Of a stretch of 64,000 bases of DNA, positions 1 to 64,000 are shown piece after piece. Below the pieces are notes generated by a model that did no database searches, was not told where the DNA came from, and was given only the letters and a program-made list of their open reading frames with translations. Both the position numbers and the translations under genes were made by a program. The stretch's first letter is position 1. Each line of letters begins with the position of its first letter. The stretch spans positions 26,147 to 90,146 of the forward strand of contig CAYLKE010000003.1 of the NCBI GenBank assembly GCA_964384425.1, given 5' to 3'. This DNA is from an uncultured Methanosarcinales archaeon (GTDB lineage: Archaea > Nanobdellota > Nanobdellia > Woesearchaeales > JAGLXL01).

Positions 1-630
1 ATTAGAATCATCAAAATCATCAAGAGAATATTGAATTATTTTTGGAACCCTATCTTTATATTCAACATAAATTGTTGCTTTTTTTATAATAGTAAATTCT
101 CCATCTGAAACTGTTAATGAAACATTATATTTTCCACTATCACCTAATATAGTATTCCATTTTCCATTTTCATCAAGAGGATATGAAAAATCAATATCTA
201 AATTGTCATTATCAATATCATTAATATTATATACTACTTCAATACTATCTCCTTCTTCAATCCAATATTCTGGCTGTAATTCTACATCAGGTGCTTTGTT
301 TTTTGCCTCAACCACTAACAATACCTTTTCTTCAATAATATGTTTAGCATCAGATATTGAAATATTTATAACATACTCTCCTCTATCTCCATAATCTGTC
401 TGCCATTCCCCATTTTCATCTAAAGGATAAGAAAATTTGTAATATACATCATCTCCATCAGGATCAATAACAAGAGGTTTTATTTTAACAAACTCTGTTT
501 CTTTGACAATTATTGTTTTTAGATAAGGATTGTCTGCATAAGATATATAAGAATAAGAAATAGTAAATATTAATGAAAACAAAATTATAGCAAATACAGC
601 TTTTTTGATTTTTTGTTTATTGTTTTTCAT
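1..630 (-). CDS. Surface/secreted repeat protein, N-terminal part (runs off window start)
   Basis: Own translation from ATG at 630 gives MKNNKQKIKKAVFAIILFSLIF (signal anchor). Two ~90-aa modules follow with DPDGD...YPLDENGEWQTDYGD.GEY, an Ig/cadherin-like signature. The frame is open to position 1 and the protein is a paralog of 673..1779. Confidence 0.6.
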   Translation of the reverse strand, partial: MKNNKQKIKKAVFAIILFSLIFTISYSYISYADNPYLKTIIVKETEFVKIKPLVIDPDGDDVYYKFSYPLDENGEWQTDYGDRGEYVINISISDAKHIIEEKVLLVVEAKNKAPDVELQPEYWIEEGDSIEVVYNINDIDNDNLDIDFSYPLDENGKWNTILGDSGKYNVSLTVSDGEFTIIKKATIYVEYKDRVPKIIQYSLDDFDDSN

Positions 631-672
631 ATTATATCAAAAATATTTTAAAAAAATAAAAAATAAAAGTTC

Positions 673-1779
673 TTATTCAAGAACTATGTCCATTATTTCT
701 GGAGGCATGTTTACATCATTTACAATAAGAGTTATTTTTTCTTCTGTAATGTCTTGTCCATCATCTGCAGTTATTGTTACAATATATTCTCCATTTTCAG
801 TATAACCTATCTCCCACACTCCATCATTTCCAACAGGTTGAGAAATAGATATGTCAACTTCATCTCCATCTGGATCTGTAACAACTGGTGAAAGTTCAAG
901 TGTCTCTCCTTCATTAATAGATATTTCTTTTTCTATATTTGCAATTTCAGGAGCCCTATTAACATTTTCAACATAAAGTTTTGTTGTTTCTGAAACTTTT
1001 GCTTCTCCATCATCAGCAGTTATTGTTATTGTATATTCTCCTGCACTTTCATAATCTGTCTGCCATTCTCCATTTTCATCTAAAGGTTTTGAAAAAGTGA
1101 TTTCAACATAATCTTTGTTTTTATCTAATACTTTTGGGGACAAAGATACAATTTCTGTTTCTTTAATTTTTATCTCTTTAGGTACATCATTTATTTCAGG
1201 AGGAACATTTTTCTTTTCAACAACAAGTAATATTTTTTTATCATTTGAATGTACTCCATCTGTAACACTTATTGTGACTTCATATTCACCTGCATCAGCA
1301 TATTCTGTCTGCCATAAACCATTTTCATCTAAAGGTTCTGAAAATGAATATGATAATGTATCTTCATCTTTATCTGATGCTTTTATTGTTAAATTGATTA
1401 ATTCGGTTTCTTGAACAGTAATTGTTTTAAAATAATCATTACTATCATCAACATCATCTATAACTTCTTCATCTATATTGATTTCTTGTTCATCTTCTTT
1501 AGAAATTTCTGAATCTTCTTCTACAAGATTATCATCTAACACTTCTTCATTTACTAAATCATCATTAGTTGTATTTGTATTTTGTGCATCAACTTCATTT
1601 GTATTTTCAATTGTCTGTTGAGCATCTGTATTTTCAAGTTGTTGTTCTAATGCTTTTAATTGTGCATCAATATCATCTTGTTGTTCTATTTCCTGAACTT
1701 GTGATGAACAAGAAGCTATAAATAACACTAGAATAAATGTTAAAATTATATTTGTTTTCTTAAACATTCTGACCCCCAT
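673..1779 (-). CDS. Putative surface lipoprotein with acidic linker and tandem Ig/cadherin-like repeats
   Basis: N-terminus has a hydrophobic segment plus FIASCSS (lipobox-like), then a D/E/N/Q-rich linker. At least three repeats carry PLDENG.WQT.Y..AGEY..TI...DG. Confidence 0.6.
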   Translation of the reverse strand: MGVRMFKKTNIILTFILVLFIASCSSQVQEIEQQDDIDAQLKALEQQLENTDAQQTIENTNEVDAQNTNTTNDDLVNEEVLDDNLVEEDSEISKEDEQEINIDEEVIDDVDDSNDYFKTITVQETELINLTIKASDKDEDTLSYSFSEPLDENGLWQTEYADAGEYEVTISVTDGVHSNDKKILLVVEKKNVPPEINDVPKEIKIKETEIVSLSPKVLDKNKDYVEITFSKPLDENGEWQTDYESAGEYTITITADDGEAKVSETTKLYVENVNRAPEIANIEKEISINEGETLELSPVVTDPDGDEVDISISQPVGNDGVWEIGYTENGEYIVTITADDGQDITEEKITLIVNDVNMPPEIMDIVLE

Positions 1780-1972
1780 TTTTTGATTTTCATTTAGTTG
1801 TTATCCTTAAATAGTTATTAAGTATTTCTATTTTAGAATAGTCTCATCTTTTTAAATATTGTTGGTATGTTTTAATTGAATTTTAGAATATAAATTACAA
1901 ACTTAGTAATTATATTATATACTACTTAAGAATATTATAATTTAAATATAACTAATTTAATTTTTATTAAAA

Positions 1973-3205
1973 ATGAGCTTATTTAAGAAATTATTTCGAA
2001 AGAATGAAAAAAAGATAGATTGGCCAAGAATAGATATAAATTCAAGTAGATTTCTTTTTGAAAGTCCAAATATAATATATAAGACAACAGGTCAAAGACA
2101 TAAAAAAATTGTTTATACTATCTGTGGTGAATTAATACCTAATGATATTACAATAAACATATCTCCTTTACAAACACCAGATAAATACTTACCAGTTGTC
2201 AAATTTATAGGAGATGAAATAAATGGAAAGTATAAGAATATATATAAAAAAGATTTTGAAAAAAATATTTATTTAAAAGGCATATTTGATTCAAATGAAA
2301 ATATAATTAATTCCTTATTAGATAAGAATGTGATAAATAATAAAATATTTTATACAGAATATGAAGGATATGAATTTGATAGTATAAATAATAATTATAA
2401 AAAAAATAAAAATAAACAATATCATGGGGAAAATATACAAGACATACCCAGATTTAAAAACAATATAAAATCAACCGAACCTATACAAAAAGTTTATTCT
2501 GATAATGAAAGGTTTATGAAATTTGCAAATGAACTTGAAGAAAAAAACATAATTGATTCAATTGAATATTTGATACAACTTGAAGACAACCACATATATA
2601 AACTAAAATTAATCAGTACCAAAAATAATAAACGATTAGTTGAAGGTAAAGAACAATTCACACTTACAGGATTAACAAACCCATTATATGCAAAATTACA
2701 ATTTATAGGTTATGATAAATTGGATAGGGATGATGTAAATGAAATGTATGAAAAAAAATATCAATTAAAAAATAATTCTGAAAAAGATGATATGGAAAGT
2801 TTAAATGCACTTATTGATAATTCTTACAAGGAATCTATAGAATTTGTTAAAGACATACAAAATCAAAGTATATTATCTATAAGACATAAACAACTTGAGA
2901 ATTGTATAGAATCTATGGCTTATTATGGATCTAGTGTTTCTGCAAGAGGTACAACTGAAAAAAATTTTACTATGAAAGATAACACTTGTTATATAAGAGA
3001 TTATAGTAAGATAATTAGAGATCTTGATAATAAAACTGCTATAGGTCAAAGTATTTATTTTCTTATATATCAAACAAAAAAAACACATGATTTTAATGAC
3101 ATAAAAAAACTTATGGAACAAAAACCAACAGTAATTTGGGGTAATAGTCCAAAATCATATAAAACAAGTGGAAAAATAAAAAAGATATATAAGAGAATAA
3201 TATAA
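1973..3205 (+). CDS. Hypothetical N/K-rich protein
   Basis: 410-aa ORF with no motif I can recognise. Confidence 0.4.
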   Translation: MSLFKKLFRKNEKKIDWPRIDINSSRFLFESPNIIYKTTGQRHKKIVYTICGELIPNDITINISPLQTPDKYLPVVKFIGDEINGKYKNIYKKDFEKNIYLKGIFDSNENIINSLLDKNVINNKIFYTEYEGYEFDSINNNYKKNKNKQYHGENIQDIPRFKNNIKSTEPIQKVYSDNERFMKFANELEEKNIIDSIEYLIQLEDNHIYKLKLISTKNNKRLVEGKEQFTLTGLTNPLYAKLQFIGYDKLDRDDVNEMYEKKYQLKNNSEKDDMESLNALIDNSYKESIEFVKDIQNQSILSIRHKQLENCIESMAYYGSSVSARGTTEKNFTMKDNTCYIRDYSKIIRDLDNKTAIGQSIYFLIYQTKKTHDFNDIKKLMEQKPTVIWGNSPKSYKTSGKIKKIYKRII

Positions 3206-3212
3206 TTGCTTC

Positions 3213-4337
3213 TTAGATCTCATTCAAAAGATTTCTAAAATTCTTATCAGTTCTATTTTTCTTATATATTCTTGCGAGTTTTCTTACTTTCAAAGGTTTA
3301 TTTACAAGATGGTATTGTGTTATAAATTGTATAAATTGAGTAACATTTTTTGTTTTTTCAGTTTTATGACATCTTTCAAAATCAATAAAAACAGGTTTAT
3401 TTTTTATGATAATATGTTTTATAGGATGGTGCATTTCTTTTTTATTTACTCCAATATCATCCATTCTCCTACATTGTCTTAGTATGTCTTTTAATATACT
3501 TTTAGTTTGTTTAGGATTATCATTGATGAATTTAAAAATATTTTTACCTTCTACAAATTCATAAACAAGCATCTTATTTGTATGAAAAAGATAATTAGGT
3601 CCAATATCAATCTCATTCATTTTTTTCATCCAATATGTTTCTTTTTTTATAACATCTTTAGCTTCTGTTTTTGGATTTTTTATTTTGATAGCAACCTTTT
3701 TTCCATCATATATTCCAGTATAAATTTTACCTCTTTTTCCTTTTGTAAAATATCTAATTTTAGTTATATCTTTTTTATTCATATATTTTAATATATTTGA
3801 TTTTTTAACAGAATAAGTGTAAAGTGTCTCAAATGAAACTTTTTTTGTTCCCAGTAAGCGAGATTCAAAAAGATTATTTTCTATAATTTCATCTACTTTA
3901 TTTTTTTTTGTTAATGAAGAAAATACAATCAATATCCTACCATCATCTTTTAGAAAATCATTTACTTCTGAAAAAAATCTTGCAATAAGTTCATATCCTT
4001 TCTTTCCCCCAGTAGTTGCTGTTCTTGAATCAAGAGGCTCACGTTTATCTTCAGGCAAATAAGGAGGATTAAAGATTATTGTATCAAATTTTCCATTAAT
4101 TTTATCAAATAAATCAGAAACAACAAAATTTATTTTATTTTTTTTAATATTCTTTCGGCAATGATTTATAGATCTTTTACTGATATCAACCGCAACAACA
4201 TTTTTAGTTTTCTTATTAGAAAATGCTTCTGCAGCTTGGATACCTGTTCCTGTTCCAACATCCAACACATTTCCTGCTGCATATTTCTTTACAAAACTCT
4301 GAAGTAAATAAGAGTCTTCTGCAGGCTGATATATCAT
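3213..4337 (-). CDS. Fusion of HemK/Mtq2-type N5-glutamine methyltransferase and small Ser/Thr-kinase-like (Bud32/RIO/COG2112-like) domain
   Basis: N-terminal half has SAM motif LDVGTGTGIQA and catalytic FNPPYLP. C-terminal half has GKRGKIY...KKVAIKIK (Gly-loop plus VAIK-like Lys) and a short kinase-like core. Confidence 0.6.
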   Translation of the reverse strand: MIYQPAEDSYLLQSFVKKYAAGNVLDVGTGTGIQAAEAFSNKKTKNVVAVDISKRSINHCRKNIKKNKINFVVSDLFDKINGKFDTIIFNPPYLPEDKREPLDSRTATTGGKKGYELIARFFSEVNDFLKDDGRILIVFSSLTKKNKVDEIIENNLFESRLLGTKKVSFETLYTYSVKKSNILKYMNKKDITKIRYFTKGKRGKIYTGIYDGKKVAIKIKNPKTEAKDVIKKETYWMKKMNEIDIGPNYLFHTNKMLVYEFVEGKNIFKFINDNPKQTKSILKDILRQCRRMDDIGVNKKEMHHPIKHIIIKNKPVFIDFERCHKTEKTKNVTQFIQFITQYHLVNKPLKVRKLARIYKKNRTDKNFRNLLNEI

Positions 4338-4446
4338 ACCTTATTATGTATACCTTCTTTGTTTATAGTATTTATTAACTACGATTTAGTACTTAATATT
4401 TAAATAATTTAGCAAGATTTTTAAACTATCTAAAAAAAGATATCTT

Positions 4447-4848
4447 ATGGAAAAAGTTTTTTTTGTTAATATAAGATATAAAAAAGAACCTAAAAAAAAA
4501 GATATAAATCAAAAACTTCTTTTATTGGGTAATGCATTAGGTTTATTTAGTGCAAGAGATAAAGATAAAAGTCGTTTTAGGATATTTATCTCTCTCTTGA
4601 AAGCAAGAAAAAGAGGAATACTTCTTAGTTCTGATCAGTTAGCACACACATTACATTTAACTAGAGGAACAGTTGTACATCATCTGCATGAACTTATGGA
4701 TCAAGGAATTGTTGTTATTTATGATGGAAGATACACATTAAGATCTGATTCAATAAAAGGAATAGTGGAAAAGATTGAAGAAGATGTAGTTAAAATGATG
4801 AGTAATGTCAAAAGATTAGCAAAAGAAATAGATAATGAGATGGAGTAA
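4447..4848 (+). CDS. Winged-HTH transcriptional regulator (ArsR/TrmB-like)
   Basis: LSSDQLAHTLHLTRGTVVHHLHELMDQGIVV is a typical HTH recognition segment. Confidence 0.5.
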   Translation: MEKVFFVNIRYKKEPKKKDINQKLLLLGNALGLFSARDKDKSRFRIFISLLKARKRGILLSSDQLAHTLHLTRGTVVHHLHELMDQGIVVIYDGRYTLRSDSIKGIVEKIEEDVVKMMSNVKRLAKEIDNEME

Positions 4849-5006
4849 TCAACTTATTTTATATATTTTGTAATTTATTCTCTAATAATTATTGATTAAT
4901 TTTATATTTATGAGTAAAAATGCTTTTATGTTATTACTAAAAACTTTTTCAAATTCTACTATTATTTGTTTAGAAAAATTAAATATATAAAAATAATTAA
5001 AATAAA

Positions 5007-5462
5007 TTACTCTTCATTAGCTCTTCTAAGAACTCTTACAGATTCAATCTTAACAGTGATAGGTATAGGTACTGCTGCTTCTAATAATTCAACAACAACA
5101 TCTCCTTTTGTTTGATCTACTCTAACAACCTTTGCCTGTTCTCTTTTGAAAGGACCAGCTGTTAATTCAACAATATCACTTTTATTGATTTTAACTTCTG
5201 TTTTAACTTGTTCAAGCATATGATCTATTTCAGAATATTCAACATTACTTGCTAATAATCCTCTTGCATAAGGTATTCTTGAAATAGCTTTCTCAACATC
5301 ATTTCTTGTTTCTGCTTCGACAAAAATATATCCTTTCATACCTTGAGTTCTTATAATAGAATAAACCTCTATTTCTGGATGATTTTCTAATTTTGAGATG
5401 ATAAAGTCCATAACTTGATCTTCTCTGTTAGCTGTTGTTCTTAAAGCATATATTGTTGGCAT
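5007..5462 (-). CDS. spt5: Transcription elongation factor Spt5 (NusG family)
   Basis: NGN-like N-terminus (YALRTT.NRE..V) and a C-terminal KOW (GPFKREQAKVVRVDQTKGDVVVEL). Sits immediately downstream of secE, the conserved archaeal arrangement. Confidence 0.85.
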   Translation of the reverse strand: MPTIYALRTTANREDQVMDFIISKLENHPEIEVYSIIRTQGMKGYIFVEAETRNDVEKAISRIPYARGLLASNVEYSEIDHMLEQVKTEVKINKSDIVELTAGPFKREQAKVVRVDQTKGDVVVELLEAAVPIPITVKIESVRVLRRANEE

Positions 5463-5471
5463 TTTTTCTCC

Positions 5472-5684
5472 TTAAAATAATAATTGTTTTGTTATAGTAA
5501 ATAAAAATCCAATAAACCCAATTGCTAGAATTCCTAATCCTGCTACTTTTACAACTGTTAGATATTCTTTTTTATTTGGTTTACTAATTATTTTCATTAT
5601 TCTTACACATTCCTTAAGAAAGTGTTTAGCTTTTCCGAATATTCCCATTTTTATCTTTTTTTGAGTTTTATTTGTATTTCTCAA
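5472..5684 (-). CDS. secE: Preprotein translocase subunit SecE/Sec61-gamma
   Basis: Small protein with a single C-terminal TM (VAGLGILAIGFIGFLF), adjacent to spt5. The true start may be the internal Met at 5648. Confidence 0.7.
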   Translation of the reverse strand: MRNTNKTQKKIKMGIFGKAKHFLKECVRIMKIISKPNKKEYLTVVKVAGLGILAIGFIGFLFTITKQLLF

Positions 5685-5837
5685 TACTTTAACCTTGTTT
5701 TGTTAAAATATATAAGAATATATGTTAATAATATAAGCTATTTATAAAAGTTTTGGTGGATTACTATAAAATTGTTATTTATTTTATTATTTTAGTTAGA
5801 TAAAAACACGCCGCTTTGTTTGTGCTTTTATTCTTTA

Positions 5838-5864
5838 AATAAAAAAACACGCCGAGAGGGGGAT
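5838..5864. repeat. Direct repeat of the tRNA-Ser 3' end plus flank (partner at 6037..6064; shorter third copy 5802..5813)
   Basis: aaataaaaaaacacgccgagagggggat occurs identically at both sites. The second copy overlaps the last 15 nt of tRNA-Ser. Confidence 0.8.
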
Positions 5865-6049
5865 GTAAACGAAACTTGTCAACAATTTGTGAAAAAATTA
5901 CAAATTCTCGAGCACATCCTTGTTTTGAAGTTAATGGGATGTTTTGAAAAAGTTTATATGAAAATCATAGATTTTCAATTCTCCAAACAAGTTTGAAGAC
6001 ACCAAAATGAAGTATTTCGCTTTGCTCAATACCAATAAATAAAAAAACA

Positions 6050-6131
6050 CGCCGAGAGGGGGATTTGAACCCCCAATCCCAAAGGGACCAGCTTAGCAGG
6101 CTGGCGCAATACCAGATTATGCGATCTCGGC
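6050..6131 (-). tRNA. tRNA-Ser (anticodon GCT), type II with long variable arm
   Basis: Hand-folded: acceptor GCCGAGA/TCTCGGC, anticodon arm CCAGC-CTGCTAA-GCTGG, variable arm CCC-TTT-GGG, T arm GGGGG-TTCAAAT-CCCCC, discriminator G. No encoded CCA. Confidence 0.85.
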
Positions 6132-6191
6132 ATGATAAAACAATCAGAATCCCTAGCCTTCTCTTTTTAAGACAGCTTCAGTTAAAAAACA

Positions 6192-6293
6192 TGGGTCCGA
6201 GGGGATTTGAACCCCCGACCACCAGCTGTCTTAGATTTGTGTAGAACACAGCCTTATAAGACTGGCGCTCCAACCAGACTGAGCTACGGACCC
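6192..6293 (-). tRNA. Intron-containing tRNA, best read as tRNA-Ile (anticodon TAT) with a 27-nt intron after position 37
   Basis: Acceptor GGGTCCG/CGGACCC, D arm GCTC..GAGC, anticodon stem CCAGT/GCTGG, T arm GGGGG-TTCAAAT-CCCCT. 34 nt lie between the anticodon-stem strands; CTTATA|27 nt|A gives a 7-nt loop with U33 and anticodon TAT. Confidence 0.7.
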
Positions 6294-6302
6294 AGTATGA
6301 AG

Positions 6303-6375
6303 CGCCCCGAACCGGATTTGAACCGGCGACCTGACGGTTAACAGCCGTCCGCTCTAACCACTGAGCCATCGGGGC
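6303..6375 (-). tRNA. tRNA-Asn (anticodon GTT)
   Basis: Hand-folded 73-nt cloverleaf: GCCCCGA/TCGGGGC acceptor, GACGG-CTGTTAA-CCGTC anticodon arm, GCCGG-TTCAAAT-CCGGT T arm. Confidence 0.9.
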
Positions 6376-6404
6376 AATATTAAATAAGAATTATTAAGAG
6401 TTTA

Positions 6405-6413
6405 TTTATAAAT
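6405..6413 (-). promoter_or_regulatory. TATA box for the tRNA cluster
   Basis: tttataaat lies 30 nt upstream of the tRNA-Asn 5' end on the minus strand. Confidence 0.5.
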
Positions 6414-6420
6414 TTAACTC

Positions 6421-8523
6421 TTATTCAAGGGGCACATTGCTCCAAAATTTCCAATCTTCACTTGGACTATATGCTCCAATAACATGATAAGTTGGATTTG
6501 CTCTCCCATGATAAGCATTATGTACATTATTCCATGTGGGGCCAGTGATTCCATCAGATGAGAATCTTCCCAATCCTCCTACATTCATACCTAAATTCTT
6601 CCAAGTTTTAACTAATCCATGGAAATCTTTTCCACCAATTGTTGCATCAGCACCTGGCTCTATAACCATCTGTCCATTGAAACCTTGTTTTTTCATTCTT
6701 CTTATCATTTCTTTAACAGGAGTATTTCCATCTCCAGGTGAAAGATGCTCGTCACTATATCCAAAATTATCAACAAGATGTACTGATCCAATTCTATCAT
6801 TTTTTGCCATTTCTTCTGTTTTTTCAAGCAACCACTCATCAAATTCTTTTTGATTCTCCTCAACAGATTTTTTAGGATCTCCTTTCCAATATTTTCTCCA
6901 CATATTAAGATGTCCTGTATCAAGATGTCCTTTAATATGTTTTTTTGCAATTTTCATAGCCTCATTTTTAGATAGTTTATTTTCTTTCATAAGTTTATTA
7001 GCCATTGTTTTTCTCGCACCATCTACAAGTTTTATCCATTCATCTGGATGAGCACCATATGTTTCTGGAAATATATTTTCCATAGCGACGAATATAGGTT
7101 TTTTTAATTTTCCTTGTTTCTCAAGTTGTTCTGACTGCCTCATAGCTTTCATTCCTGCTTGAGCATACCCATCAAATGATCTTTTTAATGCATAATCTTC
7201 AACATTCTCCACATTTTGTATAAAGTTCTTATAATCTTTAACTTGAGTCATCTGACCCACAACACTAGTTTTAAGGTGATTTATTTGATTATCTATTTGA
7301 GATATCATAGAATTCATTTTATCTATCTTTTTTATTTTTCTACCCATTTGATCCATTTCATATAATGAAGCCTTATCCTCTTCAGATGTTGCTCTTTCCT
7401 CTATCATTTTAAGGGTTTCTCTCTGTTTCTCAATAGTTTGCTTTTCTTCAATAAGTTTCTTTATATCACTATCTTTTTTATAATAATTTGCCCAACCTTC
7501 TGCAGTTGCTATTTGATTTTCAAGTGTAGCAATAAAGTATGCTTCTTCAGGTTTTATGTGAATCTGACTAGGAGAAGAATATTCATTATTAAGAAATCTT
7601 TTCCAGGTAGAGTTATTAAATTCTTCTTGAGACATTTCTCCATTTTTCCATCTTTTCCATTCCTCTCTTGCCTCATTTGTGAGTTCTTTTGCTTCATCAT
7701 CAAAATATTCCCATTCTTGCATTTTGACTTCAAAATCTTTTTTATCAGGATCATATAATGGATGTCTTTCTGATCTATGCACTCTTTTATTTGCATAATC
7801 AGTGTATATATTATCATTTGCTTGAGCAACTTTTTTAGTTCCATCAAAATCAATGTATTCTTGGCCTTTTTTAGCCATCTGCCATTCAGGACGTGCAATT
7901 GCTTTAGATCTTTTAACTTGTTGTATTTCACCTGTTTCTCTATTTACAATCTGCATGACTTCTTCTTTTTCTTCATCTTCAAACATCTGAAATTTATCTT
8001 TCCATCTTCCATCCTTATTCCAGTTAGCTGACTGGACACCCCTATTAAACTCTCCGACATGAACAACAACATTTCCACCACGAGCAACGTCTGATGCAAA
8101 TTCAATAGCCCTATTTATTTCTCTCAAACCTTGTACTTGTTGTGCTTTAGAAAATCCTTGTTGTCCTCTTCCACTTAATCCAAAAACACCAACAGTTGCA
8201 TGTGTTCCAAATTCAACACCACTTGATTTCGCAATTTCTCTCAATGCTTGTCTCTGTTCTTTCCCATAAACTCCAGGAGTTTTTTGATTTCCTTGTGCTC
8301 TATCTACTCCACTAAAAGCAAGTTCTATTTTTTTTACACCAGTTCTTATCTTAGCTGCAACACCATGTGCATTATGTCCTGCAACACCAAATGGATGTGC
8401 CATTCCCACATCACTTAAAGAAAGTCCTAAATCATCTTCTTCAGCTTTTTGATTAGGTTCTGGATCACGATCTAAAGGATGAAAATAATTTATGTCGTGA
8501 AATTTGCCTCCGAAGTCAACCAT
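6421..8523 (-). CDS. Xylose-isomerase-like/AP-endonuclease-2-like TIM-barrel protein split by a ~330-aa charged insertion
   Basis: The N-terminal (...GGNVVVHVGEF) and C-terminal (HLDTGHLNMW..., GSVHLVDNFGYSDEHLSPGDG, MVIEPG) segments resemble sugar-phosphate isomerase/epimerase TIM-barrel strands. The middle is K/E-rich and coiled-coil-like. Confidence 0.4.
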   Translation of the reverse strand: MVDFGGKFHDINYFHPLDRDPEPNQKAEEDDLGLSLSDVGMAHPFGVAGHNAHGVAAKIRTGVKKIELAFSGVDRAQGNQKTPGVYGKEQRQALREIAKSSGVEFGTHATVGVFGLSGRGQQGFSKAQQVQGLREINRAIEFASDVARGGNVVVHVGEFNRGVQSANWNKDGRWKDKFQMFEDEEKEEVMQIVNRETGEIQQVKRSKAIARPEWQMAKKGQEYIDFDGTKKVAQANDNIYTDYANKRVHRSERHPLYDPDKKDFEVKMQEWEYFDDEAKELTNEAREEWKRWKNGEMSQEEFNNSTWKRFLNNEYSSPSQIHIKPEEAYFIATLENQIATAEGWANYYKKDSDIKKLIEEKQTIEKQRETLKMIEERATSEEDKASLYEMDQMGRKIKKIDKMNSMISQIDNQINHLKTSVVGQMTQVKDYKNFIQNVENVEDYALKRSFDGYAQAGMKAMRQSEQLEKQGKLKKPIFVAMENIFPETYGAHPDEWIKLVDGARKTMANKLMKENKLSKNEAMKIAKKHIKGHLDTGHLNMWRKYWKGDPKKSVEENQKEFDEWLLEKTEEMAKNDRIGSVHLVDNFGYSDEHLSPGDGNTPVKEMIRRMKKQGFNGQMVIEPGADATIGGKDFHGLVKTWKNLGMNVGGLGRFSSDGITGPTWNNVHNAYHGRANPTYHVIGAYSPSEDWKFWSNVPLE

Positions 8524-8560
8524 TTTAAATATAAAAATTAATTAATAAAAAATAATAAAA

Positions 8561-8845
8561 TTATTCCTCAATTGTATGAGGTGCTTGATGAGATGGTATT
8601 GCTGCTTTAGCTATTATCATTACATCGCCAACTGCCTTTACTAGATTATGTGGAATAATAACTCCTCTTGCATTATCCAATATTGATGTCAATAATGAAT
8701 TTTTAGTTGCTTTTATTTTCCAACTAGATACTTTATTAGGTCCTAGAATAGCTTCGTCAACATCACCAAAATAATACCCTTCATCTGTAAAGACTTTCAT
8801 ATCATAACAATGTGTGACTTTTCTTATTTTTAATACTCCTTTCAT
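8561..8845 (-). CDS. PRC-barrel domain protein
   Basis: 94 aa with V.TDEG...G.V.D..............I.. and a pattern typical of archaeal PRC-barrel proteins. Confidence 0.45.
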   Translation of the reverse strand: MKGVLKIRKVTHCYDMKVFTDEGYYFGDVDEAILGPNKVSSWKIKATKNSLLTSILDNARGVIIPHNLVKAVGDVMIIAKAAIPSHQAPHTIEE

Positions 8846-8959
8846 TTTTCCCCTCCTTTTGTTATTAGGTTTTTATAAATATTATTTTTATAGTATAAGA
8901 GTAATGCTTTTTAATTGTTTCTATTGTGCATAGTATTAATTAATATGTTTATATATAAT

Positions 8960-11212
8960 TTAATCACTTTCTAAATTTATTCCCAACATTTGATATTTAT
9001 CACTTATAGTTTTTATGCTTCCCAATATGTTAAGATCTTCCATCACTAATCTGTCTTTTGGAATTTCATCAAATGCAAATTCAAATATATTTAATATAAT
9101 TTTATCTGATGAATAAAGTTGTCCTGCTTCAATACTTATCTGTCCTTCATATCCTCCCATAAACATTTCTGAATCTATAACAATTGATGGAACATCAAAT
9201 TTTCTAGTATCTTCAGTAGCTTCTTTAATTATAGGATCATAAGTTGTAGGATCAAGAACATCTACATCTTGTTCAATTTCTCTTTCTTCTTTTGTTATGT
9301 TTATAATCACTGGAGTTATAAGTTTTGCATCAACATCATATTTTCCAGGTATTAAAGAAATATACTCATCAAAAAGATATTTTTTAACTGCAACTGAAGG
9401 TATTTCTCCTGTTGGGAGTTCATCATACAAGTGTCTTTCCATAGAAAGTAATACTTTATCATCTGACTCCATTTCTGAATCAGTCCTTATAAACATCCAA
9501 GCTCCTCTATTACCTCTTTTACTACCCAATATATCATAAGTTTCCATAAGATTATTAGGTGAAAGAGGATTAATTTCTCTAAAACAAGTATATTCTGTAC
9601 CTTTTCTTTTACAATTATAAAGTTTATTTATCTTAACTTCAATAGGTATTTTCTTTATCTGCCAAAGATCTATTTCAGCTAAATCATTCTCGCCCATAAG
9701 GTAAGTATCAAGAAAAATATTTTCTGTAGAATAACCTTCTCTTTCTGCAGATAATATTCCTCCAAATCCTTCAGGAACTTTTGCTGTTAAAAAACCATTT
9801 TCTCCAGTAATACCAATTGGACAACTTCTAATTTCATTTCCATAGAAAACAGACACATCTTTTAATGGTCTTTTTGTATGTCTATTTGTAACTTTTATTT
9901 TTATTTCTTTTGTTAATCCTTCAGGTTCACACATCATAGAAGGTATAAACATAATTGTTTTGTTTATAACTTCAACATCTCCCTTAGGAGCTAGATTATT
10001 TCTTATATTTCCTTCTAATCCAAAATTAAATGTAAATCCCTCTCCATCAAATGCTTTTCTTTGTTCTATAGAAACAACTACAGGAAATGAATAATCTATT
10101 ATAGTATCATATCTATTTATACATGTTGAACCAAATAAAAATGGAACACATGTTGATTTTGGTTTTATAAGTCCATTTTCTTCATTTACATCAAAATAAG
10201 TATTCCAATTTGGAAGATAATTATGTTTTATTTCATAATCAGTAATTTCCTGTTCTGAAATATCTGAATTATTTATTGGTATGGACCAATGATTTATTAT
10301 TGCGTTTTTAACATCTGAATATTCACTATTATCTCCTAGAGGAATAAATTGATTATAAGTATTTCTTATCTGAAGAAGAGGTATATGTGTAAACATCAAA
10401 TCATCAACATATCTTTTAACAAGTTCTTTTACCCAGAAATTACTTGCTACTAATGAAGTTCCTACATCTCTCATAGGAGGTAATCTACTATTTTTTCCTT
10501 CATAAAGAGAATAAACATTCAAAAAAAATTCTTCAAGATATTTATTTTGAGATTGAAATGTTGAAAGATATGATGCCATTTCATGCATTTTTTTAAGTCC
10601 AACATTATGAGATGCAAAGAAATTTGATATATCATCACTAACTCTTTCTTTTGATACTTTTATTTTATGTATTAATAATGCATCTACTGAAGAATCAGAT
10701 ATCCTCACATTTATATCATAATTTTCTCCTTCCTCTATCTCATATCCTATTTTCTTTAATTCAGAATAATCATCAAGACATTTTATTGTTTCTGTTAAAA
10801 CATAATTTTCAAGTTCTTTTTCCATAAAATTTTTTGAAGGTATTTTTAGAACATTTCTATATGATTGCTCATTTTTATCTGCATTATAATTCCAATAAGC
10901 AGTTTTTATGCCCTTATCATCCCAAACAACTCCTTCAGATTCAGTAGGAGATTGATAATTATATTTTCCTTCAAGATATATGTATCCACCTTGTTCACCC
11001 AAAAGTTTTATTCCTTGTTTAAGTGATCTTGCAAGACATCCATCAGTATATGTTTTTATAGGAAGAATCTCTGATTTGACTTCTTCAATTGTAGGTGTTA
11101 CTGTATCAAGTTCACCTGTCTGAAAATTCCTTATACCAATAATAATTCCAATAGAAGCAACTATCACAATACCTATAATGATAAATAATGTCAACTGACC
11201 TCTTTTTTTCAT
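8960..11212 (-). CDS. Large membrane-anchored extracellular protein, unknown function
   Basis: N-terminal TM (LTLFIIIGIVIVASIGIIIGI), then 720 aa with no recognisable catalytic motif. Confidence 0.5.
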   Translation of the reverse strand: MKKRGQLTLFIIIGIVIVASIGIIIGIRNFQTGELDTVTPTIEEVKSEILPIKTYTDGCLARSLKQGIKLLGEQGGYIYLEGKYNYQSPTESEGVVWDDKGIKTAYWNYNADKNEQSYRNVLKIPSKNFMEKELENYVLTETIKCLDDYSELKKIGYEIEEGENYDINVRISDSSVDALLIHKIKVSKERVSDDISNFFASHNVGLKKMHEMASYLSTFQSQNKYLEEFFLNVYSLYEGKNSRLPPMRDVGTSLVASNFWVKELVKRYVDDLMFTHIPLLQIRNTYNQFIPLGDNSEYSDVKNAIINHWSIPINNSDISEQEITDYEIKHNYLPNWNTYFDVNEENGLIKPKSTCVPFLFGSTCINRYDTIIDYSFPVVVSIEQRKAFDGEGFTFNFGLEGNIRNNLAPKGDVEVINKTIMFIPSMMCEPEGLTKEIKIKVTNRHTKRPLKDVSVFYGNEIRSCPIGITGENGFLTAKVPEGFGGILSAEREGYSTENIFLDTYLMGENDLAEIDLWQIKKIPIEVKINKLYNCKRKGTEYTCFREINPLSPNNLMETYDILGSKRGNRGAWMFIRTDSEMESDDKVLLSMERHLYDELPTGEIPSVAVKKYLFDEYISLIPGKYDVDAKLITPVIINITKEEREIEQDVDVLDPTTYDPIIKEATEDTRKFDVPSIVIDSEMFMGGYEGQISIEAGQLYSSDKIILNIFEFAFDEIPKDRLVMEDLNILGSIKTISDKYQMLGINLESD

Positions 11213-11533
11213 AGTACAACCTTTGTATATTTCTTAATAAGATTATATATTGATTTATATATTAGAGTATTTAAATATTTTGTTTAGAATTGTTTTACGA
11301 AAATATAAATATTGAATTTGTATAGTATGAAATAATGTAAAATATTATTTCAAAAAAGATAAAAAATAAAGGAATAGTAAATAGGGGAATAGTATTTTTA
11401 TAAGAGTAAAAAGATAATAAGAATAATTATTTGCATATTGAATAAACTTTGAAAATATTTGAAATAAAAAAATAAAAACATTTTAATACTATCATATAAC
11501 ACTAACTTATTATAACAACTAAAAGAGGTAATA

Positions 11534-13021
11534 ATGGCTGAAAGAAAACCAATTAAAGATTATACAACAAAAAAACCAATTATCCCTTCTCTAAAAAAAG
11601 ATTTAGGATTATTTCATACAACAGTTTATGGAGTGGGGCTTATTCTTGGAGCAGGAATTTATGTTCTTGCAGGAAAAGCAGCAGGATTGGCAGGAAATGC
11701 TGTATGGATATCTTTTTTAATTGCTGCAGTTATAGCTGCTCTTACTGGATTAAGTTATGCTGAATTATCTTCTCGTTTTACAAATGATGCAGGAGAATAT
11801 TATTATGCTTGGAAAGCACTTGGAAAAAAGATTGCATTTGTTGTGGGTTATCTTGTAATTCTTGCAGGAATAATATCAACATCAACAGTTGCACTTGGAT
11901 TTGCAGGATACTTTGCCTCATTATTAGGAATAAATTATCTTATTTTTATTGCAATAGGCATTACTCTTTTATTTTCAATAGTAAATTTTGTAGGTATAAA
12001 AAAAGCTGCATGGTTGAATATTATTTTTACAACAGTTGAAGTTGCAGGACTTTTGATAATAATTGCATTAGGTTTTAATTTTCTAGGTAGTGTGAATTAT
12101 TTAGATTATACTTCATTGTGGGAGGTATTTTCTGCATCATCACTTATATTTTTTGCATTTATAGGTTTTCAGAGTGTTGTTAAACTTGCAGAAGAAACAA
12201 GAAATCCTTCTAAAACAATTCCTCGTGCACTAATACTTTCAATAATCATAACAACAATACTTTATATTTTAATAGGAGTATCTATTGTGAGTGTTATGGG
12301 TTGGGAACAGCTTGGTGCATCAAATTCTCCTCTTGCAGATGTTGCAGCCATAGCAATGGGAAGTAAAGCATTCTTGCTTTTATCTATAATAGCATTATTT
12401 TCTACAGGAAATACAGTTCTTATTGGACTTATATCTGTATCTCGGATGGTTTATGGAATGAGCAAGTCAAATTGTTTTCCATCTTTCTTAAGTAAAGTCC
12501 ATAAAAAAAGAAAAACACCTGTTAATGCAATAATTGCAGTAACAATGCTTTCATTATTATTTATATTATTTGGAGATGTTGAGCTCATAGCAAGAACAAC
12601 AAATTTTATGATATTTTTAGTTTTTATAGCAGTTAATCTTTCTGTAATAATATTAAGATTTAAAAATAAAGGAGAAAGTAATTTTAGAGTACCTTTTAAT
12701 TTATTTAATGTTCCAATTCCAGCAGTTTTAGGAGTTATAACATCTATTTTTATGTTGTTTAATCTAGACATAGAAGTTATTATAATTGGATTATTGCTTG
12801 TAATAGCAGGAATAGTGTTGGAAATTGTTATGGATAAGTTCTTAAATGGAAGAAGAAAAATTAAAATTTATCCTGTTAAAGAGATTAAAACAAATGTAAA
12901 AGAAACTAAGAAAAAGATAAAGAAAATCAAAAAAGTTCATAAAAAAACTAAGGGAAAAGTTAAAAAGAAAGTTAAGAAAAAGATAAAGAAAACTAAGAAG
13001 AATATTAAAAAGAAAAAGTAA
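11534..13021 (+). CDS. APC-superfamily amino-acid/polyamine permease with lysine-rich C-terminal tail
   Basis: About 12 hydrophobic segments and an N-terminal G.G.I.G.GI(Y/F)V signature (GVGLILGAGIYVLAG). The last ~55 aa are K-rich (KKIKKIKKVHKKTKGKVKKKVKKKIKK...). Confidence 0.75.
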   Translation: MAERKPIKDYTTKKPIIPSLKKDLGLFHTTVYGVGLILGAGIYVLAGKAAGLAGNAVWISFLIAAVIAALTGLSYAELSSRFTNDAGEYYYAWKALGKKIAFVVGYLVILAGIISTSTVALGFAGYFASLLGINYLIFIAIGITLLFSIVNFVGIKKAAWLNIIFTTVEVAGLLIIIALGFNFLGSVNYLDYTSLWEVFSASSLIFFAFIGFQSVVKLAEETRNPSKTIPRALILSIIITTILYILIGVSIVSVMGWEQLGASNSPLADVAAIAMGSKAFLLLSIIALFSTGNTVLIGLISVSRMVYGMSKSNCFPSFLSKVHKKRKTPVNAIIAVTMLSLLFILFGDVELIARTTNFMIFLVFIAVNLSVIILRFKNKGESNFRVPFNLFNVPIPAVLGVITSIFMLFNLDIEVIIIGLLLVIAGIVLEIVMDKFLNGRRKIKIYPVKEIKTNVKETKKKIKKIKKVHKKTKGKVKKKVKKKIKKTKKNIKKKK

Positions 13022-13034
13022 TTAAAAATAACAA

Positions 13035-13475
13035 TTATCTATTAATTGAATATTTGAATATATCTAAGGGAGATTTCTTAATTTTTATTATATTCAAATT
13101 ATTATGAGATCTTATTTTGTAAACACCTATTCTACCCACAAGAATTTTATAATTAAATTTAATAAATTGATAATAATTATTTAATTGTTTTTGAATCTTT
13201 TTTTTAACATTATATATTTTACGATCAGAAGAATTACTTTTAATGGTTTTTGCTTCAACAACATAAAATCCATTATATGTATCTCTTAATATAAGGTCTG
13301 CATAAAAAGTTCCTTTTGAAGAACTCATCTTAACTTCTCTAAATGTTTCAACTATATTACTCAAACCAATTGTTTTAGGACTATTTTGAATAGATTCTAT
13401 CAAACTATCATGAGCCCTATTACTATCTGTATTGTTTTTTTCATTATTTTTTCTCAAAAATTGTAACAAATCCAT
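13035..13475 (-). CDS. Hypothetical protein, possible PD-(D/E)xK (YraN/Hjc-like) nuclease fold
   Basis: YADLIL...x9...FYVVEAKT resembles a D...ExK motif. The evidence is weak. Confidence 0.3.
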   Translation of the reverse strand: MDLLQFLRKNNEKNNTDSNRAHDSLIESIQNSPKTIGLSNIVETFREVKMSSSKGTFYADLILRDTYNGFYVVEAKTIKSNSSDRKIYNVKKKIQKQLNNYYQFIKFNYKILVGRIGVYKIRSHNNLNIIKIKKSPLDIFKYSINR

Positions 13476-13535
13476 AATAACAAATAAATAGAATATAATT
13501 TTAAATATTTTTTGTTAAAATAAAAGAAAAAGTAA

Positions 13536-15428
13536 TTATCTTAATCTTATTGTTTCTAGATTTTTAGGACTTATTGTCTCAACTTTCATTGTCTTATATA
13601 TCTTACTTGCTAATTCATTAACACTTCCTTGTTCACCGTGTTGTACAATAACTTTTCTAGGTCTAGGAACTGATTTTGTGACAAAATTCATAAGTTCTCT
13701 TCTATCTGAATGTCCTTTTACAGTAACCTTAGCAACTTCAAGATTTAAATTATATGTTGTAAAATTACCATTTTCTTTGAATGTTATTGCTCTTTCACCT
13801 TGCTGTATTCTTCTTCCTAAAGAATTCTGTGCTTGATAACATGAAAATATTAATGTATTCTTTTTATTTTCACCAAACATTTTCAGATACTGAACAGAAG
13901 GTCCTCCTGTAAGCATACCAGATGTTGCAAGTATTATGCAAGGTTCTTCATGATCTGCAAGTGCTAATCTTTCCTTATGAGATCCAACTTTCTTTATATT
14001 AGACATAAGAAATGGGTTCTCGTCTTTGTGGAAAATCTGTCTTCTTATATTTCTATTAAGAAATTCAGGATAAGCTGTATGAATAGCAGTTATATCCCAA
14101 ACCATTCCATCAATATAAATTGGAATAGCAGGTATTTTCTTTTTCTTAATAAGATTATGTAATATTATCAATATCTCTTGTGCTCTTCCTGAACCTAATA
14201 CAGGCATAAGAATTTTTCCTTTTCTCTTTATTGTCTTAGAAACAGTATCTACAAATTCATCATCAATTTCTTTTTGTGTCTTAACTTGAGATTCTTTTCC
14301 ACCATAAGTAGATTCAATAATCATAGATTCCATTCTTGCGAATTTGTTATTTGCTCCTTCTAGAAGATTTGTTCTTCCATACTTAAGATCTCCAGTATAA
14401 AGAAGGTTATGAAATCCATTTCCAATATTAAGATGTACCATTGATGAACCTAAAATATGTCCTGAATTAAAGAATGTTAATCTCACATCTGGTGTCACAT
14501 CTGTAACTTCATCCCACCCAACACAAATAGTATGCATTACCATCTTTTTTATGTCTTCTGTTCCATAAATTGGGTTTTTACCTTCTCCTGCTTGTATCTT
14601 TATCATATCCATCTGCAATAAAGCCATTACATCTCTAGTAGGGGCTGTACAATAAATAGGTCCTTCATACCCATATTTGAAAAGATATGGTATAAGTCCA
14701 CTATGATCGACGTGAGAGTGAGATATGATAACTGCATCAAGATCATTTATATTGAATTCTGGTGCTTCTAAGAAAGGGTATGCATCTTCATCACTTGCTG
14801 CAACATCTATTCCACAATCTAATAAAATACGTGATTCAGGAGTCTGTAAGTACATACATGATCTCCCTACTTGTCTTGCTCCCCCTAAAAACGTTAATCT
14901 AATCCATTCTTGTTTCTTTCCTCTCAACCACCCATCATAAATTCTATGACCTACTTTGTCAAGAAATTTTCTTCTATAATCAGAATTTTCATAAAGTGTT
15001 GCTCTTGTTTTTTCAATTATTTTTGATCTTATAGGAGGAATTCTTTTTACTATTGGTGTCCATAATGTTTTTTCTTTTATTTTTTTTAATAGTTCACCTT
15101 GTTTTCCTATTACCATTCCTGGTTTATCAACATGAATAATTAATCGAGACCTTTGTGCATCAAATATAATATCTGATATGTCTACATCTTTAGGGAGAAT
15201 TTTCTTGATAGCTTTCTTTGTATTGTCTGGATCCATTGTTATTGCTGGATCTGCTCTGACTTCTACTCGTTTTTTGAATTCATTAACTATCTTTCTTATA
15301 TCTTCTCTATTGTCTTTAAAGAATTCTCTATCTTTTGTGTAAAGAACAATATTTGCTCCTTCAAAATTTGCCTCGCTTATAACTTTGCTTGGTAATCGTT
15401 CTAATATTTCTTTTAATATATTTGCCAT
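13536..15428 (-). CDS. aCPSF1-type KH/metallo-beta-lactamase/beta-CASP ribonuclease (archaeal transcription termination factor FttA family)
   Basis: Two N-terminal KH-like modules (VIGKQGELLKKI), MBL motif HSHVDHSG, a beta-CASP C-terminal region, and the ~630-aa length typical of aCPSF1. Confidence 0.9.
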   Translation of the reverse strand: MANILKEILERLPSKVISEANFEGANIVLYTKDREFFKDNREDIRKIVNEFKKRVEVRADPAITMDPDNTKKAIKKILPKDVDISDIIFDAQRSRLIIHVDKPGMVIGKQGELLKKIKEKTLWTPIVKRIPPIRSKIIEKTRATLYENSDYRRKFLDKVGHRIYDGWLRGKKQEWIRLTFLGGARQVGRSCMYLQTPESRILLDCGIDVAASDEDAYPFLEAPEFNINDLDAVIISHSHVDHSGLIPYLFKYGYEGPIYCTAPTRDVMALLQMDMIKIQAGEGKNPIYGTEDIKKMVMHTICVGWDEVTDVTPDVRLTFFNSGHILGSSMVHLNIGNGFHNLLYTGDLKYGRTNLLEGANNKFARMESMIIESTYGGKESQVKTQKEIDDEFVDTVSKTIKRKGKILMPVLGSGRAQEILIILHNLIKKKKIPAIPIYIDGMVWDITAIHTAYPEFLNRNIRRQIFHKDENPFLMSNIKKVGSHKERLALADHEEPCIILATSGMLTGGPSVQYLKMFGENKKNTLIFSCYQAQNSLGRRIQQGERAITFKENGNFTTYNLNLEVAKVTVKGHSDRRELMNFVTKSVPRPRKVIVQHGEQGSVNELASKIYKTMKVETISPKNLETIRLR

Positions 15429-15522
15429 AATATTTCACCTTTTAAAAACTAAATCTTTTCATAATAAAAACTGAGGTTGTTTTAAAAATCAAATGAAAAA
15501 ATCATTTGAAAAAATAAAAAAA

Positions 15523-16158
15523 TTATTCAGAAAGTTTGTATACTAATTCTTCTCCCTTTAGATATTCTGCTCCTTTTGTTGTTACTTTAGCAATATCTAT
15601 TCCATTTCCAGAAGCACTGTCTCTTTGTAATGCTGCATTTACACATTTTATAACTAATTTAGTTGCTTCAGATTCTGTTAAATCTTTTTTATATGCAGAT
15701 TCTAAAACACCATATGCAAATACAGATCCACTTCCAGATGAGACATATTTATCAATTTCTGTTATTGATCCGTCTGGGAATATATCATATAAATGTTGGC
15801 CATCTCCATCTTTTCCACCTAATAAAAAGTGTGTTACAGATGGCATCATACTTGGCTGTCTTATACCACTATATAATATGCTTCCTAACATATTTGCTGC
15901 TTCTTTTATTGTTATATTTCTTTCTGTTCTAATCTCTTTTAATGCTACTTCTGCTTTTATGTACTTTATGAATAATTGAGCATCAGAAACATTTCCAGCA
16001 ATTGTCACTGCAATGTTTGGGTTTAATATATGTAGTTTTTTTGCCTTTTTATCCACAATCAAATTTCCTGCTGTTGCTCTCCTATCAGTTGCAAGGATCA
16101 CACCATCTTTATATTTTATTCCAACAGTTGTTGTTCCTGTTTTCAAGTTTTCTGTCAT
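15523..16158 (-). CDS. psmB: Proteasome subunit beta
   Basis: Short propeptide followed by the catalytic TTTVGIKYKDGVILATD. Ntn-hydrolase pattern throughout. Confidence 0.9.
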   Translation of the reverse strand: MTENLKTGTTTVGIKYKDGVILATDRRATAGNLIVDKKAKKLHILNPNIAVTIAGNVSDAQLFIKYIKAEVALKEIRTERNITIKEAANMLGSILYSGIRQPSMMPSVTHFLLGGKDGDGQHLYDIFPDGSITEIDKYVSSGSGSVFAYGVLESAYKKDLTESEATKLVIKCVNAALQRDSASGNGIDIAKVTTKGAEYLKGEELVYKLSE

Positions 16159-16335
16159 TAATACACCTCCTCTATAAATGTAAGAGTAGAATTTAATTTA
16201 TATATTGTTTTGATAATGGGGTTTATAAATGTTTTGTTTGAGTCTGAAAATCTTTCGGATTTTTTACCCATAGCTTTTTATACCTTAATTTTCAATTTTA
16301 TTATAGGATTCATGTTAAATAACGGAGGAAATAAA

Positions 16336-17625
16336 ATGAAAAGAACTCTTACTAATGATATCAAAGATAAAATTGGAAAAAATATTATGGTTAAAGGTTA
16401 CATCAAAAATATAAGAAAATTTGGTGGTGTAACTTTTTTAGCATTAAATGATTTATGTGGAAATCTACAATTAATTAGTAATGACGAAGACAAATTTAAT
16501 GATGTTAAAAAAAATGATATTGTTGCTGTTGAAGGACTAATTAGGGAAGATGATAGGTCCAAATTAGGTTACGAAATGTTAACTAATAAAATTGAAGTAA
16601 TTTCAACAACATCAGAAAAATACCCCTTAAGCATTAGTCCAAAAAGCCAATATAAGTTAGATAAAATTCTAAAAAATAGGCCATTAACAATCAGAAATCC
16701 AAAAATCTTAGATGTGTTTAAGGTTCAAGGAACTATTGCACAATCATTTAGGGGATTTTTAAATGATAACTATTTTAAGGAAATATTTACTCCAAAAATT
16801 GTTTCTCAAGTGGCTGAGAGTGGATCAGATATTTTTGCATTAGATTATTTTGGAAATAAACTTTCATTGACTCAAAGTCCTCAAATCTACAAACAAATAA
16901 TGGTTGGGTCGGGCCTTGAGAGAGTTTTTGAAGTTGGTCATGTATATAGAGCAGAAAAACATGATACTAAAAGACATTTAAATGAATATGTAAGTTTAGA
17001 CATTGAAATGGCATTTATTGATTCATATCATGATTTAATGGATTTAGAGGAAAAAATGATTAGGAAGATTGTTGGGGATGTTAAGGAAAAGCATTCAGAT
17101 GTATTAAAAAATTATTCTGTTGAAATTAACTTGCCTGAAAAAATTCCTAGAATGCCTCTCCATGAAGTTAAAAAAATATTAAGGGAAAGGTATAATCATA
17201 AAATCCCGGATTCAAAAGACATTGATCCTAAAGGAGAAAAATTAGTTGGTAAATTCTCTAAAGAAGAATATGGTTCTGATTTTATATTCTTAACAAAATA
17301 CCCAAAACTAAGTCGACCATTTTATACAAAACTTTGTAATAAAAATCCAAATTTAACAGATTCATTTGATTTTTTGATGAATGGAGCAGAAATTACAACT
17401 GGTGGACAAAGAATTCATGATTATTCTATTCTTCTTGATAGTATGAAAGACTTTGGATTAAATCCAGAACATTACGAAGATTATTTATCTGCATTTAAGT
17501 ATGGAATGCCACCTCATGGTGGAATGGGAATTGGAATAGAAAGATTGACTATGAAGATACTTAATTTAGATGATATCAGGGAAGCAAGCTTATTCCCAAG
17601 AGATAAAATAAGATATAAACCATGA
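16336..17625 (+). CDS. aspS: Aspartyl-tRNA synthetase, archaeal type (class IIb)
   Basis: OB-fold N-terminus, motif 2 YRAEKHDTKRHLNEY, GGQRIHD, motif 3 GMGIGIERL. Start moved to the ATG at 16336, preceded by ggagga; the track ORF starting at 16210 reads through the promoter region. Confidence 0.85.
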   Translation: MKRTLTNDIKDKIGKNIMVKGYIKNIRKFGGVTFLALNDLCGNLQLISNDEDKFNDVKKNDIVAVEGLIREDDRSKLGYEMLTNKIEVISTTSEKYPLSISPKSQYKLDKILKNRPLTIRNPKILDVFKVQGTIAQSFRGFLNDNYFKEIFTPKIVSQVAESGSDIFALDYFGNKLSLTQSPQIYKQIMVGSGLERVFEVGHVYRAEKHDTKRHLNEYVSLDIEMAFIDSYHDLMDLEEKMIRKIVGDVKEKHSDVLKNYSVEINLPEKIPRMPLHEVKKILRERYNHKIPDSKDIDPKGEKLVGKFSKEEYGSDFIFLTKYPKLSRPFYTKLCNKNPNLTDSFDFLMNGAEITTGGQRIHDYSILLDSMKDFGLNPEHYEDYLSAFKYGMPPHGGMGIGIERLTMKILNLDDIREASLFPRDKIRYKP

Positions 17626-18326
17626 GTTTGAAAATAATTGCAATTGGCGGTGGAGAAATTAATTACAATGGTAGTAGTCAAACTATTGCAATTGATGAGG
17701 AGATTATTTCACTTTCTAATAAAAAAACTCCCTTAGTTCTTTTTGTACCCACTGCAAGCAATGATTCTGATAGTTATTTTAATTCATTTAAATCATATTA
17801 TGAAGAGAAATTTAATTGTAATGTTCAAGTTCTTAAATTGATTGAAAGTAATATAAGTGAAAAAGAAATTGAAGAAAAAATATCTTTATGTGATATTATT
17901 TATGTTGGTGGCGGGGATACAGAAAAGTTAATGAATGTTTTGAAAGAAAAAAATATCAGAAAGATTATTAATCGTTATGCTAATAAATTAGTCCTTTCAG
18001 GTATCAGTGCTGGAGGTATTTGTTGGTTTAATGAAGGATATTCAAAAGATAAAAATATGTTCATGAGGGGCTTAAATCTTACTAATATTAGCTTTTTCCC
18101 ACATTATAATAAAAACGACGATCTTCTTATAAAAAAAATTGTTGAAAATAAAAAAATAATTGCCTGTGAAAATAAAACAGCTCTTGTTGTCTTAGGAGAT
18201 CAATTTAAAATAATTAATTCTGATAATTTTTCTTTTGCTTATTTATTTTACTTGGAAAATAACACTATAAAAAAAGAAAAACTAATTATCAATAAATTTT
18301 ACCCCTTAAGTGTGTTGAATTCTTAA
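17622..18326 (+). CDS. Peptidase S51 (dipeptidase E/cyanophycinase-like) family protein
   Basis: GGGDT...L and the nucleophile elbow SGISAGG. Its start overlaps the aspS stop. Confidence 0.65.
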   Translation: MSLKIIAIGGGEINYNGSSQTIAIDEEIISLSNKKTPLVLFVPTASNDSDSYFNSFKSYYEEKFNCNVQVLKLIESNISEKEIEEKISLCDIIYVGGGDTEKLMNVLKEKNIRKIINRYANKLVLSGISAGGICWFNEGYSKDKNMFMRGLNLTNISFFPHYNKNDDLLIKKIVENKKIIACENKTALVVLGDQFKIINSDNFSFAYLFYLENNTIKKEKLIINKFYPLSVLNS

Positions 18327-19597
18327 AGATTTTTTATTGCCCATGTTAAAAAATCATTAAAGAAAATACATTTTTGTTCATCACATATTAATTCTTTTTT
18401 ATCAGGATGCTTCATAATGCTTTGCATAGGACAGACCCCACCACAAACAGTTAATGCCATACAATCAGCACATTTTTTGTGATTTAATCCTGTTCTCCTA
18501 AACCAAGATTGAATTTCATCGTAATCAAAATCCTTTATCTCATCAACTTTTTTATTGAATAATTTTTTGCTATAATTGATAGTACAATAACTAACTCTTC
18601 CATCAGGTGTTATGGATACAGTAGCATTATCAAATGTATTTGAACAAGTTTTTAAGACAGGTGTTTTGTCTTTTAATGCATTTATAATTTGAGATACAGG
18701 AGATGTTAGATTAACATTATTGTCAATACATAATCTAAGTATTTTTTTCATTTTATTTGAAAACATAATCCCATCAATTCCCCAAGAATAATTATGTTGT
18801 GGCATGTTTATTGTAATAGATTTAGGTTTTAATTCCCTTATTACAAATTCAGCTAATTCATCTAACACATCAATATTATTTTTAGAAGGAGTTAGTAATA
18901 TAAAGTTGTTTACATTATTTTTCTTTAATAATTTAAAACCTTTTATTGTGATGTCATATGTTCCTTTTTCATTAGGAGTTACTCTGTTATTATCATTCAT
19001 TTCTTTTGGCCCATCTATTGAAACACCCACTTTAAAATTATTCTTATTAAAGAATTTAGCTTTTTCTTCTGTTATTAAAGATCCATTTGTTGTTATAACA
19101 TAATGGCATTCTTGATTTTTCTCTTTTAAGTATTCAACTGCTTTTTTTATTAAATCAAATTTTAATAAAGGTTCTCCACCAAAAAATTGAATTATGATTT
19201 TCTTTGATTTATTATTTTTGATTAACAAATTCAATGATTTTTTTATACTATCCCATGTAATATCTTCTTTATTTCTATTAACAAAACAGTATTTACAAGC
19301 ATAATTACAATTATTAGTTAGCAATAACCTATACGAATTAATATTGATCTTTGAATTAGATATTTTGTTTTTTATTTTTGATGAGTCTTTATTATCTGAT
19401 TTATTTACTATAAATCTATTTTGAGTTAAATAATCAAATATTTCTTTCTCAGTTTTCTTAATTTTTTCAAATAAAGAATTTTTCATTAAATCGAATAATT
19501 CTTTATCGCATTCTAAAACAAGTAAATTTATTCTATTAAAAATAAAATATTTTTCTTCTTCATTGAACATATAAGTGTTTTTAGATAATTTATACAT
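18323..19597 (-). CDS. Radical SAM/SPASM peptide-modifying enzyme with N-terminal RRE-like domain
   Basis: CNYACKYC (CX3CX2C), GGEPLL, C-terminal CADCMALTVCGGVC (SPASM CX2CX5CX3C). About 95 aa precede the radical-SAM core. Confidence 0.8.
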   Translation of the reverse strand: MYKLSKNTYMFNEEEKYFIFNRINLLVLECDKELFDLMKNSLFEKIKKTEKEIFDYLTQNRFIVNKSDNKDSSKIKNKISNSKININSYRLLLTNNCNYACKYCFVNRNKEDITWDSIKKSLNLLIKNNKSKKIIIQFFGGEPLLKFDLIKKAVEYLKEKNQECHYVITTNGSLITEEKAKFFNKNNFKVGVSIDGPKEMNDNNRVTPNEKGTYDITIKGFKLLKKNNVNNFILLTPSKNNIDVLDELAEFVIRELKPKSITINMPQHNYSWGIDGIMFSNKMKKILRLCIDNNVNLTSPVSQIINALKDKTPVLKTCSNTFDNATVSITPDGRVSYCTINYSKKLFNKKVDEIKDFDYDEIQSWFRRTGLNHKKCADCMALTVCGGVCPMQSIMKHPDKKELICDEQKCIFFNDFLTWAIKNL

Positions 19598-19643
19598 AAA
19601 ATACGTAAGATTTATTGTTTTATAATATTTACTGTCTATATCT

Positions 19644-19659
19644 CGAAAAACTTTCGGAT
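19644..19659. promoter_or_regulatory. Operator-like palindrome between divergent TATA boxes
   Basis: cgaaaaactttcggat (GAAA-N3-TTTC + GGAT) lies between TATA-like elements at ~19617-19625 (minus) and 19674-19682 (plus). Related copies occur at 16245..16260 and 22657..22671. Confidence 0.35.
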
Positions 19660-19673
19660 TACATATGAAAAAC

Positions 19674-19682
19674 TTTATAAAT
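19674..19682 (+). promoter_or_regulatory. TATA box for the small ORF / radical SAM operon
   Basis: tttataaat is centred 28 nt upstream of the ATG at 19706. Confidence 0.5.
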
Positions 19683-19705
19683 CTCTTTTATTAAATTTAC
19701 ATAAA

Positions 19706-19771
19706 ATGAAAATAAAACAAAAAGAAATAAAACTAAAAATCGAATCACATAAAACATGCGGTTCAATATAA
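19706..19771 (+). CDS. 21-aa small ORF, candidate RiPP precursor peptide (MKIKQKEIKLKIESHKTCGSI)
   Basis: Found by hand and absent from the ORF track. TATA at -28, a 27-nt T-rich spacer, then the radical SAM gene at 19799. Single Cys near the C-terminus. Confidence 0.45.
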   Translation: MKIKQKEIKLKIESHKTCGSI

Positions 19772-19798
19772 TTTTTTTATTTTCTTTTATTTTTTAAA

Positions 19799-20668
19799 AT
19801 GAAACCATTTATAATTTTACTAGATAAGTGTAATCTTAATTGTAAGTATTGTTTTTATAGACAAAAGAACGATGCATTAAATAAAGAACTTGATTTTGAT
19901 TCTCTTAAAGGATTTTTATCTTACACAAAAAGATTTATTGATAATGAGATTATGGTTACTGGTGGTGAGCCTTTATTATATTCTCGTTTTGATGATCTAA
20001 TGGATTATTTTATTGAATCAGATTATAAAATGAGACTAAATTCTAATCTTACTTTGTTAGATACAGTTAATCAAAATAAATTAAAACAAGCAGTTAGTAG
20101 AGTAGATACAACAATAGATCACTTAGATGAAAAAATCCATAACTTGTTGAGAGGTGGACATAATAAATCAATGCAAAGTCTGAAAACATTGAATGACATG
20201 AATATCCCATTTGGTATTTCTATTATTATGAATAAAAATAATTATTTAGATACAGAAAAAATATATGAAAACTTATCAACTTTAAATCCAGATTATATAT
20301 TCTTTCAACCAGTCCATACTTTTTCTAAAAAATATGAGAAAATGTTTGGGTTAGGTGATATAGGTCATAATTCACTTAAAAAAATGACTACTAATCTAGA
20401 AAGATGGGCAAAAGAACAAAATCAAGAACACAAGTTAGAGATGTTAAAAGATTATTATCTTAACAATAAAGGACCAGATACTTACTGTCAAATGATTCAA
20501 AATAATTTTGTAATTAATTGTAATGGAGATGTTAATCCTTGTTTTCATATAAGTAATGCTGAATATGGTAATTTATACAAAGATAATACTATGAAGATTA
20601 TTGAAAACATCAAAAATTATGATAAAAGAAAGAAATGCTTCGCAGAGAAATGTTTTCCTCTTTATTAA
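19799..20668 (+). CDS. Radical SAM enzyme (short, Cys-rich C-terminus)
   Basis: CNLNCKYC (CX3CX2C), GGEPLL, and C-terminal Cys residues (YCQ...NCNGDVNPC, KKCFAEKC) suggesting an auxiliary cluster. Confidence 0.75.
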   Translation: MKPFIILLDKCNLNCKYCFYRQKNDALNKELDFDSLKGFLSYTKRFIDNEIMVTGGEPLLYSRFDDLMDYFIESDYKMRLNSNLTLLDTVNQNKLKQAVSRVDTTIDHLDEKIHNLLRGGHNKSMQSLKTLNDMNIPFGISIIMNKNNYLDTEKIYENLSTLNPDYIFFQPVHTFSKKYEKMFGLGDIGHNSLKKMTTNLERWAKEQNQEHKLEMLKDYYLNNKGPDTYCQMIQNNFVINCNGDVNPCFHISNAEYGNLYKDNTMKIIENIKNYDKRKKCFAEKCFPLY

Positions 20669-21423
20669 TCGATGTTTAAAATTTTCTTAATCATTTTAAT
20701 GTTTTCATTAGCAATTCTATTTTCTAATATATGGCCTAATTCTGAGGATGAAAGAAGGGGATCACCAATAACACCTATTTTACTTACATCTTTTAAATCT
20801 CCTCCTTGGAGTAATTTTTGATGATTATATTTCATAATATTGCCTTGTTGAATTTTTGTTTTTCTTACTTTATTAGGATATTCATTAAGCATAAAAGATG
20901 TTTCATATAAACCTGCATGACAAGAGTGAATGTCATGATTACCTATATTTGTTTTGAGATGAGTTCTTGCTTCAGTATCAATTATTTTGTCAAATTCATC
21001 TATTAAAAGAAAATTGATTGGAATAGTCAAGTTTTGTTTTATTGTTTGTATATTGTTATTAATTGGATTAATATTGCCCCCATGAGTTGTTATCAAGATA
21101 ATTCTCTTAAACCCATGTTTTTGAAGTGATAAAAATATATCATTTAATAAAAATGCTAAAGTTCTTTCTCTAAGTGTTATAGTTCCTTTAAAACTCATAT
21201 GGTGTGAGGAATATCCAAATGGGATAATCGGGGCAACAAGGATATTGTCCACTTTTTTTATAATCTTCTTAGCAATTGAATATGATGATAATGTATCAGT
21301 ATTTATGGGTAAGTGAGGTCCATGTTGTTCCATTGCTCCGATCATTACTAAAACTGCATCTATACCATTTTTTATCTCATGGTTTACTTCTTTCCAGGTC
21401 ATGTTTTCAATAAATCTTTTCAT
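20665..21423 (-). CDS. Creatininase-family amidohydrolase (MftE-like peptidase or ArfB-like deformylase)
   Basis: GAMEQHGPHLP..TD, TTHGGN and HAGLYETS are the family metal-binding motifs. Confidence 0.75.
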   Translation of the reverse strand: MKRFIENMTWKEVNHEIKNGIDAVLVMIGAMEQHGPHLPINTDTLSSYSIAKKIIKKVDNILVAPIIPFGYSSHHMSFKGTITLRERTLAFLLNDIFLSLQKHGFKRIILITTHGGNINPINNNIQTIKQNLTIPINFLLIDEFDKIIDTEARTHLKTNIGNHDIHSCHAGLYETSFMLNEYPNKVRKTKIQQGNIMKYNHQKLLQGGDLKDVSKIGVIGDPLLSSSELGHILENRIANENIKMIKKILNID

Positions 21424-21435
21424 TTTATATTCTTA

Positions 21436-22620
21436 TTATAGTAATCTTCTTTTTGATAAAACAGGAAATAAATTTGATTTTTTTATGTCATCATCTTTCA
21501 TTAGTTCACAAAACATGATATCTACTCCCATTCCAATTCCACAACTTGGTGGACTACCACAAGCAAGAGAATTAATATAATTTTCAAAATTATTTTTATT
21601 TAACCCTTTTTTCTCAATATTTGCAATTAATTCATCGGAATTAATTACTCTTTCTCCACCAGATGCAATGTTTGAAAAAATATTTCCCCATAATTCAAAT
21701 GAATGACAATAATCTTTTTCATCTTTAGTAAATGTTTTGTTAAAAAATGCTTTTGATTTTAGAGGATAATTCATTACCCAGAAAAAATCAGTATTAACAT
21801 ATTTTCTAATATCATTCATAAGGCCTTGATTTATTTGATGACTTTCACCCCAATTTACAATATGTCCTTTTTTGTTTAACATAGACAATACGTCGTCGTA
21901 AGTTATTTTATCGAATGTAAATTCTCTTTCTGGTGCAGTTGATTTAATTAATCCTTCAAATAGATATATAAATTGATTTTTATTAGTATATGATTGGGTA
22001 ATGTCTAATACTTGAAATTCATCAAGACGTGATTTTCTTGGCTTATCGTTTTTTCTAAATAATTTATCAATTTCATACACTCTATCAAAATCAGAACTAA
22101 TCAATATTTGGTGATAAATTATATTACTTATTTTCAAATTTGCATCTTTTCCATAGAAATCAAGATTAAATGAATTGGTTTTACTTTGAACATGATCTCC
22201 AACAATCGTAGGGGAATTTACTTCCATGAATGTGTTATTCTGTAAGTAATTTCTAATATTATGTAAAAAATTAGACTTTTTTTTGAAATATTCTTTTGCT
22301 TCTGGATCAGATAATTGGTATGAACGATGATTATAATCAATTGTTCCCCATTTCTTTCTTTCATAAGGATAAGGAAGTCCTTTTTGATTTTTAGATAATA
22401 TTTCTAATTCACTTCCATTAATCTCATAAGTAAATTTATTACTTAATGATTCTTGTAAATTCCCTTTTACACATACAATATCTCTTAATGAAACAGATCT
22501 ATTTAATTTGCTTTTTACAATTACTTGGTATTTTTCACTATCATTCTCTATGATATAGAAATCATAATTCTTAGTTTTATTTATATTCATGACTCTTCCA
22601 TAAATTTTATTTTCATCCAT
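21436..22620 (-). CDS. Divergent class IIb aminoacyl-tRNA-synthetase paralog (Asp/AsnRS-like) with degenerate catalytic motifs
   Basis: OB-like N-terminus and motif 1-like FMEVNSP. Motif 2 reads LFRKNDKPRKSRLDEF where aspS has YRAEKHDTKRHLNEY. Motif 3 reads GIGMGVDIM where aspS has GIGIERL, so the Arg is lost. Confidence 0.6.
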   Translation of the reverse strand: MDENKIYGRVMNINKTKNYDFYIIENDSEKYQVIVKSKLNRSVSLRDIVCVKGNLQESLSNKFTYEINGSELEILSKNQKGLPYPYERKKWGTIDYNHRSYQLSDPEAKEYFKKKSNFLHNIRNYLQNNTFMEVNSPTIVGDHVQSKTNSFNLDFYGKDANLKISNIIYHQILISSDFDRVYEIDKLFRKNDKPRKSRLDEFQVLDITQSYTNKNQFIYLFEGLIKSTAPEREFTFDKITYDDVLSMLNKKGHIVNWGESHQINQGLMNDIRKYVNTDFFWVMNYPLKSKAFFNKTFTKDEKDYCHSFELWGNIFSNIASGGERVINSDELIANIEKKGLNKNNFENYINSLACGSPPSCGIGMGVDIMFCELMKDDDIKKSNLFPVLSKRRLL

Positions 22621-22744
22621 GAATATTCTTACTTTTTATTAATTAAAAAGGTTGTTGGAAAAAATTCGGATAATTTTCGATTTATTCTTTTTTACAGATA
22701 TAAATTTGTTTTTTATTGCAGGTTTGTCCCAAGACTCTACTAAA

Positions 22745-22969
22745 TCATAAAAAGATATTATGAAGTATTGCTTTGCAATATATTTCGCTTCTTGCAGAAC
22801 GAATTAATTTTGAACTTACATCACTTCCAAATTTTTGCTTAAATGAATGAAAAGTACTTTCAACCATATTTCTCTGGTTGTATCTTTTTTTTGGAAAATT
22901 TCTTTTCATCATTAACCTAAAATCCTCTTTTTGCACCTTTTCTCGAAGGAATAATAATTTCAATACCAT
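22745..22969 (-). pseudogene. C-terminal fragment of an IS5/IS4-type DDE transposase
   Basis: RYNQRNMVESTFHSFKQKFG matches the Y..R..VE..F...K..fG C-terminal transposase signature. Only 74 aa remain. Confidence 0.6.
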
Positions 22970-22983
22970 TATTCCTAAATAAT

Positions 22984-23210
22984 TTATTGAATAAAATATT
23001 CAGAAAATGCTTTATTATGATGTTTTACATAATGAATCGTAATAACTTCTTCTTTAATTTCAAAAATGATTACAAATGAACCTAAATGTGCTCTTCTATT
23101 TCCTTTTAAAATATTTTTTAGAGGTTTATAATGTTCTGGATTTTGTTTTAACTCTTTTATTTTTTTAATTGTTTTTCAAAAAATGGAGTAAAACGTATTG
23201 AATAATTCAT
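22984..23210 (-). pseudogene. RelE/ParE-family toxin gene interrupted by a frameshift in a poly-A run
   Basis: Own translation gives MNYSIRFTPFFEKQLKKK*. The +1 frame continues IKELKQNPEHYKPLKNILKGNRRAHLGSFVIIFEIKEEVITIHYVKHHNKAF, a RelE/ParE pattern. The ATG lies 1 nt after the antitoxin stop. Confidence 0.6.
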
Positions 23211-23211
23211 T

Positions 23212-23499
23212 TTATAAGGAATCAAAATAATTATCCATATCTTTGTCACTCTTAATGACTTTGCCCTTGCCAGACTTAGCTTCAGCCATGCTTTGTTTGA
23301 CACCAGCAATTAGTCTTTTATCACTATAGATTAATCTTTCATCCATATCATGGATTATTGGTCTCAATTCTTTGAATTCTTCTCGAATTCCACTTCTAAT
23401 AAGATCACTAAAATTAGAGAATAAACCTCTATTAACGAGTTCCATTCCTTCTTCATACAAGTTTTTTGGTAAAGATATTGTAAGTTTTTTAAATTCCAT
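23212..23499 (-). CDS. Ribbon-helix-helix (CopG-like) antitoxin
   Basis: LTISLPKNLYEEGMELV...FSNFSDLIRSGIRE is an RHH signature. Lies directly upstream of the RelE remnant. Confidence 0.6.
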   Translation of the reverse strand: MEFKKLTISLPKNLYEEGMELVNRGLFSNFSDLIRSGIREEFKELRPIIHDMDERLIYSDKRLIAGVKQSMAEAKSGKGKVIKSDKDMDNYFDSL

Positions 23500-23709
23500 T
23501 TATACCACCTTAATACATACTGAATAAGTATTATTATATAAATGTTACTAATTTTAAGATTTTTTAGTTTTGATATTATGTCTATAAATGAATTATTACA
23601 AAAAAACACTTGATAAATACAAAAGTGCCATTAATGCGGTTTAGGTCATTTGAAGTTAGTTGGTTATTAAGAATTTATTTAACACTAATTAAATCAAAAA
23701 TAGAAAATA

Positions 23710-24432
23710 CTAGTTTGTTATAAGATATTTATCTGTATTTTTTGGAGTATAATCTTTATCTCGTGAGTTCATTTCAAAAAACTTATTTGCATCCCTATAT
23801 TGTACATCTGCATCATTTTTCAAATGAGCATCCATGCATTTTATATTTGATGCAACTACATCATATTTATTTCTGTTAGTATCATTTTTTATTAAATCAC
23901 ATAATTTACTATCTATTTTCATTTCATTTCTTTTGAACTCAAATGCTCTGTACTGACCTTGGTGAGAATATACAAAAGCCACTCTCAAATCTTTTTCATT
24001 AGAATTTGAATTATTTTTTGCAACTTTTTCTTTTTCTGCAACTTTTTCTGTAAGTTTTTTGTAATCTGATTCAATATAATTTAATGTGTCTTCTATACTA
24101 TCACCATAAGATTCTCTAAAAATAATTTCATTATCATTATTTTCTTCAAAATAATCTTCTATGTTTAATTTTCCTGTTGAAAATATTAAAGCATATGCAC
24201 AATTTCCTTTTCCTAAATCATTTAAATGTCTTTTATAATTTTTAAGAATATCTTTGCCTTTTTTTAGTTTCAGTGATTCATATTGTCTTCTTGTACTTGT
24301 ATCAATAGTTATAGGTGATTTAGAGCCATCTGTAATTTCTTTTGGTTTTTCATCTGTAATGATACTTGTAAATGGCTTAGAACTATCTGTAAGATAAGCT
24401 GCTACAGGTATTTCATACTTTGATTGTGCCAT
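23710..24432 (-). CDS. Hypothetical protein
   Basis: 240-aa ORF, divergent from 24536..25654. No recognisable motif. Confidence 0.4.
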   Translation of the reverse strand: MAQSKYEIPVAAYLTDSSKPFTSIITDEKPKEITDGSKSPITIDTSTRRQYESLKLKKGKDILKNYKRHLNDLGKGNCAYALIFSTGKLNIEDYFEENNDNEIIFRESYGDSIEDTLNYIESDYKKLTEKVAEKEKVAKNNSNSNEKDLRVAFVYSHQGQYRAFEFKRNEMKIDSKLCDLIKNDTNRNKYDVVASNIKCMDAHLKNDADVQYRDANKFFEMNSRDKDYTPKNTDKYLITN

Positions 24433-24535
24433 TTTATTATATATAATAGATTGTACTATTTAAATATTTCTAATTATTTTTGTATCTCTAGAATAGGACA
24501 TAAACTTTAAAAACACAATCAAAAATCATTTAAAA

Positions 24536-25654
24536 ATGAACTATAGAGAAATAAATGATGATAGAAGAAGAAAACAATATCAGAAAAATCAAGAAAGAAC
24601 TTTAATTAGATTAGAGGATATTGATAAAGAAGTTGCTGAATATATTGAAGAAAACACTTTAGATATTAAAGTTTTGAAAGTTTTGGAAGTTTTGAAAGAA
24701 AAGCATTCTGATAGTGGACTTGTCAATATAAATTCTTTTGAAGATTTAGATAAAATAAATAATAATTATGAATCTGTTAGTTCTTTTTATGAAATATTTA
24801 CGAGATCATTAAGTTCCTACCTTGATGGTAGAAGTCCTTTGATAACTGTAATGAGTTATAATAATGAAATGAAATACTTTGGAGATATGGCTAAAAAACA
24901 CAGACATATAAAACATATTCCTGTGAAATGTGGTGTAAAAGCAAATGAATTCCTTAAAAATGATTTAGTTGATTTGATGATAGCAAATTATGATTTTATA
25001 GAAGATGGACATGGTACTAAAATAATTAATTCATTAATGCAATCAAAAGCTAAACTACTTATTGTACCTTCAAAAGAATCTTCTGTAACAGCTAGTTATG
25101 ATTTATTTTCTTTTCCTCATTATTTTGAAATAACTCCTATAACTCCTTGTTCTAATGAAGGTTATGAAAAAAGAAAATTAATTGAAGATTCTATTGGTAA
25201 TGATAATAATATTGTAGAAGGGGTTTCTAGTGTGAAGAAAAAAAGAATTGAATTGCCTTATAATGTTGGGAAAGTGATAAATCCTAAAGAAGTATATCAT
25301 CGTTTTTTTGACTCTATTTCAGAAATATATAGATCTGATGAAAAAAATATATCTAATGTAATTCCTTCACTTCCAAAATTATATCTTTTATCATATGAAT
25401 GTGGATTAATTGCAGGTAAAGATAAAGGTAAATTACTTCAAAGAAACAGAGATTTAAGATTAACTAATCCTAGTTGGTTGTTAGGTACATCTGTTCTTTT
25501 AGATAATATGTCTTATAGAGGAGAAATATCTAAAAAAGATAAACATTTAGAACAAATAAGATATATAATAAATACTTGTCCTATTAATAAAACTTCTTTA
25601 TGTGGTGAAGGTATGTGTGATATACAAACAGATGATATTAAAAGAAGACATTAG
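24536..25654 (+). CDS. Hypothetical protein
   Basis: 372-aa ORF upstream of the kinase genes. No recognisable motif. Confidence 0.4.
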   Translation: MNYREINDDRRRKQYQKNQERTLIRLEDIDKEVAEYIEENTLDIKVLKVLEVLKEKHSDSGLVNINSFEDLDKINNNYESVSSFYEIFTRSLSSYLDGRSPLITVMSYNNEMKYFGDMAKKHRHIKHIPVKCGVKANEFLKNDLVDLMIANYDFIEDGHGTKIINSLMQSKAKLLIVPSKESSVTASYDLFSFPHYFEITPITPCSNEGYEKRKLIEDSIGNDNNIVEGVSSVKKKRIELPYNVGKVINPKEVYHRFFDSISEIYRSDEKNISNVIPSLPKLYLLSYECGLIAGKDKGKLLQRNRDLRLTNPSWLLGTSVLLDNMSYRGEISKKDKHLEQIRYIINTCPINKTSLCGEGMCDIQTDDIKRRH

Positions 25655-25754
25655 TTCTTTAAAATAAAAACATTTATATATTATTACTATTTAATAGTGA
25701 TAAATATAATAAAGTATACAAAATATAATAAATTCCCCATAATTATAAGATAAA

Positions 25755-28700
25755 ATGGCACCAAATATCAATGAAATCAAAAAAATGCTTGTAGATAATT
25801 TTGAAGGAGATAATCGTAAAAAAGTCTTCAAATATCTAAAAAGTAGAAAATTTGATGTAGATAAAATAAAACCTTTTAGATTAGGTGGAAAAGTTATTGA
25901 CCTTAGGCCAATGATAGAGAAAATTGATAATTCTTTAGAAAATTTTGAAACTTCAGAAAATAATACAGTAGATTATAATGATAATCTTACAATGCAAGAA
26001 GATGGTGCTAATAATTCTTTAGGAAAAACACATGAAAAAAGATACACCAATAATGATTTTCTTCATTACGAATACAAAATAGAAGATAGTCCTAATTATG
26101 TTTTTTTACAAAATAAAGTTAAAGATAATACAATAAGAAAATCTCTTATTGAATTAGAGAAAAATAACCCAGATAGATATCATGAAATGAAGTTTTTTGG
26201 AAAACAAGGTGCAATGGGTGCTATGATACTTGCAAAAGACAGAAAAGCATATGATAGTAGTGTGTTGATTAAAGTTCCAAAAGATATATCAAATTCAAAT
26301 AGTTTAATTAGATTTAGAAAAGAAGCAAAAGCAACAAGAATAGCTTCTGAAAAAGCAACTTCCAATCATCTTGTTGATCTTCATATAAAACCTGGAGATG
26401 CTGCTTATTCTGTTCAGAAAAGATTGAGTGACAGATCAATTTCTGGTGCTGATTATCATCTTAGAGCAGGTAATAAAGGAAGTCATCTTAAATCAAAATA
26501 TAGTTTAGATGACATTGTGTCTACTTTTACAAATCTTGTAAAACAAATGGATATTTTATCTCATGAAGGTTTAATACATAGGGATATTAAACCAGATAAT
26601 TTCTTGGTTGATCCTGATTTTAATACAACAGATGTTCTTGATTGGGGTTTAACTAAAATATTAGATGATGATAATACTTTAGAAGATAATGATGTAAGAG
26701 ATAGAGCTGAAGCTTTTAAAAATTCTATGACATTGCATGATGTTATTCTTGATGAAAATGGAAATTATAGTTCAAAAAGTAGAACTAAAGACAATAAAGA
26801 AGTTGTTTTAACAATGAATGCTATGGGAACACCATTGTATATGTCTTCTGAACAGGCAGATTCTGAAAGATTAGATCAAGTATCACATCAAACTGATATT
26901 TATTCTCTGGGAGGAGTTCTTTATTATATGCTTACTGGTACTGATCCTCGTCCTCTTAGTGAGAGAGGAAGAAAGGTTAGTGGATTGCCAGGGATAATGC
27001 TTATGAAATATGATGGTAGTTTTTCAGAAAATCTTGATTACAGAAGAATTAGGAAATTGAAAAAAGGAAAAGCTTTGGAAGGTATGATTAAGAAGATGAT
27101 GGCATTTAATCTTGATGAAAGATATCAAGATTATGGAGAGATTGTTGATGATATTAATAAATGGAAAAATGATGAAGATCTTTCTTGTTATGAATATTCT
27201 AAATTAGACAAGTTTAAGTTTTGGGTAAAAAATCAAACAGGGAAAGCAGTTGGTGCTGGTGCTGGAGCTTTATTTGCAATAGCTTTGATTGCTGGTGGAA
27301 TAGGATTTATGAATTATCAGAGTGGTGTTGAGTTAAAGGAAGCTGAAACAAGATTAGAGTTGAAAGAGAAAGAGCAAGAGAAACAGAAGAGTGAGAATGA
27401 AAAGAAACTAGCTTTGGAAAGAGCTAAGAAAAAAGGATTGGAGAATAAGTTGTTGAGTTCTTTCAATGAAAAGATTAAGAACTTATTTGGAAGAAGAAAA
27501 AAGAAATTGAATACTATAAATGAAATTGGATTTATGAATAACAACCACAATGATAATCTTACATTAATTAAATACACATTAAAAGATAATGATTGGGCAA
27601 ATTACATTACAGATGAAGTTTTTTGGAAATTAACTTATGCTGTAAGACATGAAAATCTAAAAAAACAATTGCCAGAATTATTAGTTAATACTAAAAATGA
27701 AGATATGCAAAAAGCAATTCTTGAAAATTGCAAATATTTTGATATCATAAGATATGATAAAAAAGATCTTGAAGATGAGTGGAAAAGAAAAAATATGTTA
27801 TTAGAACTTAGAAATAATGAAGGATTTAATGTAATAGCAAGATACAATTATTTAGATAGTTTGAGAAAAGTCAAGATAAAAACTTTGTTTAATGAAATTG
27901 ATAAAGAACATGAGATTATCGGATCAAAGATTGAAAAGAATTATCAAAATGCAATATTGGAGATTGCTAATTTCTTGAATGCATCTGCAAAAGATAGATT
28001 AACATTAGATGAGATTCTTAAAATTAAAAATACTTCTAAAGTAAGTTATTTTGTTGAAAGAATGAAAGAAAGAAATAAAAAAGATAAAAAAGAATGGATG
28101 GAAAAATACATTTCTAAGATAGAAGAGAATAAAGACTATCATGAATTATGTTTAGATATATCATTTGATGTTTATGATTTGTTGTTGAATTTTTCAAGAA
28201 GGTCAATGATAAATACTGAAAAATTTGTGAAACAGATAAATGCTGGATTTAATGTATTGCCTGCAGAAAGAAAAGAAAAAAAGATATGGGAAAAGATAAG
28301 AGAATATGATAAAGAAGTTAATAAATTTGATAATAATTTTATTGCAAAATATAAACTAAATTTATTGTCTAGTTTTGGTTATAATCTCACGTCAGACATT
28401 AATTCTGCTAAGTATTTAGTCACATTTCATGGAAAAAATACAAAGGAAAATTTAAATGATTTTAAGAAAAAATTAAATTTTTACTTGAAAAAAAATACAG
28501 AATTTGCTAAATTTAATAACGCTCCTGATGGAGAAAAATTATATAGTTATTTTAATAATGAAAAATCAAAAGCAAAATATTTTTTATTGGAATTTAAATA
28601 CAATATAAGAAAGGAAGATGACATGAATGAAAGAGATAAAATATATCAAAAATATGAAAATAAAATTAATAAATTAATTAATGAAATGAAAGATTATCAA

Positions 28701-28826
28701 AAAGTAATTAGCAGTATTTTGGATTTAACTAATAAACAAAAAAAATGGTTTAATAAAACAATAAATTTTTATGGTTCTGCATGTGAAACAATAAGAAATC
28801 TAATAGAAAAAAATAAGAAAAAATAA
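25755..28826 (+). CDS. Membrane-anchored eukaryotic-like Ser/Thr protein kinase with long coiled-coil/helical C-terminal region
   Basis: GKQGAMGAM (Gly loop), VLIKV, HRDIKPDNF, DWG (DFG variant), GTPLYMSSE. Single TM at AVGAGAGALFAIALIAGGIGF, then EKE-rich coiled coil. Confidence 0.8.
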   Translation: MAPNINEIKKMLVDNFEGDNRKKVFKYLKSRKFDVDKIKPFRLGGKVIDLRPMIEKIDNSLENFETSENNTVDYNDNLTMQEDGANNSLGKTHEKRYTNNDFLHYEYKIEDSPNYVFLQNKVKDNTIRKSLIELEKNNPDRYHEMKFFGKQGAMGAMILAKDRKAYDSSVLIKVPKDISNSNSLIRFRKEAKATRIASEKATSNHLVDLHIKPGDAAYSVQKRLSDRSISGADYHLRAGNKGSHLKSKYSLDDIVSTFTNLVKQMDILSHEGLIHRDIKPDNFLVDPDFNTTDVLDWGLTKILDDDNTLEDNDVRDRAEAFKNSMTLHDVILDENGNYSSKSRTKDNKEVVLTMNAMGTPLYMSSEQADSERLDQVSHQTDIYSLGGVLYYMLTGTDPRPLSERGRKVSGLPGIMLMKYDGSFSENLDYRRIRKLKKGKALEGMIKKMMAFNLDERYQDYGEIVDDINKWKNDEDLSCYEYSKLDKFKFWVKNQTGKAVGAGAGALFAIALIAGGIGFMNYQSGVELKEAETRLELKEKEQEKQKSENEKKLALERAKKKGLENKLLSSFNEKIKNLFGRRKKKLNTINEIGFMNNNHNDNLTLIKYTLKDNDWANYITDEVFWKLTYAVRHENLKKQLPELLVNTKNEDMQKAILENCKYFDIIRYDKKDLEDEWKRKNMLLELRNNEGFNVIARYNYLDSLRKVKIKTLFNEIDKEHEIIGSKIEKNYQNAILEIANFLNASAKDRLTLDEILKIKNTSKVSYFVERMKERNKKDKKEWMEKYISKIEENKDYHELCLDISFDVYDLLLNFSRRSMINTEKFVKQINAGFNVLPAERKEKKIWEKIREYDKEVNKFDNNFIAKYKLNLLSSFGYNLTSDINSAKYLVTFHGKNTKENLNDFKKKLNFYLKKNTEFAKFNNAPDGEKLYSYFNNEKSKAKYFLLEFKYNIRKEDDMNERDKIYQKYENKINKLINEMKDYQKVISSILDLTNKQKKWFNKTINFYGSACETIRNLIEKNKKK

Positions 28827-28831
28827 AAATA

Positions 28832-29500
28832 TTAAATTAGGTTTTTAATAGATTTCAGCATAAAAGAAAATAAAGCCTCATCTTTATCAACAATAAATTT
28901 TTCTTGGGCTATTAATTTATCCCGATAGGTAGCATCAATTCTATAATAACCCTTAACAAGATCATTTATATAAAATTGGCCATCCACTTCCACTATATCT
29001 CCAAAATTTACATTAATTTTATTATATTTTTGTTTTAAGTCTGATGTATAATATAAAATATAATCTAAATCTTCATAATTATCTATTTCACTTTCAATAT
29101 TGAATAGTACACTACTTCCATAATTATAATGAGGAACATCTTGCCAATTATATTGATTAAAATCATAAAGAATATTATTAAAACCAAAATTATTAGCTCC
29201 GTTACTTTCTATACAATTTATTTCACAAGATTCAATACAATCTCTTATTTTTTTCTCAGGATCATCATTATATGTTGGGGTTGTGGTGGTTGGGTTATCA
29301 ACTAGTTCAAATTCTGGTTCTGAAGGGTCTTCATTATTTGGTGGAGAATTACTTCCTATATTAATAGAATCTTCATTTTCACTATCTACAGCTCCACCAA
29401 CACTATACCCAGTCATTCCTCCGAACATGAGTCCGACAAATGTAAACATAATAACAGAAAGTACTAAAGTAACAATGATTGCTTCATTTTTTTTATCCAT
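28832..29500 (-). CDS. Membrane-anchored hypothetical protein
   Basis: N-terminal TM (AIIVTLVLSVIMFTFVGLMFGG), then an acidic linker and a Cys-containing domain. Confidence 0.45.
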   Translation of the reverse strand: MDKKNEAIIVTLVLSVIMFTFVGLMFGGMTGYSVGGAVDSENEDSINIGSNSPPNNEDPSEPEFELVDNPTTTTPTYNDDPEKKIRDCIESCEINCIESNGANNFGFNNILYDFNQYNWQDVPHYNYGSSVLFNIESEIDNYEDLDYILYYTSDLKQKYNKINVNFGDIVEVDGQFYINDLVKGYYRIDATYRDKLIAQEKFIVDKDEALFSFMLKSIKNLI

Positions 29501-29660
29501 ATTAACACCTCTATTTAAACATTCTAATGAAATATTTATATAATAATAGAGTATATTATTGAAATAATATATTTAAAGGTTAGTATTAACTGATGAGTTA
29601 ATATTTATAAAGAAAACTTTATATATTTGTGTTTATTAATTAGTAGTGAAATGAAGTAAA

Positions 29661-30290
29661 ATGATTGAATTATATAAATATGTAAAAACTCGAAAAGCTC
29701 CCATTGATATAAAAAATGAACTAAGTCTATTAAAGAGTATTATGTTTCGCTATAAACGATTACATGAAAAATTATTACATATAAATATTCACCCAAAACA
29801 CATTTTTATTGAAAAACTAGAGAGATCTGAAGCTGAGATTATTAGTTTAAGACTATGTAATCTTCATGAACAAAATAAAAAAAAATATACTGAACTAAAT
29901 CAAGATAAAATTCCAGGGGTTATTCTTTATATGGCTCCAGAAAGAGCTAAAGCTGAGCCTGAAAAATTTAATATTACTACAGATACATATGCATTATCTG
30001 GCATAATTTATTATTTCTTTGCTGAAAAACATCCTGTTCCAGAAAAGTATATTAAAAACAAAAACACAATTGCTTTAATTAGTAAAATTAAATCTGGAAA
30101 AATAGTTGATGAAATTGATTTTGATCCAATTAGAAAATATCCACAAGGAATTGAATTAGAAAAAATTATCAGAAAAGGCATGAGATACGAACAAAAAGAT
30201 AGGTATCAAAGTTGTGATGAAATAATTGTAGAATTGAATAAGTATAATGATTTGGAAAAATACCAAAATAAAAAACAAAATGAATATTGA
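29661..30290 (+). CDS. Kinase C-lobe-only protein (pseudokinase or truncated kinase)
   Basis: LYMAPERA (APE) and D.YALSGIIYY (subdomain IX) are present. There is no Gly loop, VAIK or DFG, and the catalytic loop is degenerate (LHINIHPKHIFI). Confidence 0.55.
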   Translation: MIELYKYVKTRKAPIDIKNELSLLKSIMFRYKRLHEKLLHINIHPKHIFIEKLERSEAEIISLRLCNLHEQNKKKYTELNQDKIPGVILYMAPERAKAEPEKFNITTDTYALSGIIYYFFAEKHPVPEKYIKNKNTIALISKIKSGKIVDEIDFDPIRKYPQGIELEKIIRKGMRYEQKDRYQSCDEIIVELNKYNDLEKYQNKKQNEY

Positions 30291-31206
30291 ATATATTCTT
30301 AATGAATTTGAAAGATATAGGAGGAAAAAGTTTCTTATAGGTCAAGGAATAATAAAAGAAGAAAATGAAAAGGATAAAAAATTAAAAAATGTCACCAATT
30401 TAAATTCTGATGAAATTGAAGAAATAGAATATATTGTTGATTTGGATATTAATAATGATTTAATTAATGAAAAAGATGATCTATTTGATTATTATGAAAA
30501 ACAAGAACCAAAAAACACTATTGAATTGATTAAAGATGAAAGTGCATGGGATTTAGAAGAAAGTAATCCTTATGAGAATATTGATCAAATAAAAGAAAAA
30601 TATGAAATAAGAATTGACAAGTTCTTTGAAATGTGTAATAAAAATGATGCGCCAATAAGAGAAGAATTAGATCTCTATATTGAATGTATTAATGATTATT
30701 TGGTTGATGAGAAAATTATTGAAAATTTATTCAAGTATAAAGAATCAAATAATAAATTATTTTCAGACTATATTGATAAGATTATTAAATTATCAAATGA
30801 TAAAACAAAAGAAATTATTTCAGAAAAATTAAAATATACTAAAATAGACAAACAAATCCTTTCGTTACATAAATATTTTCTCAAAAAAAGTATGAATGAA
30901 ACCATGAAAGTTAATTCTCTTAAATCTTTATCTAGGATAATAGAATTAGATATCGATACATTTATTAGATTTTATAAAAAAACACTTCCCAAATTAGATG
31001 GTAGAGAAGCATACGAAGCATCATTGTTATTAGAGAAAATAGCTGAAAAAAATGAAGACAAAGCAATAAATTTGTTAGATTTGCATTTAGATTCTGATTT
31101 GTCTGTAACAGAGAGAGAATATAAACAAGCAGGAGTTATGAATTTCTATCTTAATTCAAAAAAAATATCAATGGAAGATAAGATAAATATGATTATAAAA
31201 ATATAG
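30280..31206 (+). CDS. Acidic helical protein; may be the N-terminal part of the downstream kinase gene
   Basis: ATG at 30280 overlaps the upstream stop. The downstream kinase frame is already open from 31182 and overlaps this ORF's end at an A5 run. Confidence 0.45.
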   Translation: MNIEYILNEFERYRRKKFLIGQGIIKEENEKDKKLKNVTNLNSDEIEEIEYIVDLDINNDLINEKDDLFDYYEKQEPKNTIELIKDESAWDLEESNPYENIDQIKEKYEIRIDKFFEMCNKNDAPIREELDLYIECINDYLVDEKIIENLFKYKESNNKLFSDYIDKIIKLSNDKTKEIISEKLKYTKIDKQILSLHKYFLKKSMNETMKVNSLKSLSRIIELDIDTFIRFYKKTLPKLDGREAYEASLLLEKIAEKNEDKAINLLDLHLDSDLSVTEREYKQAGVMNFYLNSKKISMEDKINMIIKI

Positions 31207-31343
31207 AATCAAGAAGAGTAATCATACATAAAAACCTATTTTCTAATTTACATATACTATTTAAAAATTATCAGAATGATTTTAGTTACATCATAAAAAA
31301 ATACTTTGGACATGTTAGTAAGACAGAACCAATAACACAATCA

Positions 31344-33086
31344 TTGATAAAATGTTTAGATTATGATATTGAAAGAGTTTTGAGTATTTTAGATTATAAA
31401 AATATAAGTTACACTCCATCAACTACAAATCTTATTAAAAAAGCCTATTTAATGAATTCAAAATTAACTGCAGAATATGTTAAGAAATATTTAAAAAAAG
31501 AAAATAAAGATAGCAAATATTTGTATCTTGCATTTAGGTTTATGGTAAAACACGATGCTGAAGTATTTGTAGATTTATACAAAAATATTACAAATAATAT
31601 TTTTGATAATCTATTTAATAATTCAAAAGACTATTCTGAAATAAGGCCCATAGTAAAAGCATTGAATTACTTAGTAAGAAAAAATATTAAATTATTTAAT
31701 GAATTGAGAGAAATGAGCAATACTTTTTTAGATTTTGAAATTGATGATAGCGACGATGAAAATTTATCTTTTAAAAAAATAATTAGTGTGTGTGAAAATT
31801 TTAAATATGCTTCTCAAAATTATGTTTTTAATTCTCCAACACAATTCTTAACTGATTATAATAATATAAATAATCAAATGAAAAAATTATTGTATATTAA
31901 TAAAATCAATGAAGAACAATTTAATACATTAAAGGAAGTGTATGTTCTCCCTGCATTAAGAAAATTAGCTAAAACCTTAGATTATGAAAAAATAAAACCC
32001 ATGGAAGAAATAGAATATAAATTTGTTAAAAAACTACTTAATGCGAATTTTATAAAGTGGGAAGGATGTGAAAGTGAAGAAGATATATTAAAAAAAATTA
32101 ATCCTTTATTTCATACAAGGAATAAATCTATACATTATAAAAAATATCATTCTATATTAGACGAGAAAAAGATTACGTCATTAAAAGAATTGCTTGAATG
32201 CGCTTCATATGATTTTGAAGGCATTTTCATAAAAAAATTAGGAGAAGGGTCTTTTGGTAATACTTATCTTGCCAAATTTATTGACAAAGGAGATAGGGCA
32301 GTTAAAATTATTAAAAAAAACAAAAACTTAGAAGAATCAATTATTTTGGATAAATTAAATCACAAGAACATTGTGAAGCTTTATCATTCGTCAGATAATG
32401 AGATTTCTAAATATGGAGAAGATTGTTCTTCTATATTTATGGAGTACATAGACGGAAAAGAACTAAGAGATATAATCGACAATAAAGAATTTAAAAAAGA
32501 AGATGCAAAGGAATGGACTTTAAACCTATTGGATGTTGTAAATTATCTTAATGAAAAAGAGATATACCACAGAGATATTAAACCAAGAAATATTAAAATA
32601 GATAGCAAGGGAATTTTAAAATTATTAGATTTTGGTGTTGCAACAACTAACATAGAAGAATATGAAGAAAAGTACAATAGAAAATATGGTGGAAGAAATA
32701 ATCTTTATTCTTTAAGTCTTATATCTTACGAATTATTTACAAGAGAATATCCTATTAAAAATGAAAAATTATTATCTACTAATTCCTTTAAAGATATGTT
32801 GAAAATATTAAAAGATGAGATGTTAGATAATGGAATCCTCAAAGATAAGTACAGATCTAAAATAAAAGAAAACATGCCTAAAGAGTTTCAAGAACCTATC
32901 ATTGCTGCTTTAGAATACAGACCACAAGAAGAATTAAATAAAGCTTTTTTTAATTTGAATGAAATAATCAAAATAAAAGAATTTGAAAGAAAAAGACCTA
33001 AAATAATCCAAACAATGAAAGATTGTGGATTTAATATTGATGGTATTACATATGATAAATATAAAAAAATAAAAAAATCATTTTAA
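31344..33086 (+). CDS. Ser/Thr protein kinase with N-terminal helical-repeat region
   Basis: GEGSFGNTY, AVKIIKK, HRDIKPRNIKID and LLDFGVA in the C-terminal 300 aa. The annotated start is TTG, and no ATG occurs in the open frame back to 31182. Confidence 0.75.
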   Translation: MIKCLDYDIERVLSILDYKNISYTPSTTNLIKKAYLMNSKLTAEYVKKYLKKENKDSKYLYLAFRFMVKHDAEVFVDLYKNITNNIFDNLFNNSKDYSEIRPIVKALNYLVRKNIKLFNELREMSNTFLDFEIDDSDDENLSFKKIISVCENFKYASQNYVFNSPTQFLTDYNNINNQMKKLLYINKINEEQFNTLKEVYVLPALRKLAKTLDYEKIKPMEEIEYKFVKKLLNANFIKWEGCESEEDILKKINPLFHTRNKSIHYKKYHSILDEKKITSLKELLECASYDFEGIFIKKLGEGSFGNTYLAKFIDKGDRAVKIIKKNKNLEESIILDKLNHKNIVKLYHSSDNEISKYGEDCSSIFMEYIDGKELRDIIDNKEFKKEDAKEWTLNLLDVVNYLNEKEIYHRDIKPRNIKIDSKGILKLLDFGVATTNIEEYEEKYNRKYGGRNNLYSLSLISYELFTREYPIKNEKLLSTNSFKDMLKILKDEMLDNGILKDKYRSKIKENMPKEFQEPIIAALEYRPQEELNKAFFNLNEIIKIKEFERKRPKIIQTMKDCGFNIDGITYDKYKKIKKSF

Positions 33087-34010
33087 ATTCAATCCATAAA
33101 TAGGAGATCCAGATTCATATATCTTGAATGCAATATTACATAAAATATGAATAATTCTAATTTCTTGTTTAGGAACTTTTTCTATTAATTCTAATCCTTT
33201 GTTATTCCATTTAGTTTTGTTATTTGCAATTCTTTCGCCTAATACTAAATCAAATGTATAATAGAAATTATAAAGATCATCAACCATTTTATTTACTTCC
33301 TTATATAAATTCATTGTAGATTTAGATACTGTAATGTTTTTTTCTTTAATTTCATCCATATATCTACAAATATACTTATAATCATCTGCAAGATCTTCTA
33401 GCCTCTGTAACAACAAAAACATAACTGTTGGTGTTTCAAATAAATTCTTTTGCATATTAACAACCCTACAACAATACATATAAAATTTATTTTGAGCATA
33501 TTCAAGACTTGCAATATTTTTTAATTCACCATATCTTTTATTTTTAATAGCATCATAAGATTCATTTGCAATAGATTTAGTTAAGAGAAATAATCTTCTA
33601 AATGATTTATCAAACTGCCCTTCATCTGTCTTAAATATGCTTTTTAAAACAACTATGCCTTTATTTTGTTCTGTTATTTCAAAACCCATCAATAAAGGTA
33701 AAGTTTTTTGGATGCTTTTAAGCATAGAAGTATCTTCATATTTTATTGATATCTCAGAAATACCTTTTCTATATAAATTAAATAGTGTTCTAGTTAGATG
33801 TCTTTTCCCTTGAATTTTCTTAAAAGAAAGTTCTATTTTCTTTTTTGTATTATATTTATCATAGTACAAACTTAATTTATTACCTTCTTCAACCAAATCA
33901 ACCTCATCTCCTTTCTTCACATTATTTGCCTTAACCCATTTACTTGGTAAACTCACCATCAATGTTGCAGGTCCTTGTTGTACGACTTTTCTTTTCATAT
34001 TTTTCACCAT
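33078..34010 (-). CDS. AbrB/SpoVT-domain + PhoU-like regulator
   Basis: N-terminal VVQQGPATLMVSLPSKWVKANNVKKGDEVDL (swapped-hairpin AbrB type), followed by a helical PhoU-like region. Confidence 0.6.
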   Translation of the reverse strand: MVKNMKRKVVQQGPATLMVSLPSKWVKANNVKKGDEVDLVEEGNKLSLYYDKYNTKKKIELSFKKIQGKRHLTRTLFNLYRKGISEISIKYEDTSMLKSIQKTLPLLMGFEITEQNKGIVVLKSIFKTDEGQFDKSFRRLFLLTKSIANESYDAIKNKRYGELKNIASLEYAQNKFYMYCCRVVNMQKNLFETPTVMFLLLQRLEDLADDYKYICRYMDEIKEKNITVSKSTMNLYKEVNKMVDDLYNFYYTFDLVLGERIANNKTKWNNKGLELIEKVPKQEIRIIHILCNIAFKIYESGSPIYGLNLK

Positions 34011-34129
34011 TTATTCTTATTTTTTAAAATATTCGAATATTATTATGCATTATTATTATATTAGGATTAAGTATATATAAATCTTTTCCATTATTCGTAA
34101 TATATTCAAAAAAGAGGAGGAAAACCAAA

Positions 34130-34582
34130 ATGAAAACGAAAGACATGAAAATTATCGCACACCTAAGGCAAAACGCAAGAATGCCTTTAACAAAAATGAG
34201 TAGAAAAACCCATATTCCAGTATCAACACTATTTGACAATTTAAAAGCAAAAGAAAAATCAATCATAAGAAAACACACAAGTCTTCTAAACTTCAGTAAA
34301 TTAGGATATGATGCAAGAGCAAATATTGCATTAAAAGTAGACAGAGATGATAAAGAAAATCTATTAAAACAATTGAAGATGGCAAATGAAGTTAATTCTC
34401 TGTATAAAATAAACAATGGATTTGATTTTATGATAGAAGGGATATTCAAGAATGTTAGAGAAATGGAATCTTTTATAGAAAACTTAGAAAATAAATTCAA
34501 GATAACAGACAAGAAATTCTTTTTTATTATAGAAGATCTAAAGAGAGAGGAATTTATGGGGAATCCTAATCTAATTAATTAA
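34130..34582 (+). CDS. Lrp/AsnC-family transcriptional regulator (copy A)
   Basis: HTH_AsnC N-terminus (KIIAHLRQNARMPLTKMSRKTHIPVSTLFDNL) plus a RAM-like C-terminus. Near-identical to 36992..37441. Confidence 0.8.
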   Translation: MKTKDMKIIAHLRQNARMPLTKMSRKTHIPVSTLFDNLKAKEKSIIRKHTSLLNFSKLGYDARANIALKVDRDDKENLLKQLKMANEVNSLYKINNGFDFMIEGIFKNVREMESFIENLENKFKITDKKFFFIIEDLKREEFMGNPNLIN

Positions 34583-34601
34583 TTTTTTATTTTGTTTTTA
34601 T

Positions 34602-35210
34602 TTAATATTTACTTAACACATACTCTTCAATTAATTGCCTAAATTCTATTGCTTTATCAACTGCTTTCTTTGCTTCATGCATTTCAGCCAATCTTGTCAT
34701 TCTATAAGTAAAGAAGTTTCTATTGTCTTTTTGTTTTTTCAAATCTCTTGCACATTTTTTAACTCTCTGTAATTCCAAAGTTTCGTCTTGTAAATCTTGA
34801 AACATTGCCAATGCTTTTGACATCCTACTAGTTGTTATTTTGTTGTTATTTTTTTGTTCAAGTTCAGAACCTTTAATAATATAATAAAACAAAAATGCCA
34901 AATAGGTTTTTTTATGAGTATCTTTCACATTATCTGGAAGTTTTTTATTATCTAAACTCAAAAGATATTCTACTTCAAAAAACATAGAATAATAACTTTG
35001 AGTAATTATCCAAATAAAAACACTTTCGTTATCATTCAATTCATTTGTTTTTTCTATCTTATCCAAAAGATAAATTGATAAGTTCAATGAATCTTTTGCT
35101 TTTCTTTTACAATGTTCTATAAATTCTTCAGAAGGTATTTTCCAAATATTTTTATTATCCCATTTAATAAAAACTTTTTTTGCTTCTTCAATATCCCTTT
35201 TCTCTAACAT
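34602..35210 (-). CDS. HEPN-domain protein (pair 1)
   Basis: All-helical, with QSYYSMFF and NRNFFTY motifs. Overlaps the stop of the upstream MNT gene. Confidence 0.55.
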   Translation of the reverse strand: MLEKRDIEEAKKVFIKWDNKNIWKIPSEEFIEHCKRKAKDSLNLSIYLLDKIEKTNELNDNESVFIWIITQSYYSMFFEVEYLLSLDNKKLPDNVKDTHKKTYLAFLFYYIIKGSELEQKNNNKITTSRMSKALAMFQDLQDETLELQRVKKCARDLKKQKDNRNFFTYRMTRLAEMHEAKKAVDKAIEFRQLIEEYVLSKY

Positions 35211-35826
35211 ACTGTTTCACCATTGCATAATATTGTTCTGTTCCAAAAACAACAATTCCATGTTGAAAGGCACTTCTTCCGACACTATTTCTTTTTTCAA
35301 GCATCTTCATAAAATCTTCAACACAAACAATATTTATGTCTTTTTTGAATGCAGTATGTAATCTAGATATTTTATTAAGTCTTTCCTTGTATTTCTCGGT
35401 ATCTTTCCGATAAGGAATAATAAAAAGTAAATCCAAATCTGAATTTTTAGTATGTTTTTGTTTTGCATAAGAACCAAAAATAACTAAACTATAAAACATA
35501 TCATATAAATCTTCTTTTATTTCTTTTAAAAAAAGAACAATTTTTGGTTTTTTCTTCAAAAAATTATTTCCCTCATATAATATAGCAGAACTTAACCTAT
35601 CTATTGAAACATTGCAAAAATCAATAGATATCAAATTAGATCTTCCTTTTTTCTCTAATTTTATTATTTTTCTCTTAATCAATCCAGGAATTATTTTATG
35701 TACTGTTACATAAGACAAATTAGTTTCTTTTGATATTTGGTTTAAACTTTTACTTTCCAAAGGAGATCTAAGTAATTTTCCAATTATTTTATTTTTAGTA
35801 TCAGTATAATTTTTCATATTATTCAC
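35188..35826 (-). CDS. wHTH + minimal nucleotidyltransferase (MNT) protein (pair 1)
   Basis: IFGSYAKQKHTKNSDLDLLFI (GS...D.D NTase motif) with an N-terminal wHTH. Confidence 0.75.
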   Translation of the reverse strand: MNNMKNYTDTKNKIIGKLLRSPLESKSLNQISKETNLSYVTVHKIIPGLIKRKIIKLEKKGRSNLISIDFCNVSIDRLSSAILYEGNNFLKKKPKIVLFLKEIKEDLYDMFYSLVIFGSYAKQKHTKNSDLDLLFIIPYRKDTEKYKERLNKISRLHTAFKKDINIVCVEDFMKMLEKRNSVGRSAFQHGIVVFGTEQYYAMVKQYVREKGY

Positions 35827-35932
35827 TTAGTATATAATATTATATACTAAATATATAAATGTTTCTATACTTATATTAAATTGTTAATTATTTTACATAA
35901 AAACCATTTATTATATTATTAATATAAATTAT

Positions 35933-36874
35933 CTAATGAAGAATTTTCTCAACTTCTATTCTATATTCCATAATGGTTGCATCACCAATATGTTTATGAA
36001 TCTCTTTTCTTATTTTTTTATATTGTTCGTCTTTTTCTGTTTGAAATGCATAATATAAATTAACATATCCTACTGCTTTAATGATTATTACAAAATGAGG
36101 ATTTCCTCTGGCCCATTTAATAAATTTCTCAATCTTTTCTTCTTCAGCAGGATTAATTCTGCAAATAAAGGTATACTCTCTAATTCCAATTTTAGGAAAT
36201 TCAACTAAAGGGTAAAATCTTTGAATAATGCCTTCTTTTTGTAATTTTTTCATTCTTCTCTTAATAGTATCATGATGAACATTAATTTTTTTAGACATAT
36301 CTAATATATGCATTCTAGAATTTTCTTTTAATAAATGAATAATTCTTTTATCAGTTTCATCAATAATTATATTTTTAGTTTTATCTTTTATATCGCATTT
36401 AGCAATTTTATCTTTATTTAGTAATCTTGTGAGATAAGTATAACTCCTGACACTTTGAAAACTAATATAATTAGTTACATGATCCTTTAAAATTTTAAGA
36501 ACCTTTGTTTGTATTTTATCATATTCTTCAATTGTTTTAGTCCAGACACTCACATATAATTTCCATTGACTGATTTCATGTAAAACATAACAGCAACTAA
36601 TCTTTTTAATTTTTAAAATTTCATTTATTTTTTTATTTATTTCATCATCATAAGTATTTTTAAGATCAAAATATATTGAATGTCTATTCATACTTAAAAG
36701 TTGATAATTAATCATAGTAGTAAATTTAGTTATAATGCCTTCATTAATCATCTTATTGATTCTATTAGAAATAGTTTTTTCAGGTATTTTTGTTATTTTT
36801 GACAATTGTTTATTTGATAACCTTGAATTTTGAAATAATTCAAATAATATTATTTTATCTTTTTTATCGAGCAT
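35933..36874 (-). CDS. Tandem (double) Lrp/AsnC-type regulator
   Basis: Two HTH_AsnC modules (KIILFELFQNSRLSNKQLSKITKIPEKTISNRI and RIIHLLKENSRMHILDMSKKINVHHDTIKRRM). Start set at MLDKKDK. Confidence 0.7.
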   Translation of the reverse strand: MLDKKDKIILFELFQNSRLSNKQLSKITKIPEKTISNRINKMINEGIITKFTTMINYQLLSMNRHSIYFDLKNTYDDEINKKINEILKIKKISCCYVLHEISQWKLYVSVWTKTIEEYDKIQTKVLKILKDHVTNYISFQSVRSYTYLTRLLNKDKIAKCDIKDKTKNIIIDETDKRIIHLLKENSRMHILDMSKKINVHHDTIKRRMKKLQKEGIIQRFYPLVEFPKIGIREYTFICRINPAEEEKIEKFIKWARGNPHFVIIIKAVGYVNLYYAFQTEKDEQYKKIRKEIHKHIGDATIMEYRIEVEKILH

Positions 36875-36991
36875 AAAATAATTAAAAAGCATATTTTATA
36901 AATATTTGCTTAATTTCAGCCATTTTTCTTAAAGAATATATAATAACATGAAAAATATTTTCTTTGTAAACAAAAAAAAGGAGGATTTACA

Positions 36992-37441
36992 ATGAAACCG
37001 AAAGAATTGAAAATTATCGCACACCTAAGACAAAACGCAAGAATGCCTTTAACAAAGATGAGCAGAAAAACCCATATTCCAGTATCAACATTATTTGACA
37101 ATTTAAAAGCAAAGGAAAAATCAATTATAAGAAAACATACTAGTCTTTTAAACTTCAGCAAATTAGGATATGATGCAAGAGCAAATATTGCATTAAAAGT
37201 AGACAGAGACGATAAAGAAAATCTATTAAAACAATTGAAGATGGCAAATGAAGTTAATTCTCTGTATAAAATAAACAATGGATTTGATTTTATGATAGAA
37301 GGGATATTCAAGAATGTTAGAGAAATGGAATCTTTTATAGAAAACTTAGAAAATAAATTCAAGATAACAGACAAGAAGTTTTTCTTTATCATAGAAGATC
37401 TGAAAAGAGAGGAATTCATGAGTAATGAGAACTTGGTTTAG
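36992..37441 (+). CDS. Lrp/AsnC-family regulator (copy B) with replaced C-terminus
   Basis: Near-identical to copy A up to ...REEF. It ends MSNENLV where copy A ends MGNPNLIN, because an inserted cassette starts at ~37417. Confidence 0.8.
   Translation: MKPKELKIIAHLRQNARMPLTKMSRKTHIPVSTLFDNLKAKEKSIIRKHTSLLNFSKLGYDARANIALKVDRDDKENLLKQLKMANEVNSLYKINNGFDFMIEGIFKNVREMESFIENLENKFKITDKKFFFIIEDLKREEFMSNENLV
37336..37420. repeat. 85-bp direct repeat, left copy (right copy 43873..43957)
   Basis: Base-by-base comparison shows the copies are identical except one C/T at 37417/43954. Confidence 0.9.
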
Positions 37442-37541
37442 GCATATAATGTCGGAAAGTTTACGAAATCTGAAACATATAATTAATATAGACTTTTCAT
37501 TATATTGTATTTTTATATATGTATTAAGACAATTCAGAAAA

Positions 37542-38408
37542 ATGAATAAAATTAAAGCAAATAAAATAAATCTAGCAATTATTTCTCCTTTTAATTATTT
37601 GGAACACTCTCTAAAAGGAGATATACACATGGCTTTAACTCATTTAGTTCTAAATGAAGATAATTTAGAATATGTTCAGTTTTATCGTCAATCGAATAAA
37701 TATAAAATATTAGATAATTCGGCATTTGAGCTAGAAGAATTAGGGGTTGGGTTAAAATCAAACCTAGTTTTAAAAGCAGCTGATATTATTTCAGCAGATG
37801 AAATAATTGCAACAGATGTACTTTACAAAGCAGAGGAAACAATTGAATCAACAATAAATTTCATAAATGATGTAAAAAATAAAAATAAACATTCAGATTA
37901 TAAAATTCAGGCTGTTGCTCAAGGATCATCAAAAAAAGAGATTTTATATTGTTTTCATGAATTAATGAAAATGAATAGTGTTAATGTGATTGGATTAAGC
38001 AAATTAGGAATTCCTGCTTCATATAAAGATCACATAATGGAAGGCGATGTCATGAGATCAAGAATTAGTTTCATTAACACAATAATTAATTCTAAAAAAT
38101 ACAAATTAATAAATTCACAACTTCAATTTAAAGATTATTCTCCAAAAAGCTTACATTTATTGGGGAGCGATAACAGGGGCTTTCAAGAATTATGGTACTA
38201 TAGGAATATTCCATTCATAAGATCCATGGATACTTCAATGCCTATTTGGTATGCATTAAATGGAAAATACATAAGTGAAAGTGAAAATTTTATTCCTGAA
38301 TTATTTAAAGAGAAAGTTGATTTTAAATATACAGAAGAAAATAAAAAATTGTCCTCAAAAAGAATTAAGAATAATTTAGAAAAACTAATGAAAAATTCAT
38401 GGAGGTAA
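37542..38408 (+). CDS. TGT-superfamily TIM-barrel protein, DpdA-like (putative base-exchange transglycosylase)
   Basis: Ordered motif matches to tRNA-guanine transglycosylase: LDNSAFE (cf. DSGGFQ), QAVAQGSS (cf. GIVQGG), NVIGLSKLG (cf. AIGGL), LHLLGSDN (cf. YLMGVG), SMDTSMP (cf. FDCVLP). No Zn site or PUA domain. Start set at the ATG at 37542. Confidence 0.5.
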   Translation: MNKIKANKINLAIISPFNYLEHSLKGDIHMALTHLVLNEDNLEYVQFYRQSNKYKILDNSAFELEELGVGLKSNLVLKAADIISADEIIATDVLYKAEETIESTINFINDVKNKNKHSDYKIQAVAQGSSKKEILYCFHELMKMNSVNVIGLSKLGIPASYKDHIMEGDVMRSRISFINTIINSKKYKLINSQLQFKDYSPKSLHLLGSDNRGFQELWYYRNIPFIRSMDTSMPIWYALNGKYISESENFIPELFKEKVDFKYTEENKKLSSKRIKNNLEKLMKNSWR

Positions 38409-38782
38409 AAATGAAAATCAAAAGATGGGTAACTATAAAAACATCATTTAATGGAATTCATAATTGGGAAAGATGCCCTATCAAAAGTGTAAATTTTCTT
38501 AAATATCCACATAGACATAAATTTTTAGTTAATTTAAGCATTCAAGTAAATGATGCTGATAGAGAAATTGAATTTTTTGTATTTCAAAAACAAATCAATG
38601 AAATAATAAAATCTTTATTTGAGAAACAAGAAAATGGTTGTTTGAATTTGGGATCAAGAAGTTGTGAACATGTATCTGATTTAATTTATAATAAAATAAG
38701 TGAAATTTATGGTAATGCAAATTGCCGAATAACTATTAGTGAGGATGGTGAAAATGAAGCAACCTGTGAATATGTCAATTGA
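38399..38782 (+). CDS. QueD/6-pyruvoyl-tetrahydropterin-synthase-like (T-fold) protein
   Basis: FNGIHNW..C...YPHRHKF.V.L (His triad plus Cys pattern), SCEH, and a C-terminal ...ATCEY comparable to the QueD C-terminus. Overlaps the upstream gene. Confidence 0.55.
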   Translation: MEVKMKIKRWVTIKTSFNGIHNWERCPIKSVNFLKYPHRHKFLVNLSIQVNDADREIEFFVFQKQINEIIKSLFEKQENGCLNLGSRSCEHVSDLIYNKISEIYGNANCRITISEDGENEATCEYVN

Positions 38783-39776
38783 AGAAAAATACATGAAGAT
38801 AGCTATTGAATTATCTAAAAAAGGTAATTTAATTCATAGTCCTTATGTTGGATGCGTTGTTGTTAAATCAGATAAAATTATTGGAAAGGGATTTTACGAA
38901 TATGAAGGAGCTCAACATGCTGAAGTAATGGCTTTTAAGAATATACCTTCGAATGATGCAAATAAATCTACAGTGTATGTAACTGTAGAACCATGTTCAG
39001 TTTATTCACGTACTCCTCCATGCACCAGACTTCTAATAGAAAAAGGTATTGAAAAAGTAGTTATGGGTATGTTAGATCCAAATCCATTGACTAAGGGAAG
39101 AAGTATTAAAAAATTTAAAGAAAATAACATTGACTTCCAAATTGGGATTTACGAACAGGAAATAATTAAATTAAATCAAAATTATATAAATACTGTATTA
39201 AACAACATAGATAATAAGGAGTGTTTTAAATATCGTGGTGTTCTTTCATTATGTGGGTTACCCGGATCAGGAAAAAGTCAAATAAGTAGAATCGTAAAAT
39301 CAATGTATGATATTGATGTTTTAGATGTTAGCTCAAAGTTACGAAGTATATCTATTGAACGATATGGCAATTCAAACAGAAACAATCTCATAAAAACTAG
39401 AGAAAAGATTATTAATTCTATGGGCAAAACAGGAGTTTTGGAATTAGCTTTATCAGAACATAAACTCAATTCTGATATTCTTTTAATCGATAGTGTTAGA
39501 ATTCTAAAAGACATAGAATTATTGTATAATAAATTTTCATCTTATTCTAAGACTATTGGGGTAATTGCTTCAAAGTATCAAAGATATCAAAGAATAAAAG
39601 AAAGAAGTAACAATAACATTTCCCATGAAGAGTTTATATCAAGAGATAAATGGGAGAAGAAAATAGGTGTCACAGAATGTATTGCTTCTTCAGATTATGT
39701 AATAAATAATTTGACTGATTTAAGCAACTTAAAAAAACAAATCCATGATTTGTTAGACCATTTTTATTTATTATAA
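38772..39776 (+). CDS. RibD-type cytidine/deoxycytidylate-deaminase-fold domain fused to a P-loop nucleotide kinase
   Basis: HAEVMAF...TVYVTVEPCSVYSRTPPC...MLDPNP (RibD deaminase signature), then GLPGSGKS (Walker A) and an R-rich lid (QRYQRIKER). The start is ambiguous (38739 GTG, or 38754 or 38772 ATG). Confidence 0.7.
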   Translation: MSIEEKYMKIAIELSKKGNLIHSPYVGCVVVKSDKIIGKGFYEYEGAQHAEVMAFKNIPSNDANKSTVYVTVEPCSVYSRTPPCTRLLIEKGIEKVVMGMLDPNPLTKGRSIKKFKENNIDFQIGIYEQEIIKLNQNYINTVLNNIDNKECFKYRGVLSLCGLPGSGKSQISRIVKSMYDIDVLDVSSKLRSISIERYGNSNRNNLIKTREKIINSMGKTGVLELALSEHKLNSDILLIDSVRILKDIELLYNKFSSYSKTIGVIASKYQRYQRIKERSNNNISHEEFISRDKWEKKIGVTECIASSDYVINNLTDLSNLKKQIHDLLDHFYLL

Positions 39777-40558
39777 TTAGAACAGGAAGAATTAATTTTG
39801 CAAGAAGAACATAATTTTTTACTACAACCATATGAACCTGTAATCCACATAGCCCTATCTAAATCAAGAATATTAATATCATTATCTTTGCAGTAATCAG
39901 TATAGAATTTCTGTAGCTGAGATGCATAAAAATATTTGTCTTCTCGTGAATTTGTTTCTAAAGCAATTTTTGTCCACAAACTAATATTTACATCATGAGA
40001 ATCAATAGGCATCATCAATCCATCTAAACTTTTTGGACTTATAAGTTTTTGTTCTATCATGAAAAAGACGAGTAAATTTGATATTTTTGGACCAAACCCA
40101 TAAAAGTCAGATAAATTATTTAAGATATTCTTCACATCACCCTTAAAGACATTTTTTACATTCGATTGGTAATTATTAACTAATAATTGTGAATTATTTA
40201 ACCATCTTTTAATAGCTTGATTAGGAAATCTAGGTTTTAAATATTTTCTTAGATCTGATGATAATGTTTCTTCTTCATATTTAATAATTTGTTCTGCATC
40301 AAATAATTTGGGATTTTCATTATACATAGCAATCCCTCTTTCAATCAAAGAACTCATTTTAGTCCCATAATTAATGGAATTCATATAAAATAAAAATTTA
40401 AAGTGTTCTTCACTACCTGTTTTTATTGATGAAGGAATATTTTGATCAGGAGTGATAATATTCTCAGTAAATATGCCTGTTTTGTTATAAAATGAACTCA
40501 TTAATTCATTAATGACTTTTTTACTACGAGACAAATTAAATTTTAATTTATATTTCAT
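39764..40558 (-). CDS. HhH-GPD superfamily DNA glycosylase with C-terminal 4-Cys (Fe-S loop-like) motif
   Basis: HhH FYGFGPKISNLL, catalytic-Asp region MPIDSHD, and C-terminal GCSKKLCSSCKINSSC (C-x5-C-x2-C-x5-C, close to the EndoIII/MutY cluster spacing). Confidence 0.65.
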   Translation of the reverse strand: MKYKLKFNLSRSKKVINELMSSFYNKTGIFTENIITPDQNIPSSIKTGSEEHFKFLFYMNSINYGTKMSSLIERGIAMYNENPKLFDAEQIIKYEEETLSSDLRKYLKPRFPNQAIKRWLNNSQLLVNNYQSNVKNVFKGDVKNILNNLSDFYGFGPKISNLLVFFMIEQKLISPKSLDGLMMPIDSHDVNISLWTKIALETNSREDKYFYASQLQKFYTDYCKDNDINILDLDRAMWITGSYGCSKKLCSSCKINSSCSNYNK

Positions 40559-41465
40559 ATTTTTTTAGTATGTGGTCTATTTTCTTTATTGCGTAAGATG
40601 TTGTTTTTATAAATCTATCAGTTTTAATAAGGTTGTTAATTTTTTCATGATTCAAATTAAAATCATACCCTACTTGACTAATAGATTCACTAGCAATAAA
40701 AGTAGCAAATTTTAATGAACTGATTAAATTATTAGTTAAATTATAATTATATATAAAACTAGTTGCAAAGAAGTCTCCCGCACCAGTAGAGTCAATTTCT
40801 TTATTTGGATACGAACTAGTATGGTAAATTTTATTATTTTTAAATAATAAAGAACCTTCTTTATCTAATGTAACAAATAACATCAAATCTTTGTTACTTT
40901 TTGTTAATTGATTTATAGTACTTATTGTATTTTGATTTTCTAATTCTTTAATTTCACTCTTGTTAACAAATAAATAATTAACATTTTTAGAGATAGATAA
41001 TAATCTTTTAAGATTCCGAGCATAATCTCCTTGTGGGGAGAATGCCAAAGGAATATTTTCTCTCTTTGCTTTATTGGAAACATTTTTATGAAGTGAGTAA
41101 TTTGAAGTACATAAATAAATGAATTCAGAGTTCCAGAATTCATAAGGTAATCTCTCTAATTTCATTAATTTTTGTGATTCTCCAGATATCAATACTTTCC
41201 TTTCGTCTTCACAACGATAATCCAAAGTTATTCTTTTTGTTTTGACATTTTCTTTATTAATCTTCAAATTAATATTTTTCTTTTTAAGAAAATCAATAAA
41301 TTTAGGAGAGAAATCGTTGCCTATTGTAGTATATAATGAAACATCTGATTTAAATTGTGTAAAACTCAGAGATGCATAAATTGCAGAACTTCCCATTAAA
41401 GTAATTTCTTTATCATTATAAATTAAATTATCTATAGAGATTGAACCAAGTACAGAATATTTCAT
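40548..41465 (-). CDS. PfkB-family (ribokinase-like) sugar/nucleoside kinase
   Basis: C-terminal signature DSTGAGDFFATSFIY. Length and N-terminal beta-strand pattern are typical of the family. Confidence 0.75.
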   Translation of the reverse strand: MKYSVLGSISIDNLIYNDKEITLMGSSAIYASLSFTQFKSDVSLYTTIGNDFSPKFIDFLKKKNINLKINKENVKTKRITLDYRCEDERKVLISGESQKLMKLERLPYEFWNSEFIYLCTSNYSLHKNVSNKAKRENIPLAFSPQGDYARNLKRLLSISKNVNYLFVNKSEIKELENQNTISTINQLTKSNKDLMLFVTLDKEGSLLFKNNKIYHTSSYPNKEIDSTGAGDFFATSFIYNYNLTNNLISSLKFATFIASESISQVGYDFNLNHEKINNLIKTDRFIKTTSYAIKKIDHILKKYEI

Positions 41466-42442
41466 TTTTCTAGATCTATTATGTCTCCAATATTTGGACC
41501 TTTTGTTAAAAGAGCCACCTTAACATTCGTTTGTTCTTCTATAAAGTTAATGGTTTTTTGAACATTTCTATCTATTTCATTGTTCATTGAAATATAATCT
41601 GTGAAAGTTAATGCTATTTTAGTTGCACCATTTACTATAGAAGCATTTTTAATCAAATCAACATCCAGACCCCCAACTCTCCGTAATCTTTTAGTTATCG
41701 ATGAATATTCTTTTATATTACTATTTGTTTCTTCTTGATACAATCTTCCTGGTCCAACTCTGCTTTCTCTACATCTTACAACTAAATAAACCTCTTTAAC
41801 TCTTTGAGGAGATAAGCCTAGACTAGACAGAGCCTCTGAAGTTGTTGTATCTCTACTAGTAACGTAAGGATAATCTCCATGATATAAAGATAATCCAAAT
41901 CCTTGACTCCCTTCGACAATCAAAGAATCTCCATTATTTAATCTTGAATTTATCTCTTTTACTGTATCTATTTGATATTCACTTAATATTTTAATATCTT
42001 TCATCAATTTAGCTTTTCTTAAAATTCTATCAGAATATGCTTCTCCAACACCTGATAAAGTTGATCCAACTTCTTTTTCAAGAAATTTATTTTGTTTTTC
42101 TCTAAGAATATATTCTTCTTCAATAACTGCACTAAATTTATCGACTTTGACTCTATTTGGGTTTAATTTAAACATATTGATTTCAGTAAGTAATGTCTGG
42201 GGGTGAATTAACATTCCTCTAGATAAATACAATGTTGTGTTATTGTTTGTAACTCCTGCAGGAATATGTCTTAATACTATTTTTTCATTGTTGTAATGAA
42301 TAGTATGTCCTGAATTATATGATCCTACTCTTGCCGCCATATTAAAATTATCTCTATTACATAAATAAGATGAAATTCGCCCTTTTCCTTCATTACCATA
42401 TTGAGATCCAATAACTAGAGTAACTTCATTTTTATAATCCAT
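41462..42442 (-). CDS. Short adenylosuccinate-synthetase-family enzyme (PurA/PurZ-like) with Asp->Asn in the P-loop
   Basis: GSQYGNEGKGR (cf. PurA GTQWGDEGKGK), NSGHT (cf. NAGHT), VEGSQG, YPYVTS, SRVGPG, KRLRRVGGLD. 326 aa, like short archaeal PurA. Confidence 0.7.
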   Translation of the reverse strand: MDYKNEVTLVIGSQYGNEGKGRISSYLCNRDNFNMAARVGSYNSGHTIHYNNEKIVLRHIPAGVTNNNTTLYLSRGMLIHPQTLLTEINMFKLNPNRVKVDKFSAVIEEEYILREKQNKFLEKEVGSTLSGVGEAYSDRILRKAKLMKDIKILSEYQIDTVKEINSRLNNGDSLIVEGSQGFGLSLYHGDYPYVTSRDTTTSEALSSLGLSPQRVKEVYLVVRCRESRVGPGRLYQEETNSNIKEYSSITKRLRRVGGLDVDLIKNASIVNGATKIALTFTDYISMNNEIDRNVQKTINFIEEQTNVKVALLTKGPNIGDIIDLEK

Positions 42443-42791
42443 TTTGAATCATCCCCTTATCAGTATCAAAACTTAACATATTAATATCATCAATTGGTAT
42501 CCACATTAATTCTTCTGCTTCATTTGTTTTAATTTCTCCATCCCATTGAGATATCAAGTAATAATTTATGTTCAGGACATTTCTTGTTTTAGTTCCTAAG
42601 AATTTAATCTCTTTTGCTTTAATATTTAATTCTTCTTTAATTTCTCTTGTGACTGCATTTTCATGCGATTCATTAGCCTCAACTTTTCCACCAGGAATCA
42701 TGATTGTATCTGGATCTAATAATTTATTTTTCTTTCTTTTTTCAACAAGAATCATATTTTCTTTTTTTAATATAAAAGATACAATTTCCAT
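42432..42791 (-). CDS. Nudix hydrolase (MutT-like)
   Basis: Nudix box GKVEANESHENAVTREIKEELNI fits G-x5-E-x7-REUxEE. Confidence 0.8.
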   Translation of the reverse strand: MEIVSFILKKENMILVEKRKKNKLLDPDTIMIPGGKVEANESHENAVTREIKEELNIKAKEIKFLGTKTRNVLNINYYLISQWDGEIKTNEAEELMWIPIDDINMLSFDTDKGMIQNGL

Positions 42792-42954
42792 AAAGTTAGC
42801 AAATTTAAGTAATATATAAAGATTATCTTAATTTAATAGTATAATGTCGGAAATAATCTGACAGTAAGTTTAATAAATAAGTTTATCACTTAGATGATAT
42901 AAAAAAATAAATCAAAAAGATGCTAAAAAATATGCATTACAATAATTTAAGAAA

Positions 42955-43344
42955 ATGCCTGAATTAGAAAAGCAGTGGAATATTATTCATTCAGAATCAA
43001 TAATAGAAATATTGAACGTTATTGCTACTAACAAAAATATGAATTTAGAAAAATTCTTTTCTTTGGCATGGCTACATGATATTGGAAAAATTAAATCAGA
43101 AAAAAACCATGCAGAAATAAGTTTAGAAATGTTAAAAGAAGAATTTGAATTGGATGAAATTGATAAAGATTGTATTTTAAATCATGGATCCTCATCAGAA
43201 CCAAAGACCAAAGAAGGAGAAATATTTCGTTATGCTGATGGATTATCTTTATTTACTAATGAATCGATTAAGTTTAGATTCTATGCAGAGGCTAAAGAAG
43301 GATTAGATTTTGAACAAATCAAAGAAAAACTCAAAAAGATATAA
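42955..43344 (+). CDS. Small HD-domain phosphohydrolase
   Basis: LAWLHDIGK (HD dyad) with downstream H (NHAE, LNHG) and D (YADG) residues. 129 aa. Confidence 0.6.
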   Translation: MPELEKQWNIIHSESIIEILNVIATNKNMNLEKFFSLAWLHDIGKIKSEKNHAEISLEMLKEEFELDEIDKDCILNHGSSSEPKTKEGEIFRYADGLSLFTNESIKFRFYAEAKEGLDFEQIKEKLKKI

Positions 43345-43421
43345 AAAGTATAAGATAAAATATTAAGATTTGAAAACAACATTATATTTTCAAAGAAACT
43401 ACATCAGCTAAAAATACAAAA

Positions 43422-43871
43422 ATGAAAAACTTAACTAAATTCCTAAAATATGCAAAAAAGAAAGCATATGCTTCGAAATTAACTTTTCCTAAGAAGACAA
43501 TTTTTAATGGTAAACGACATATAATTAAAAAAGATGATTTGATTTATATTGATACTTATTATGGAGATAAAACATTTTCAGGTAAGGAAGTTATATTAAT
43601 TAAAAAATCTCCTGTTTGGTCTATGGTTTATTATGGAGGTATTAAAGATAATGACTTAAATAAAAAAGATATTTACAAATTCTTAAAATATTGTTTAAGA
43701 GATATTCCAGATACATTTCCAATAAGAGGGAAAAACAATATTGTTAAAAATAGATTCAAATATGTAAATAAATGGAAAGGGGATTTAAAATCATTTGAAG
43801 GAAACGAAAGGATTTATTTTAAAGAAAAATTAGTGTATTCTTTGAGATATATTGGTGGAAAAATCAATTAA
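43422..43871 (+). CDS. Hypothetical protein (DUF5680-like by recollection)
   Basis: The pattern Y.D.Y.G...F.G.E.V......P.W.M.Y.GG is recalled from DUF5680-type proteins. The assignment is unverified. Confidence 0.3.
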   Translation: MKNLTKFLKYAKKKAYASKLTFPKKTIFNGKRHIIKKDDLIYIDTYYGDKTFSGKEVILIKKSPVWSMVYYGGIKDNDLNKKDIYKFLKYCLRDIPDTFPIRGKNNIVKNRFKYVNKWKGDLKSFEGNERIYFKEKLVYSLRYIGGKIN

Positions 43872-43872
43872 A

Positions 43873-43981
43873 TATAGAAAACTTAGAAAATAAATTCAAG
43901 ATAACAGACAAGAAGTTTTTCTTTATCATAGAAGATCTGAAAAGAGAGGAATTTATGGGGAATCCTAATCTAATTAATTAA
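43873..43981 (+). pseudogene. Orphan 3' fragment of the Lrp/AsnC gene
   Basis: Its 5' part is identical to copy B (37336..37416). Its 3' part and downstream 17 nt are identical to copy A (34553..34599). It encodes ...EEFMGNPNLIN*. Confidence 0.85.
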
Positions 43982-44002
43982 TTTTTTATTTTGTTTTTGT
44001 TT

Positions 44003-44107
44003 ATTATGATTTATAAATTCCTCGCTAGTACTTGTCCAGTGTGTCCAGTGGAATCATTCCGAATAATTGTTAGAAGTGTTTTTAAAAAATATTTCTTAAG
44101 AAAAGTT
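44003..44107. repeat. Junction repeat A, copy 1
   Basis: attatgatttataaattcctcgctagtacttgtccagtgtgtccagtggaa + hairpin ggaat-c-attcc + ..ttgttagaagtgtttttaaaaaatatttcttaagaaaagtt, ending at a start codon (44108). Confidence 0.85.
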
Positions 44108-44761
44108 ATGGAAAACCGAAAACTATTTAAATGTTTAAATAATATAAACAATTGTTTAAAAATGTTAAACATAATAAATAAAGGTTATAAAAAGATATTG
44201 AAGTTATTTTATGATAATAGAAAGAGTTTTCATCTTAGGGAAATTGCTAAAAAAACTTCTCTTAATGAAAATAGTGCATATCGTTTTCTTAATGTTTTAG
44301 AAAAAGAAAACATATTAAAATCAAATAAAAAAGCTAATCTTAAGCTTTTTTCATTAAATAAAAACAATAAAGTTTATTCTTTGTTGTCTTGTTTTGATAT
44401 TGAAAGATATGAAAAACTTCCTTCTATAAAAAAACAAGCAATAGGATATTTTTTAGAAAAATTAGATAAAAAACCATTTATAGTGATACTATTTGGTTCA
44501 ACAGCAAAAGAAACTTATAGAAAAGATTCAGATATTGATTTGTTTTTAATAGTCAATGAAAAGATAAATACTAGAAAAGCAAAAAATTACACTGATTCAC
44601 AAACAGCACAAATAATAAATGATTTTCAAATAAGTTTTAATGATTTTAAAAAAGATCTTAAAATGAAATCAGAAAAAGTTCTGCAATCAGCTCTTGAAAC
44701 AGGATATCCCATATTAAATCATATTGAGTTTTATAGGTGTGTTGAAGATGAAGAAATATGA
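44108..44761 (+). CDS. wHTH + MNT nucleotidyltransferase (pair 2)
   Basis: LFGSTAKETYRKDSDIDLFLI. Start moved to the ATG at 44108, because the track's N-terminal extension translates repeat A. Confidence 0.75.
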   Translation: MENRKLFKCLNNINNCLKMLNIINKGYKKILKLFYDNRKSFHLREIAKKTSLNENSAYRFLNVLEKENILKSNKKANLKLFSLNKNNKVYSLLSCFDIERYEKLPSIKKQAIGYFLEKLDKKPFIVILFGSTAKETYRKDSDIDLFLIVNEKINTRKAKNYTDSQTAQIINDFQISFNDFKKDLKMKSEKVLQSALETGYPILNHIEFYRCVEDEEI

Positions 44762-45263
44762 TATTGATAGATATCTTGATAATAAAAATCTTGTTGAAAA
44801 AAAGATAAATGAATTTATTAAGGATAAGGTAATTGTTAAAGAAACTTCTCCATCTGAGATAAAAGGACATATGCTAAAAGCAAGTCATAATCTTGAATTT
44901 ATAAAAAAGATAAGTAAAACAGAATTTAAAGATTGGGCTGTTACTGGATGTTATTATGCTTCGTATCATGCAGCATTGGCTTTGATAATGACAAGAGGAT
45001 ATTCTTCTAAAAATCATCTTGCCACTTTTTTAATAATAGTAAAAGAATTCTATAAAAAAGGATTAGAAAAAGAAGATATTGAAGTTTTTTCAGACATGTT
45101 GGATTATGAAGATATATTATTTTATGTTGAGTTTAAAAACAAAAGAGAAGATGCAAGTTATTCAACTAATCTTTTATTTGATAAAAAAGATGTTGAAGAA
45201 TTAAGAATAAAAGCAGTATTGTTTGTTTCTAAGATAAGATCTATTATTAGGAATAATTCTTAA
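44748..45263 (+). CDS. HEPN-domain protein (pair 2)
   Basis: GCYYASYHAALAL...SKNH...REDASY. ATG at 44748 overlaps the MNT stop. Confidence 0.65.
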   Translation: MKKYDIDRYLDNKNLVEKKINEFIKDKVIVKETSPSEIKGHMLKASHNLEFIKKISKTEFKDWAVTGCYYASYHAALALIMTRGYSSKNHLATFLIIVKEFYKKGLEKEDIEVFSDMLDYEDILFYVEFKNKREDASYSTNLLFDKKDVEELRIKAVLFVSKIRSIIRNNS

Positions 45264-45295
45264 ATATTTAATAATAGATTTAAAATTTTTGATGT

Positions 45296-45649
45296 TTATT
45301 TTTTGAGATTAGTCCATTTTATATTTTTTTCTCCTCTAGAAATAGATATTTTTTTACTCATATCATCACTTACAGAATACTTTATATATTCATCAAAATA
45401 ACAATCAATATAATTTAATTTATTTTTTAAATACCAAATTATTTGTTCATAAAATTCTGGAAGACAAACTATACAATATCCCTTTCCCAAATAATCACCT
45501 TCTTTAATTTTATTGTCAACAATACTTTCTGCAAATTCTTTAGCTTTTATAAGGTCTTTTTCAAATTCTTTATGAGAGACATCTTTAACCAATATATTAT
45601 AGTCATATTCTCCTTCATACCAATGATATTCTATTTTAAAAATTCTCAT
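45296..45649 (-). CDS. Hypothetical protein
   Basis: 117-aa ORF with no recognised motif. Confidence 0.35.
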   Translation of the reverse strand: MRIFKIEYHWYEGEYDYNILVKDVSHKEFEKDLIKAKEFAESIVDNKIKEGDYLGKGYCIVCLPEFYEQIIWYLKNKLNYIDCYFDEYIKYSVSDDMSKKISISRGEKNIKWTNLKK

Positions 45650-45684
45650 TTTTCCCCTCCTTTTTAATAATAATATTTTTAGAA

Positions 45685-45843
45685 ATTATGATTTATAAAT
45701 TCCTCGCTAGTACTTGTCCAGTGTGTCCAGTGGAAAGATACTAAAAACTCAAAAGTTTTGGTATCTTAAAAAATCTTTGATTTTTGTAAGATTTCCGATT
45801 AATTGTTAGAATCACTTTTAAAAGAATTTTCTTAAGAAAAGTT
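45685..45843. repeat. Junction repeat A, copy 2 (with 53-nt insertion 45738..45790 in the hairpin loop)
   Basis: First 50 nt are identical to copy 1. The insertion is flanked by aagat/aagat and contains a 12-bp stem (agatactaaaac/gttttggtatct, one U-G pair). The repeat runs into the radC start. Confidence 0.85.
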
Positions 45844-46500
45844 ATGAAAATAAAAGAGATGTGTGTAAGGGAAAGACCAAGAGAGAGGTTGAAGAAAGAT
45901 GGAGTTAGTTGTTTGAGTAATTCTGAGTTGTTAGGTGTTGTTTTAGGCAATGGAAGTAGAAAAGAGAATGTTGTTGATATGTGTAATAGATTGATTTCTA
46001 ATATTGGAATGAAGAAGTTGAGTAAAAGTAGTTTGAAAGAGTTGCAAGAGTTTCATGGAGTTGGTTTTTGTAAAGCTTGTCAGATACTTGCTTTGTTTGA
46101 GTTTTGTAAACGGGTGGAAGTTATTAAGAATGAAAGAGTTATTATTAAAAGTGCTAAAGATGTTTTTAATTATATTTATCCAAAAGTTAAAGATTTAGAT
46201 AAAGAACATTTTATTGTTTTGATGTTAGACACAAGAAATGGAATTATTAAAGATGAAGTTGTATCAGTGGGAACGTTAAATAGTTCTTTAATTCATCCTC
46301 GTGAAGTGTTTAAGTCAGCTATAAAAGAAAGTGCAAATGCATTGATCCTCGTTCACAACCATCCATCAGGTGATTGTAGTCCATCAGATGAAGATATTGA
46401 TGTTACAAAGAAGTTGATAAAAGTTGGAGAGGTTGTTGGAATAAAAGTACTAGATCATGTAATTGTTGGAGGAGGGAAATGGTGGAGTTGGGATGGATGA
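45844..46500 (+). CDS. radC: RadC-like JAB-domain protein
   Basis: N-terminal RERPRERL...LSNSELLGVVLG, HhH-like region, JAMM motif HNHPSG...PS..D. Confidence 0.85.
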   Translation: MKIKEMCVRERPRERLKKDGVSCLSNSELLGVVLGNGSRKENVVDMCNRLISNIGMKKLSKSSLKELQEFHGVGFCKACQILALFEFCKRVEVIKNERVIIKSAKDVFNYIYPKVKDLDKEHFIVLMLDTRNGIIKDEVVSVGTLNSSLIHPREVFKSAIKESANALILVHNHPSGDCSPSDEDIDVTKKLIKVGEVVGIKVLDHVIVGGGKWWSWDG

Positions 46501-46515
46501 GTTATGTTTTTTCTT

Positions 46516-47019
46516 TTATTCATTTTGTATGATATCTTCTGTTTTTTGAATAAAATCTAAAACTTGTTTTTCATATAAATTTATTAATTTATTTGTAAAA
46601 TATTTATCTGTTTGATAACTTGCATGGTGTCTATCTGATTTAAGATTTGTGTATAATTCTGCATCTTCTTTGTTAATGGATAAGTTATTAATCAAGTCAG
46701 CTTCTTTTTTTGTTATACTATATTCTTTTATTAAAATAAGGATTGTTGCATAATGATTTTTAGAAGAATAATTTTTATTAGTTATTAATGCTAAAGCTGA
46801 ATGATAAAGTGCATAATATAAAATAACAATAAGCCAATCATTGAAATTGCTTTGATTTTTGTTTATTTTATAGAAATTTATATTGTGCTTTGCTTTTTTT
46901 AAATATGATTTAACTAATTCATTGTTTTCGTCAATTTTAAGAATGTGTTTTTTCTTTATGAAAAATTGCAATTCTTTTTCTAAATATTTTTTATTAATAA
47001 ATAATTCTTCAATATCCAT
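46516..47019 (-). CDS. HEPN-domain protein (pair 3)
   Basis: YYALYHSALAL...SKNH...DRHHASY. Confidence 0.65.
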   Translation of the reverse strand: MDIEELFINKKYLEKELQFFIKKKHILKIDENNELVKSYLKKAKHNINFYKINKNQSNFNDWLIVILYYALYHSALALITNKNYSSKNHYATILILIKEYSITKKEADLINNLSINKEDAELYTNLKSDRHHASYQTDKYFTNKLINLYEKQVLDFIQKTEDIIQNE

Positions 47020-47581
47020 CTAAAAGCACCTCATAAAAATTCTGTTCTTTATATATTGGAAATCCTGTTTTTCTTGCTTGAATAATAACATCATCAATAT
47101 TTTTTATAAATTCACGAATATTATATTGAAAAATATTAATTGGGTAATTTGATATTAATTCTCCTTCTTTTTTATTTTTATTTATATTTATTTTTTTATG
47201 TGAGATTATTAATAAATCTATATCACTTCCTTCTCTTTCTTGTTTTCGTGATGCAGAACCAAAAAGAATTATTGTGTATATTCCTTTGTTTATGTTTTTT
47301 AGGAAGTTATTTAGTGGTATTCTTACTCCTCTGTTTAATTCTTGGAATTTTTTTATTGCTAGTTCAGAAAATTTCAATTCAAATAGTTTTTTATTTTTTA
47401 TTGTATAATAGGTATTTGATTTAGTTTTTTCTTTAGATAATATTTTATTTTTTATTAGTTTATTTAATGTATTAGTCAAAGAACTATCTGATAGTTTTGA
47501 AAGTTCTTTTATTTCATTAAAATATAATCTACTTTTTTTACTCTTGAAATATGCTTTATATACTTTTTCTTCAGGTCTCAT
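47009..47581 (-). CDS. wHTH + MNT nucleotidyltransferase (pair 3)
   Basis: LFGSASRKQEREGSDIDLLII. Palindromic TATA atttataaat at 47603..47612, 26 nt upstream of the ATG. Confidence 0.75.
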   Translation of the reverse strand: MRPEEKVYKAYFKSKKSRLYFNEIKELSKLSDSSLTNTLNKLIKNKILSKEKTKSNTYYTIKNKKLFELKFSELAIKKFQELNRGVRIPLNNFLKNINKGIYTIILFGSASRKQEREGSDIDLLIISHKKININKNKKEGELISNYPINIFQYNIREFIKNIDDVIIQARKTGFPIYKEQNFYEVLLDGY

Positions 47582-47611
47582 GTTATGTTAATAAAAGTCC
47601 TTATTTATAAA

Positions 47612-47707
47612 TGCTTCTGTTTTTGAAGTGATTGCTTCTGTTTTTGAAGTGTTAAGTTTAGTTTATATGTATTAAGTTTAGTTTATACATATTAAGTTTA
47701 GTTTATA
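47612..47707. repeat. Two sets of short tandem repeats upstream of the MNT promoter
   Basis: tgcttctgtttttgaagtg x2 (47612..47630 and 47633..47651). ttaagtttagtttata x3 with 20-nt period (47652, 47672, 47692). Confidence 0.85.
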
Positions 47708-47786
47708 CTAAAGTAAGCTCTGATTTTTGTAGACCACCATCTTAATATCTTGATTTTTCTTATGAATATATTTCAATTACAAAAAT

Positions 47787-48639
47787 TTAGTATAATTTAT
47801 TCAATATTGTTTTTGTGTTTTTATTAAGTTTTGAGAAAGCAAACCATTTCTTACCAAGATCCTTTAATGATGCACCTATATGATAAAGTTCTTTGTTATC
47901 TATTATCATAAATCTATCATGAGAATCTTTAAATTGTTTTATAGTTATTTTTGAATATTGGTTATTATGTTTTTCTAAATCTAGTTTTAGTTGTTTTGTT
48001 AATTCTTTAGTGTATATAATTACCTTAACATTTTTTTCTTTTTGTAAATAATGTTAGAACAGAATCATCAATGTAATTATCTATTAATATTATTTCTTTT
48101 TTAGCTGAACGAATTAAGTCTGAAATGAAAATATGTGCATCAAATACTTGTCCATTAAAGAATACTCCTTTTGATGGTTTGATATCTTTGCTTTCAATCG
48201 CTTTGAAAACTTTTTCAAACTTTTGATCATGTTCTAGTTGTTTATGTTCTATTTTATCTAATCTTTGATAAGTTAAAAGATTAGATGAAATCATCTTTTT
48301 TATATGAACAAAAGCACGAATTATAAGAATATTGACACTAATAGCTGTTTCACTATTTAAAACACCTGAAAGCATTGCAACACCATGTTCTGTAAATGCG
48401 TAAGGAAAACTAGTTGAATGTTTCAAGTTTTTGAACCGGTCACAATTTGTGACCAGTTTGTTTTTTTCTTTTTCTGATAATTGAAACATGAAATCGTTTG
48501 GAAATCTTATAAGGTTTCTTTTAACAGCCTGATTTAACACTTTAGTGCTTACTCCATATAACTCAGCTAAATCCCCATCTAACATAACTTGTTTTCCTCT
48601 AATTGTTTGGATTTTATTTTTAATAGTTATTTCATTCAT
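47787..48639 (-). pseudogene. ORF6N-domain DNA-binding protein gene, frameshifted in a poly-A run near 48025..48035
   Basis: The track ORF 48025..48639 ends ...LFTKRKKC*. A shifted frame continues KNVKVIIYTKELTKQLKLDLEKHNNQYSKITIKQFKDSHDRFMIIDNKELYHIGASLKDLGKKWFAFSK...*, the expected C-terminal half. Confidence 0.6.
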
Positions 48640-48660
48640 ATAACTTAAAGTAGAAAATTA

Positions 48661-48815
48661 ATTTATAAATTTCTCGCTAGTGGTTGTCCAGTGTGTCCAG
48701 TGGAAAGGTTTCCGATTAGTTGTTAGAAGTGCTTTTAAAAAATATTTTTTTAATTAGTTATATGAAGATAAAAGAGATGTGTGTAAGGGAGAGGCCTAGA
48801 GAGAGGTTGAGGAAA
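48661..48815. repeat. Junction repeat A, copy 3, including an 18-codon radC 5' fragment (48762..48815)
   Basis: atttataaatttctcgctagtggttgtccagtgtgtccagtggaaaggtttccgattagttgttagaagtg..., then atgaagataaaagagatgtgtgtaagggagaggcctagagagaggttgaggaaa (MKIKEMCVRERPRERLRK). Homology to radC stops there. Confidence 0.85.
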
Positions 48816-48853
48816 TTTATCATTTTGTCTGAGCCAACAAAATGCCTTATTAT

Positions 48854-49291
48854 TTAATCATTAGTAATTTTCTTATATATTTTATTTGTAAAATCCATTG
48901 CTTTTTCTGCATATTCTTTATCTAAAATAGTTCCATAATATAACATTCCATTTCTAAAATATCTTAATTGATCAGTAAATTGTACGTCTTTTTCATTAAA
49001 TCCTAAAATCCTCATATATGAAACCTCTGCTTCATGCGCTCCATGTCCAGAAGAATTATATCCTTTCAATAACATCTTGGCTCTTATAGACTCCATAATA
49101 ACATCATAACAAGATTTAACAATATCATTTGCATTTTCTTCATCAATACCAAATACTTTTATTTTTTTAAGTAAAAAATTATAAGATTTTTCTGATTCTT
49201 TTATAAGAAATTCTGCTCTTGATTTATCAGGAGATTGTTTTTTTACAATACCTTCTTCTATGAATTCTTTAAATTGCTTTATTGCTTTCAT
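48854..49291 (-). CDS. HEPN-domain protein (pair 4)
   Basis: Helical 145-aa protein whose ATG overlaps the stop of the MNT gene (ATGA). RYFRNGMLYYG motif region. Confidence 0.55.
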   Translation of the reverse strand: MKAIKQFKEFIEEGIVKKQSPDKSRAEFLIKESEKSYNFLLKKIKVFGIDEENANDIVKSCYDVIMESIRAKMLLKGYNSSGHGAHEAEVSYMRILGFNEKDVQFTDQLRYFRNGMLYYGTILDKEYAEKAMDFTNKIYKKITND

Positions 49292-49845
49292 AATTCAAAT
49301 CCTCCAATAAGCACAATCCCATTTGCTAGATTTTCTTTTAGATTTTTATGTATTTTTTTAAATGATTCATAAAAGTTGATATTTATTTCTCTTTCTAATA
49401 ATTTTTCATATTTATTTAAATTCGTATCTTTTTCTTTTCTTCCTATAATTGCAATATCAATATCTGAATTTATTGTGTCTTCACCTCTTGCATAACTTCC
49501 AAAAAGAATAATTGTTGCTCCAGCATATTCTTTTTCTAAATAATCAACTAAATTAGATTCATATACTTGTAGAAGGTTATCAACTCTCTTTAATTGCATG
49601 ACTTCATGATTTTGTGTATTTAATGATATTGACCATCTTTTTGTTTCTTTGTCTTTGTTTAATTTGATAAGATTATTTTTTTCTAATAAAGGAATTGCTT
49701 TTATTATGGCTGGCTGAGAAACATTTAATGCTAGTGCTATCTGTCTTTGATTTAGAACAGAACCTGTTTTAATGAATAATAATCTCAAAATCTGATTCTG
49801 TAAAGATGTTAACTTAAGTTTATATATGTTTACCATTGTTAACAT
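49288..49845 (-). CDS. wHTH + MNT nucleotidyltransferase (pair 4)
   Basis: LFGSYARGEDTINSDIDIAII. tgttaac-type 10-nt periodic repeats span its start (49837..49863). Confidence 0.75.
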   Translation of the reverse strand: MLTMVNIYKLKLTSLQNQILRLLFIKTGSVLNQRQIALALNVSQPAIIKAIPLLEKNNLIKLNKDKETKRWSISLNTQNHEVMQLKRVDNLLQVYESNLVDYLEKEYAGATIILFGSYARGEDTINSDIDIAIIGRKEKDTNLNKYEKLLEREININFYESFKKIHKNLKENLANGIVLIGGFEL

Positions 49846-49890
49846 ATGTTAACTTATGTTAATATATAAATGTTTTGGTTTTTTGATTAA

Positions 49891-49964
49891 AAGAATTCCT
49901 GATGGTTGTTAGAAGTGTTTTTAAAAGAATTTTCTTAAGAAAAATCATGAAGATAAAAGATATG
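49891..49964. repeat. Junction repeat A, partial copy 4, with radC start remnant (ATG 49947)
   Basis: gaattcctgatggttgttagaagtgtttttaaaagaattttcttaagaaaaatcatgaagataaaagatatg. It lacks the ctcgctagt...ccagtgg half. Confidence 0.75.
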
Positions 49965-49972
49965 AATGAGAC

Positions 49973-50473
49973 TTAGATTTTTTGGAATTTCTCTCTTATA
50001 TTCTTTATTTGTTGAATATTTAAGTTGTTAGCATAAGCTAATATTTTAATATTAAATTCTTTTGCAGTTTTAATTCTTTCAGAACATTTTTCTTTATTTA
50101 TTGGTTCAGAATCAGTTACAGGTACATAATATTGATTATCTATTCTATCTGTTTTAAATTCTGAAAAAATGTCATGTAATTCATCTAATTCAAATATTTT
50201 TTTTATCAACTTTACTGCTGCTGAATGATTTTCACATTTTATTCCACATTTAAAAAATAATGACAATACAGAATTATATATTGAATAGTATGCTTCTGAA
50301 ACTGAATTTTCATAAATCCCTGCACTATATGCCAATTCAGCAACTTTTATACATTTATCACTTTTTATTAAATAAGATTTTGATATTTCTTCAGAAGGTT
50401 CAACTAATTCTAAAACTTCTTTTCTTTTTAATTTAGTCAAAAAACTTAATTTTTTCATAATATTTTTCTCCAC
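49973..50473 (-). CDS. HEPN-domain protein (pair 5)
   Basis: EAYYSIYNSVLSL...CENH...DRIDNQYY. Confidence 0.6.
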   Translation of the reverse strand: MEKNIMKKLSFLTKLKRKEVLELVEPSEEISKSYLIKSDKCIKVAELAYSAGIYENSVSEAYYSIYNSVLSLFFKCGIKCENHSAAVKLIKKIFELDELHDIFSEFKTDRIDNQYYVPVTDSEPINKEKCSERIKTAKEFNIKILAYANNLNIQQIKNIREKFQKI

Positions 50474-50984
50474 CTTTTAATATTACATGATTTTTTATTA
50501 TCTCTTTTATTAATAAATTATTTGGATTAAATTTTCCTATCTTTATACTTAGTGAGGGGTAGATCTCTTGTGTAGCTTTTTTTATTTTTTGACTTGTTGT
50601 ATCTATATAAATATCTATATCACTATCTTTTTTTTCTTTTCCTTTTGCATAGCTTCCAAATAAGATTATCATTGAATTAGAACTTTTAATTAATTGTTTA
50701 ACAATTGGCTCTAAAAAAGTGTGTTTTCTTAATAATCTTATTAATTTATAATTTTCAGCATTTAATAATAATGATTTTGAAATAATGTTTTTTTTAATAA
50801 AATAAACATGGTTTTTCCCTACTTTCCTATAATCTACTGCATTAATATCTCTTAATTCTTTTAATACAGATTGTATTCTAGTGAGAGAAGTATTAAGTAT
50901 TTTTGCAAGTTCTCTCTGATGCATCTCTGATTTTAATAGAGAAAGTAAAACTTCATATGTGTAATTGACTTTTATTTGTTTCAT
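50433..50984 (-). CDS. wHTH + MNT nucleotidyltransferase (pair 5)
   Basis: LFGSYAKGKEKKDSDIDIYID with an N-terminal wHTH (HQRELAKILNTSLTRIQSVLKEL). Confidence 0.75.
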   Translation of the reverse strand: MKQIKVNYTYEVLLSLLKSEMHQRELAKILNTSLTRIQSVLKELRDINAVDYRKVGKNHVYFIKKNIISKSLLLNAENYKLIRLLRKHTFLEPIVKQLIKSSNSMIILFGSYAKGKEKKDSDIDIYIDTTSQKIKKATQEIYPSLSIKIGKFNPNNLLIKEIIKNHVILKGGEKYYEKIKFFD

Positions 50985-51004
50985 ATGACTTTTAAATAAG
51001 TCAT

Positions 51005-51060
51005 AGTATTTAAATGTTTCTTTAATTTGATGTTTTGGGGTGTTGTTAGAAATTAGTATA
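51005..51060. repeat. Junction repeat A, partial copy (gttgttagaaatt variant) plus shared minus-strand promoter block
   Basis: agtatttaaatgtttctttaattt...gttgttagaaatt parallels 52418..52476. Confidence 0.6.
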
Positions 51061-51154
51061 ATTTATTTGATTGTTTAAAGTCACGTAATTTCAAATTATT
51101 AGTTTATATTTCAATTTATTAAATAATTATTTCTCTTTGATTAATTTCTTTTTT

Positions 51155-51598
51155 CTAAGAAAGTTCTGTTTCATAAGCAATTAATTTATTTCTAGCTTTG
51201 ATTCTCTCTTGTAATGAAATTCTTTCTTCTATTAATTCTTGTTTTCTTGTTTGAATAGCAAAATAAGACTGAGCAAATGATATCTCATCTTTTCTTGAAT
51301 CTCCATTTTGAGTAATTAAATAACATGCATATCTTGTAAGCATAATGTCTTGTATTTCTCTTTCTGCTCCAGAACCTAATTGGACCTTTTTGTCTGCTTC
51401 GACAAAATGGTCTAATATATCTACTCCTGAATTTTTACAAGATTCTTTAGCTTTTTTTATAACACCTAAAAACTTTCTCCATTCAACATAGCCCAATAAC
51501 TTTTGTAAATCTCTAGCAAACCAAAATTCAACTCCTTCTGTTTCATTAGAATGGTCTTCAAATAGCTTTTTGAGTTTTATTATTAATTCTTTGTTCAT
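51155..51598 (-). CDS. DinD-like (DNA-damage-inducible protein D family) N-terminal fragment
   Basis: WFARDLQKLLGY.EWRKF...AKESCKNSG..ILDHF....K.V..GSGA.R.I.DI.LTRYACYL..QNGD......AQSYFAIQTRKQEL closely parallels E. coli DinD. It stops at ~147 aa, whereas DinD is ~270 aa. Confidence 0.65.
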   Translation of the reverse strand: MNKELIIKLKKLFEDHSNETEGVEFWFARDLQKLLGYVEWRKFLGVIKKAKESCKNSGVDILDHFVEADKKVQLGSGAEREIQDIMLTRYACYLITQNGDSRKDEISFAQSYFAIQTRKQELIEERISLQERIKARNKLIAYETELS

Positions 51599-51618
51599 AT
51601 CAATTGTTAGTTATTATT

Positions 51619-51719
51619 CTTTATAAATTCCTCGCTAGTGGTTGTCCAGTGTGTCCAGTGGAAAGATTTCCGGATGATTGTTAGAAGTGTTTTTAAAAAA
51701 TATTTTTATAATTTTTTTA
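51619..51719. repeat. Junction repeat A, copy 5
   Basis: ctttataaattcctcgctagtggttgtccagtgtgtccagtggaaagatttccggatgattgttagaagtgtttttaaaaaatattttt..., ending at the PIN start codon. Its TATA is centred 26 nt from the ATG of the minus-strand DinD fragment. Confidence 0.85.
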
Positions 51720-52139
51720 ATGAAATATTATTTAGATACTTGTATTTGGAGAGATCATTATGAAAATAGAATTGGTTTTAATGGAAGACCGTTAGGAGAC
51801 TATGCTACTAAGCTTTTTTCTAAAATTATGAAAAATAAAGATATTGTTTTATTTTCATCGTTTATTAACTCTGAATTAAAAATAAAATATAATCAAAAAG
51901 AAATTAATGACATGATCAAAATTTTATCTTTAATAAAAATTCTTAAATATGTAAAAATTAATCAGAATAATATTGATGAAGCAAAATTATTATCAAAAGA
52001 AAGAAGAATACCTATGGGTGATGCTTTACATGCTATTTTAGCTAGAAATAATAAAGCAGTTCTTATTACTCAAGATATGAAAGATTATAATAAATTAAGA
52101 GATATTGCAATTATTAAAAAACCAGAAGAAATAATCTAA
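51720..52139 (+). CDS. PIN-domain (VapC-like) nuclease
   Basis: YYLDTCIW (Asp1), GDALHA, LITQD. Start set at the ATG at 51720. Confidence 0.65.
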   Translation: MKYYLDTCIWRDHYENRIGFNGRPLGDYATKLFSKIMKNKDIVLFSSFINSELKIKYNQKEINDMIKILSLIKILKYVKINQNNIDEAKLLSKERRIPMGDALHAILARNNKAVLITQDMKDYNKLRDIAIIKKPEEII

Positions 52140-52399
52140 AGTTTCCACCCATTTTCTTTTGCTAATTCTATTAATGCTTGTTCTCTTATTTGTTTTCTTT
52201 CTTTATTAGTTGTTTTAATTTTGGATTTTCCTTTAAAACTCATAAATTTATTGATTAGTTCTTCTCTAGTTAAGTTTTCAAGTTTATCTCTTATTGCATC
52301 TCTAATAAATTCAGTTCTAGTGCTAAAATTATGTTTTTTAAGAGTATTATCTACATTATTTAACATATTTTCATCAATTTTTAAGCTTATTGTTTCCAT
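52136..52399 (-). CDS. Ribbon-helix-helix (CopG-like) protein
   Basis: ISLKIDENMLNNVDNTLKKHNFSTRTEFIRDAIRDKL. Convergent with the PIN gene, with overlapping 3' ends. Confidence 0.6.
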   Translation of the reverse strand: METISLKIDENMLNNVDNTLKKHNFSTRTEFIRDAIRDKLENLTREELINKFMSFKGKSKIKTTNKERKQIREQALIELAKENGWKL

Positions 52400-52417
52400 A
52401 ATACTTAGTAATACAAA

Positions 52418-52493
52418 GTATTATTTAAATATTTCTTTAATTTAAATGGAATGTTTCCGGATGATTGTTAGAAATTATAATATTTCTTAAGAG
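52418..52493. repeat. Junction repeat A, partial copy 6
   Basis: agtattatttaaatatttctttaattt + tggaatgtttccggatgattgttagaaattataatatttcttaagag. Confidence 0.7.
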
Positions 52494-52693
52494 TAGTAGA
52501 TTAATAAAATATTTTAAGAAAATAATTCAGATACTGATAAGTGAATATATTATTTTAAATATTTCAAGATTATTGTGCTATTTGGTGAGATTGGTTTACA
52601 TTATTATGTTGATGATTGTGGAAATGTTTGTGTTAAGAGATGAAGATTGAGTTTAACTGGAATTGAAACTATTTTATGGATTTTAGGTGTGTT

Positions 52694-52825
52694 ATGAAAA
52701 AATTAAAAGATTATTTAATGGATAAGGAAGATTTTATTGAAGTAATAAAATGGGTTTTTTATGTATTAATATTTTCATTTGCACTTGCATTAATCTTTGA
52801 AGGAGTACAATATTTGTTAAAATGA
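52694..52825 (+). CDS. 43-aa single-TM small protein
   Basis: Hand-found: MKKLKDYLMDKEDFIEVIKWVFYVLIFSFALALIFEGVQYLLK. Its stop overlaps the next ATG (ATGA). Confidence 0.35.
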   Translation: MKKLKDYLMDKEDFIEVIKWVFYVLIFSFALALIFEGVQYLLK

Positions 52826-53094
52826 TTAGAACTAAGAAAAAAGAAACAAAAGCAATTCTGTTTTTTAATGGATTTATGATCTTATTGATGTTTGTAATGT
52901 TCATAACAGGTGTATTAAGTAAAGTTAATTTTTATTTTATAACAATAATCTTTGTATCTTTGATAATAATTTTAATATCTTTGTTGAATATTAATAAAAT
53001 CAATAAATGGATGTTGTGGCATTGGGATGATATTACATTTGTTGCTTGGTTGTGTGTTTCTGGATATTTATTTTTGAAAGCTAGAGGAGTTTGA
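52822..53094 (+). CDS. Small membrane protein (3 predicted TM)
   Basis: Hydrophobic segments ILFFNGFMILLMFVMFITGV, FYFITIIFVSLIIILISLL and FVAWLCVSGYLF. Confidence 0.4.
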   Translation: MIRTKKKETKAILFFNGFMILLMFVMFITGVLSKVNFYFITIIFVSLIIILISLLNINKINKWMLWHWDDITFVAWLCVSGYLFLKARGV

Positions 53095-53205
53095 GAGGTT
53101 TGAGAATAAAAGAATAGTTGTTTTGAATCTAAAATAGGTGGGGTGTTGTTGAGAGGGTTGTTGAGAGGGGATGGACGAGTTAAATTTTTCTTTTATTTAT
53201 TTTAA
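53086..53205 (+). pseudogene. Decayed radC 3' end plus its downstream T-rich tail
   Basis: gtttgagaggtttgagaataaaagaatag ... ggggatggacgagttaaatttttcttttatttatttt parallels radC 46424..46526 (gttggagaggttgttggaataaaagtactag ... tgggatggatgagttatgttttttcttttattcatttt). Contains stops. Confidence 0.6.
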
Positions 53206-53212
53206 AGGATTT

Positions 53213-53401
53213 TTAATTTGAGATTAAATCAATATATTTCTTACATGTTTTTTCATTATTATATTTTTTTACAATCTTTTTATTTCCATATAATTTTGAA
53301 TCATCTAAAGCAACAACAAAAAAAGAATTTTTATCTAGTATCACCTTCCAAAGCCCATCATCTTCATCTAAAAAATATTTATAACCTTTATATTTTTTCA
53401 T
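53213..53401 (-). CDS. Hypothetical small protein
   Basis: 62-aa ORF with no motif. Confidence 0.3.
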   Translation of the reverse strand: MKKYKGYKYFLDEDDGLWKVILDKNSFFVVALDDSKLYGNKKIVKKYNNEKTCKKYIDLISN

Positions 53402-53460
53402 ATTATAATTATTAACAAGTATTTAATAAGAATTACTATAATAAAATCGGAAATAATTCG

Positions 53461-55341
53461 TTATTTTTGCTTTAATCTTTTCTTTAAATAATCAGATAAT
53501 TTTTTATCACAGCAATAAATATAACATCCTTTTTGTCCTCTAGTCATCAATGTTCGATATGTGTTTCTAATTACTTGGTCTGCTAATTTTTTAGCCTTTT
53601 TAGGATTTTCTTTAAGCATTTTTTTTAAACCCCACAAAGATCTATCTGTTGAAGCTCTTTTTGTATGGTCTGTTACAACTTTATCATTTTCGTATCTTAA
53701 GTCTTCTCCAATTATTACACCAACATAATCAAATTCTAATCCTTGTGATGTATGAATACATCCTGCTTGTTTAACAGAATCTGGATCTATTGCCCAAGTA
53801 GAACTATTTCCTAAATTCCAACTCATTTTAAAATCATCCCCAATAACAATATCATAAATATTAGGATTATTTTTTTCTTTAGTTATCCATTTCCAACAAT
53901 AACCAGCCACAATTCTTGATTTATTATTTAATTTATTTTTCTTTTCTATTTCATTTTGCATTTCTTTAGGATTATCAAAAACTTTAATCTCATAATTCAT
54001 CTCAAATCCATCTGCATTTGCTGTTTCTCTTATTCCTAAAACATCATCTAACCAAGCTAAATAGCCATCTGATCCATTACATCTGAATTGAGAATCTAGT
54101 TTATGAAAGAATATTTTTGCATTTAATCTATTTGCAAACTTTTCTATTTCTTCTTTAGAACCAATATCAAAAATATCAACTTTTTGATCTTCATCAATAA
54201 AAAATACACTAAATTTAGAAGCATGAATTATTTCTTTTATCTGATTTTCACCTTTATTTCTAAATAATCCTGATTTTTCATTTAGTCTGTGAGCTTCATC
54301 CACAACTAATGCAGGAAAAACATTCTTTTCAGAATCATGAAATGCTCCAGAACCTCTAAATAAGTGGTTAATTTGACCATTTTTGATATTACCTTTTAAT
54401 TTTGAACAATAAACATTTCTCGGAGATGCGTTTTTTGAAATATATTGAGATGTTATGTTTTTTTCAATAAATTTAACCAATAAATTAATAGCAAGAACAG
54501 ACTTTCCTGTTCCTGGACCCCCTTCAACAACCAATACTCTTTTTTTATCATCTTTGTATGATTTAAGAGCAAGTTTCAATGCTTCTTCATATACAAGTTT
54601 TTGAGAATCAATCATAATAAATTCTTGATTTCCTTGTAGCATGCTACAAACAGAATCTTGTAATGATTTTGAAGGTTTAATTTTTCCATTATTTATTTCA
54701 TATAAATTTTGTTTTTTATCTCCAAATTTTATATGTTTTTTAATAAATTCTCTCAGTTTTAATGCATCTCCTTTCAAGTATAATGGAGCAGCATCAACAT
54801 AGTAAGAATATATATTATTATCTAATTCATCTCTAAATTCTTTTTCAAAATTATGTAAATAAGCACAAGGAAGTAATTTAATTTCACCTTTTTGAATAGT
54901 TTCATTAAAATCACTTATAAATTTAAAATAAGACCATGCTTGATAAGAAGGATGTGTTGTTTCTCTTATTCCTCCACCTAAAAATGTTTTAACAATACCA
55001 TCTTTATCTTCAACTCTTGTAGTATCTTTACCAGACCATTGTTTTAATTCAATAATTATAACATTTCCATTCTTTTTTTCATCATATCCAGAAATAATAA
55101 AATCAATTCTTTTAGATGTTAAAGGAATCTTAAATTCGATAGCAATCCCAGAATCATCAGGAATAGTATCACATGATAATACTTTATACATATAGTTTAA
55201 TGAATTTTTCCAAGATCTAACTTCAGATTCGCTTCCAACATGTAAATTATTTCTTAAGTAAGCACTTCTAATCTTATCTACTATTGTTTCATTAAAAGAA
55301 TCATTCAAAAATTCGCTTTTTGTTGCTTCATATATTAACAT
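53461..55341 (-). CDS. DUF2075-type nuclease-helicase (N-terminal PD-(D/E)xK-like + P-loop SF1-like ATPase)
   Basis: IDFIISG...IIIELKQW (D...ExK), GGPGTGKS (Walker A), VVDEAHRL (Walker B), C-terminal GLEFDYVGVIIG. Start set at MLIYEATK (55341), 1 nt after the MazG stop. Confidence 0.7.
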   Translation of the reverse strand: MLIYEATKSEFLNDSFNETIVDKIRSAYLRNNLHVGSESEVRSWKNSLNYMYKVLSCDTIPDDSGIAIEFKIPLTSKRIDFIISGYDEKKNGNVIIIELKQWSGKDTTRVEDKDGIVKTFLGGGIRETTHPSYQAWSYFKFISDFNETIQKGEIKLLPCAYLHNFEKEFRDELDNNIYSYYVDAAPLYLKGDALKLREFIKKHIKFGDKKQNLYEINNGKIKPSKSLQDSVCSMLQGNQEFIMIDSQKLVYEEALKLALKSYKDDKKRVLVVEGGPGTGKSVLAINLLVKFIEKNITSQYISKNASPRNVYCSKLKGNIKNGQINHLFRGSGAFHDSEKNVFPALVVDEAHRLNEKSGLFRNKGENQIKEIIHASKFSVFFIDEDQKVDIFDIGSKEEIEKFANRLNAKIFFHKLDSQFRCNGSDGYLAWLDDVLGIRETANADGFEMNYEIKVFDNPKEMQNEIEKKNKLNNKSRIVAGYCWKWITKEKNNPNIYDIVIGDDFKMSWNLGNSSTWAIDPDSVKQAGCIHTSQGLEFDYVGVIIGEDLRYENDKVVTDHTKRASTDRSLWGLKKMLKENPKKAKKLADQVIRNTYRTLMTRGQKGCYIYCCDKKLSDYLKKRLKQK

Positions 55342-55342
55342 T

Positions 55343-55705
55343 TTAGTATTCCGAATATTTTTTATTACATCCTTTTGCTTTTTCAACAGGATATTTTTTA
55401 TTGTTTTTTTCAATCTTATCAAATAATTCTGTAGCCAAATCGATATCATATCTTTGTGCTAATCTCAATAAGAAATAAAATACATCTGCCATTTCTTCAG
55501 TTAATTCCTTTCTTTTATTTTCATCTTTAAACATTTCTTTGATTTGTTCTTCTGATTTAAATCTAAAATGTTGTAATAATTCAGATGCTTCTGTAACAAT
55601 ACCTATAGATAATTCCTTTGCATTGTGAAATTGATCCCAATCTCTCACTTCACAGAAATCTTTTACTTTTTCTTTAAGTTGATTTATGTTAGTTTTGTAA
55701 TCCAT
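55343..55705 (-). CDS. MazG-like nucleoside triphosphate pyrophosphohydrolase
   Basis: IVTEASELLQHF and LTEEMADVFYFLLRLA (EExxE/D metal-binding helices). ~120 aa all-alpha NTP-PPase type. Confidence 0.7.
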   Translation of the reverse strand: MDYKTNINQLKEKVKDFCEVRDWDQFHNAKELSIGIVTEASELLQHFRFKSEEQIKEMFKDENKRKELTEEMADVFYFLLRLAQRYDIDLATELFDKIEKNNKKYPVEKAKGCNKKYSEY

Positions 55706-55871
55706 GAATGGAATAAGAAGGTTTTGTTTAAAAATATTGTGAAAACATAAAGCACAGTATTTAAATACTTTTTATACAATAAAAATTATACTCCTATTAG
55801 TGTAAGTTTAATTGGTGTTAATCTCAATAATTTTTTGGGCTACGAACTGTTTAAGGGGGAGAGAAAACTAA

Positions 55872-56432
55872 TTATCTTAAATCTATGATAGTACTTCCAT
55901 TAACATATTTAACTCTTTCAATAGATGTTAAATTGTTATTAGCGACAATAGTTTGATTCTTTTCATTGGTAATTTCCTTTATTCCATCTTTTTTATGTAA
56001 AATAATTGGAGATGATAATCTTGAAAAAAAATTTATCCAATCAAAATCATAAGATATTTCAATATTACAATTGTCAATAGGGGCATTTAGTGACTTAATG
56101 TTTAATAAAATATCTTCATCCATACTAAACCTGTTACATTCAAAGGTATTTATTCCTCTTTTTAAAGAACAATTCGAACTAGATTCTTCTATTTTTAAAT
56201 CATATAATCCCAAATTACATGTATCTTCAATTTTAACACTTAAACTATTTATTGTTTTAAAACCTTTATGATGTATAAAGAAAGTTATATCTAATCCCTT
56301 ATTTAAATCGTTTGTTTTATAAAATCCAATAGCATTAAGATCAAAGGCAGAGTTGACAAAAACATATGTTACTGATAACGTTATGATTGCAATAAAAATT
56401 GCTCCTAAAATTGTTGCAAAGACTTTTTTCAT
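55872..56432 (-). CDS. Membrane-anchored hypothetical protein
   Basis: N-terminal TM (VFATILGAIFIAIITLSVTYVF). Confidence 0.4.
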   Translation of the reverse strand: MKKVFATILGAIFIAIITLSVTYVFVNSAFDLNAIGFYKTNDLNKGLDITFFIHHKGFKTINSLSVKIEDTCNLGLYDLKIEESSSNCSLKRGINTFECNRFSMDEDILLNIKSLNAPIDNCNIEISYDFDWINFFSRLSSPIILHKKDGIKEITNEKNQTIVANNNLTSIERVKYVNGSTIIDLR

Positions 56433-56484
56433 TTTATCCTTATTATTGGTTAAAAGTTATAATTCTTTCTATTTTGTAATTTGT

Positions 56485-56754
56485 TTAATTGAATATTTTT
56501 CTAAAATTCTTTTTAATTTTATTTATAATTCTTTTGCCTGCCATCAAAAGAGTTAATATCTCTAGAATGATAAATACAAAAGCAAGAATTAAAAAAAATA
56601 TTGCCCAATTAGTCATATTTTTTGTTGCATTCCAAAACGCTACAAGAATCATAGCTCCAATAATATATTGGCCAGGAACACCATACATTGCAAGCAAGAT
56701 TTCTACAATGTCTTTTTTTATTTGTTTATTCATATTGATATAAATTATTATCAT
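56485..56754 (-). CDS. Small multi-TM hypothetical protein
   Basis: Two to three hydrophobic segments in 89 aa. Confidence 0.35.
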   Translation of the reverse strand: MIIIYINMNKQIKKDIVEILLAMYGVPGQYIIGAMILVAFWNATKNMTNWAIFFLILAFVFIILEILTLLMAGKRIINKIKKNFRKIFN

Positions 56755-56771
56755 AAATATAAATTTATCTT

Positions 56772-57383
56772 TTAATTTTTATAACTAATTAATTTTAATG
56801 AAATATCATTTGGGTTAATGGTATTTTTTCTTTCAATATGAAACTTAATTTTATATGGGGCAAAATTATCTCCACTAAAAATTAAAATAATGTCATATTC
56901 TCCTGGTTCAATAATAGATTTAATTCCAATACTAACATCATGGTATTTTTCTAAATGGATATCTGAATCAACATTTAATGCTAAAGCAAGATCCAAAAAT
57001 TCGGATTCCCCACGTGCAATATTCAGTCTTTCACCACTTGCTTGATTTATTATTGCTTCTGGACGACCGGCCCACCTAAGAGGAAATCCTTGATATTCGC
57101 CATATTTTTTTCCATTTTTTAGGATAATTTGGATTTGACATCGGCAATTAATTGCGGATGCTCTACCATCATTTTTTACCATAAATCTTAAATATGTTCC
57201 TTTAAAATTAGGATTGTTATTAATAATTGTATTTTCTTTTCTATATGGACTTAATTCAGAATATTTAAATTTTAATGCAGGTTTTATGAACAAAGGTAAA
57301 ATAAAGTCTTTTAATAATGTGAATAAAATTGCAATTATTGATAAGACAATTGGGATCCATATCACATATGTTGATTCAGGCAT
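56772..57383 (-). CDS. Membrane-anchored hypothetical protein
   Basis: N-terminal TM (YVIWIPIVLSIIAILFTLL) followed by a beta-rich domain. Confidence 0.4.
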   Translation of the reverse strand: MPESTYVIWIPIVLSIIAILFTLLKDFILPLFIKPALKFKYSELSPYRKENTIINNNPNFKGTYLRFMVKNDGRASAINCRCQIQIILKNGKKYGEYQGFPLRWAGRPEAIINQASGERLNIARGESEFLDLALALNVDSDIHLEKYHDVSIGIKSIIEPGEYDIILIFSGDNFAPYKIKFHIERKNTINPNDISLKLISYKN

Positions 57384-57418
57384 ATGTTCATTTTTAATTT
57401 CAAATATATAAGTATTTC

Positions 57419-57556
57419 TCGCCCCCAGTATCTTGTTCTAGAAGACTCACTTTGTTCGCACGATTGGACGCCCAAAAAATTACTTCTCACTATCGTTCGA
57501 CACTACGTGGAGATTAACAGGCCCGATGTTAATCTTAATCGAGAAAGAGGGCTAAG
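57419..57556. repeat. GC-rich structured intergenic element E1
   Basis: Core acttctcactatcgttcgac (57482..57501), hairpin gattaaca-ggcccga-tgttaatc (57512..57534), arm tcgagaaagagggc (57539..57552). Markedly GC-richer than its surroundings. Confidence 0.7.
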
Positions 57557-57569
57557 AAAATAAGTATAA

Positions 57570-58343
57570 TTAGACAACAAATGATCTCAAAAATGAACCT
57601 AAATCTTTCTTTTTAATATTCTGGTCCAAAATAGATTGACTAATAACAATTCCATATTTATTAAATAATGCCTGAAGCTTGTTAATAAAATCTCCCATTA
57701 AACAAATTTTATTAAATACTGAATCTACATTAATCCGCTTTTTTTTATAAAATATTTTTTTATTGTTGAAAGTATAATTCTCATGAGCAACACTATTTCG
57801 CAAATCCCTATTAAGAAATTTCAATAAATAATTATAAAAAAACAGATTATGTTTTTTAAATAATAATTCTACATGTTCTGCAGTCCTAATTTGCTCAATA
57901 ACTTGCTGATTATTGTTCGAAATTACATATCGTTTTCCAGATTTAATTTTTTTTGCTATTGGCTTTAAAAAATTAATTAAACAATCGAAATGACTTGCAT
58001 AAAAATGAAGAATTGTATAAATAAACGTTCCTCTTTGAATTTGGTTATTATTTACAAAATCTTTCAGTATTATCAAGTCCATAGCATAATTTTTAAGATT
58101 ATTAGTTCGTAATTGTAATTTATTCATGTCCTTAAAAAAATCTTTTACAGAATAATCAATATTTGAATCATTTATAGCATCATGATATAATAAATCGAGA
58201 TTAAATCGAGAGCTTTGTATTTTCAAATTATGAATCTTCCTAATTGAATTCGCTTTTTTTCTTGCATCTATGGATAGAGAATAATATTTTTTAAATTGTA
58301 CCAAATCCTTTTGTACATCTTGATGAAATTTGCTTACTTTCAT
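57570..58343 (-). CDS. HEPN/Abi-like protein (RNxxAH motif)
   Basis: LNRDLRNSVAHENY fits the Rx4H HEPN/Abi_2-type motif in a helical 257-aa protein. Confidence 0.45.
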   Translation of the reverse strand: MKVSKFHQDVQKDLVQFKKYYSLSIDARKKANSIRKIHNLKIQSSRFNLDLLYHDAINDSNIDYSVKDFFKDMNKLQLRTNNLKNYAMDLIILKDFVNNNQIQRGTFIYTILHFYASHFDCLINFLKPIAKKIKSGKRYVISNNNQQVIEQIRTAEHVELLFKKHNLFFYNYLLKFLNRDLRNSVAHENYTFNNKKIFYKKKRINVDSVFNKICLMGDFINKLQALFNKYGIVISQSILDQNIKKKDLGSFLRSFVV

Positions 58344-58419
58344 ATCATTATGAATATTATAAGTTATTTATATTTCTTTTGAATAATTATACTCATCTAT
58401 CTTATTCTTAATGTATCAC

Positions 58420-58570
58420 ATTCGCTCTTTTGACGAAACGCCCTCTTTCTCGACTTCTCCGTTTCACTCCGACTTTTGCTAAAGCAAAAGAAGATTAACA
58501 TGCCTGTAGTTAATTGCAATTCTAAAATTGCCTATTCTACTACGAGAAACTAACGTTTAGGGAGAGGAGA
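58420..58570. repeat. GC-rich structured intergenic element E2
   Basis: Arm gccctctttctcga (58440..58453, inverted relative to E1). Core acttctccgtttcactccgac. Three consecutive perfect hairpins: cttttgc-taaa-gcaaaag, attaac-N9-gttaat, gcaatt-ctaa-aattgc. Confidence 0.7.
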
Positions 58571-58598
58571 GAAAAAATATATAACAAAAAATATCATG

Positions 58599-60944
58599 TT
58601 ATTCGACTAAATCTAATCCTTTTCTTTTATGATCTTTTTTATTAGGTATATATTCTTCAACACTTAAAATCTTATTGAATTCAGAGATAATATTTGATTT
58701 TGTAATATAATTATCATTTTGTAAAATATTTTCAAATATAATGCTAAAATTAGAACTTCTTAATATTTTATCTCGAGATTTCTTGTCAGCAAAAATATTT
58801 CCCAAAGTTATTAATTCTTCAATATTAATACAACAAAACTTAACTTCCTTTAATCTTTTATAAAATGGGTTTAATTTCTTTTTTCTTTTTATATGAATAA
58901 ATTTATTTTTTTCAATTATTTCATCTATCTTTTGTTGTACCTTATTGAAATCATCCTTATGTGTACTTGAGGTTACAAAAAGATAGTATTTAAGATTACC
59001 CTTCTTATATCTTTTTTCTTTTTTCAATGATTCTAACACATATTGAACATCTTTAATAGCACCTTTCTTTGATTTTTTTGCGTAACTACTTAATTTAGTA
59101 TCATCATATCTTTTTGCATCCCAAAAAATATATTTTATTTCTTCTAAATTTTTTATTCCAATTATCCCATCGGGTAAATTAGGACCTCCCCATAAATCAC
59201 TTATGGGAAAAATATAATTAAATATATTTGCTGTTAATCTTTCATATTGATTACCTTTTTTCTTTTTATCTAATAAATTCTTATTTTTAGTAATCTTTCT
59301 TAATTCAGTAAGAGATTTGTCAAATGAGTTTTCTAATTGTTCAGCTAAAGATTGCGTTAAAACTTTTTCTTTGAAGAAATCATTAAATTTAGTTTCTTTA
59401 AATATTCTAAATATGAATTTTGATGCATCTTCCTGATATAAGAATTCTGGGAATTTTTTAATCTCTCCAGAAAAGTTTATACAATACAAGGGTCTGGGAT
59501 ATAATGAAAAATCTTTCAATAAATCTTTTGTTAAACCTTTCTTATTAAAAAATAAATTAATATCCTTTTCACCATCTAATGAAATCTTATGTAATTCATA
59601 TTTTTTGTTATAAAATAAAGATCTTATTTTTGAATATTTTATTTTTTCTTTAAGTAATTTCTTTTTTAATTGATTTATAATTTCATTAAAATCAAAGTTT
59701 ATATGTTGTCCTTGTACAAAAATTTTAATCTTATTATTTTTTTTACAAAATGGACACTTTTTTGTTCTGAATGCAGAATTGTGCCAACATTTCATCGAAT
59801 TGTAACATTTATATAAATTTACTTCTTTAACATCTTTTACTAGTTTTAAATTATTTAATTTTTCCATAATTTTTTCAAATATTGTTAGTTTACTTTCTTT
59901 TACAGATAAAAAACCTCGAATTATTATTTGTTGAAATAAATTTTCATGAGACATTTTTTCAGTATCAATAATAGGACTATTAATTTTAATTCCTAATTCA
60001 ACAAGATTTTTTTCTAAATCGGAATCTTTATTTTTACTTTTATTCTCTATAAGTAAACCAGAATTTGTTTGTGTAAATTTTAAATAATTAGTATGTTTTT
60101 TGTTAAATCTTATTCTCATATAATCAATATAAGACAAATCAAACTTTTCAGAATCTATAAAAATTGCATCTTTTTTATTTAATAAATTAGATACGTATTG
60201 TTTAATGTTGCCTTGATTAGATTTTATGATTATTTTTTCTCCAGATGAAATATCTGTTATATTAAAACCAATTTCTTCAATTTCAATATCTTTATAATGG
60301 GGATTTATTATCGATTGACTTAAATTTTTCCAAGACCCAATTTCAGGAATTTTTGGTTGAACTAAGGGAGCTTTAATCTCATTTTGTAACAAAGTTTCAA
60401 ATAAAAGACCTAATTTAGGAGGCATATTTTTAATTTTTAACGATTTATTAATTTTATCAAAATAGATTCCAATAATTTCCCTTATATCCTTATTGTTTGG
60501 TCTAATTCTCTTTTTATTTCCTAACCTAGCATTTTCTTGAAGGAGATATAAAATAAAAATAGAATAATCTTTTTCATAAAGAATACGATCTTCATCTAAA
60601 GAAAATCTTTCGTTTTCTCTTATTATTTTAGTCAATCTAACACAAGTAAGTCTAATTGATTTCATCAAATCTTCATCTGCGATTTTGAAATTATCTGGCA
60701 ATTTATATCTTACAACACCTATGTCTTCACTAAAACTAGTTTTAAAATGAGATAATAATATGCTCTTCTGAGAAGGATATTTTTCTACAGTTTCTATGGA
60801 ATCAATAAATTCTTTGTTTTCTTCATAGTATTTTTCTATAGTCTTTATAGTTGGTCGACTATTATAATGAATTTTTTTAAGACTTGTTAACAAACTTTTT
60901 TCTTCAGAAGAGTATTTGGATTTAAACAATATGACCATCTCCAT
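58599..60944 (-). CDS. Large protein with Zn-ribbon and C-terminal PD-(D/E)xK nuclease-like motif (candidate restriction/defence nuclease)
   Basis: CYNSMKCWHNSAFRTKKCPFCKK (Cys4 ribbon) mid-protein. C-terminal LPDGIIGIKNLEEIKYIFWDAKRY gives PD...x17...DxK. Confidence 0.45.
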   Translation of the reverse strand: MEMVILFKSKYSSEEKSLLTSLKKIHYNSRPTIKTIEKYYEENKEFIDSIETVEKYPSQKSILLSHFKTSFSEDIGVVRYKLPDNFKIADEDLMKSIRLTCVRLTKIIRENERFSLDEDRILYEKDYSIFILYLLQENARLGNKKRIRPNNKDIREIIGIYFDKINKSLKIKNMPPKLGLLFETLLQNEIKAPLVQPKIPEIGSWKNLSQSIINPHYKDIEIEEIGFNITDISSGEKIIIKSNQGNIKQYVSNLLNKKDAIFIDSEKFDLSYIDYMRIRFNKKHTNYLKFTQTNSGLLIENKSKNKDSDLEKNLVELGIKINSPIIDTEKMSHENLFQQIIIRGFLSVKESKLTIFEKIMEKLNNLKLVKDVKEVNLYKCYNSMKCWHNSAFRTKKCPFCKKNNKIKIFVQGQHINFDFNEIINQLKKKLLKEKIKYSKIRSLFYNKKYELHKISLDGEKDINLFFNKKGLTKDLLKDFSLYPRPLYCINFSGEIKKFPEFLYQEDASKFIFRIFKETKFNDFFKEKVLTQSLAEQLENSFDKSLTELRKITKNKNLLDKKKKGNQYERLTANIFNYIFPISDLWGGPNLPDGIIGIKNLEEIKYIFWDAKRYDDTKLSSYAKKSKKGAIKDVQYVLESLKKEKRYKKGNLKYYLFVTSSTHKDDFNKVQQKIDEIIEKNKFIHIKRKKKLNPFYKRLKEVKFCCINIEELITLGNIFADKKSRDKILRSSNFSIIFENILQNDNYITKSNIISEFNKILSVEEYIPNKKDHKRKGLDLVE

Positions 60945-60973
60945 TTCTTGATATTATTAAGCATATACTCATT

Positions 60974-61300
60974 TTATAATTGTCTAAATTTAAAATCAAT
61001 CTGATTTTTATATTTCTCTCTTAAATCGCTTGACGACGGTTTCATTAAACAATCATTACATGCATATTTCCAATTTTTTCCATCTTCTAATAACTCATAA
61101 CATATTGTTTCCTTACCACACATCCCACACATTTCTTTTTTTAACCTAACCAAATTATTATATCCTTTATCTAATAACCAATTCATAATTATATTCTTTG
61201 CTCTTATTGAATCTTTATTTCCTAAATATTGGGGTTTCTTAAATAATTCATATTCTCCATCATCCAATGTTAATACAATTCTTTGTGACATCAAAATCAC
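60974..61300 (-). CDS. Small RHH-like + Zn-ribbon protein
   Basis: N-terminal IVLTLDDGEYELF is a beta-strand start like RHH. CGMCGK...CNDC is a Cys4 ribbon. Lies directly upstream of the 781-aa gene. Confidence 0.4.
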   Translation of the reverse strand: MILMSQRIVLTLDDGEYELFKKPQYLGNKDSIRAKNIIMNWLLDKGYNNLVRLKKEMCGMCGKETICYELLEDGKNWKYACNDCLMKPSSSDLREKYKNQIDFKFRQL

Positions 61301-61520
61301 CTCCTGTATACTTTAATATATTAGAATATCTTTTAGTATATAAATATTGTTATTTAATTAAATCAAAAGATTTTTATAATAAGTAGAATTACTGAAATTA
61401 AACGATGGTTTTGAAATCTAAGAACATTAAAAATATTATTTTTGACAATAACTCTCGAGTATTATTTTTACCTTAGAATATATGATTAAATGAATGAGTT
61501 GTAATATTGGGAGCGATAAA

Positions 61521-61577
61521 ATGACTTATCCAGAATTGATATTAATTTTAATTCTTCTTGTATTATTGAAGAATTAA
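61521..61577 (+). CDS. 18-aa hydrophobic micro-ORF (MTYPELILILILLVLLKN)
   Basis: Hand-found. gggag lies 7 nt upstream, and the perfect hairpin aaggga-ttta-tccctt plus a T run lies immediately downstream. Confidence 0.25.
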   Translation: MTYPELILILILLVLLKN

Positions 61578-61626
61578 ATAAGGGATTTATCCCTTTTTAA
61601 AAAGATTAAATTTACTGAATAATAAA

Positions 61627-62589
61627 ATGGCAGAAAAAGTAAAAAATCATTTTATTCCTAATTTTATTATAAACAATTTTTCATTTGTTGAAAAAAATGA
61701 GGGAAAAGATGTTTGGAGAATTTCTTTTTTGATGAAACCCTGCAATTTAATTCAAAAGAATATTCTTTCTAAAACCCAATGTCAAAAAAGATATTTTTAT
61801 TCTAAAAAACATATTTCCGTATTATTAAAGGAATTTAAACACATAAAATTAAATCCTATTTTTAACAATATTAATAACACTCTTGAAGAAAATTTAGATA
61901 TTTATCTTGAAAATAAATTTGCTAGGATTTACTCTAATTTTAAAATGACTAATAATGTTATTGAATTAAATCTTGAAAACGAGTTCATTAAAGAATATTT
62001 TGTTATTCAGTATCTTAGGGCAGAGAAGTTTAAAGATTTTTTAAAAAATAACCCTTTCCACCCTAACATAAATTATGAGCAGACATTAAAAGAAAACATA
62101 CTAAAAACAACAAAAATGCCGTCAAGTAAAGTAAAAAAATTACTTAAAACTAACAAATACAAAAAATTATTATCTAAACATGCAAAAAATTGTAAAGTTA
62201 ATGTCAATAAGTATGCTGATGCTGAGGATAGACATACTCTAGAAATACTAAGCGCAAAAAATAGAGAAAGCATATTTATGGATTACGAATTAAAAAAGAA
62301 AAACATGACTATCTTATTAAATAAAACAGATACCCCTTTTGTGTTATCTGATTGGGGAATATTGATTATGAAATCTAAAAATTCAGAGAACAAAAATGAT
62401 TATGAATTCTTTTTATCTATATCTCCCACTACAAGTATTTTATTCTCAAAAAATATTAATTTAGTTGAAAAAATTTCAGAAGATTATGTAAATTCTATTA
62501 ATCAGATGTTATTTGATGAATCAAAAAAAATAATTTATTCATCAGATATTACATATTTAAAGTCATTTAAAAAGTCTCGTTCTTTTTAA
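61627..62589 (+). CDS. DUF4238-like protein
   Basis: The N-terminal NHFIPNFIINNFSF matches the H.VP..YL..F start recalled for DUF4238. Unverified. Confidence 0.35.
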   Translation: MAEKVKNHFIPNFIINNFSFVEKNEGKDVWRISFLMKPCNLIQKNILSKTQCQKRYFYSKKHISVLLKEFKHIKLNPIFNNINNTLEENLDIYLENKFARIYSNFKMTNNVIELNLENEFIKEYFVIQYLRAEKFKDFLKNNPFHPNINYEQTLKENILKTTKMPSSKVKKLLKTNKYKKLLSKHAKNCKVNVNKYADAEDRHTLEILSAKNRESIFMDYELKKKNMTILLNKTDTPFVLSDWGILIMKSKNSENKNDYEFFLSISPTTSILFSKNINLVEKISEDYVNSINQMLFDESKKIIYSSDITYLKSFKKSRSF

Positions 62590-62599
62590 AAAAGAACCA

Positions 62600-62745
62600 A
62601 AACATCTCCCTTCCAAGTATTTAGTTGCTACACAAGATATAATAAGAAGATTCACGGCAGGTTTTAGAACTTCTTCGCTTCACTCGACTTTTTTAGCGAA
62701 AAGGCAATTAACAAGATTTTAACGACTTCGTTTCACTACATTCAA
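62600..62745. repeat. GC-rich structured intergenic element E3
   Basis: Left part ctcccttccaagtatttagttgcta resembles the E1 left part ctcgcccccagtatcttgttcta. Core acttcttcgcttcactcgac (62669..62688), hairpin ctttt-ttagcg-aaaag, second core copy acttcgtttcact (62725..62737). Confidence 0.65.
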
Positions 62746-62895
62746 ATCTTTTTAATAGATTTAAGATAAAAGAGAATAAGAAATTGAAAAAATATCTGGA
62801 ATATGCTACAAAAAATAGGAACTTTTATAAATTATTTCTTGATACTTAGTACTGATCGTATGAATCTAGAAGATCTGTAAAAAAGAGGTTAAATA

Positions 62896-64000
62896 ATGAA
62901 GAATAATTTTACTGTTGCTGATTTTTTTTGTGGTGCTGGAGGGTTCTCTGAGGGCTTTAGACTAGCTGGATTTGATGTAGTATTTGCTTTAGATAATTGG
63001 GACATTGCAAGACACACTCACAAACTTAATCATCCAAAATCTAAACATCCTGGTCTTGATTGTTTTCATGAAACGAGAGGCGATATACTTTCCATTCCAC
63101 CTGAAAGAGTTGACGAGATTGTTGATGATACTGATGTCATTGTAGGCTCTCCACCTTGTGTTTCTTTCTCATCTTCAAATAGAGCAGGAAAAGCTGATAA
63201 ATCGTTAGGTATAAAGTTGATTGAAAAATATTTTCAGATAGTGGCTATTAAAAAACACAAGAAAAATTCAGTATTAAAGTATTGGATTATGGAAAATGTT
63301 CCTAACGCAAGAAAATTTATAAAAAAATCCTATACATTCAAAGAAATAGGACTTAACAACAAAATTCTAAAGAAGTTGAAGATAAGAAAAAAAGAGAACG
63401 ATGTTGCTCTTGAAATAAATTCCTCTTCAAAGATATATAATTCTGTTTACTTTGGTGTACCACAAAAAAGAAAAAGATTTTTTTGTGGAGATTTTCCAAT
63501 ACCAAAGAAAAAAACAAAATCAAGAGAAGAGACATTCACTTTAGGAATGGTTTTAGACTCATTAAGACCAAATGGAAATCTAAAAAAAGATCCACTCTAC
63601 AATTTTACAATTAATGATAATGAACTTACTGATCATTATTATGATACTACCATTCCCGAATTAGCTTGGAAGCAAGCCAAACTTAAAAAACAACAAGCCA
63701 GATATTATGGCAGAATGTCTTTTCCAGAGAATGAAAAAGCTCCTAGTAGGACCATTATGGCGACTAAATCTAATATGACTCGAGAAGCGATGATTTTTCA
63801 TAATGGAAAACCAAATGTTTATCGAGCACCAACTATAAGAGAAATTGCTTCGATAATGTCTTTTCCAATAACCTATCTTTTTCAAGGTAATAATGAATTA
63901 GATAAATATAGGCTTGTTGGGAATGCTGTCTGTCCAAAAATGGCGTTCGCTTTTGCAGAAGCCATTTTACTTGATCGAAATAAAAAACCTAAACTATCCA
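62896..64000 (+). CDS. dcm: DNA (cytosine-5)-methyltransferase, partial (runs off window end)
   Basis: Own translation, not in the track. Motif I FCGAGG, IV GSPPC, VI ENV, VIII QKRKR, IX TIREIASIMSFP, X GNAV. No stop codon up to position 64000; aagaggt lies upstream of the ATG. Confidence 0.9.
   Translation, partial: MKNNFTVADFFCGAGGFSEGFRLAGFDVVFALDNWDIARHTHKLNHPKSKHPGLDCFHETRGDILSIPPERVDEIVDDTDVIVGSPPCVSFSSSNRAGKADKSLGIKLIEKYFQIVAIKKHKKNSVLKYWIMENVPNARKFIKKSYTFKEIGLNNKILKKLKIRKKENDVALEINSSSKIYNSVYFGVPQKRKRFFCGDFPIPKKKTKSREETFTLGMVLDSLRPNGNLKKDPLYNFTINDNELTDHYYDTTIPELAWKQAKLKKQQARYYGRMSFPENEKAPSRTIMATKSNMTREAMIFHNGKPNVYRAPTIREIASIMSFPITYLFQGNNELDKYRLVGNAVCPKMAFAFAEAILLDRNKKPKLS

What the first reader, a model, noticed from the sequence alone, without database searches (positions are those of the whole stretch)
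37542..38782. DpdA-like transglycosylase overlapped by a QueD-like gene, without the rest of the preQ0 pathway
Five ordered TGT motifs are recognisable (LDNSAFE, QAVAQGSS, VIGLSKLG, LHLLGSDN, SMDTSMP). There is no Zn-binding CxCxxC...H site and no PUA/C-terminal tRNA-binding domain, which is the pattern of DNA-acting DpdA rather than tRNA TGT/ArcTGT. The next gene overlaps it by 10 nt and has the QueD/PTPS His/Cys pattern (IH..., PHRH, SCEH). FolE, QueE and QueC are absent from the cassette. The enzyme therefore either uses a scavenged 7-deazaguanine base or exchanges a different base.
Basis: partly seen in the sequence, partly recalled or inferred. Interest (0 to 1): 0.7.

Follow-up and report, generated by a model that had tools for sequence, protein, structure and literature searches.

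The report
7-deazaguanine DNA-modification cassette in an archaeon
The two genes are an archaeal copy of a phage gene pair (DpdA3 and DpdL) thought to replace guanine in DNA with 7-deazaguanine, and they sit in a 6.5-kb inserted cassette that cannot make the base's precursor but does carry nucleotide kinases, a DNA glycosylase and a Nudix enzyme.

Summary
Gene A (37542-38408) has a TGT-type fold. It belongs to the DpdA3 subfamily, founded by Cellulophaga phage phiST CGPG_00065. It has one Cys, no Zn site and no PUA domain. Gene B is not QueD. It is DpdL, the QueD paralogue with LxxxHRHxF in place of CxxxHGH, proposed but never shown to decarboxylate CDG to 7-deazaguanine. Gene B probably starts at 38411 behind a GGAGG site, so the 10-nt overlap is probably a 2-nt gap.

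No FolE, QueD, QueE or QueC is present in the 64 kb.

New here:
- The window is an archaeal chromosome.
- The pair heads a 6,456-bp cassette flanked by perfect 81-bp direct repeats in the 3' end of an Lrp gene.
- The cassette also encodes a deaminase/dNMP-kinase fusion, an HhH-GPD glycosylase, a PfkB kinase, an atypical PurA, a Nudix and an HD protein.
- In 101 related loci, DpdL and QueC never co-occur. A T4-gp1-like dNMP kinase accompanies DpdL (38 of 39 loci).
- Actinobacterial operons combine FolE-QueD-QueE with PfkB, TMK-like kinase, HhH-GPD, DpdA3 and DpdL.

Best reading: a laterally acquired 7-deazaguanine DNA module that depends on outside CDG. The kinase linkage keeps a nucleotide-level route open. 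Verdict: new variant of a known kind.

The parts
37336..37416 (.). Left copy of a perfect 81-bp direct repeat. It lies in the 3' part of the Lrp/AsnC gene 36992-37441 and marks the left junction of the cassette.
   Evidence: Exact 81-nt match to 43873-43953. Three-way alignment with the paralogous Lrp gene.
37512..37519 (+). TATA-box-like TTTATATA, 23-30 nt upstream of ATG 37542. This implies a leaderless first gene.
   Evidence: Read from the sequence. Its promoter function is inferred.
37542..38408 (+). DpdA3-family transglycosylase (288 aa). TGT-like TIM barrel with invariant D58, D92, Q127 and D230. No Zn site and no PUA domain.
38411..38782 (+). DpdL-family T-fold protein (123 aa; 127 aa if the start is 38399). 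QueD paralogue with the LxxxHRHxF signature.
38754..39776 (+). Fusion of a CDA-fold (RibD/dCMP-deaminase-like) deaminase with a T4-gp1-like dNMP kinase. Third gene of the operon, overlapping dpdL (alternative GTG start at 38739).
   Evidence: Pfam, NCBIfam and PHROG hits. The HMM of the DNMK found next to DpdA3 in phages hits it at 1.7e-6. PADLOC dCTPase 4.7e-14. Start codon read.
39764..40558 (-). HhH-GPD (EndoIII-like) DNA glycosylase with the GFGPK hairpin, an invariant Asp186 (IDSHD) and a C-terminal Cys cluster.
   Evidence: Family of 361 homologues. Profile against PDB: Endonuclease III 1.9e-8. hhalign to the HhH-GPD proteins of DpdA3 operons: 95% probability.
40548..41465 (-). PfkB-family (ribokinase/nucleoside kinase) sugar or nucleoside kinase.
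   Evidence: PF00294 4.5e-21. Nucleoside kinase and ribokinase models, all below cut-off.
41462..42442 (-). Short archaeal-type adenylosuccinate synthetase homologue with Asn in place of the P-loop catalytic Asp (GNEGKG).
42432..42791 (-). MutT-like Nudix hydrolase. First gene of the minus-strand operon Nudix-PurA-PfkB-HhH, whose genes overlap by 4-11 nt.
   Evidence: Overlaps taken from the coordinates.
42955..43344 (+). Small HD-domain protein.
   Evidence: PF01966. HDIG-type hits. No similarity to DatZ.
43422..43871 (+). DUF5680 protein. Last gene of the cassette.
43873..43953 (.). Right copy of the 81-bp direct repeat. It is followed by the native 3' end of the Lrp gene (...FMGNPNLIN*).

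Best explanation
The two genes are a DpdA3-family guanine transglycosylase and a DpdL-family T-fold enzyme. In phage phiST the same pair is credited with a genome in which guanine is replaced by 2'-deoxy-7-deazaguanosine. The proposed steps are these. DpdL removes the carboxyl group of 7-carboxy-7-deazaguanine (CDG) to give 7-deazaguanine (DG); this is inferred and has never been shown biochemically. DpdA3 then exchanges guanine for DG by the TGT double-displacement chemistry. D230 would be the nucleophile, D58 the acid/base and D92 plus Q127 would read the base; this is inferred from alignment and fold. In this window the pair opens a leaderless three-gene operon whose third gene fuses a deaminase to a dNMP kinase. 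That operon is part of a 6,456-bp cassette flanked by 81-bp direct repeats and inserted in an Lrp gene of an AT-rich archaeal chromosome. The cassette encodes no FolE, QueD or QueE. CDG, or DG itself, must therefore come from the cell's own archaeosine pathway encoded outside the window, or from scavenging. The expected result is 7-deazaguanine in the organism's DNA. The accompanying kinases, Nudix and HhH-GPD glycosylase would handle the nucleotide pool or police the modification.
For: Fold and family:
- The AlphaFold model (pLDDT 93.6) best matches ArcTGT, TGT and DpdA 7ui4.
- BLASTP to phiST DpdA3 gives 2e-21 and to phiST DpdL 6e-14. The phiST genes are defined as DpdA3 and DpdL in PMC10516641.
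- The window protein sits inside the DpdL-associated DpdA3 clade together with phiST (NJ tree).
- The DpdL signature LKYPHRHKF is present, along with invariant H21, H38, H40, E58, E115 and E118.
- The DpdL model has a T-fold (pLDDT 96) and matches PTPS/QueD at TM 0.7.

Context statistics in 101 loci:
- DpdL occurs in 60 loci, and in 54 of them within 300 nt of DpdA3.
- QueC occurs in 31 loci. DpdL and QueC never occur together. This fits DpdL taking CDG in place of QueC.

Integrity and acquisition:
- All family-invariant residues are intact in both proteins.
- Operon signals are present: a TATA box, an SD site and overlapping genes.
- The 81-bp repeats indicate acquisition as one unit.
- The spacing D58-D92-D230 (34 and 138 residues) resembles bDpdA D95-D130-D256 (35 and 126 residues).
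Against: - No biochemical activity has been shown for any DpdA3 or DpdL. The authors' own tests in E. coli failed.
- No CDG source lies in the 64 kb, and the rest of the genome could not be read.
- PF01702 and the PADLOC DpdA models do not hit.
- hhalign to E. coli Tgt has very low probability, and its register puts N59, not D58, opposite the TGT acid/base Asp.
- A purely DNA-level exchange does not explain why dNMP kinases, dUTPase-like, Nudix and PfkB genes track this pair.
- dDG has never been reported in a cellular genome in the literature I could search.
Confidence: 0.55

Rival explanations
1. Same product, different level. DpdA3 works on free nucleotides, not on DNA. A pyrophosphatase (Nudix here; dUTPase-like, MazG or Ham1 elsewhere) turns dGTP into dGMP. 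DpdA3 swaps guanine for DG on the nucleotide. The dNMP kinase (fused to the deaminase here) starts re-phosphorylation to 7-deaza-dGTP, which the polymerase incorporates. PfkB would feed nucleosides into the same pool.
For: - A T4-gp1-like dNMP kinase lies within 300 nt of DpdA3 in 29 loci. It occurs in 38 DpdL-type loci and in 0 QueC-type loci. A dUTPase-like gene occurs in 45 DpdL-type loci against 2 QueC-type loci.
- The HMM of that kinase hits the window's third gene.
- TMK-like kinases directly follow DpdA or DpdL in L005 and Saccharibacteria, and lie in the same operon in Longispora and Micromonospora. Ham1 or Nudix genes sit alongside in Saccharibacteria, Longispora and Micromonospora.
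- DpdA3 phages replace 100% of G, and free ADG nucleoside was reported in cells infected with CP220 (as quoted in PMC10516641).
- The minimal 288-aa barrel lacks the DNA-binding insertions and the Zn subdomain of bDpdA.
Against: - Phage replication modules routinely carry dNMP kinase and dUTPase genes. Many of the loci are related phages, so the counts are not independent.
- The window's kinase, PfkB and Nudix are not detectably orthologous to those of L005 or Micromonospora by BLASTP.
- No TGT-family enzyme is known to act on mononucleotides (my own knowledge).
- The published proposal is post-replicative exchange.
Confidence: 0.25
2. A 7-deazapurine nucleoside or nucleotide (small-molecule) pathway, as in toyocamycin or tubercidin biosynthesis, with no nucleic acid target. 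The base would be attached to a sugar phosphate and remodelled by PurA-like, deaminase, kinase and Nudix enzymes.
For: - Actinobacterial operons join FolE-QueD-QueE to PfkB, TMK, an FAD enzyme, Nudix, DpdA3 and DpdL.
- A PurA-like gene lies in this cassette, and a PurA/PurZ-like plus an IMPDH/GuaC-like gene lie in L110. These recall ToyG and ToyE (my own knowledge of the toyocamycin cluster).
- Tubercidin clusters use CDG plus a decarboxylase and a Nudix-family (PF00293) enzyme (bioRxiv 10.64898/2026.04.15.718813).
Against: - Known pathways use a phosphoribosyltransferase, not a TGT-fold enzyme, and lack nucleic-acid insertion enzymes.
- The cassette and the related operons include an EndoIII-type DNA glycosylase.
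- The same pair sits in phages whose DNA carries dDG.
- A symbiont-sized AT-rich archaeon is an unlikely antibiotic producer (inference).
Confidence: 0.07
3. tRNA, not DNA, is the target. The pair would be a minimal salvage route that puts a scavenged 7-deazaguanine into tRNA of an archaeon with a reduced archaeosine pathway.
For: Archaea normally place preQ0 in tRNA with ArcTGT. No ArcTGT and no preQ0 genes are seen in the window.
Against: - There is no PUA or C-terminal tRNA-binding domain and no Zn subdomain.
- The closest relatives are phage genes next to replication genes.
- The gene arrived in a mobile cassette.
- A core tRNA function would not be expected there.
Confidence: 0.06
4. Reading as first written: a true QueD next to a DpdA. 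The enzyme would make CPH4 for a preQ0-type route.
For: T-fold with three His and conserved Glu residues. Weak full-length PTPS match at E 0.034.
Against: - The QueD catalytic Cys of CxxxHGH is an invariant Leu in this family.
- The protein groups with phiST DpdL (6e-14) and scores 138 bits on the DpdL HMM against 14 bits on the QueD HMM.
- Genuine QueD genes coexist with DpdL in the same loci.
Confidence: 0.03

Closest known systems
DpdA3 + DpdL of Cellulophaga phage phiST (CGPG_00065 and CGPG_00067; Cui et al., NAR 2023, PMC10516641)
   Same: Both proteins are homologous (26% and 29% identity; E 2e-21 and 6e-14). They are adjacent, DpdL carries the same LxxxHRHxF signature, and the locus has no QueC. 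The window's DpdA3 falls in the same DpdL-linked clade.
   Different: - phiST and most of the 101 related loci carry FolE, QueD and QueE within a few kb. This cassette has none.
- The host here is an archaeal chromosome, not a phage.
- The gene order is A then L, with a deaminase/kinase fusion following.
- The partners here are HhH-GPD, PfkB, PurA-like, Nudix and HD.
Bacterial DpdA of the Dpd restriction-modification island (Salmonella Montevideo, PDB 7UI4; PMC10164549)
   Same: TGT-like TIM barrel, three active-site Asp residues with similar spacing, and a predicted DNA guanine exchange.
   Different: - bDpdA is 413 aa and has four insertions plus a conserved CXCX2CX22H Zn site. It needs DpdB and inserts preQ0.
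- The window protein is 288 aa with one Cys and no DpdB. It does not hit the PADLOC library, which holds the known defence-system models.
QueD / PTPS (PF01242; E. coli QueD, PDB 4NTK)
   Same: T-fold, a three-His metal site, and a conserved Glu that in T-fold enzymes anchors the 2-amino-4-oxo ring. TM-score about 0.7.
   Different: The catalytic Cys is replaced by Leu, and an invariant Cys appears elsewhere (S88-C89-E90). The Pfam score is below threshold. True QueD genes occur alongside DpdL in other loci.
Actinobacterial and L005 operons found here (Micromonospora sp. Llam7 L108, Longispora L007, metagenomic L005)
   Same: DpdA3 + DpdL together with a P-loop (d)NMP kinase, PfkB, an HhH-GPD glycosylase and a Nudix. 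L005 also lacks FolE, QueD and QueE. The window's DpdA3 is sister to L005 and next to Longispora in the tree.
   Different: - Those operons carry an FAD oxidoreductase that is absent here. The actinobacterial ones also include FolE, QueD and QueE.
- The window's kinase, PfkB and glycosylase match theirs only at family or superfamily level.
- I found no description of these operons in the papers I could search.

Membership tests
TGT superfamily (tRNA-guanine transglycosylase fold, PF01702) | TIM-barrel fold superposable on TGT/ArcTGT/DpdA | tested here: met
   The top 50 Foldseek PDB hits are all TGT, ArcTGT or DpdA. E from 4e-7, TM-score 0.5-0.6. Model pLDDT is 93.6.
TGT superfamily (tRNA-guanine transglycosylase fold, PF01702) | Match to the Pfam PF01702 profile | tested here: not met
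   No Pfam hit even at E<=10. The family profile finds nothing in PDB by sequence. HHpred of the phiST homologue reached 98.8% to PF01702 according to PMC10516641.
TGT superfamily (tRNA-guanine transglycosylase fold, PF01702) | Three active-site Asp residues (acid/base, base recognition, nucleophile) | tested here: inconclusive
   D58, D92 and D230 are invariant in 49 homologues and in both DpdL-type and QueC-type groups. hhalign aligns D92 with the FDEC Asp and D230 with the DMFDC nucleophile, but at probability below 1% and with N59 opposite the first Asp. No 3D superposition was possible.
tRNA TGT / ArcTGT | Structural Zn site CxCxxC...H and, in ArcTGT, C-terminal PUA-containing domains | tested here: not met
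   One Cys in 288 aa, and 0 of 49 relatives have CxCxxC. E. coli Tgt has CDCYTC. The protein ends soon after the barrel.
Bacterial DpdA (Dpd system) | Conserved Zn site and insertions Ins1-3 and Ins8; partner DpdB; PADLOC Dpd models | tested here: not met
   The Zn site is conserved in the bDpdA family (PMC10164549) but absent here. No PADLOC hit. No DpdB-like gene in the cassette.
DpdA3 (phage subfamily, Cui et al. 2023) | Homology to phiST CGPG_00065 and placement with it rather than with other groups | tested here: met
   BLASTP 2e-21 over 263 aa. phrog_20335 4e-17. Same clade in the NJ tree of 101 loci.
DpdA3 (phage subfamily, Cui et al. 2023) | Encoded beside 7-deazaguanine synthesis genes (FolE, QueD, QueE) | tested here: not met
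   None in the 64-kb window. They are present in most related loci.
DpdA3 (phage subfamily, Cui et al. 2023) | Genome DNA carries a 7-deazaguanine derivative | not testable with these tools
   Requires LC-MS/MS of the DNA.
DpdL (proposed CDG decarboxylase) | Homology to phiST CGPG_00067 and the signature LxxxHRHxF replacing QueD's CxxxHGH | tested here: met
   BLASTP 6e-14. The motif is LKYPHRHKF. L34, H38, R39, H40 and F42 are invariant in 48 homologues. The DpdL HMM scores 138 bits.
DpdL (proposed CDG decarboxylase) | Occurs with DpdA and without QueC | tested here: met
   0 of 91 typed loci have both DpdL and QueC. DpdL lies within 300 nt of DpdA3 in 54 loci. No QueC in the window.
DpdL (proposed CDG decarboxylase) | CDG decarboxylase activity | not testable with these tools
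   Not shown even for the phage proteins.
QueD / PTPS (PF01242) | Pfam gathering score and the catalytic Cys of CxxxHGH | tested here: not met
   14.6 bits against a cut-off of 22.4. Leu occupies the Cys position. The fold itself is shared.

The most novel reading that the evidence does not exclude
DpdA3 is not a post-replicative DNA enzyme. It is a nucleotide-level base exchanger. Together with DpdL, a dNMP kinase, a dGTP-directed pyrophosphatase and PfkB, it forms a portable pathway that builds 7-deaza-dGTP before replication. In this case a cellular archaeon, not a virus, has acquired the pathway on a 6.5-kb cassette, so part or all of its chromosomal guanine would be 7-deazaguanine. The linked HhH-GPD glycosylase would then discriminate modified from unmodified DNA.
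Probability: 0.2. Interest if true: 0.85.

Novelty: new variant of a known kind. Interest (0 to 1): 0.6.

Why it matters
DpdA3 and DpdL have been described only in viruses, and neither has a demonstrated activity. This window adds three things.

First, it offers an intact copy in a cellular archaeal chromosome, delimited by its 81-bp repeats and cut off from CDG synthesis. That is a compact unit for expression and feeding experiments with CDG or DG.

Second, the survey gives genomic support for DpdL replacing QueC: the two never co-occur in the typed loci.

Third, DpdA3/DpdL travel with dNMP kinases, NTP pyrophosphatases, PfkB and an EndoIII-type glycosylase. This holds in phages, in Actinobacteria and here. 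The published post-replicative model does not mention these partners. They make an open question directly testable: how do some genomes reach 100% replacement of G?

If the archaeon's own DNA carries 7-deazaguanine, it would be the first cellular genome reported with that base. Such a genome would resist many restriction enzymes and confuse nanopore base-calling.

Tried and rejected
- Pfam, NCBIfam and PADLOC on genes A and B gave no usable hits.
- Sequence searches of PDB with gene A, alone or as a profile, found nothing.
- hhalign in global mode against E. coli Tgt failed. Local mode gave a sensible alignment that is statistically worthless.
- QueE candidates: the two radical-SAM genes at 18323-19597 and 19799-20668 are SPASM peptide maturases, not QueE.
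- PurZ/MazZ/DatZ idea for PurA-Nudix-HD: the PurA-like protein is much closer to Pyrococcus PurA (1e-64) than to PurZ (1e-19 to 1e-28), and the HD protein shows no similarity to DatZ. Only the Asp-to-Asn change and some PurZ-like residues remain unexplained.
- Cellular CPR context for L021 and L025-27: these contigs are probably large phages (ClpB, CobT/CobS-like, Phage_L5_gp82, WGR), so I do not count them as cellular.
- Orthology of the window's kinase, PfkB and Nudix with those of L005 and Micromonospora: not detectable by BLASTP. Only the glycosylase links at profile level.
- Specificity-determining residues between DpdL-type and QueC-type DpdA3: nothing convincing.
- No riboswitch such as preQ1 was found in the window.
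- The organism's name could not be obtained. Cluster look-ups carry no names, and the genome is not among the GTDB representatives scanned.
Full report
**What is at the coordinates**

The plus strand carries an ORF that can start at 37425 or 37542 and ends at 38408. A second ORF runs from 38399 or 38411 to 38782. Homologues begin at the position of the 37542 start. A TTTATATA box lies 23-30 nt upstream of it. So 37542 is the likely start, on a leaderless transcript.

For the second gene, the bases read tcatGGAGGTAAaaATG. That is a GGAGG site, the TAA stop of gene A at 38406-38408, and an ATG at 38411. The two Lrp genes nearby also have GGAGG before their ATG. The 10-nt overlap therefore holds only for the first ATG, and a 2-nt gap is more likely. 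The third gene probably starts at 38754, behind GAGGA, and overlaps gene B. The three genes form one tightly coupled operon.

**Gene A is a DpdA3-type transglycosylase**

- Curated libraries do not recognise it. Pfam, including PF01702, NCBIfam and PADLOC give nothing.
- It does match phrog_20335 at 4e-17.
- It has 93 homologues of about 280 aa. All are unnamed and none has a Pfam domain.
- Their alignment has invariant D58, N59, E63, D92, Q127, G151, K154, H205-L-L-G208 and D230.
- An AlphaFold model built on that alignment is confident (pLDDT 93.6). Its 50 best PDB matches are all ArcTGT, bacterial or eukaryotic TGT, or bacterial DpdA 7UI4.
- tblastn against phage genomes finds Cellulophaga phage phiST CGPG_00065 and Bacillus phages such as BSP7. 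In both the homologue sits beside FolE, QueD and QueE, and in BSP7 also QueC.
- CGPG_00065 is the founding DpdA3 of Cui et al. 2023, and phiST DNA has dG fully replaced by 2'-deoxy-7-deazaguanosine (PMC10516641).
- Direct BLASTP to CGPG_00065 gives 2e-21.

A low-confidence hhalign to E. coli Tgt lines up three residues: D92 with the base-recognising Asp, Q127 with the conserved Gln, and D230 with the nucleophile Asp of DMFDC. The spacing D58-D92-D230 resembles D95-D130-D256 of bacterial DpdA.

The protein has one Cys. None of the 49 aligned family members has CxCxxC. This is not a general DpdA trait, because bacterial DpdA keeps the Zn site. It is a trait of this small subfamily.

**Gene B is DpdL, not QueD**

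- It matches phrog_17812 at 3.5e-19 and touches Pfam PTPS only faintly, at 14.6 bits against a cut-off of 22.4.
- BLASTP to phiST CGPG_00067 (DpdL) gives 6e-14.
- The paper defines DpdL by LxxxHRHxF in place of QueD's CxxxHGH. The window protein reads LKYPHRHKF.
- L34, H38, R39, H40 and F42 are invariant in the family, along with H21, R55, E58, S88, C89, E115 and E118.
- The family is large, with 1180 hits at E<=1e-3.
- Its profile finds Pyrococcus PTPS at 1e-4.
- The model (pLDDT 96) matches PTPS and QueD at TM about 0.7.
- The proposed activity, CDG to 7-deazaguanine, has not been demonstrated.

**The surroundings**

The window is archaeal. It carries FttA/aCPSF1, Spt5, a proteasome subunit, Lrp/AsnC regulators, a short archaeal-type PurA, and a tRNA seen by Rfam but not by ARAGORN, which probably has an intron. 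GC is about 25%.

No FolE1, FolE2, QueD, QueE or QueC is present in the 64 kb. The two radical-SAM genes are SPASM maturases.

A perfect 81-bp direct repeat occurs at 37336-37416 and again at 43873-43953. The left copy is the 3' part of the Lrp gene 36992-37441. After the right copy the sequence continues as the native Lrp end, exactly as in the paralogue at 34130-34582. The 6,456 bp in between therefore look like a single insertion. No integrase is inside it.

The insertion holds two convergent operons and two further genes:
- On the plus strand: dpdA3, dpdL and a fusion of a RibD/dCMP-deaminase-like domain with a dNMP-kinase domain.
- On the minus strand, with genes overlapping by 4-11 nt: Nudix, a PurA-like gene, PfkB and a 264-aa protein.
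- Then an HD protein and a DUF5680 protein.

The 264-aa protein is an EndoIII-type HhH-GPD glycosylase. It has 361 homologues. Its profile finds Endonuclease III at 1.9e-8. It carries the GFGPK hairpin, an invariant Asp186 and a Cys cluster.

The cassette lies among MNT/HEPN-type pairs, RadC and ORF6N, and a Schlafen-like helicase lies about 10 kb further on. This is a variable region.

**Comparison across 101 loci**

I collected loci from genomes, viral contigs and metagenomes.

| Gene | Loci | Within 300 nt of DpdA3 | With DpdL | With QueC |
|---|---|---|---|---|
| DpdL | 60 | 54 | - | 0 |
| QueC | 31 | 11 | 0 | - |
| T4-gp1-like dNMP kinase (PF21448) | 39 | 29 | 38 | 0 |
| dUTPase-like | 51 | 5 | 45 | 2 |

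The HMM of the phage dNMP kinase hits the window's third gene at 1.7e-6.

An NJ tree separates DpdL-type from QueC-type DpdA3. It places the window protein next to L005, then Longispora, with phiST in the same clade.

The non-phage-like relatives are the most informative:
- L005 reads DpdA3-DpdL-TMK-FAD-PfkB-HhH-GPD, with no FolE or QueE.
- Longispora reads FolE-QueD-QueE-TMK-FAD-HhH-GPD-DpdA3-DpdL, with a Nudix opposite.
- Micromonospora reads FolE-QueD-kinase-QueE-PfkB-TMK-FAD-HhH-GPD-DpdA3-DpdL, with a Nudix opposite.
- Saccharibacteria reads DpdA-TMK-QueC-Ham1-FolE-QueD-QueE.

The L005 and Micromonospora TMK, FAD and HhH-GPD proteins are clear orthologues of each other. The window's kinase, PfkB and Nudix share only the family. 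Its glycosylase links to theirs at profile level, with hhalign probability 95%.

**How it most likely works**

Shown:
- The folds.
- The family memberships.
- The operon structure.
- The repeat-flanked insertion.
- The absence of CDG genes in the window.
- The co-occurrence pattern.

Inferred:
- DpdL makes 7-deazaguanine from CDG.
- DpdA3 exchanges it for guanine by TGT chemistry.
- The end product is 7-deazaguanine in DNA.
- CDG or DG comes from outside the cassette, either from the cell's archaeosine pathway or by uptake.

Confidence for this overall reading is 0.55.

The strongest rival differs in where the exchange happens. The tight linkage to dNMP kinases and NTP pyrophosphatases, the minimal barrel and the 100% replacement seen in DpdA3 phages all fit a route through dGMP and 7-deaza-dGTP (0.25). 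The published model is post-replicative, and the word kinase does not occur in that paper. Smaller rivals are a small-molecule 7-deazapurine pathway (0.07), a tRNA target (0.06) and a genuine QueD (0.03).

The role of the HhH-GPD glycosylase is open. A 2025 preprint shows that HhH glycosylases (Dag1, Dag2) attack 7-deazaguanine-modified phage DNA. So a glycosylase that tells modified from unmodified DNA is plausible, but its direction here is unknown.

**Comparison with what is known, and novelty**

It works like, and is a member of, the DpdA3/DpdL pair of phiST. It is not a member of bacterial DpdA, tRNA TGT/ArcTGT or QueD, because defining features were tested and not met. DpdA3 and DpdL were reported as viral subfamilies. 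I found no paper describing them in a cellular archaeal genome, nor the kinase/PfkB/HhH-GPD/Nudix set around them. That is only the library I could search.

I rate it a new variant of a known kind, with interest 0.6. The gene identities are now ordinary. What is not ordinary is the setting without a CDG source, the cassette structure and the conserved nucleotide-handling partners. These bear directly on an unresolved mechanism.

Noticed in passing
window 41462-42442 (-): The PurA-like protein has GSQYGNEGKG. Asn stands where PurA has the catalytic Asp (Pyrococcus GDEGKG) and where PurZ has Ser. At 35 alignment columns where two PurZ proteins agree and differ from Pyrococcus PurA, it carries the PurZ residue 11 times, the PurA residue 3 times and another residue 21 times (for example TKR against TGR). 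Overall it remains far closer to Pyrococcus PurA (1e-64) than to PurZ. It is below the NCBIfam cut-offs of both.
   Followed up: partly
L110 (metagenomic, phage-like) 3130-13101: A DpdA3 locus that also carries QueD, FolE2, a nucleoside deoxyribosyltransferase-like gene, an IMPDH/GuaC-family gene and a PurA/PurZ-like gene with the PurZ-type GSEGKG loop. This is a second case of a PurA-family gene near DpdA3.
   Followed up: partly
L108 (Micromonospora sp. Llam7) 3578-11747; L007 (Longispora) 4676-11688: Long actinobacterial operons join FolE, QueD and QueE to PfkB, one or two TMK-like kinases, an FAD oxidoreductase, HhH-GPD, DpdA3 and DpdL, with a Nudix on the opposite strand. In Micromonospora this lies next to Mu-type transposase genes. 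I found no description in the searched papers.
   Followed up: partly
window 38399-38782, residues S88-C89-E90: The DpdL family has lost QueD's catalytic Cys but has an invariant Cys in an S-C-E motif at the start of the second long helix. It could be a relocated catalytic residue.
   Followed up: no
window 34130-34582 and 36992-37441: Two Lrp/AsnC genes are 95% identical over their first 300 nt. Each is shadowed by a long antisense ORF that is probably not a gene. A 319-aa tandem double-Lrp gene lies between them at 35933-36892.
   Followed up: partly
window 34602-35826, 43991-45263, 46516-47581, 48854-49845, 49973-50984: Five gene pairs each contain a nucleotidyltransferase (MNT) and/or a HEPN protein. 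HEPN was detected in two, at 44724-45263 and 49973-50473. They surround the cassette together with RadC (45844-46500) and ORF6N (48025-48639). Repeated 60-nt segments occur at 43994-44114 and 45676-45850.
   Followed up: no
window 18323-21423: Two radical-SAM/SPASM maturases lie next to a creatininase/MftE-like peptidase. This is a RiPP- or mycofactocin-like trio in an archaeon.
   Followed up: no
window 6192-6293 (-): A third tRNA of 102 nt lies between tRNA-Ser and tRNA-Asn. Rfam finds it but ARAGORN does not. It probably contains an intron, which fits an archaeal origin.
   Followed up: no
window 38754-39776 (+): The deaminase half scores best on RibD (pyrimidine 2-amino deaminase, 2.8e-38, below cut-off). 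The kinase half resembles the kinase-like domain of anti-phage dCTP deaminases (PADLOC dCTPase 4.7e-14), but in the reverse domain order. A deaminase acting on a 2-amino-4-oxo ring could in principle act on guanine-like bases.
   Followed up: no
window 25755-28826, 31344-33086, 53461-55449: Two large Ser/Thr protein kinases and a Schlafen-group-3-like helicase (E 1e-104) lie in the same variable region.
   Followed up: no

Follow-up and report, generated by a model that had tools for sequence, protein, structure and literature searches.

A PurA-like ligase with asparagine at the catalytic position, encoded beside 7-deazapurine genes in an archaeal chromosome: a possible part in non-canonical purine metabolism

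Adenylosuccinate synthetase, PurA, carries a catalytic aspartate (Asp13 in E. coli) that is conserved in 99% of PurA sequences; serine is found at the same position in 147/147 sequences of the phage enzymes PurZ and PurZ0. In PurZ structures (S-2L PurZ), position 13 adjoins C2 of the purine, near the 2-amino group of dGMP, and a loop insert in PurZ is said to impose deoxyribose selectivity. In the tubercidin cluster (TubD, TubF, TubG and TubH), enzymes for a decarboxylation that leaves C7 unsubstituted and for removal of the C2 amine are encoded alongside a Nudix hydrolase and a carbohydrate-family kinase, and the pathway also depends on PurA and PurB. For toyocamycin, with ToyG and ToyF as the corresponding pair, McCarty and Bandarian are said to have described ToyG as a dedicated PurA homologue in 2008. 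In Cellulophaga phage phiST, DpdA3 and DpdL belong to 7-deazaguanine DNA modification, DpdL being the predicted 7-carboxy-7-deazaguanine decarboxylase; the phage enzymes were inactive when placed in E. coli.

Here we describe a locus in which homologues of DpdA3 and DpdL are packed tightly against a PurA-like gene. The window, i.e., the whole 64-kb stretch of DNA that was analysed, is cellular in context (FttA, aminoacyl-tRNA synthetases and tRNAs), and its composition (~25% GC) is that of an archaeal chromosome with AT bias. The relevant features are as follows.

37425 to 38408, plus strand: DpdA3-like transglycosylase of the TGT superfamily, ORF of 327 aa (phrog_20335, E 6e-17)
38399 to 38782, plus strand: DpdL-like T-fold protein, 127 aa (phrog_17812, E 3.5e-19)
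38739 to 39776, plus strand: RibD-type (CDA-fold) deaminase fused to a P-loop nucleotide kinase (Pfam, NCBIfam and PHROG matches)
39764 to 40558, minus strand: 264-aa orphan protein, last gene of its operon (weak TIGR03252 match and motifs)
40548 to 41465, minus strand: PfkB-family kinase, 305 aa (PF00294, E 4.5e-21)
41462 to 42442, minus strand: PurA-like ligase, 326 aa (PF00709, E 3.7e-58)
42432 to 42791, minus strand: MutT-like Nudix hydrolase, 119 aa, first gene of its operon (PF00293, E 2e-15)
42792 to 42954, no strand: AT-rich spacer of 163 nt between the divergent Nudix and HD starts (from the coordinates)
42955 to 43344, plus strand: small HD-domain phosphohydrolase, 129 aa (PF01966, E 2.7e-10)

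The minus-strand operon (Nudix, PurA-like, PfkB and 264-aa genes, in that order) and the plus-strand operon (37425-39776; DpdA3-like, DpdL-like and deaminase-kinase genes) converge to form an island of ~6 kb. By their ORF coordinates, all seven genes overlap or abut their neighbours: the Nudix and PurA-like genes overlap by 11 nt, the PurA-like and PfkB genes by 4 nt, the PfkB and 264-aa genes by 11 nt, and the 3' ends of the two operons by 13 nt. A preliminary description of this DNA had the Nudix, PurA-like and PfkB genes coupled by overlaps and the HD gene divergent, and the coordinates confirm this layout; its account of the neighbourhood was right for the genes it quoted but overlooked the fourth overlapping gene (39764-40558, minus strand) and the convergent DpdA3/DpdL operon. 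The 163-nt spacer is presumed to hold both the Nudix and the HD promoters.

The PurA-like protein belongs to the adenylosuccinate-synthetase family far beyond chance, and an identical protein is present in the independent Logan assembly of run SRR15425353. All motifs quoted for it previously were found (GNEGKGR, GSYNSGHT, STLSGVGE, EGSQG, YPYVTS, SRVGPG and KRLRR). The catalytic aspartate of PurA (GDEGKG) is replaced by Asn17 (GNEGKG), whose codon, AAT, is a single transition from GAT. Alignment with E. coli PurA shows that K16, N38, H41, T129, R143, Q224, T301, R303, R305 and D333 are retained, among them the Asp typical of GTP use and the Arg in contact with the ribose (Arg252, E. coli position 303), and that the pocket carries the substitutions A39S, G130L, G302K and R304L (E. 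coli numbering). Conservation of these catalytic and ligand residues, together with 59/70 near-invariant columns, argues for an active enzyme that is GTP-using and ribose-tolerant. The ligase most likely uses GTP and aspartate, and we infer that it is active despite the Asp-to-Asn change.

On NF003295, the model for short archaeal PurA, the protein scores 325.6 bits, under the curated cut-off of 368, compared with 531-537 bits for Asp-type and 339-403 bits for Ser/Gly-type relatives; its best non-self match has 43-44% identity. We built two HMMs, one from Asp-type archaeal PurA and one from the Ser/Gly-type clade containing PurZ and PurZ0, and the protein is equidistant from them (331 and 339 bits, respectively). 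In NJ analysis it joined the non-Asp super-clade in 138/200 bootstraps. The protein therefore did not group firmly with housekeeping archaeal PurA, in line with the earlier proposal, and it forms a separate lineage that lies between the Asp-type PurA enzymes and the Ser/Gly/PurZ clade. Short archaeal PurA (P. horikoshii 5K7X and 2D7U) has the same fold, length class and loop lengths and contacts GTP, the IMP phosphate, ribose and aspartate through the same residues, but it has Asp rather than Asn, GPFPTE rather than GRLYQE, and different pocket residues.

The asparagine itself was absent from all ~430 relatives checked: none of the 119 closest matches, the 149 representatives from an exhaustive search, the 76 archaeal and bacterial loci with a readable P-loop (of 80) or the 80 viral loci carries it, and all 80 viral PurA-like loci have Ser there. 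This rarity is what the earlier proposal expected of a non-housekeeping enzyme, and its focus on the P-loop residue was well placed, given that position 13 lies beside the purine C2 and is occupied by Ser in every phage PurZ/PurZ0. Because Asp is nearly universal in PurA, Ser is found in PurZ/PurZ0, and Ser/Gly-type relatives occur in dedicated cassettes or fused to kinases or DCD, a non-Asp residue at this position appears to mark non-housekeeping members of the family.

The closest sequence relatives (41-44% identity) are uncharacterised members of such a cassette, found in Bacteria and Archaea, in which an RNase_H_2 (PF13482) protein, the PurA-like protein, a membrane-anchored DCD-like protein and a dNK are encoded together; no PADLOC model exists for it. 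These relatives have NSGHT, L130, K302, L304 and Y334 in common with the present protein and are likewise linked to nucleotide kinases, and locus L043 also encodes a protein with a Nudix-box motif. However, they score 464-633 bits on the Ser/Gly HMM, and their GN insert and Trp are missing from the present protein, which has Asn instead of Ser or Gly. No PF13482, DCD-like or dNK partner was found in the window by tblastn.

The plus-strand genes place the island beside 7-deazapurine chemistry. The DpdA3-like protein is 26% identical over 257 aa to DpdA3 of phiST (CGPG_00065; tblastn E 3e-14) and thereby a homologue of it; translation probably begins near residue 41 of the ORF. Its AlphaFold2 model (pLDDT 86.7) has ArcTGT (1IQ8), bacterial TGTs and DpdA (7UI4) as top Foldseek matches (E 4e-7 to 2e-5), identifying it, at the level of the predicted structure, as a transglycosylase of the TGT/DpdA fold. 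The DpdL-like protein is 29% identical to phiST DpdL (CGPG_00067), with a weak full-length match to PTPS; it carries the DpdL signature LxxxHRHxF (versus CxxxHGH in QueD) as LKYPHRHKF, and the six DpdL-like sequences compared all share the residues H, HRH, F, SCE and E. In the third protein, the deaminase domain (residues ~13-153; dCMP_cyt_deam_1, E 7e-17) matches the N-terminal half of RibD (TIGR00326, 132 bits over residues 19-153) and has a RibD-like motif, EPCSVYSRTPPC; the C-terminal kinase matches AAA_18, and PHROG matches are to dNMP kinases. The DpdA3/DpdL pair is homologous to that of phiST but lies in an archaeal chromosome, where its partners are PurA-like, PfkB, Nudix and deaminase-kinase genes; the 2023 paper on the phage system mentions none of these.

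Of the minus-strand partners, the Nudix protein has a complete Nudix box (GX5EX7REUXEE), MutT/NudG-type NCBIfam matches that are all under cut-off, and 3EES, MutT and CTP pyrophosphohydrolase as best PDB matches. The PfkB-family protein is probably a nucleoside or ribose-type kinase; it weakly matches ribokinase and archaeal nucleoside-kinase NCBIfam models, and its PDB matches are 3KD6 and the sugar kinase MJ0406, which we take to be a nucleoside kinase.

The same gene families recur in other 7-deazapurine clusters. The closest relatives of the DpdA3-like gene have PfkB, HhH-GPD, NMP-kinase and Nudix genes alongside. One such locus (L096) encodes DpdA3, DpdL, TMK, an FAD enzyme, PfkB and HhH-GPD; another, from Micromonospora (L098), encodes rSAM, FolE, QueD, TMK, QueE, PfkB, TMK, an FAD enzyme, HhH-GPD, DpdA3, DpdL and a Nudix protein. 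For the window's PfkB, Nudix and 264-aa genes, the correspondence with these two loci is at the family level only: their products showed no direct sequence similarity to the counterparts there. PurA-like genes occur in locus L095 (DpdA3, DpdL, QueD, NDT, an IMPDH/GMP-reductase-family gene, PurA-like, GTP cyclohydrolase) and in viral contig L180 (FolE, DpdL, CDA deaminase, QueE-like, PurA-like). Both are Ser-type, only 33-39% identical to the window's protein, and not its orthologues. The association of PurA-like with 7-deazapurine genes is rare, since none of 80 viral DpdA3 loci has a PurA-like gene and only 1/80 viral PurA-like loci has 7-deazapurine genes. Within the window, no FolE, QueD, QueE, phosphoribosyltransferase or PurB was found; weak radical-SAM similarities lie at 18.3-20.7 kb.

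Loss of the catalytic Asp, together with tight packing against 7-deazapurine genes, suggests that the PurA-like enzyme probably makes an unusual adenine-like nucleotide rather than ordinary AMP. Our preferred reading, held tentatively and with a little less than even confidence, is that the two-operon island serves a non-canonical purine metabolism in which the PurA-like enzyme carries out a ToyG/PurZ-like amination of a non-canonical 6-oxopurine nucleotide. The two operons would, we infer, be functionally tied. A 7-deazaguanine-type base or nucleotide would be produced or salvaged, with the DpdL-like protein decarboxylating 7-carboxy-7-deazaguanine and the DpdA3-like protein exchanging bases; the PfkB protein, the P-loop kinase domain and the Nudix protein would interconvert the nucleoside, monophosphate and triphosphate levels; and the RibD-type deaminase might change the C2 amine. 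The PurA-like enzyme, acting on a substrate that would be 7-deaza and/or C2-substituted rather than IMP, would phosphorylate O6 and then add aspartate, yielding an N6-succinyl adenine-type nucleotide to be resolved by a PurB, of which none was found in the window. Its role would correspond to that of ToyG or a 'borrowed' PurA in toyocamycin and tubercidin synthesis, or of PurZ in that of 2-aminoadenine.

Compared by description with the tubercidin (tub) cluster, the island has the same enzyme classes around the PurA step: 37425-42791 encodes five, namely a decarboxylase, a C2-deaminating enzyme, the PurA step, a carbohydrate kinase and a hydrolase of the Nudix family. The individual enzymes differ, however. 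The decarboxylase is a T-fold DpdL here but UbiD in the tubercidin pathway, the C2-deaminating enzyme is a hydrolytic RibD-type deaminase rather than GMP reductase, and the TGT-like DpdA3 stands in place of the phosphoribosyltransferase.

The strongest alternative, which we consider unlikely but weighty, is housekeeping salvage. An ordinary, fast-evolving PurA would convert IMP to adenylosuccinate, the PfkB kinase would make IMP from inosine, and the Nudix enzyme would clean or recycle NTPs; the Asn would be tolerated or compensated, and the adjacency of DpdA3/DpdL would be chance packing in a compact genome. Several pieces of evidence fit: (i) All residues contacting IMP, aspartate and GTP are kept apart from Asp13, the ribose Arg included. 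(ii) The loop has canonical length and the PurZ-clade insert is missing. (iii) The closest PDB structure is Pyrococcus PurA (E 1e-64, full length). (iv) The PfkB protein resembles MJ0406. (v) High divergence is to be expected of an orphan such as this one in a genome where every protein is a singleton at 90% identity. (vi) Its score on the Asp-type HMM matches that of Ser/Gly members. However, Asp13 is essential as well as conserved and the Asn is without precedent among the relatives checked, the curated equivalog cut-off is missed, several pocket residues are as in the non-Asp clade, and the partner families recur in 7-deazapurine clusters. Neither purB nor a second purA was found in the 64-kb window, unlike the situation of the Asp-type relative P0119, which is part of a PRT-PurB-PurA operon.

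A more specific form of the preferred reading is doubtful in our view: the island may make a 7-deaza-adenine-type nucleotide, which could be tubercidin-like or, should the RibD-type deaminase act first or not at all, a 2-oxo or 2-amino 7-deazaadenine. Asn17 would then read the altered C2 edge and the PurA-like enzyme would be dedicated to C6 amination, with the product going into nucleic acid or serving as a toxic nucleoside, and with DpdA3 inserting 7-deazaguanine besides. In that case, members of the PurA family would have been taken into 7-deazapurine chemistry in archaea and in uncultured viruses (L095 and L180), by a third route beside those of PurZ and ToyG. Against the preferred reading, 7-deaza-IMP gives no obvious need for loss of the Asp, and plain purine salvage would also account for PurA together with a nucleoside kinase and an NTP pyrophosphatase.

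The preliminary description had read the locus as a counterpart of the phage 2-aminoadenine pathway, with a PurZ-like enzyme converting dGMP or GMP to N6-succinyl-2-amino-adenylate and on to 2,6-diaminopurine nucleotides, the Nudix hydrolase giving the monophosphate and the HD protein removing (d)ATP. Its picture of a non-housekeeping enzyme with a rare Asn at a key residue is supported, but the PurZ assignment and the roles given to the two hydrolases are not, and we regard this reading as very improbable. In its favour, another residue stands in for the catalytic Asp, which is true of every PurZ/PurZ0 (6FM1, 7ODX and 7VF6), and this position adjoins the dGMP 2-amino group; the tree puts the protein with the super-clade to which both enzymes belong; K302 is shared with them, as is a hydrophobic residue at 304; the GTP-type Asp is kept, as in PurZ0; and nucleotide hydrolases, Nudix and HD, lie adjacent. 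However, the protein scores 165.8 bits on the PurZ model NF038379 (cut-off 300), is 28-32% identical to phage PurZ/PurZ0, has Asn where they have invariant Ser, and has Arg at position 303 where PurZ has Lys. The loop insert after the RVG motif and the conserved Trp, common to PurZ, PurZ0 and the Ser/Gly family, are missing. Comparison of the HD protein with DatZ of phage VP5 revealed no similarity (E 1.9), nor was a PDB relative found for it, and the Nudix protein is a generic MutT-like enzyme. The window ORFs that were scanned included no MazG, DUF550, DutZ, dUTPase-like or PolA/Z-type polymerase gene; the partner genes differ, the recurring neighbours belonging to 7-deazapurine metabolism, and the chromosome is cellular rather than viral.

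A dead or regulatory PurA paralogue, arising by a recent G-to-A change (GAT to AAT) or retained for nucleotide binding only, could be imagined because Asn, which cannot serve as general base in the PurA mechanism, is one transition from Asp in a genome of such low GC content, but it is highly improbable given the intact ORF, translationally coupled at both ends, the retention of near-invariant columns and of every other active-site residue, the proven enzymes PurZ and PurZ0 among Ser/Gly-type relatives without a base there, and many lineage-specific changes that indicate long independent evolution rather than a fresh lesion.

The 264-aa protein at the end of the minus-strand operon had no homologues found; Pfam was negative, hhalign was non-significant, and its AlphaFold2 model has a pLDDT of 41. 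It is possibly an HhH-GPD/Fe-S glycosylase-like protein, as suggested by a weak match to TIGR03252 (E 1.3e-3), a GFGPK hairpin, PIDSH and a C-terminal CX4CX2CX5C motif.

The 326-aa PurA-like protein is encoded in a minus-strand operon that converges with a plus-strand operon, and we refer to the two together as the island, listed here with the adjacent HD and DUF5680 genes as possible members:

42432–42791, minus strand: Nudix protein
41462–42442, minus strand: PurA-like protein, adenylosuccinate-synthetase family, 326 aa
40548–41465, minus strand: PfkB protein
39764–40558, minus strand: 264-aa protein, fourth gene of the operon, overlapping PfkB by 11 nt
37425–39776, plus strand: convergent operon of DpdA3-like, DpdL-like and RibD-type deaminase/kinase genes
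42955–43344, plus strand: HD gene, divergent from Nudix
43422–43871, plus strand: DUF5680 protein (E 6e-31), directly 3' of the HD gene

The Nudix, PurA-like, PfkB and divergent HD reading frames of the preliminary description are real, with coordinates and overlaps confirmed; Nudix overlaps the PurA-like gene by 11 nt, and the PurA-like gene overlaps PfkB by 4 nt. The family assignments of all four proteins are far beyond chance, and an identical PurA-like protein was recovered from an independent assembly. For the 264-aa protein there were no homologues, no PDB match and no Pfam match even at E 10, its single-sequence AlphaFold2 model was unusable and an hhalign comparison was not significant. 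It is possibly an HhH-GPD protein, judging from a weak NCBIfam match and motifs.

Every PurA-like motif quoted in the preliminary description was found, and its emphasis on the P-loop residue was well placed: at position 13 (E. coli PurA numbering) Asp is replaced by Asn, giving GNEGKG instead of GDEGKG, a state seen in none of the relatives checked. Asn was absent at this position from the 119 closest matches, 149 representatives, 80 GTDB genome loci (P-loop readable in 76) and 80 viral loci. No protein more than 44% identical to the PurA-like protein occurred among 5.8 billion, and nothing closer came up when 1.8 billion representatives were scanned exhaustively with HMMER. The best matches are mostly not ordinary PurA: 90 of 119 combine G[S/G]EGKG with CGGPNSGHT (the Ser/Gly family), the other 29 being GDEGKG archaeal enzymes. 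Asp-type archaeal PurA accounted for 74 of 80 loci in a profile search of genome contigs. Recent literature describes Asp13 as an essential residue of PurA, with 99% conservation; in the 147 phage PurZ/PurZ0, position 13 is always Ser, and a small number of archaeal sequences of the Ser/Gly kind are placed basal to these phage enzymes.

The first two proteins of the plus-strand operon match PHROGs of unknown function, and each has a homologue encoded in the cluster for 7-deazaguanine of the Cellulophaga phage phiST: CGPG_00065 for the 327-aa protein and CGPG_00067 for the 127-aa one. Cui, Hutinet and colleagues named these DpdA3 and DpdL, respectively, and predict DpdL to be a 7-carboxy-7-deazaguanine decarboxylase. 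The published DpdL signature, LxxxHRHxF, is present in the 127-aa protein, and the structure predicted by AlphaFold2 for the DpdA3-like protein (pLDDT 86.7) resembles those of archaeosine TGT, of bacterial TGTs and of DpdA, the DNA preQ0 insertase. The third gene encodes a RibD-type deaminase domain fused to a P-loop kinase. DpdA3 and DpdL were previously described in phages only, and in phiST 7-deazaguanine replaces all G; cellular relatives also occur in Micromonospora and Longispora. We located the closest DpdA3-like relatives on their contigs and read their neighbours, among them:

L096, metagenome contig, 1186–6348: DpdA3, DpdL, thymidylate-kinase-like protein, FAD enzyme, PfkB, HhH-GPD
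L098, Micromonospora chromosome, 986–10747: radical SAM, FolE, QueD, kinase, QueE, then PfkB, kinase, FAD enzyme, HhH-GPD, DpdA3, DpdL; Nudix adjoining
L095, 35-kb contig: DpdA3, DpdL, QueD, nucleoside deoxyribosyltransferase, then IMPDH/GMP-reductase-family enzyme, Ser-type PurA-like gene, GTP cyclohydrolase

The cellular DpdA3/DpdL clusters L096 and L098 have a recurring accessory set that goes unmentioned in the 2023 DpdA3 paper: PfkB kinase, HhH-GPD glycosylase, thymidylate-kinase-like proteins (one or two) and an FAD-dependent protein of ~470 aa (PF21688), with Nudix added in L098. PfkB, Nudix, NMP kinase and possibly HhH-GPD thus recur with DpdA3/DpdL at the level of protein family. Direct orthology of the window PfkB, Nudix and 264-aa proteins to their counterparts in L096 and L098 was not detected, as the sequences show no direct similarity. 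FolE, QueD and QueE were not found in the window. Within 18323–21423, a 424-aa radical-SAM protein shares 29% identity over 151 aa (E 2e-13) with the product of the radical-SAM gene heading the Micromonospora cluster; its neighbours are a radical-SAM/SPASM protein that weakly resembles QueE and a protein of the creatininase family.

PurA-like genes occur in three separate 7-deazapurine loci. Of 80 viral PurA-like loci, one (L180) encodes FolE, DpdL, a CDA deaminase and a QueE-like protein no more than 7 kb away from the PurA-like gene, whose product is the second-best viral match to the window protein; PurA-like genes were found at none of 80 viral DpdA3 loci. The L095 and L180 genes are of Ser type and are not orthologues of the window gene. 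The L180 CDA deaminase was rejected as an equivalent of the RibD-type domain, as it resembles an ordinary phage dCMP deaminase.

A worked precedent for a PurA step among the enzyme classes of the island is the tubercidin cluster, which combines a decarboxylase acting at C7 with a C2-deaminating enzyme, a Nudix hydrolase and a carbohydrate kinase; its pathway needs PurA and PurB to convert a 7-deaza-IMP analogue to 7-deaza-AMP. We tentatively favor, as the best-supported reading, a ToyG/PurZ-like amination of a non-IMP 6-oxopurine nucleotide by the PurA-like protein within the DpdA3/DpdL island. Housekeeping purine salvage, combining a nucleoside kinase, an NTP pyrophosphatase and PurA, is a coherent though less likely alternative. 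The Asp-type P0119, among the closest relatives of the PurA-like protein, is encoded in a PRT-PurB-PurA operon (L011, 193–4605) followed by a gene for a FAD-dependent protein ~30% identical (E 1e-50) to those of DpdA3 clusters. P0119 may therefore not be purely housekeeping, which weakens it as a clean housekeeping control.

The preliminary description had drawn a parallel with PurZ, which holds in part: this is a non-canonical PurA-family enzyme in a nucleotide-modifying neighbourhood. The protein nevertheless failed every sequence and gene-context test of PurZ membership, and the HD protein, proposed as DatZ-like, has no detectable similarity to DatZ. The PurZ model gave 165.8 bits, far under its cut-off of 300, while the short archaeal PurA model matched over the full length with 325.6 bits, below the curated cut-off of 368; the closest solved structure is Pyrococcus PurA (E 1e-64). 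In the alignment the protein lacks both the two-residue insert after RVG and the conserved Trp of the non-Asp clade. The S-2L PurZ structure paper links a larger insertion in the post-RVG loop of PurZ to exclusion of the 2'-OH, and shows residue 13 lying beside the dGMP 2-amino group. By these features the PurA-like protein is not built like a deoxy-specific PurZ, and true PurZ-like chemistry is improbable.

Retained residues include K16, N38, H41, T129, R143, Q224, T301, R303, R305 and the guanine-specifying D333; GTP is therefore the predicted donor, as in PurA and PurZ0. S39, L130, K302, L304 and Y334 are shared with the non-Asp clade, and only 11 of 70 near-invariant columns are changed. 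We conclude that the protein is probably an active ligase with a remodelled base pocket, especially at the C2 edge; a dead enzyme is improbable.

A neighbor-joining tree places the PurA-like protein at the base of the non-Asp super-clade (Ser/Gly family, PurZ and PurZ0). In 138 of 200 bootstrap replicates (165 sequences) it fell in a mainly non-Asp clade, one that takes in no less than 90% of the non-Asp sequences and no more than 15% of the Asp-type ones; its nearest neighbours there are atypical Asp- and Gly-type proteins. Purpose-built HMMs scored it at 331 bits (Asp-type) and 339 bits (Ser/Gly-type), compared with 523–624 and 464–633 bits, respectively, for members against their own model. 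These near-equal, low scores mark the protein as a third lineage, close to where PurA and the PurZ clade diverge.

The Ser/Gly PurA-like genes lie in one conserved cassette found in Bacteria and Archaea (Ca. Manganitrophus, Anaerobaca, a Nitrospiraceae MAG and an Archaeoglobaceae MAG):

L002, 6362–10707
L003, 6444–10712
L014, 4389–8499
L043, 1003–4858

It consists of a ~540-aa PF13482 (RNase_H_2) protein, the PurA-like protein, a DCD-like protein whose C-terminal part has membrane helices, and a deoxynucleoside kinase. In the Nitrospiraceae locus the kinase is missing, and a gene whose product shows a Nudix box, judged from the sequence, lies ~400 nt 3' of the DCD-like one instead. Fusions to P-loop kinases or DCD are found for many metagenomic members, and Archaeoglobaceae MAGs also carry an ordinary Asp-type PurA. 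None of the partner genes was found in the window. The cassette has no PADLOC model, was not found in the literature that could be searched and is apparently undescribed. With SLFN-type genes close by, its loci have the look of defence islands; a defence role for the PurA-like protein or the cassette was set aside, with neither a PADLOC model nor a literature match for either.

To our knowledge, the PurA family is the sole route from 6-oxo to 6-amino purine nucleotides, and in every loss of the catalytic Asp that we know of (PurZ, PurZ0) the enzyme makes a new base. Asn is a third state of this position, and the gene for the Asn protein is clustered with a DpdA3/DpdL pair described until now in phages only. 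If the operon link is functional, it would (i) indicate an undescribed modified purine in archaea, (ii) offer an enzyme with which to assay how substrate choice evolved in the PurA family and (iii) extend DpdA3/DpdL systems to cellular genomes, where PfkB, HhH-GPD, NMP-kinase and Nudix genes recur as an accessory set so far without explanation. If not, it remains the first PurA from nature in which Asn occupies the position of the essential base, and would merit kinetics.

The window is archaeal chromosome, as it contains FttA/aCPSF1 (KH_TffA and beta-CASP), two aminoacyl-tRNA synthetases of class II and a probable intron-bearing tRNA; it also encodes an amino-acid permease, and GC is ~25% throughout. 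Those of its proteins that were checked are all singletons. Among its three tRNAs, one of 102 nt (6192–6293, minus strand), between tRNA-Ser and tRNA-Asn, is found by Rfam (57.6 bits) and missed by ARAGORN, as expected of an intron-bearing archaeal tRNA, and probably carries an intron. No viral structural genes were found around the island, whose flanks include an Lrp-type regulator and the following:

34602–35826, 43991–45263 and 46516–47581: three nucleotidyltransferase and HEPN-type (MntA/HepT-like) pairs, the HEPN domain Pfam-confirmed for 44724–45263 only and the other two partners read from sequence
45844–46500: RadC/JAB gene

Farther out are:

53461–55449, minus strand: Schlafen-group-3 helicase, 662 aa (PF09848, E 1e-104)
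25755–28826 and 31344–33086, plus strand: Ser/Thr protein-kinase-domain proteins of 1023 and 580 aa

The N-terminal part of the helicase has a weak phosphoribosyltransferase-like match (tblastn, E 0.003), and the two large kinase-domain proteins stand in a small, AT-rich archaeal genome.

Follow-up and report, generated by a model that had tools for sequence, protein, structure and literature searches.

The window, the whole 64-kb stretch of DNA that we analysed, carries an island of toxin-antitoxin (TA) and defence genes separated by similar junction repeats (Table 1). Gene calls made in an earlier note on this DNA proved correct overall. The four HEPN-MNT pairs that it listed are present: four MNT genes with N-terminal HTH matches are each paired with a HEPN or HEPN-like gene; pair 3 has its own promoter, with TGTTAAC repeats at 49795-49867, and pair 4 has a palindrome (ATGACTT...AAGTCAT) between its TATA box and ATG. 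Profile matches likewise support its PIN and RHH genes. The intact RadC shares 60-65% identity with its counterparts in Woesearchaeota and Nanoarchaeota, and the reported radC 5' fragments occur after copy C, where the first ~18 codons match radC (82% nucleotide identity to 45816-45897) and the remainder is unrelated sequence up to the stop codon, and after partial copy E, as a 9-codon stub from 49947. We agree that the ORF6N-family gene is a pseudogene, because a stop codon at 48025 splits it and the C-terminal part continues in frame. The Bro-N/DinD-like gene (147 aa) aligns to positions 1-148 of the 281-position PADLOC profile PDC-S13, and it can be called a truncated DinD, as had been proposed, since only the first half of the profile is covered and its homologues carry that name. 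A profile search gave no family match for the 117-aa gene.

Table 1. Junction copies and genes of the island, in window coordinates.
Feature	Position	Strand	Details
Junction copy A (full)	44003-44110		TATA1 44010-44017; 20-mer 44032-44051; GGAATCATTCC 44050-44060; TTGTTAGAAGTG 44067-44078; TATA2 TTTTTAAA 44079-44086; HTH-MNT ATG 44108
HTH-MNT + HEPN, pair 1	44108-45263	+	predicted to be driven rightward by copy A
117-aa gene	45296-45649	-	leftward from copy B
Junction copy B (full)	45685-45846		TATA1 45692-45699; 20-mer 45714-45733; TTGTTAGAA 45803-45811; TATA2 45815-45822; radC ATG 45844
Intact radC	45844-46500	+	UPF0758_N + RadC JAB domains
HEPN-like + MNT, pair 2	46516-47581	-	HEPN-like 37% identical to HEPN1
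ORF6N-family gene	47787-48639	-	leftward from copy C; 204 aa + in-frame C-terminal remnant
Junction copy C (full)	48655-48764		TATA1 48662-48669, 22 nt from ORF6N start 48639; 20-mer 48684-48703; TTGTTAGAAGTG 48720-48731; TATA2 48732-48739; radC-fragment ATG 48762
radC 5' fragment	48762-48857	+	follows copy C
HEPN-like + HTH-MNT, pair 3	48854-49845	-	HEPN-like = PADLOC PDC-M05B
Partial copy E	49888-49949	+	right half only: AAAGAATTCC palindrome remnant; TTGTTAGAAGTG 49906-49917; TATA2
HEPN + HTH-MNT, pair 4	49973-50984	-	
Partial copy F	51005-51054	+	type-2 left promoter TATTTAAAT + GTTTCTTTAATTT; TTGTTAGAA 51043-51051
Bro-N/DinD-like gene	51155-51598	-	leftward from copy D
Junction copy D (full)	51613-51722		TATA1 51620-51627, 21 nt from Bro-N/DinD-like start 51598; 20-mer 51642-51661; TTGTTAGAAGTG 51678-51689; TATA2 51690-51697; PIN ATG 51720
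PIN gene	51720-52139	+	convergent with RHH gene, 4 nt overlap
RHH gene	52136-52399	-	
Partial copy G	52418-52476	+	type-2 left promoter; TGGAATGTTTCC; TTGTTAGAA 52465-52473
Two small hydrophobic ORFs (49 and 90 aa)	52676-53094	+	downstream of partial copy G

The four full and three partial junction copies reported earlier are real, and are matched by seven exact sites of the 9-mer TTGTTAGAA (44067, 45803, 48720, 49906, 51043, 51678 and 52465), which is confined to the island. Each full copy contains the 20-mer TTGTCCAGTGTGTCCAGTGG on the + strand with 0 mismatches (4 observed vs 0 expected from shuffles), and the 64-kb window holds no further match with up to 3 mismatches. This 20-mer is twice TGTCCAGTG, arranged as tandem 9-mers, TGTCCAGTG-TGTCCAGTG(G). 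Along the ~110 bp of a full junction the elements follow in the order first described: TTTATAAA, TCCTCGCTAGTRS, the 20-mer, GGAA-N3-4-TTCC, TTGTTAGAAGTG, T5A6 and ATG. TTTATAAA is a palindromic (ATTTATAAAT) TATA box, TATA1, with a purine-rich BRE-like stretch on its right side, and TATA2 (YTTTTAAA) is preceded by a BRE-like AGAAGTG within TTGTTAGAAGTG; the 20-mer, the small GGAA-N3-4-TTCC palindrome and BRE-like TTGTTAGAAGTG are enclosed by two core promoters. We correct the earlier description in copy B, which has a 52-nt insertion (45740-45792) with a 5-nt AAGAT duplication on its flanks, and in partial copies F and G, where the left half differs from the full copies (TATTTAAAT + RTTTCTTTAATTT). 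This type-2 left promoter serves the MNT gene 50433-50984 in F, which has no rightward gene, and the RHH gene in G, whose right side lies upstream of the small membrane-protein genes. In partial copy E similarity starts at the expected 20-mer end, and its left side is the promoter of the MNT gene 49288-49845. Conservation is far higher in the junctions than in the intervening genes (75-100% nucleotide identity vs 27-37% amino-acid identity among the HEPN/MNT pairs). Within the window TATA1 and the 20-mer are nearly invariant, the remaining junction being ~75-85% identical, and this near-invariance points to purifying selection on the element.

The claim that each junction supplies promoters in both directions is borne out by TATA and start-codon spacing, from which two back-to-back core promoters are predicted. 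TATA2 lies 21-22 nt from the rightward ATG in copies A-D, and TATA1 lies 22 nt (C), 21 nt (D) or 42 nt (B) from the leftward ATG. A spacing of 21-22 nt implies leaderless mRNAs; in the window a Shine-Dalgarno-like motif precedes 9 of 50 genes, and an all-A/T octamer occurs at -38 to -24 in 36 of 50. Two copies count against the promoter reading: A is without a leftward gene, and the leftward gene of B, which carries a GGAGG, is leadered. The genes served are unrelated by Pfam and PADLOC (MNT, RadC and PIN on the right; ORF6N, DinD-like and the 117-aa protein on the left), and the modules lie in both orientations, each with its own promoter. On balance we favour, with moderate confidence, the reading that the junction is a compact divergent promoter module reused before unrelated genes in a radC-linked TA/defence island. 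Reuse alone does not account for identical junctions flanking anciently diverged modules.

The layout had also been likened to an integron cassette array or attC cluster, and this comparison did not survive. No Phage_integrase match was found among the scanned window ORFs; the absence of canonical attC pairing, already remarked upon, was confirmed, as neither strand forms an end-to-end hairpin (z +1.0 to -2.2 in the four copies, only the copy B insertion folding); and GTTAGAA does not fit the GTTRRRY core. Convergent gene ends mostly overlap or lie up to ~40 nt apart, too close for a 57-141-nt attC; at 51054-51155 the gap is ~100 nt. We rejected an integron cassette array on the lack of an integrase (among those ORFs), of an attC hairpin and of space at 3' ends, and it is further contradicted by self-promoted modules facing both ways and by single 20-mers near TATA boxes elsewhere. 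The same observations, together with the fixed TATA distance of those single 20-mers beside RadA, Sua5 and thermosome genes, make it unlikely that a tyrosine recombinase whose gene lies elsewhere acts at the tandem 9-mers. On that reading, in line with the different recombination-site family that the earlier note had offered as an alternative, they would be a new att-site family at which modules are inserted or exchanged on an integron- or CALIN-like platform. Such a site would nevertheless fit the excess conservation and uniform orientation of the junctions, the truncated genes at module boundaries, and a TA and defence cargo like that of archaeal integrons (Ghaly et al., 2022; PMC9668308). 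It would also fit a Phage_integrase/SAM_4 recombinase gene directly behind the motif-served gene in two other archaeal loci (L014, L020) and an inverted 9-mer located 70-72 nt past the 20-mer start in L008/27, L009, L020, L029 and L030. On their left side, partial copies E and G break off no more than 3 nt from the right edge of the 20-mer, a pattern that site-specific crossover would also give. A search of databases for a related strain in which to compare module order found none. The island resembles integron arrays and CALINs in its co-oriented conserved junctions between unrelated TA/defence genes, more alike within the genome than the cargo, and in having no adjacent integrase, but differs in that its junctions lack the attC hairpin and R''/R' cores, sit at gene 5' ends as predicted divergent promoters (vs 3' ends in integrons), bound modules of both orientations with their own promoters, and have a core that recurs singly at other archaeal promoters.

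The exact 20-mer was found in 8 GTDB MAG loci and 22 metagenome loci, once each in ~26 unrelated archaeal loci. It is rare, with a single copy in each of only ~7 archaeal species genomes, a distribution that gives no support to a broad regulon. Of 26 non-redundant loci, 20 have a TATA-like octamer 10-15 nt upstream of it, vs 17% at random positions within the same loci (P=4e-11); with a degenerate pattern in viral contigs as control, the count was 2 of 22. The 6 nt between TATA and 20-mer average 4.4/6 pyrimidines on the top strand, which gives a leftward promoter a purine-rich, BRE-like context; on the far side the mean is 2.5/6 purines. These flanking bases resemble a BRE (TFB-recognition element) for transcription running away from the 20-mer. 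Leftward ORFs begin 45-47 nt away from the 20-mer in L002/16, L007, L008/27, L010/14 and L020, likewise in window copies C and D. The genes served elsewhere are nuclease, DNA-binding, repair and Sua5-operon genes. Single copies adjoin the TATA boxes of genes that include RadA, Sua5-operon and thermosome genes; in this the 20-mer behaves like a promoter-associated cis-element and not like a cassette boundary. Four further DinD homologue loci were without the motif, which counts against the promoter reading. In a Woesearchaeota MAG, one 9-mer alone stands upstream of a Bro-N gene, at an unchanged distance from TATA. Variants alter both 9-mers together, as in L005/L028 (TGACCAGTG-TGACCAGTGG, with TATA spacing kept and a leftward ATG at -44) and L030 (TGTCCACTA-TGTCCACTG); such co-variation would be expected of a single protein that binds repeated half-sites and is unexpected for RNA pairing.

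The variants also count against another reading, that TATA1 fires rightward to give a ~40-nt small RNA from mid-20-mer to the T5 run, the repeats being copies of a small RNA gene or 5' leader. The palindromic TATA1, a predicted rightward start inside the 20-mer, a T5 run ~40 nt on in copies A, C and D, and an inverted 9-mer that could pair with the 5' end in some other loci would suit it. We hold it very improbable: the BRE-like bases are oriented leftward, window-copy folds are no better than shuffles (z +0.7 and -0.4), conservation between loci does not extend downstream of the 20-mer, and in at least 9 of them a convergent gene 3' end abuts its right side. The repeats gave no Rfam match at the gathering threshold or at E<=10, and the 20-mer itself had no counterpart in the literature and RNA-family searches made. 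The bacterial radC RNA motif (Rfam RF01754) is a conserved non-coding element linked to radC, KilA-N-type, methylase and integrase genes, associations that the 20-mer recalls; unlike it, the 20-mer is without an Rfam match or supported RNA structure and lies upstream of the promoter, not in a 5' UTR.

We also weighed whether the 20-mer is a relative of the origin recognition box (ORB) bound by Orc1/Cdc6, serving either in a replication origin or in Orc1-dependent control of transcription, which appears quite improbable. Orc1 footprints are much longer than 9 bp, and the repeat spacing falls far below them. Window copies B-D read GTCCAGTGGAAAG and have an 11-nt core, TCCAGTGGAAA, in common with the archaeal ORB consensus CTTCCAGTGGAAACGAAAGGGGT (PMC4153887), a likeness that includes the core TCCAGTGG(AAA); a near-canonical TTCCAGTGGAAATGAAGG directly abuts the 20-mer in L022, and orc1/cdc6-like genes occur near the motif in L006 (1.6 kb away) and L017 (3.5 kb away). 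In most loci, however, only the 7-8-nt core TCCAGTG(G) is in common, and the G-string is absent. The two orc1 genes are without an origin-like intergenic region; the window has no A/T-rich unwinding element set between two inverted copies, the four copies are co-oriented with genes between them, and no orc1/cdc6-like gene occurs among the scanned ORFs. Unlike ORB and mini-ORB sites, the 20-mer also keeps a fixed distance from TATA.

Returning to the divergent promoter, we read the 20-mer as a putative upstream protein-binding element. The left half would be a core promoter firing leftward from TATA1, and the right half a second one firing rightward through AGAAGTG and TATA2 to an ATG 21-22 nt on; both rest on observed architecture, spacing and cross-genome conservation, from which start sites are predicted. 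The 20-mer would then lie at about -37 to -56 of the leftward promoter, the usual location of an archaeal upstream activator or regulator site, and both the tandem 9-mers and the GGAA-N3-4-TTCC palindrome may be bound by sequence-specific DNA-binding proteins, whichever the direction of the inferred regulation. Candidate 20-mer binders are a ribbon-helix-helix (RHH) or a winged-helix (Orc1/Cdc6-like) protein. RHH repressor operators are tandem short repeats, such as the MetJ metboxes and omega-repressor heptads; the 20-mer is similarly two abutting 9-bp direct repeats, forms direct and inverted arrays in L020, L029 and L030, and adjoins RHH genes in L021 and L022, but unlike those operators it lies upstream of BRE/TATA, not over the start site.

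Among known systems, the junction also recalls promoter reuse and putative mobile promoters (Nijveen, Matus-Garcia and van Passel, 2012; PMC3575422), in which very similar promoters precede non-homologous genes within a genome and have relatives in other taxa. It differs from these in being a bidirectional, predicted leaderless module of archaeal BRE/TATA type, with a 20-bp element exactly conserved across distant archaeal lineages. In the history that we propose, the promoter and radC 5' end would have been copied at least three times (B, C, E), and left and right halves may have recombined with other promoters (E, F, G), all of it inside a radC-linked toxin-antitoxin/defence island.

The genes that the earlier note assigned to the radC-linked island were called correctly for the four HTH-MNT/HEPN pairs (nucleotidyltransferase/HEPN), RadC, PIN and RHH. 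The ORF6N pseudogene is interrupted by a stop codon, and the truncated DinD gene encodes a DinD-like Bro-N protein that spans only half of the family profile. The radC fragments reported at repeat boundaries are radC 5' stubs that follow copies C (full) and E (partial) of the junction repeat. The central point of that note, that conserved junctions separate unrelated cargo, also stands because nucleotide identity among the junctions is 75-100% and amino-acid identity among the HEPN/MNT pairs only 27-37%. The island is larger than the 44-53 kb originally proposed, because defence-type genes run on beyond this interval (Table). Just past its small membrane-protein genes, a G-rich direct repeat occurs in surroundings of 25% G+C; a fifth MNT gene with a weakly HEPN-like neighbour lies outside the island and carries neither the junction repeat nor the 20-mer described below.

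Table. Positions of junction copies and other features (window coordinates unless a compared locus, L-number, is named)
Feature	Position	Strand	Content
Three-tRNA cluster	6049-6375	-	
Middle tRNA of the cluster	6192-6293		102 nt
Ser/Thr protein-kinase-domain gene	25755-28826		large
Ser/Thr protein-kinase-domain gene	31344-33086		large
Fifth MNT gene and neighbour	34602-35826		
Junction copy A, full	44003		20-mer at 44032 (+)
Junction copy B, full	45685		20-mer at 45714 (+)
Insertion in copy B	45740-45792		52 nt
Junction copy C, full	48655		20-mer at 48684 (+)
MNT/RHH promoter-proximal repeats	49795-49867, 50985-51010, 52400-52430		two 33-nt TGTTAAC-rich direct repeats, palindromes
Junction copy E, partial	49888		
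Junction copy F, partial	51005		
Junction copy D, full	51613		20-mer at 51642 (+)
Junction copy G, partial	52418		
G-rich direct repeat	53140-53180		GTTGTTGAGAGGG, twice
Further defence-type genes	53461-62589		Schlafen-group-3-like helicase (662 aa, weak AbiO match), MazG-like protein, several unknown-family proteins, DUF4238 protein
L022, near-canonical ORB beside the 20-mer	800-837		TTCCAGTGGAAATGAAGG
L062, radC and flank	4001-7579		
L064-L066, radC and flank	4001-8660		

All four full junctions carry the same 20-mer, TTGTCCAGTGTGTCCAGTGG, for which the 64-kb window holds no further match at up to three mismatches (chance expectation zero). The elements flanking it follow the order previously described from the sequence, and exact TTGTTAGAA is found seven times, confined to the island, which gives four full and three partial copies. 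Each full copy also has two A/T octamers, separated by 61 nt in copy A. The first, TATA1 (TTTATAAA), lies 22 nt from the leftward start codon in copy C (ORF6N) and 21 nt in copy D (DinD-like); in copy B this distance is 42 nt, with GGAGG in the gap. The second, TATA2 (YTTTTAAA), lies 21-22 nt before the start codon of each rightward gene (MNT, radC, radC stub and PIN) and is provided with BRE-like purines by TTGTTAGAAGTG. Between the two boxes, a shared upstream region holds the 20-mer and a GGAA-N3-4-TTCC palindrome.

In a standard archaeal core promoter the TATA box is centred near -26/-27, with a purine-rich BRE immediately upstream. A TATA-to-ATG gap of 21-22 nt would thus place the start site on the ATG, so that junction-driven mRNAs with such gaps are predicted to be leaderless. 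Copies C and D have such gaps on both sides, copies A and B on the right; there is also a purine bias on the BRE side, and other loci again show a leftward ATG, at -44 to -47 relative to the 20-mer. A Shine-Dalgarno-like motif precedes 9 of the 50 window genes, a low count that is consistent with a mostly leaderless organism. Moreover, the same junction stands before MNT, radC and PIN genes on its right and before ORF6N, DinD-like and 117-aa genes on its left. On balance, we favour the view that this radC-linked toxin-antitoxin/defence island has repeatedly reused one module, the junction repeat, as a bidirectional promoter for leaderless mRNAs.

Partial copies E, F and G retain the right-hand promoter only, their left sides being other promoters; F and G have TATTTAAAT and RTTTCTTTAATTT in common and differ in the palindromes between TATA box and ATG. 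The MNT/RHH promoters have proximal repeats of their own, including these palindromes (ATGACTT...AAGTCAT and AATACTT...AAGTATT), which probably serve as operators for autoregulation and differ from the 20-mer. In copy B, an insertion unique in the window breaks the GGAA...TTCC palindrome; it forms two hairpins, has a 5-nt duplication (AAGAT) at its borders and may have been left by a very small mobile element. The junction as a whole was rejected as a MITE or small transposable element, since it has no terminal inverted repeats and no target-site duplication, the 5-nt duplication being found at the copy B insert only.

The repeats had been likened to an integron cassette array, and here the earlier note does not hold. 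Integrons have an intI tyrosine recombinase gene with attI beside the array, although CALINs may lack it. No Phage_integrase Pfam match was found in the ORFs scanned in the window, which covers 64 kb of a 106-kb contig (for 35.9-40.5 kb, precomputed annotations only). An attC is an imperfect inverted repeat of 57-141 nt whose single strand forms an end-to-end hairpin, and none of the four full copies forms such a hairpin on either strand: the predicted folds comprise local mini-hairpins only (z +1.0 to -2.2), and the sole well-folding segment is the unrelated 52-nt insertion in copy B. The nearest R' core candidate, GTTAGAA, has A at the Y of GTTRRRY, and the inverse core (RYYYAAC) TTCTAAC was not found in the repeat. 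Nor are the cassettes promoterless and co-oriented, as genes lie on both strands in modules with their own promoters. In integrons and CALINs an attC lies at each ORF 3' end; in contrast, every junction here lies at gene 5' ends, mostly with the TATA box 21-22 nt from the ATG, and convergent 3' ends mostly overlap or have 15-40 nt between them. Archaeal integrons as described carry canonical attCs (PMC9668308). Altogether, the integron label should be dropped.

A recombination role for the junction or its 20-mer, which the same note had held in reserve, is kept alive by the partial copies E and G, whose left ends fall no more than 3 nt from the 20-mer's right edge, by a Xer-like recombinase gene immediately behind the motif-served gene in two compared loci (L014, L020), and by a unit of promoter and radC 5' end that occurs three times next to toxin-antitoxin modules of ancient divergence.

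Outside the window, exact copies of the 20-mer turned up at eight loci among species-representative genomes and at 22 loci from metagenomes. Labels at the eight genome loci are Nanoarchaeia, Woesearchaeota, 'Methanosarcinales' (three MAGs), unclassified archaeon (one) and Ktedonobacteraceae (one contig); the last may match by chance, and two or three matches are evidently chance or coding (L011, L013). Flanks are unrelated from locus to locus, and a TATA-like octamer lies 10-15 nt upstream of the 20-mer in 20 of 26 non-redundant loci, vs 17% at random positions in the same loci (P=4e-11). In viral contigs the exact 20-mer is absent, and matches to a degenerate pattern, nearly all in coding regions, have the octamer in 2 of 22 cases. 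The motif was not found in phage relatives of the DinD-like gene, and plasmid and phage databases gave chance-level matches only.

The 6 nt between TATA box and 20-mer average 4.4/6 pyrimidines on the top strand, while the far side, with 2.5/6 purines, is not purine-rich; we infer that these 6 nt are BRE-like for transcription away from the 20-mer. In five independent locus families a leftward ORF has its start 45-47 nt away from the 20-mer, just as copies C and D do in the window. At nine or more loci, the opposite side of the 20-mer adjoins a convergent gene at its 3' end. Because of this bias, these ORF starts and these convergent 3' ends, the 20-mer would lie ~37-56 nt upstream of the predicted leftward start site.

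Motif-bearing promoters serve LAGLIDADG, YhcG/DUF1016, Mrr-type, HATPase, KilA-N and Bro-N genes, as well as an RHH-methylase pair, a RadA operon, PrimPol, a DEAD-box (Hef-like) helicase, a thermosome gene and, in five lineages, a small-ORF/Sua5 operon. In these five (L003, L005/L028, L006, L008/L027, L019, L024), the 20-mer lies 0.1-1.9 kb from the Sua5/YrdC gene, and in at least three a pair of conserved tiny ORFs stands between the two, the first with ENI..LFE.Q...LT and the second acidic-tailed. The motif is absent at four new DinD/Bro-N homologue loci (L069, L077, L079, L082) and therefore is not tied to this family as its promoter element.

Variant sites bear on how the 20-mer, two tandem 9-mers, might be read. 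A second site in L005/L028, TGACCAGTG-TGACCAGTGG, keeps the TATA spacing unchanged with a leftward ATG at -44, and L030 has an inverted TGTCCACTA-TGTCCACTG; in both variants the two 9-mers are altered in concert. In a Woesearchaeota MAG, a single 9-mer at the same TATA spacing precedes a Bro-N gene, and within 110 bp L020 and L029 show an extra unit in inverted orientation and another in direct orientation. Concerted change and arrays in both orientations are what would be predicted for repeated half-sites of one protein, and neither contributes to RNA pairing. A small-RNA reading was rejected: Rfam 15 models (including radC RF01754) did not match the repeats, whether at gathering threshold or at E<=10 over 43800-53400, the window copies are predicted to fold no better than shuffled sequences, sequence downstream of the 20-mer is not conserved, and the orientation evidence points the opposite way.

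The core TCCAGTGG(AAA) fits the archaeal ORB consensus (PMC4153887). At the sequence level this similarity is real; it covers an 8-11-nt core and no more, and the 20-mer has no G-string. In L022 a near-canonical ORB abuts the 20-mer, with an A/T-rich TATCTATATAGAT repeat and T/G-rich tracts upstream, and this region may be the origin of a small replicon. Genes of orc1/cdc6 type lie 1.6 kb (L006) and 3.5 kb (L017) from the motif, with no origin-like intergenic region found at either, and no such family match was obtained in the scanned window ORFs. We rejected the junction as a replication origin, given these negative results near orc1/cdc6, the absence of an unwinding element and a G-string, and the co-orientation of the window copies without inverted pairs. 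Candidate binding factors for the 20-mer are Orc1/Cdc6-type winged-helix proteins and RHH proteins.

The window has 25% G+C and encodes archaeal housekeeping proteins (Spt5-NGN, FttA/aCPSF1, a proteasome subunit, class II aminoacyl-tRNA synthetases). The source organism is probably a DPANN-type archaeon, because its RadC is 60-65% identical to RadC from Woesearchaeota, Nanoarchaeota and Nanohaloarchaea MAGs. Databases hold no close relatives (next-best PurA, 44% identical), all island proteins looked up form singleton clusters, and same-sample matches to the island are fragmented contigs only. Two of these, independent short-read Logan contigs from SRR15425353 (L031, L032), reproduce island genes exactly and so corroborate the island sequence; L031 begins within junction copy B and L032 stops ~100 nt before copy A, and the junction repeats appear to fragment assemblies. 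Elsewhere in the window, the middle tRNA of a cluster is detected by Rfam and missed by ARAGORN, which suggests that this archaeal tRNA contains an intron. Not far from the two kinase-domain genes is one for a 310-aa protein that carries a MazE/AbrB-type domain, an unusual signalling repertoire for a small archaeal genome.

As in the window, convergent genes of defence or mobile type (HsdM, HATPase_c_4, Bro-N, a methylase/specificity fusion) come directly after radC in other DPANN MAGs (L062, L064-L066), and this 3' flank may be a variable hotspot that recurs among DPANN genomes. The closest RadC-bearing contig (L063, RadC 62% identical) has, besides RadC, only a 29% MazE-like match to the window.

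These results replace an unsupported archaeal integron call with a concrete model of two back-to-back leaderless promoters, with predicted start sites and regulatory sites between them. Judged by sequence conservation, the most conserved part of the junction is the promoter-upstream 2 x 9-bp element, exactly conserved beside TATA boxes in distant archaeal lineages, for which literature and RNA-family searches gave no relevant description or match; this cis-element is the part worth following up. It is a speculative and rather improbable proposal that the tandem 9-mer next to BRE/TATA is the site of a conserved archaeal DNA-binding factor, possibly of Orc1/Cdc6 or RHH type, that would co-regulate repair (RadA, Hef-like helicase, PrimPol), nuclease and defence genes as an archaeal counterpart of an SOS-box or defence regulon, or else that a novel recombination system acts on it to shuffle modules with their own promoters in the defence islands of DPANN archaea. 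To our knowledge, cis-regulatory motifs common to DPANN and other archaea are almost unknown. The island illustrates how a toxin-antitoxin/defence cluster can be built around reused promoter modules, and its defined 20-bp motif offers a direct handle on a regulator in archaea that do not grow in pure culture.
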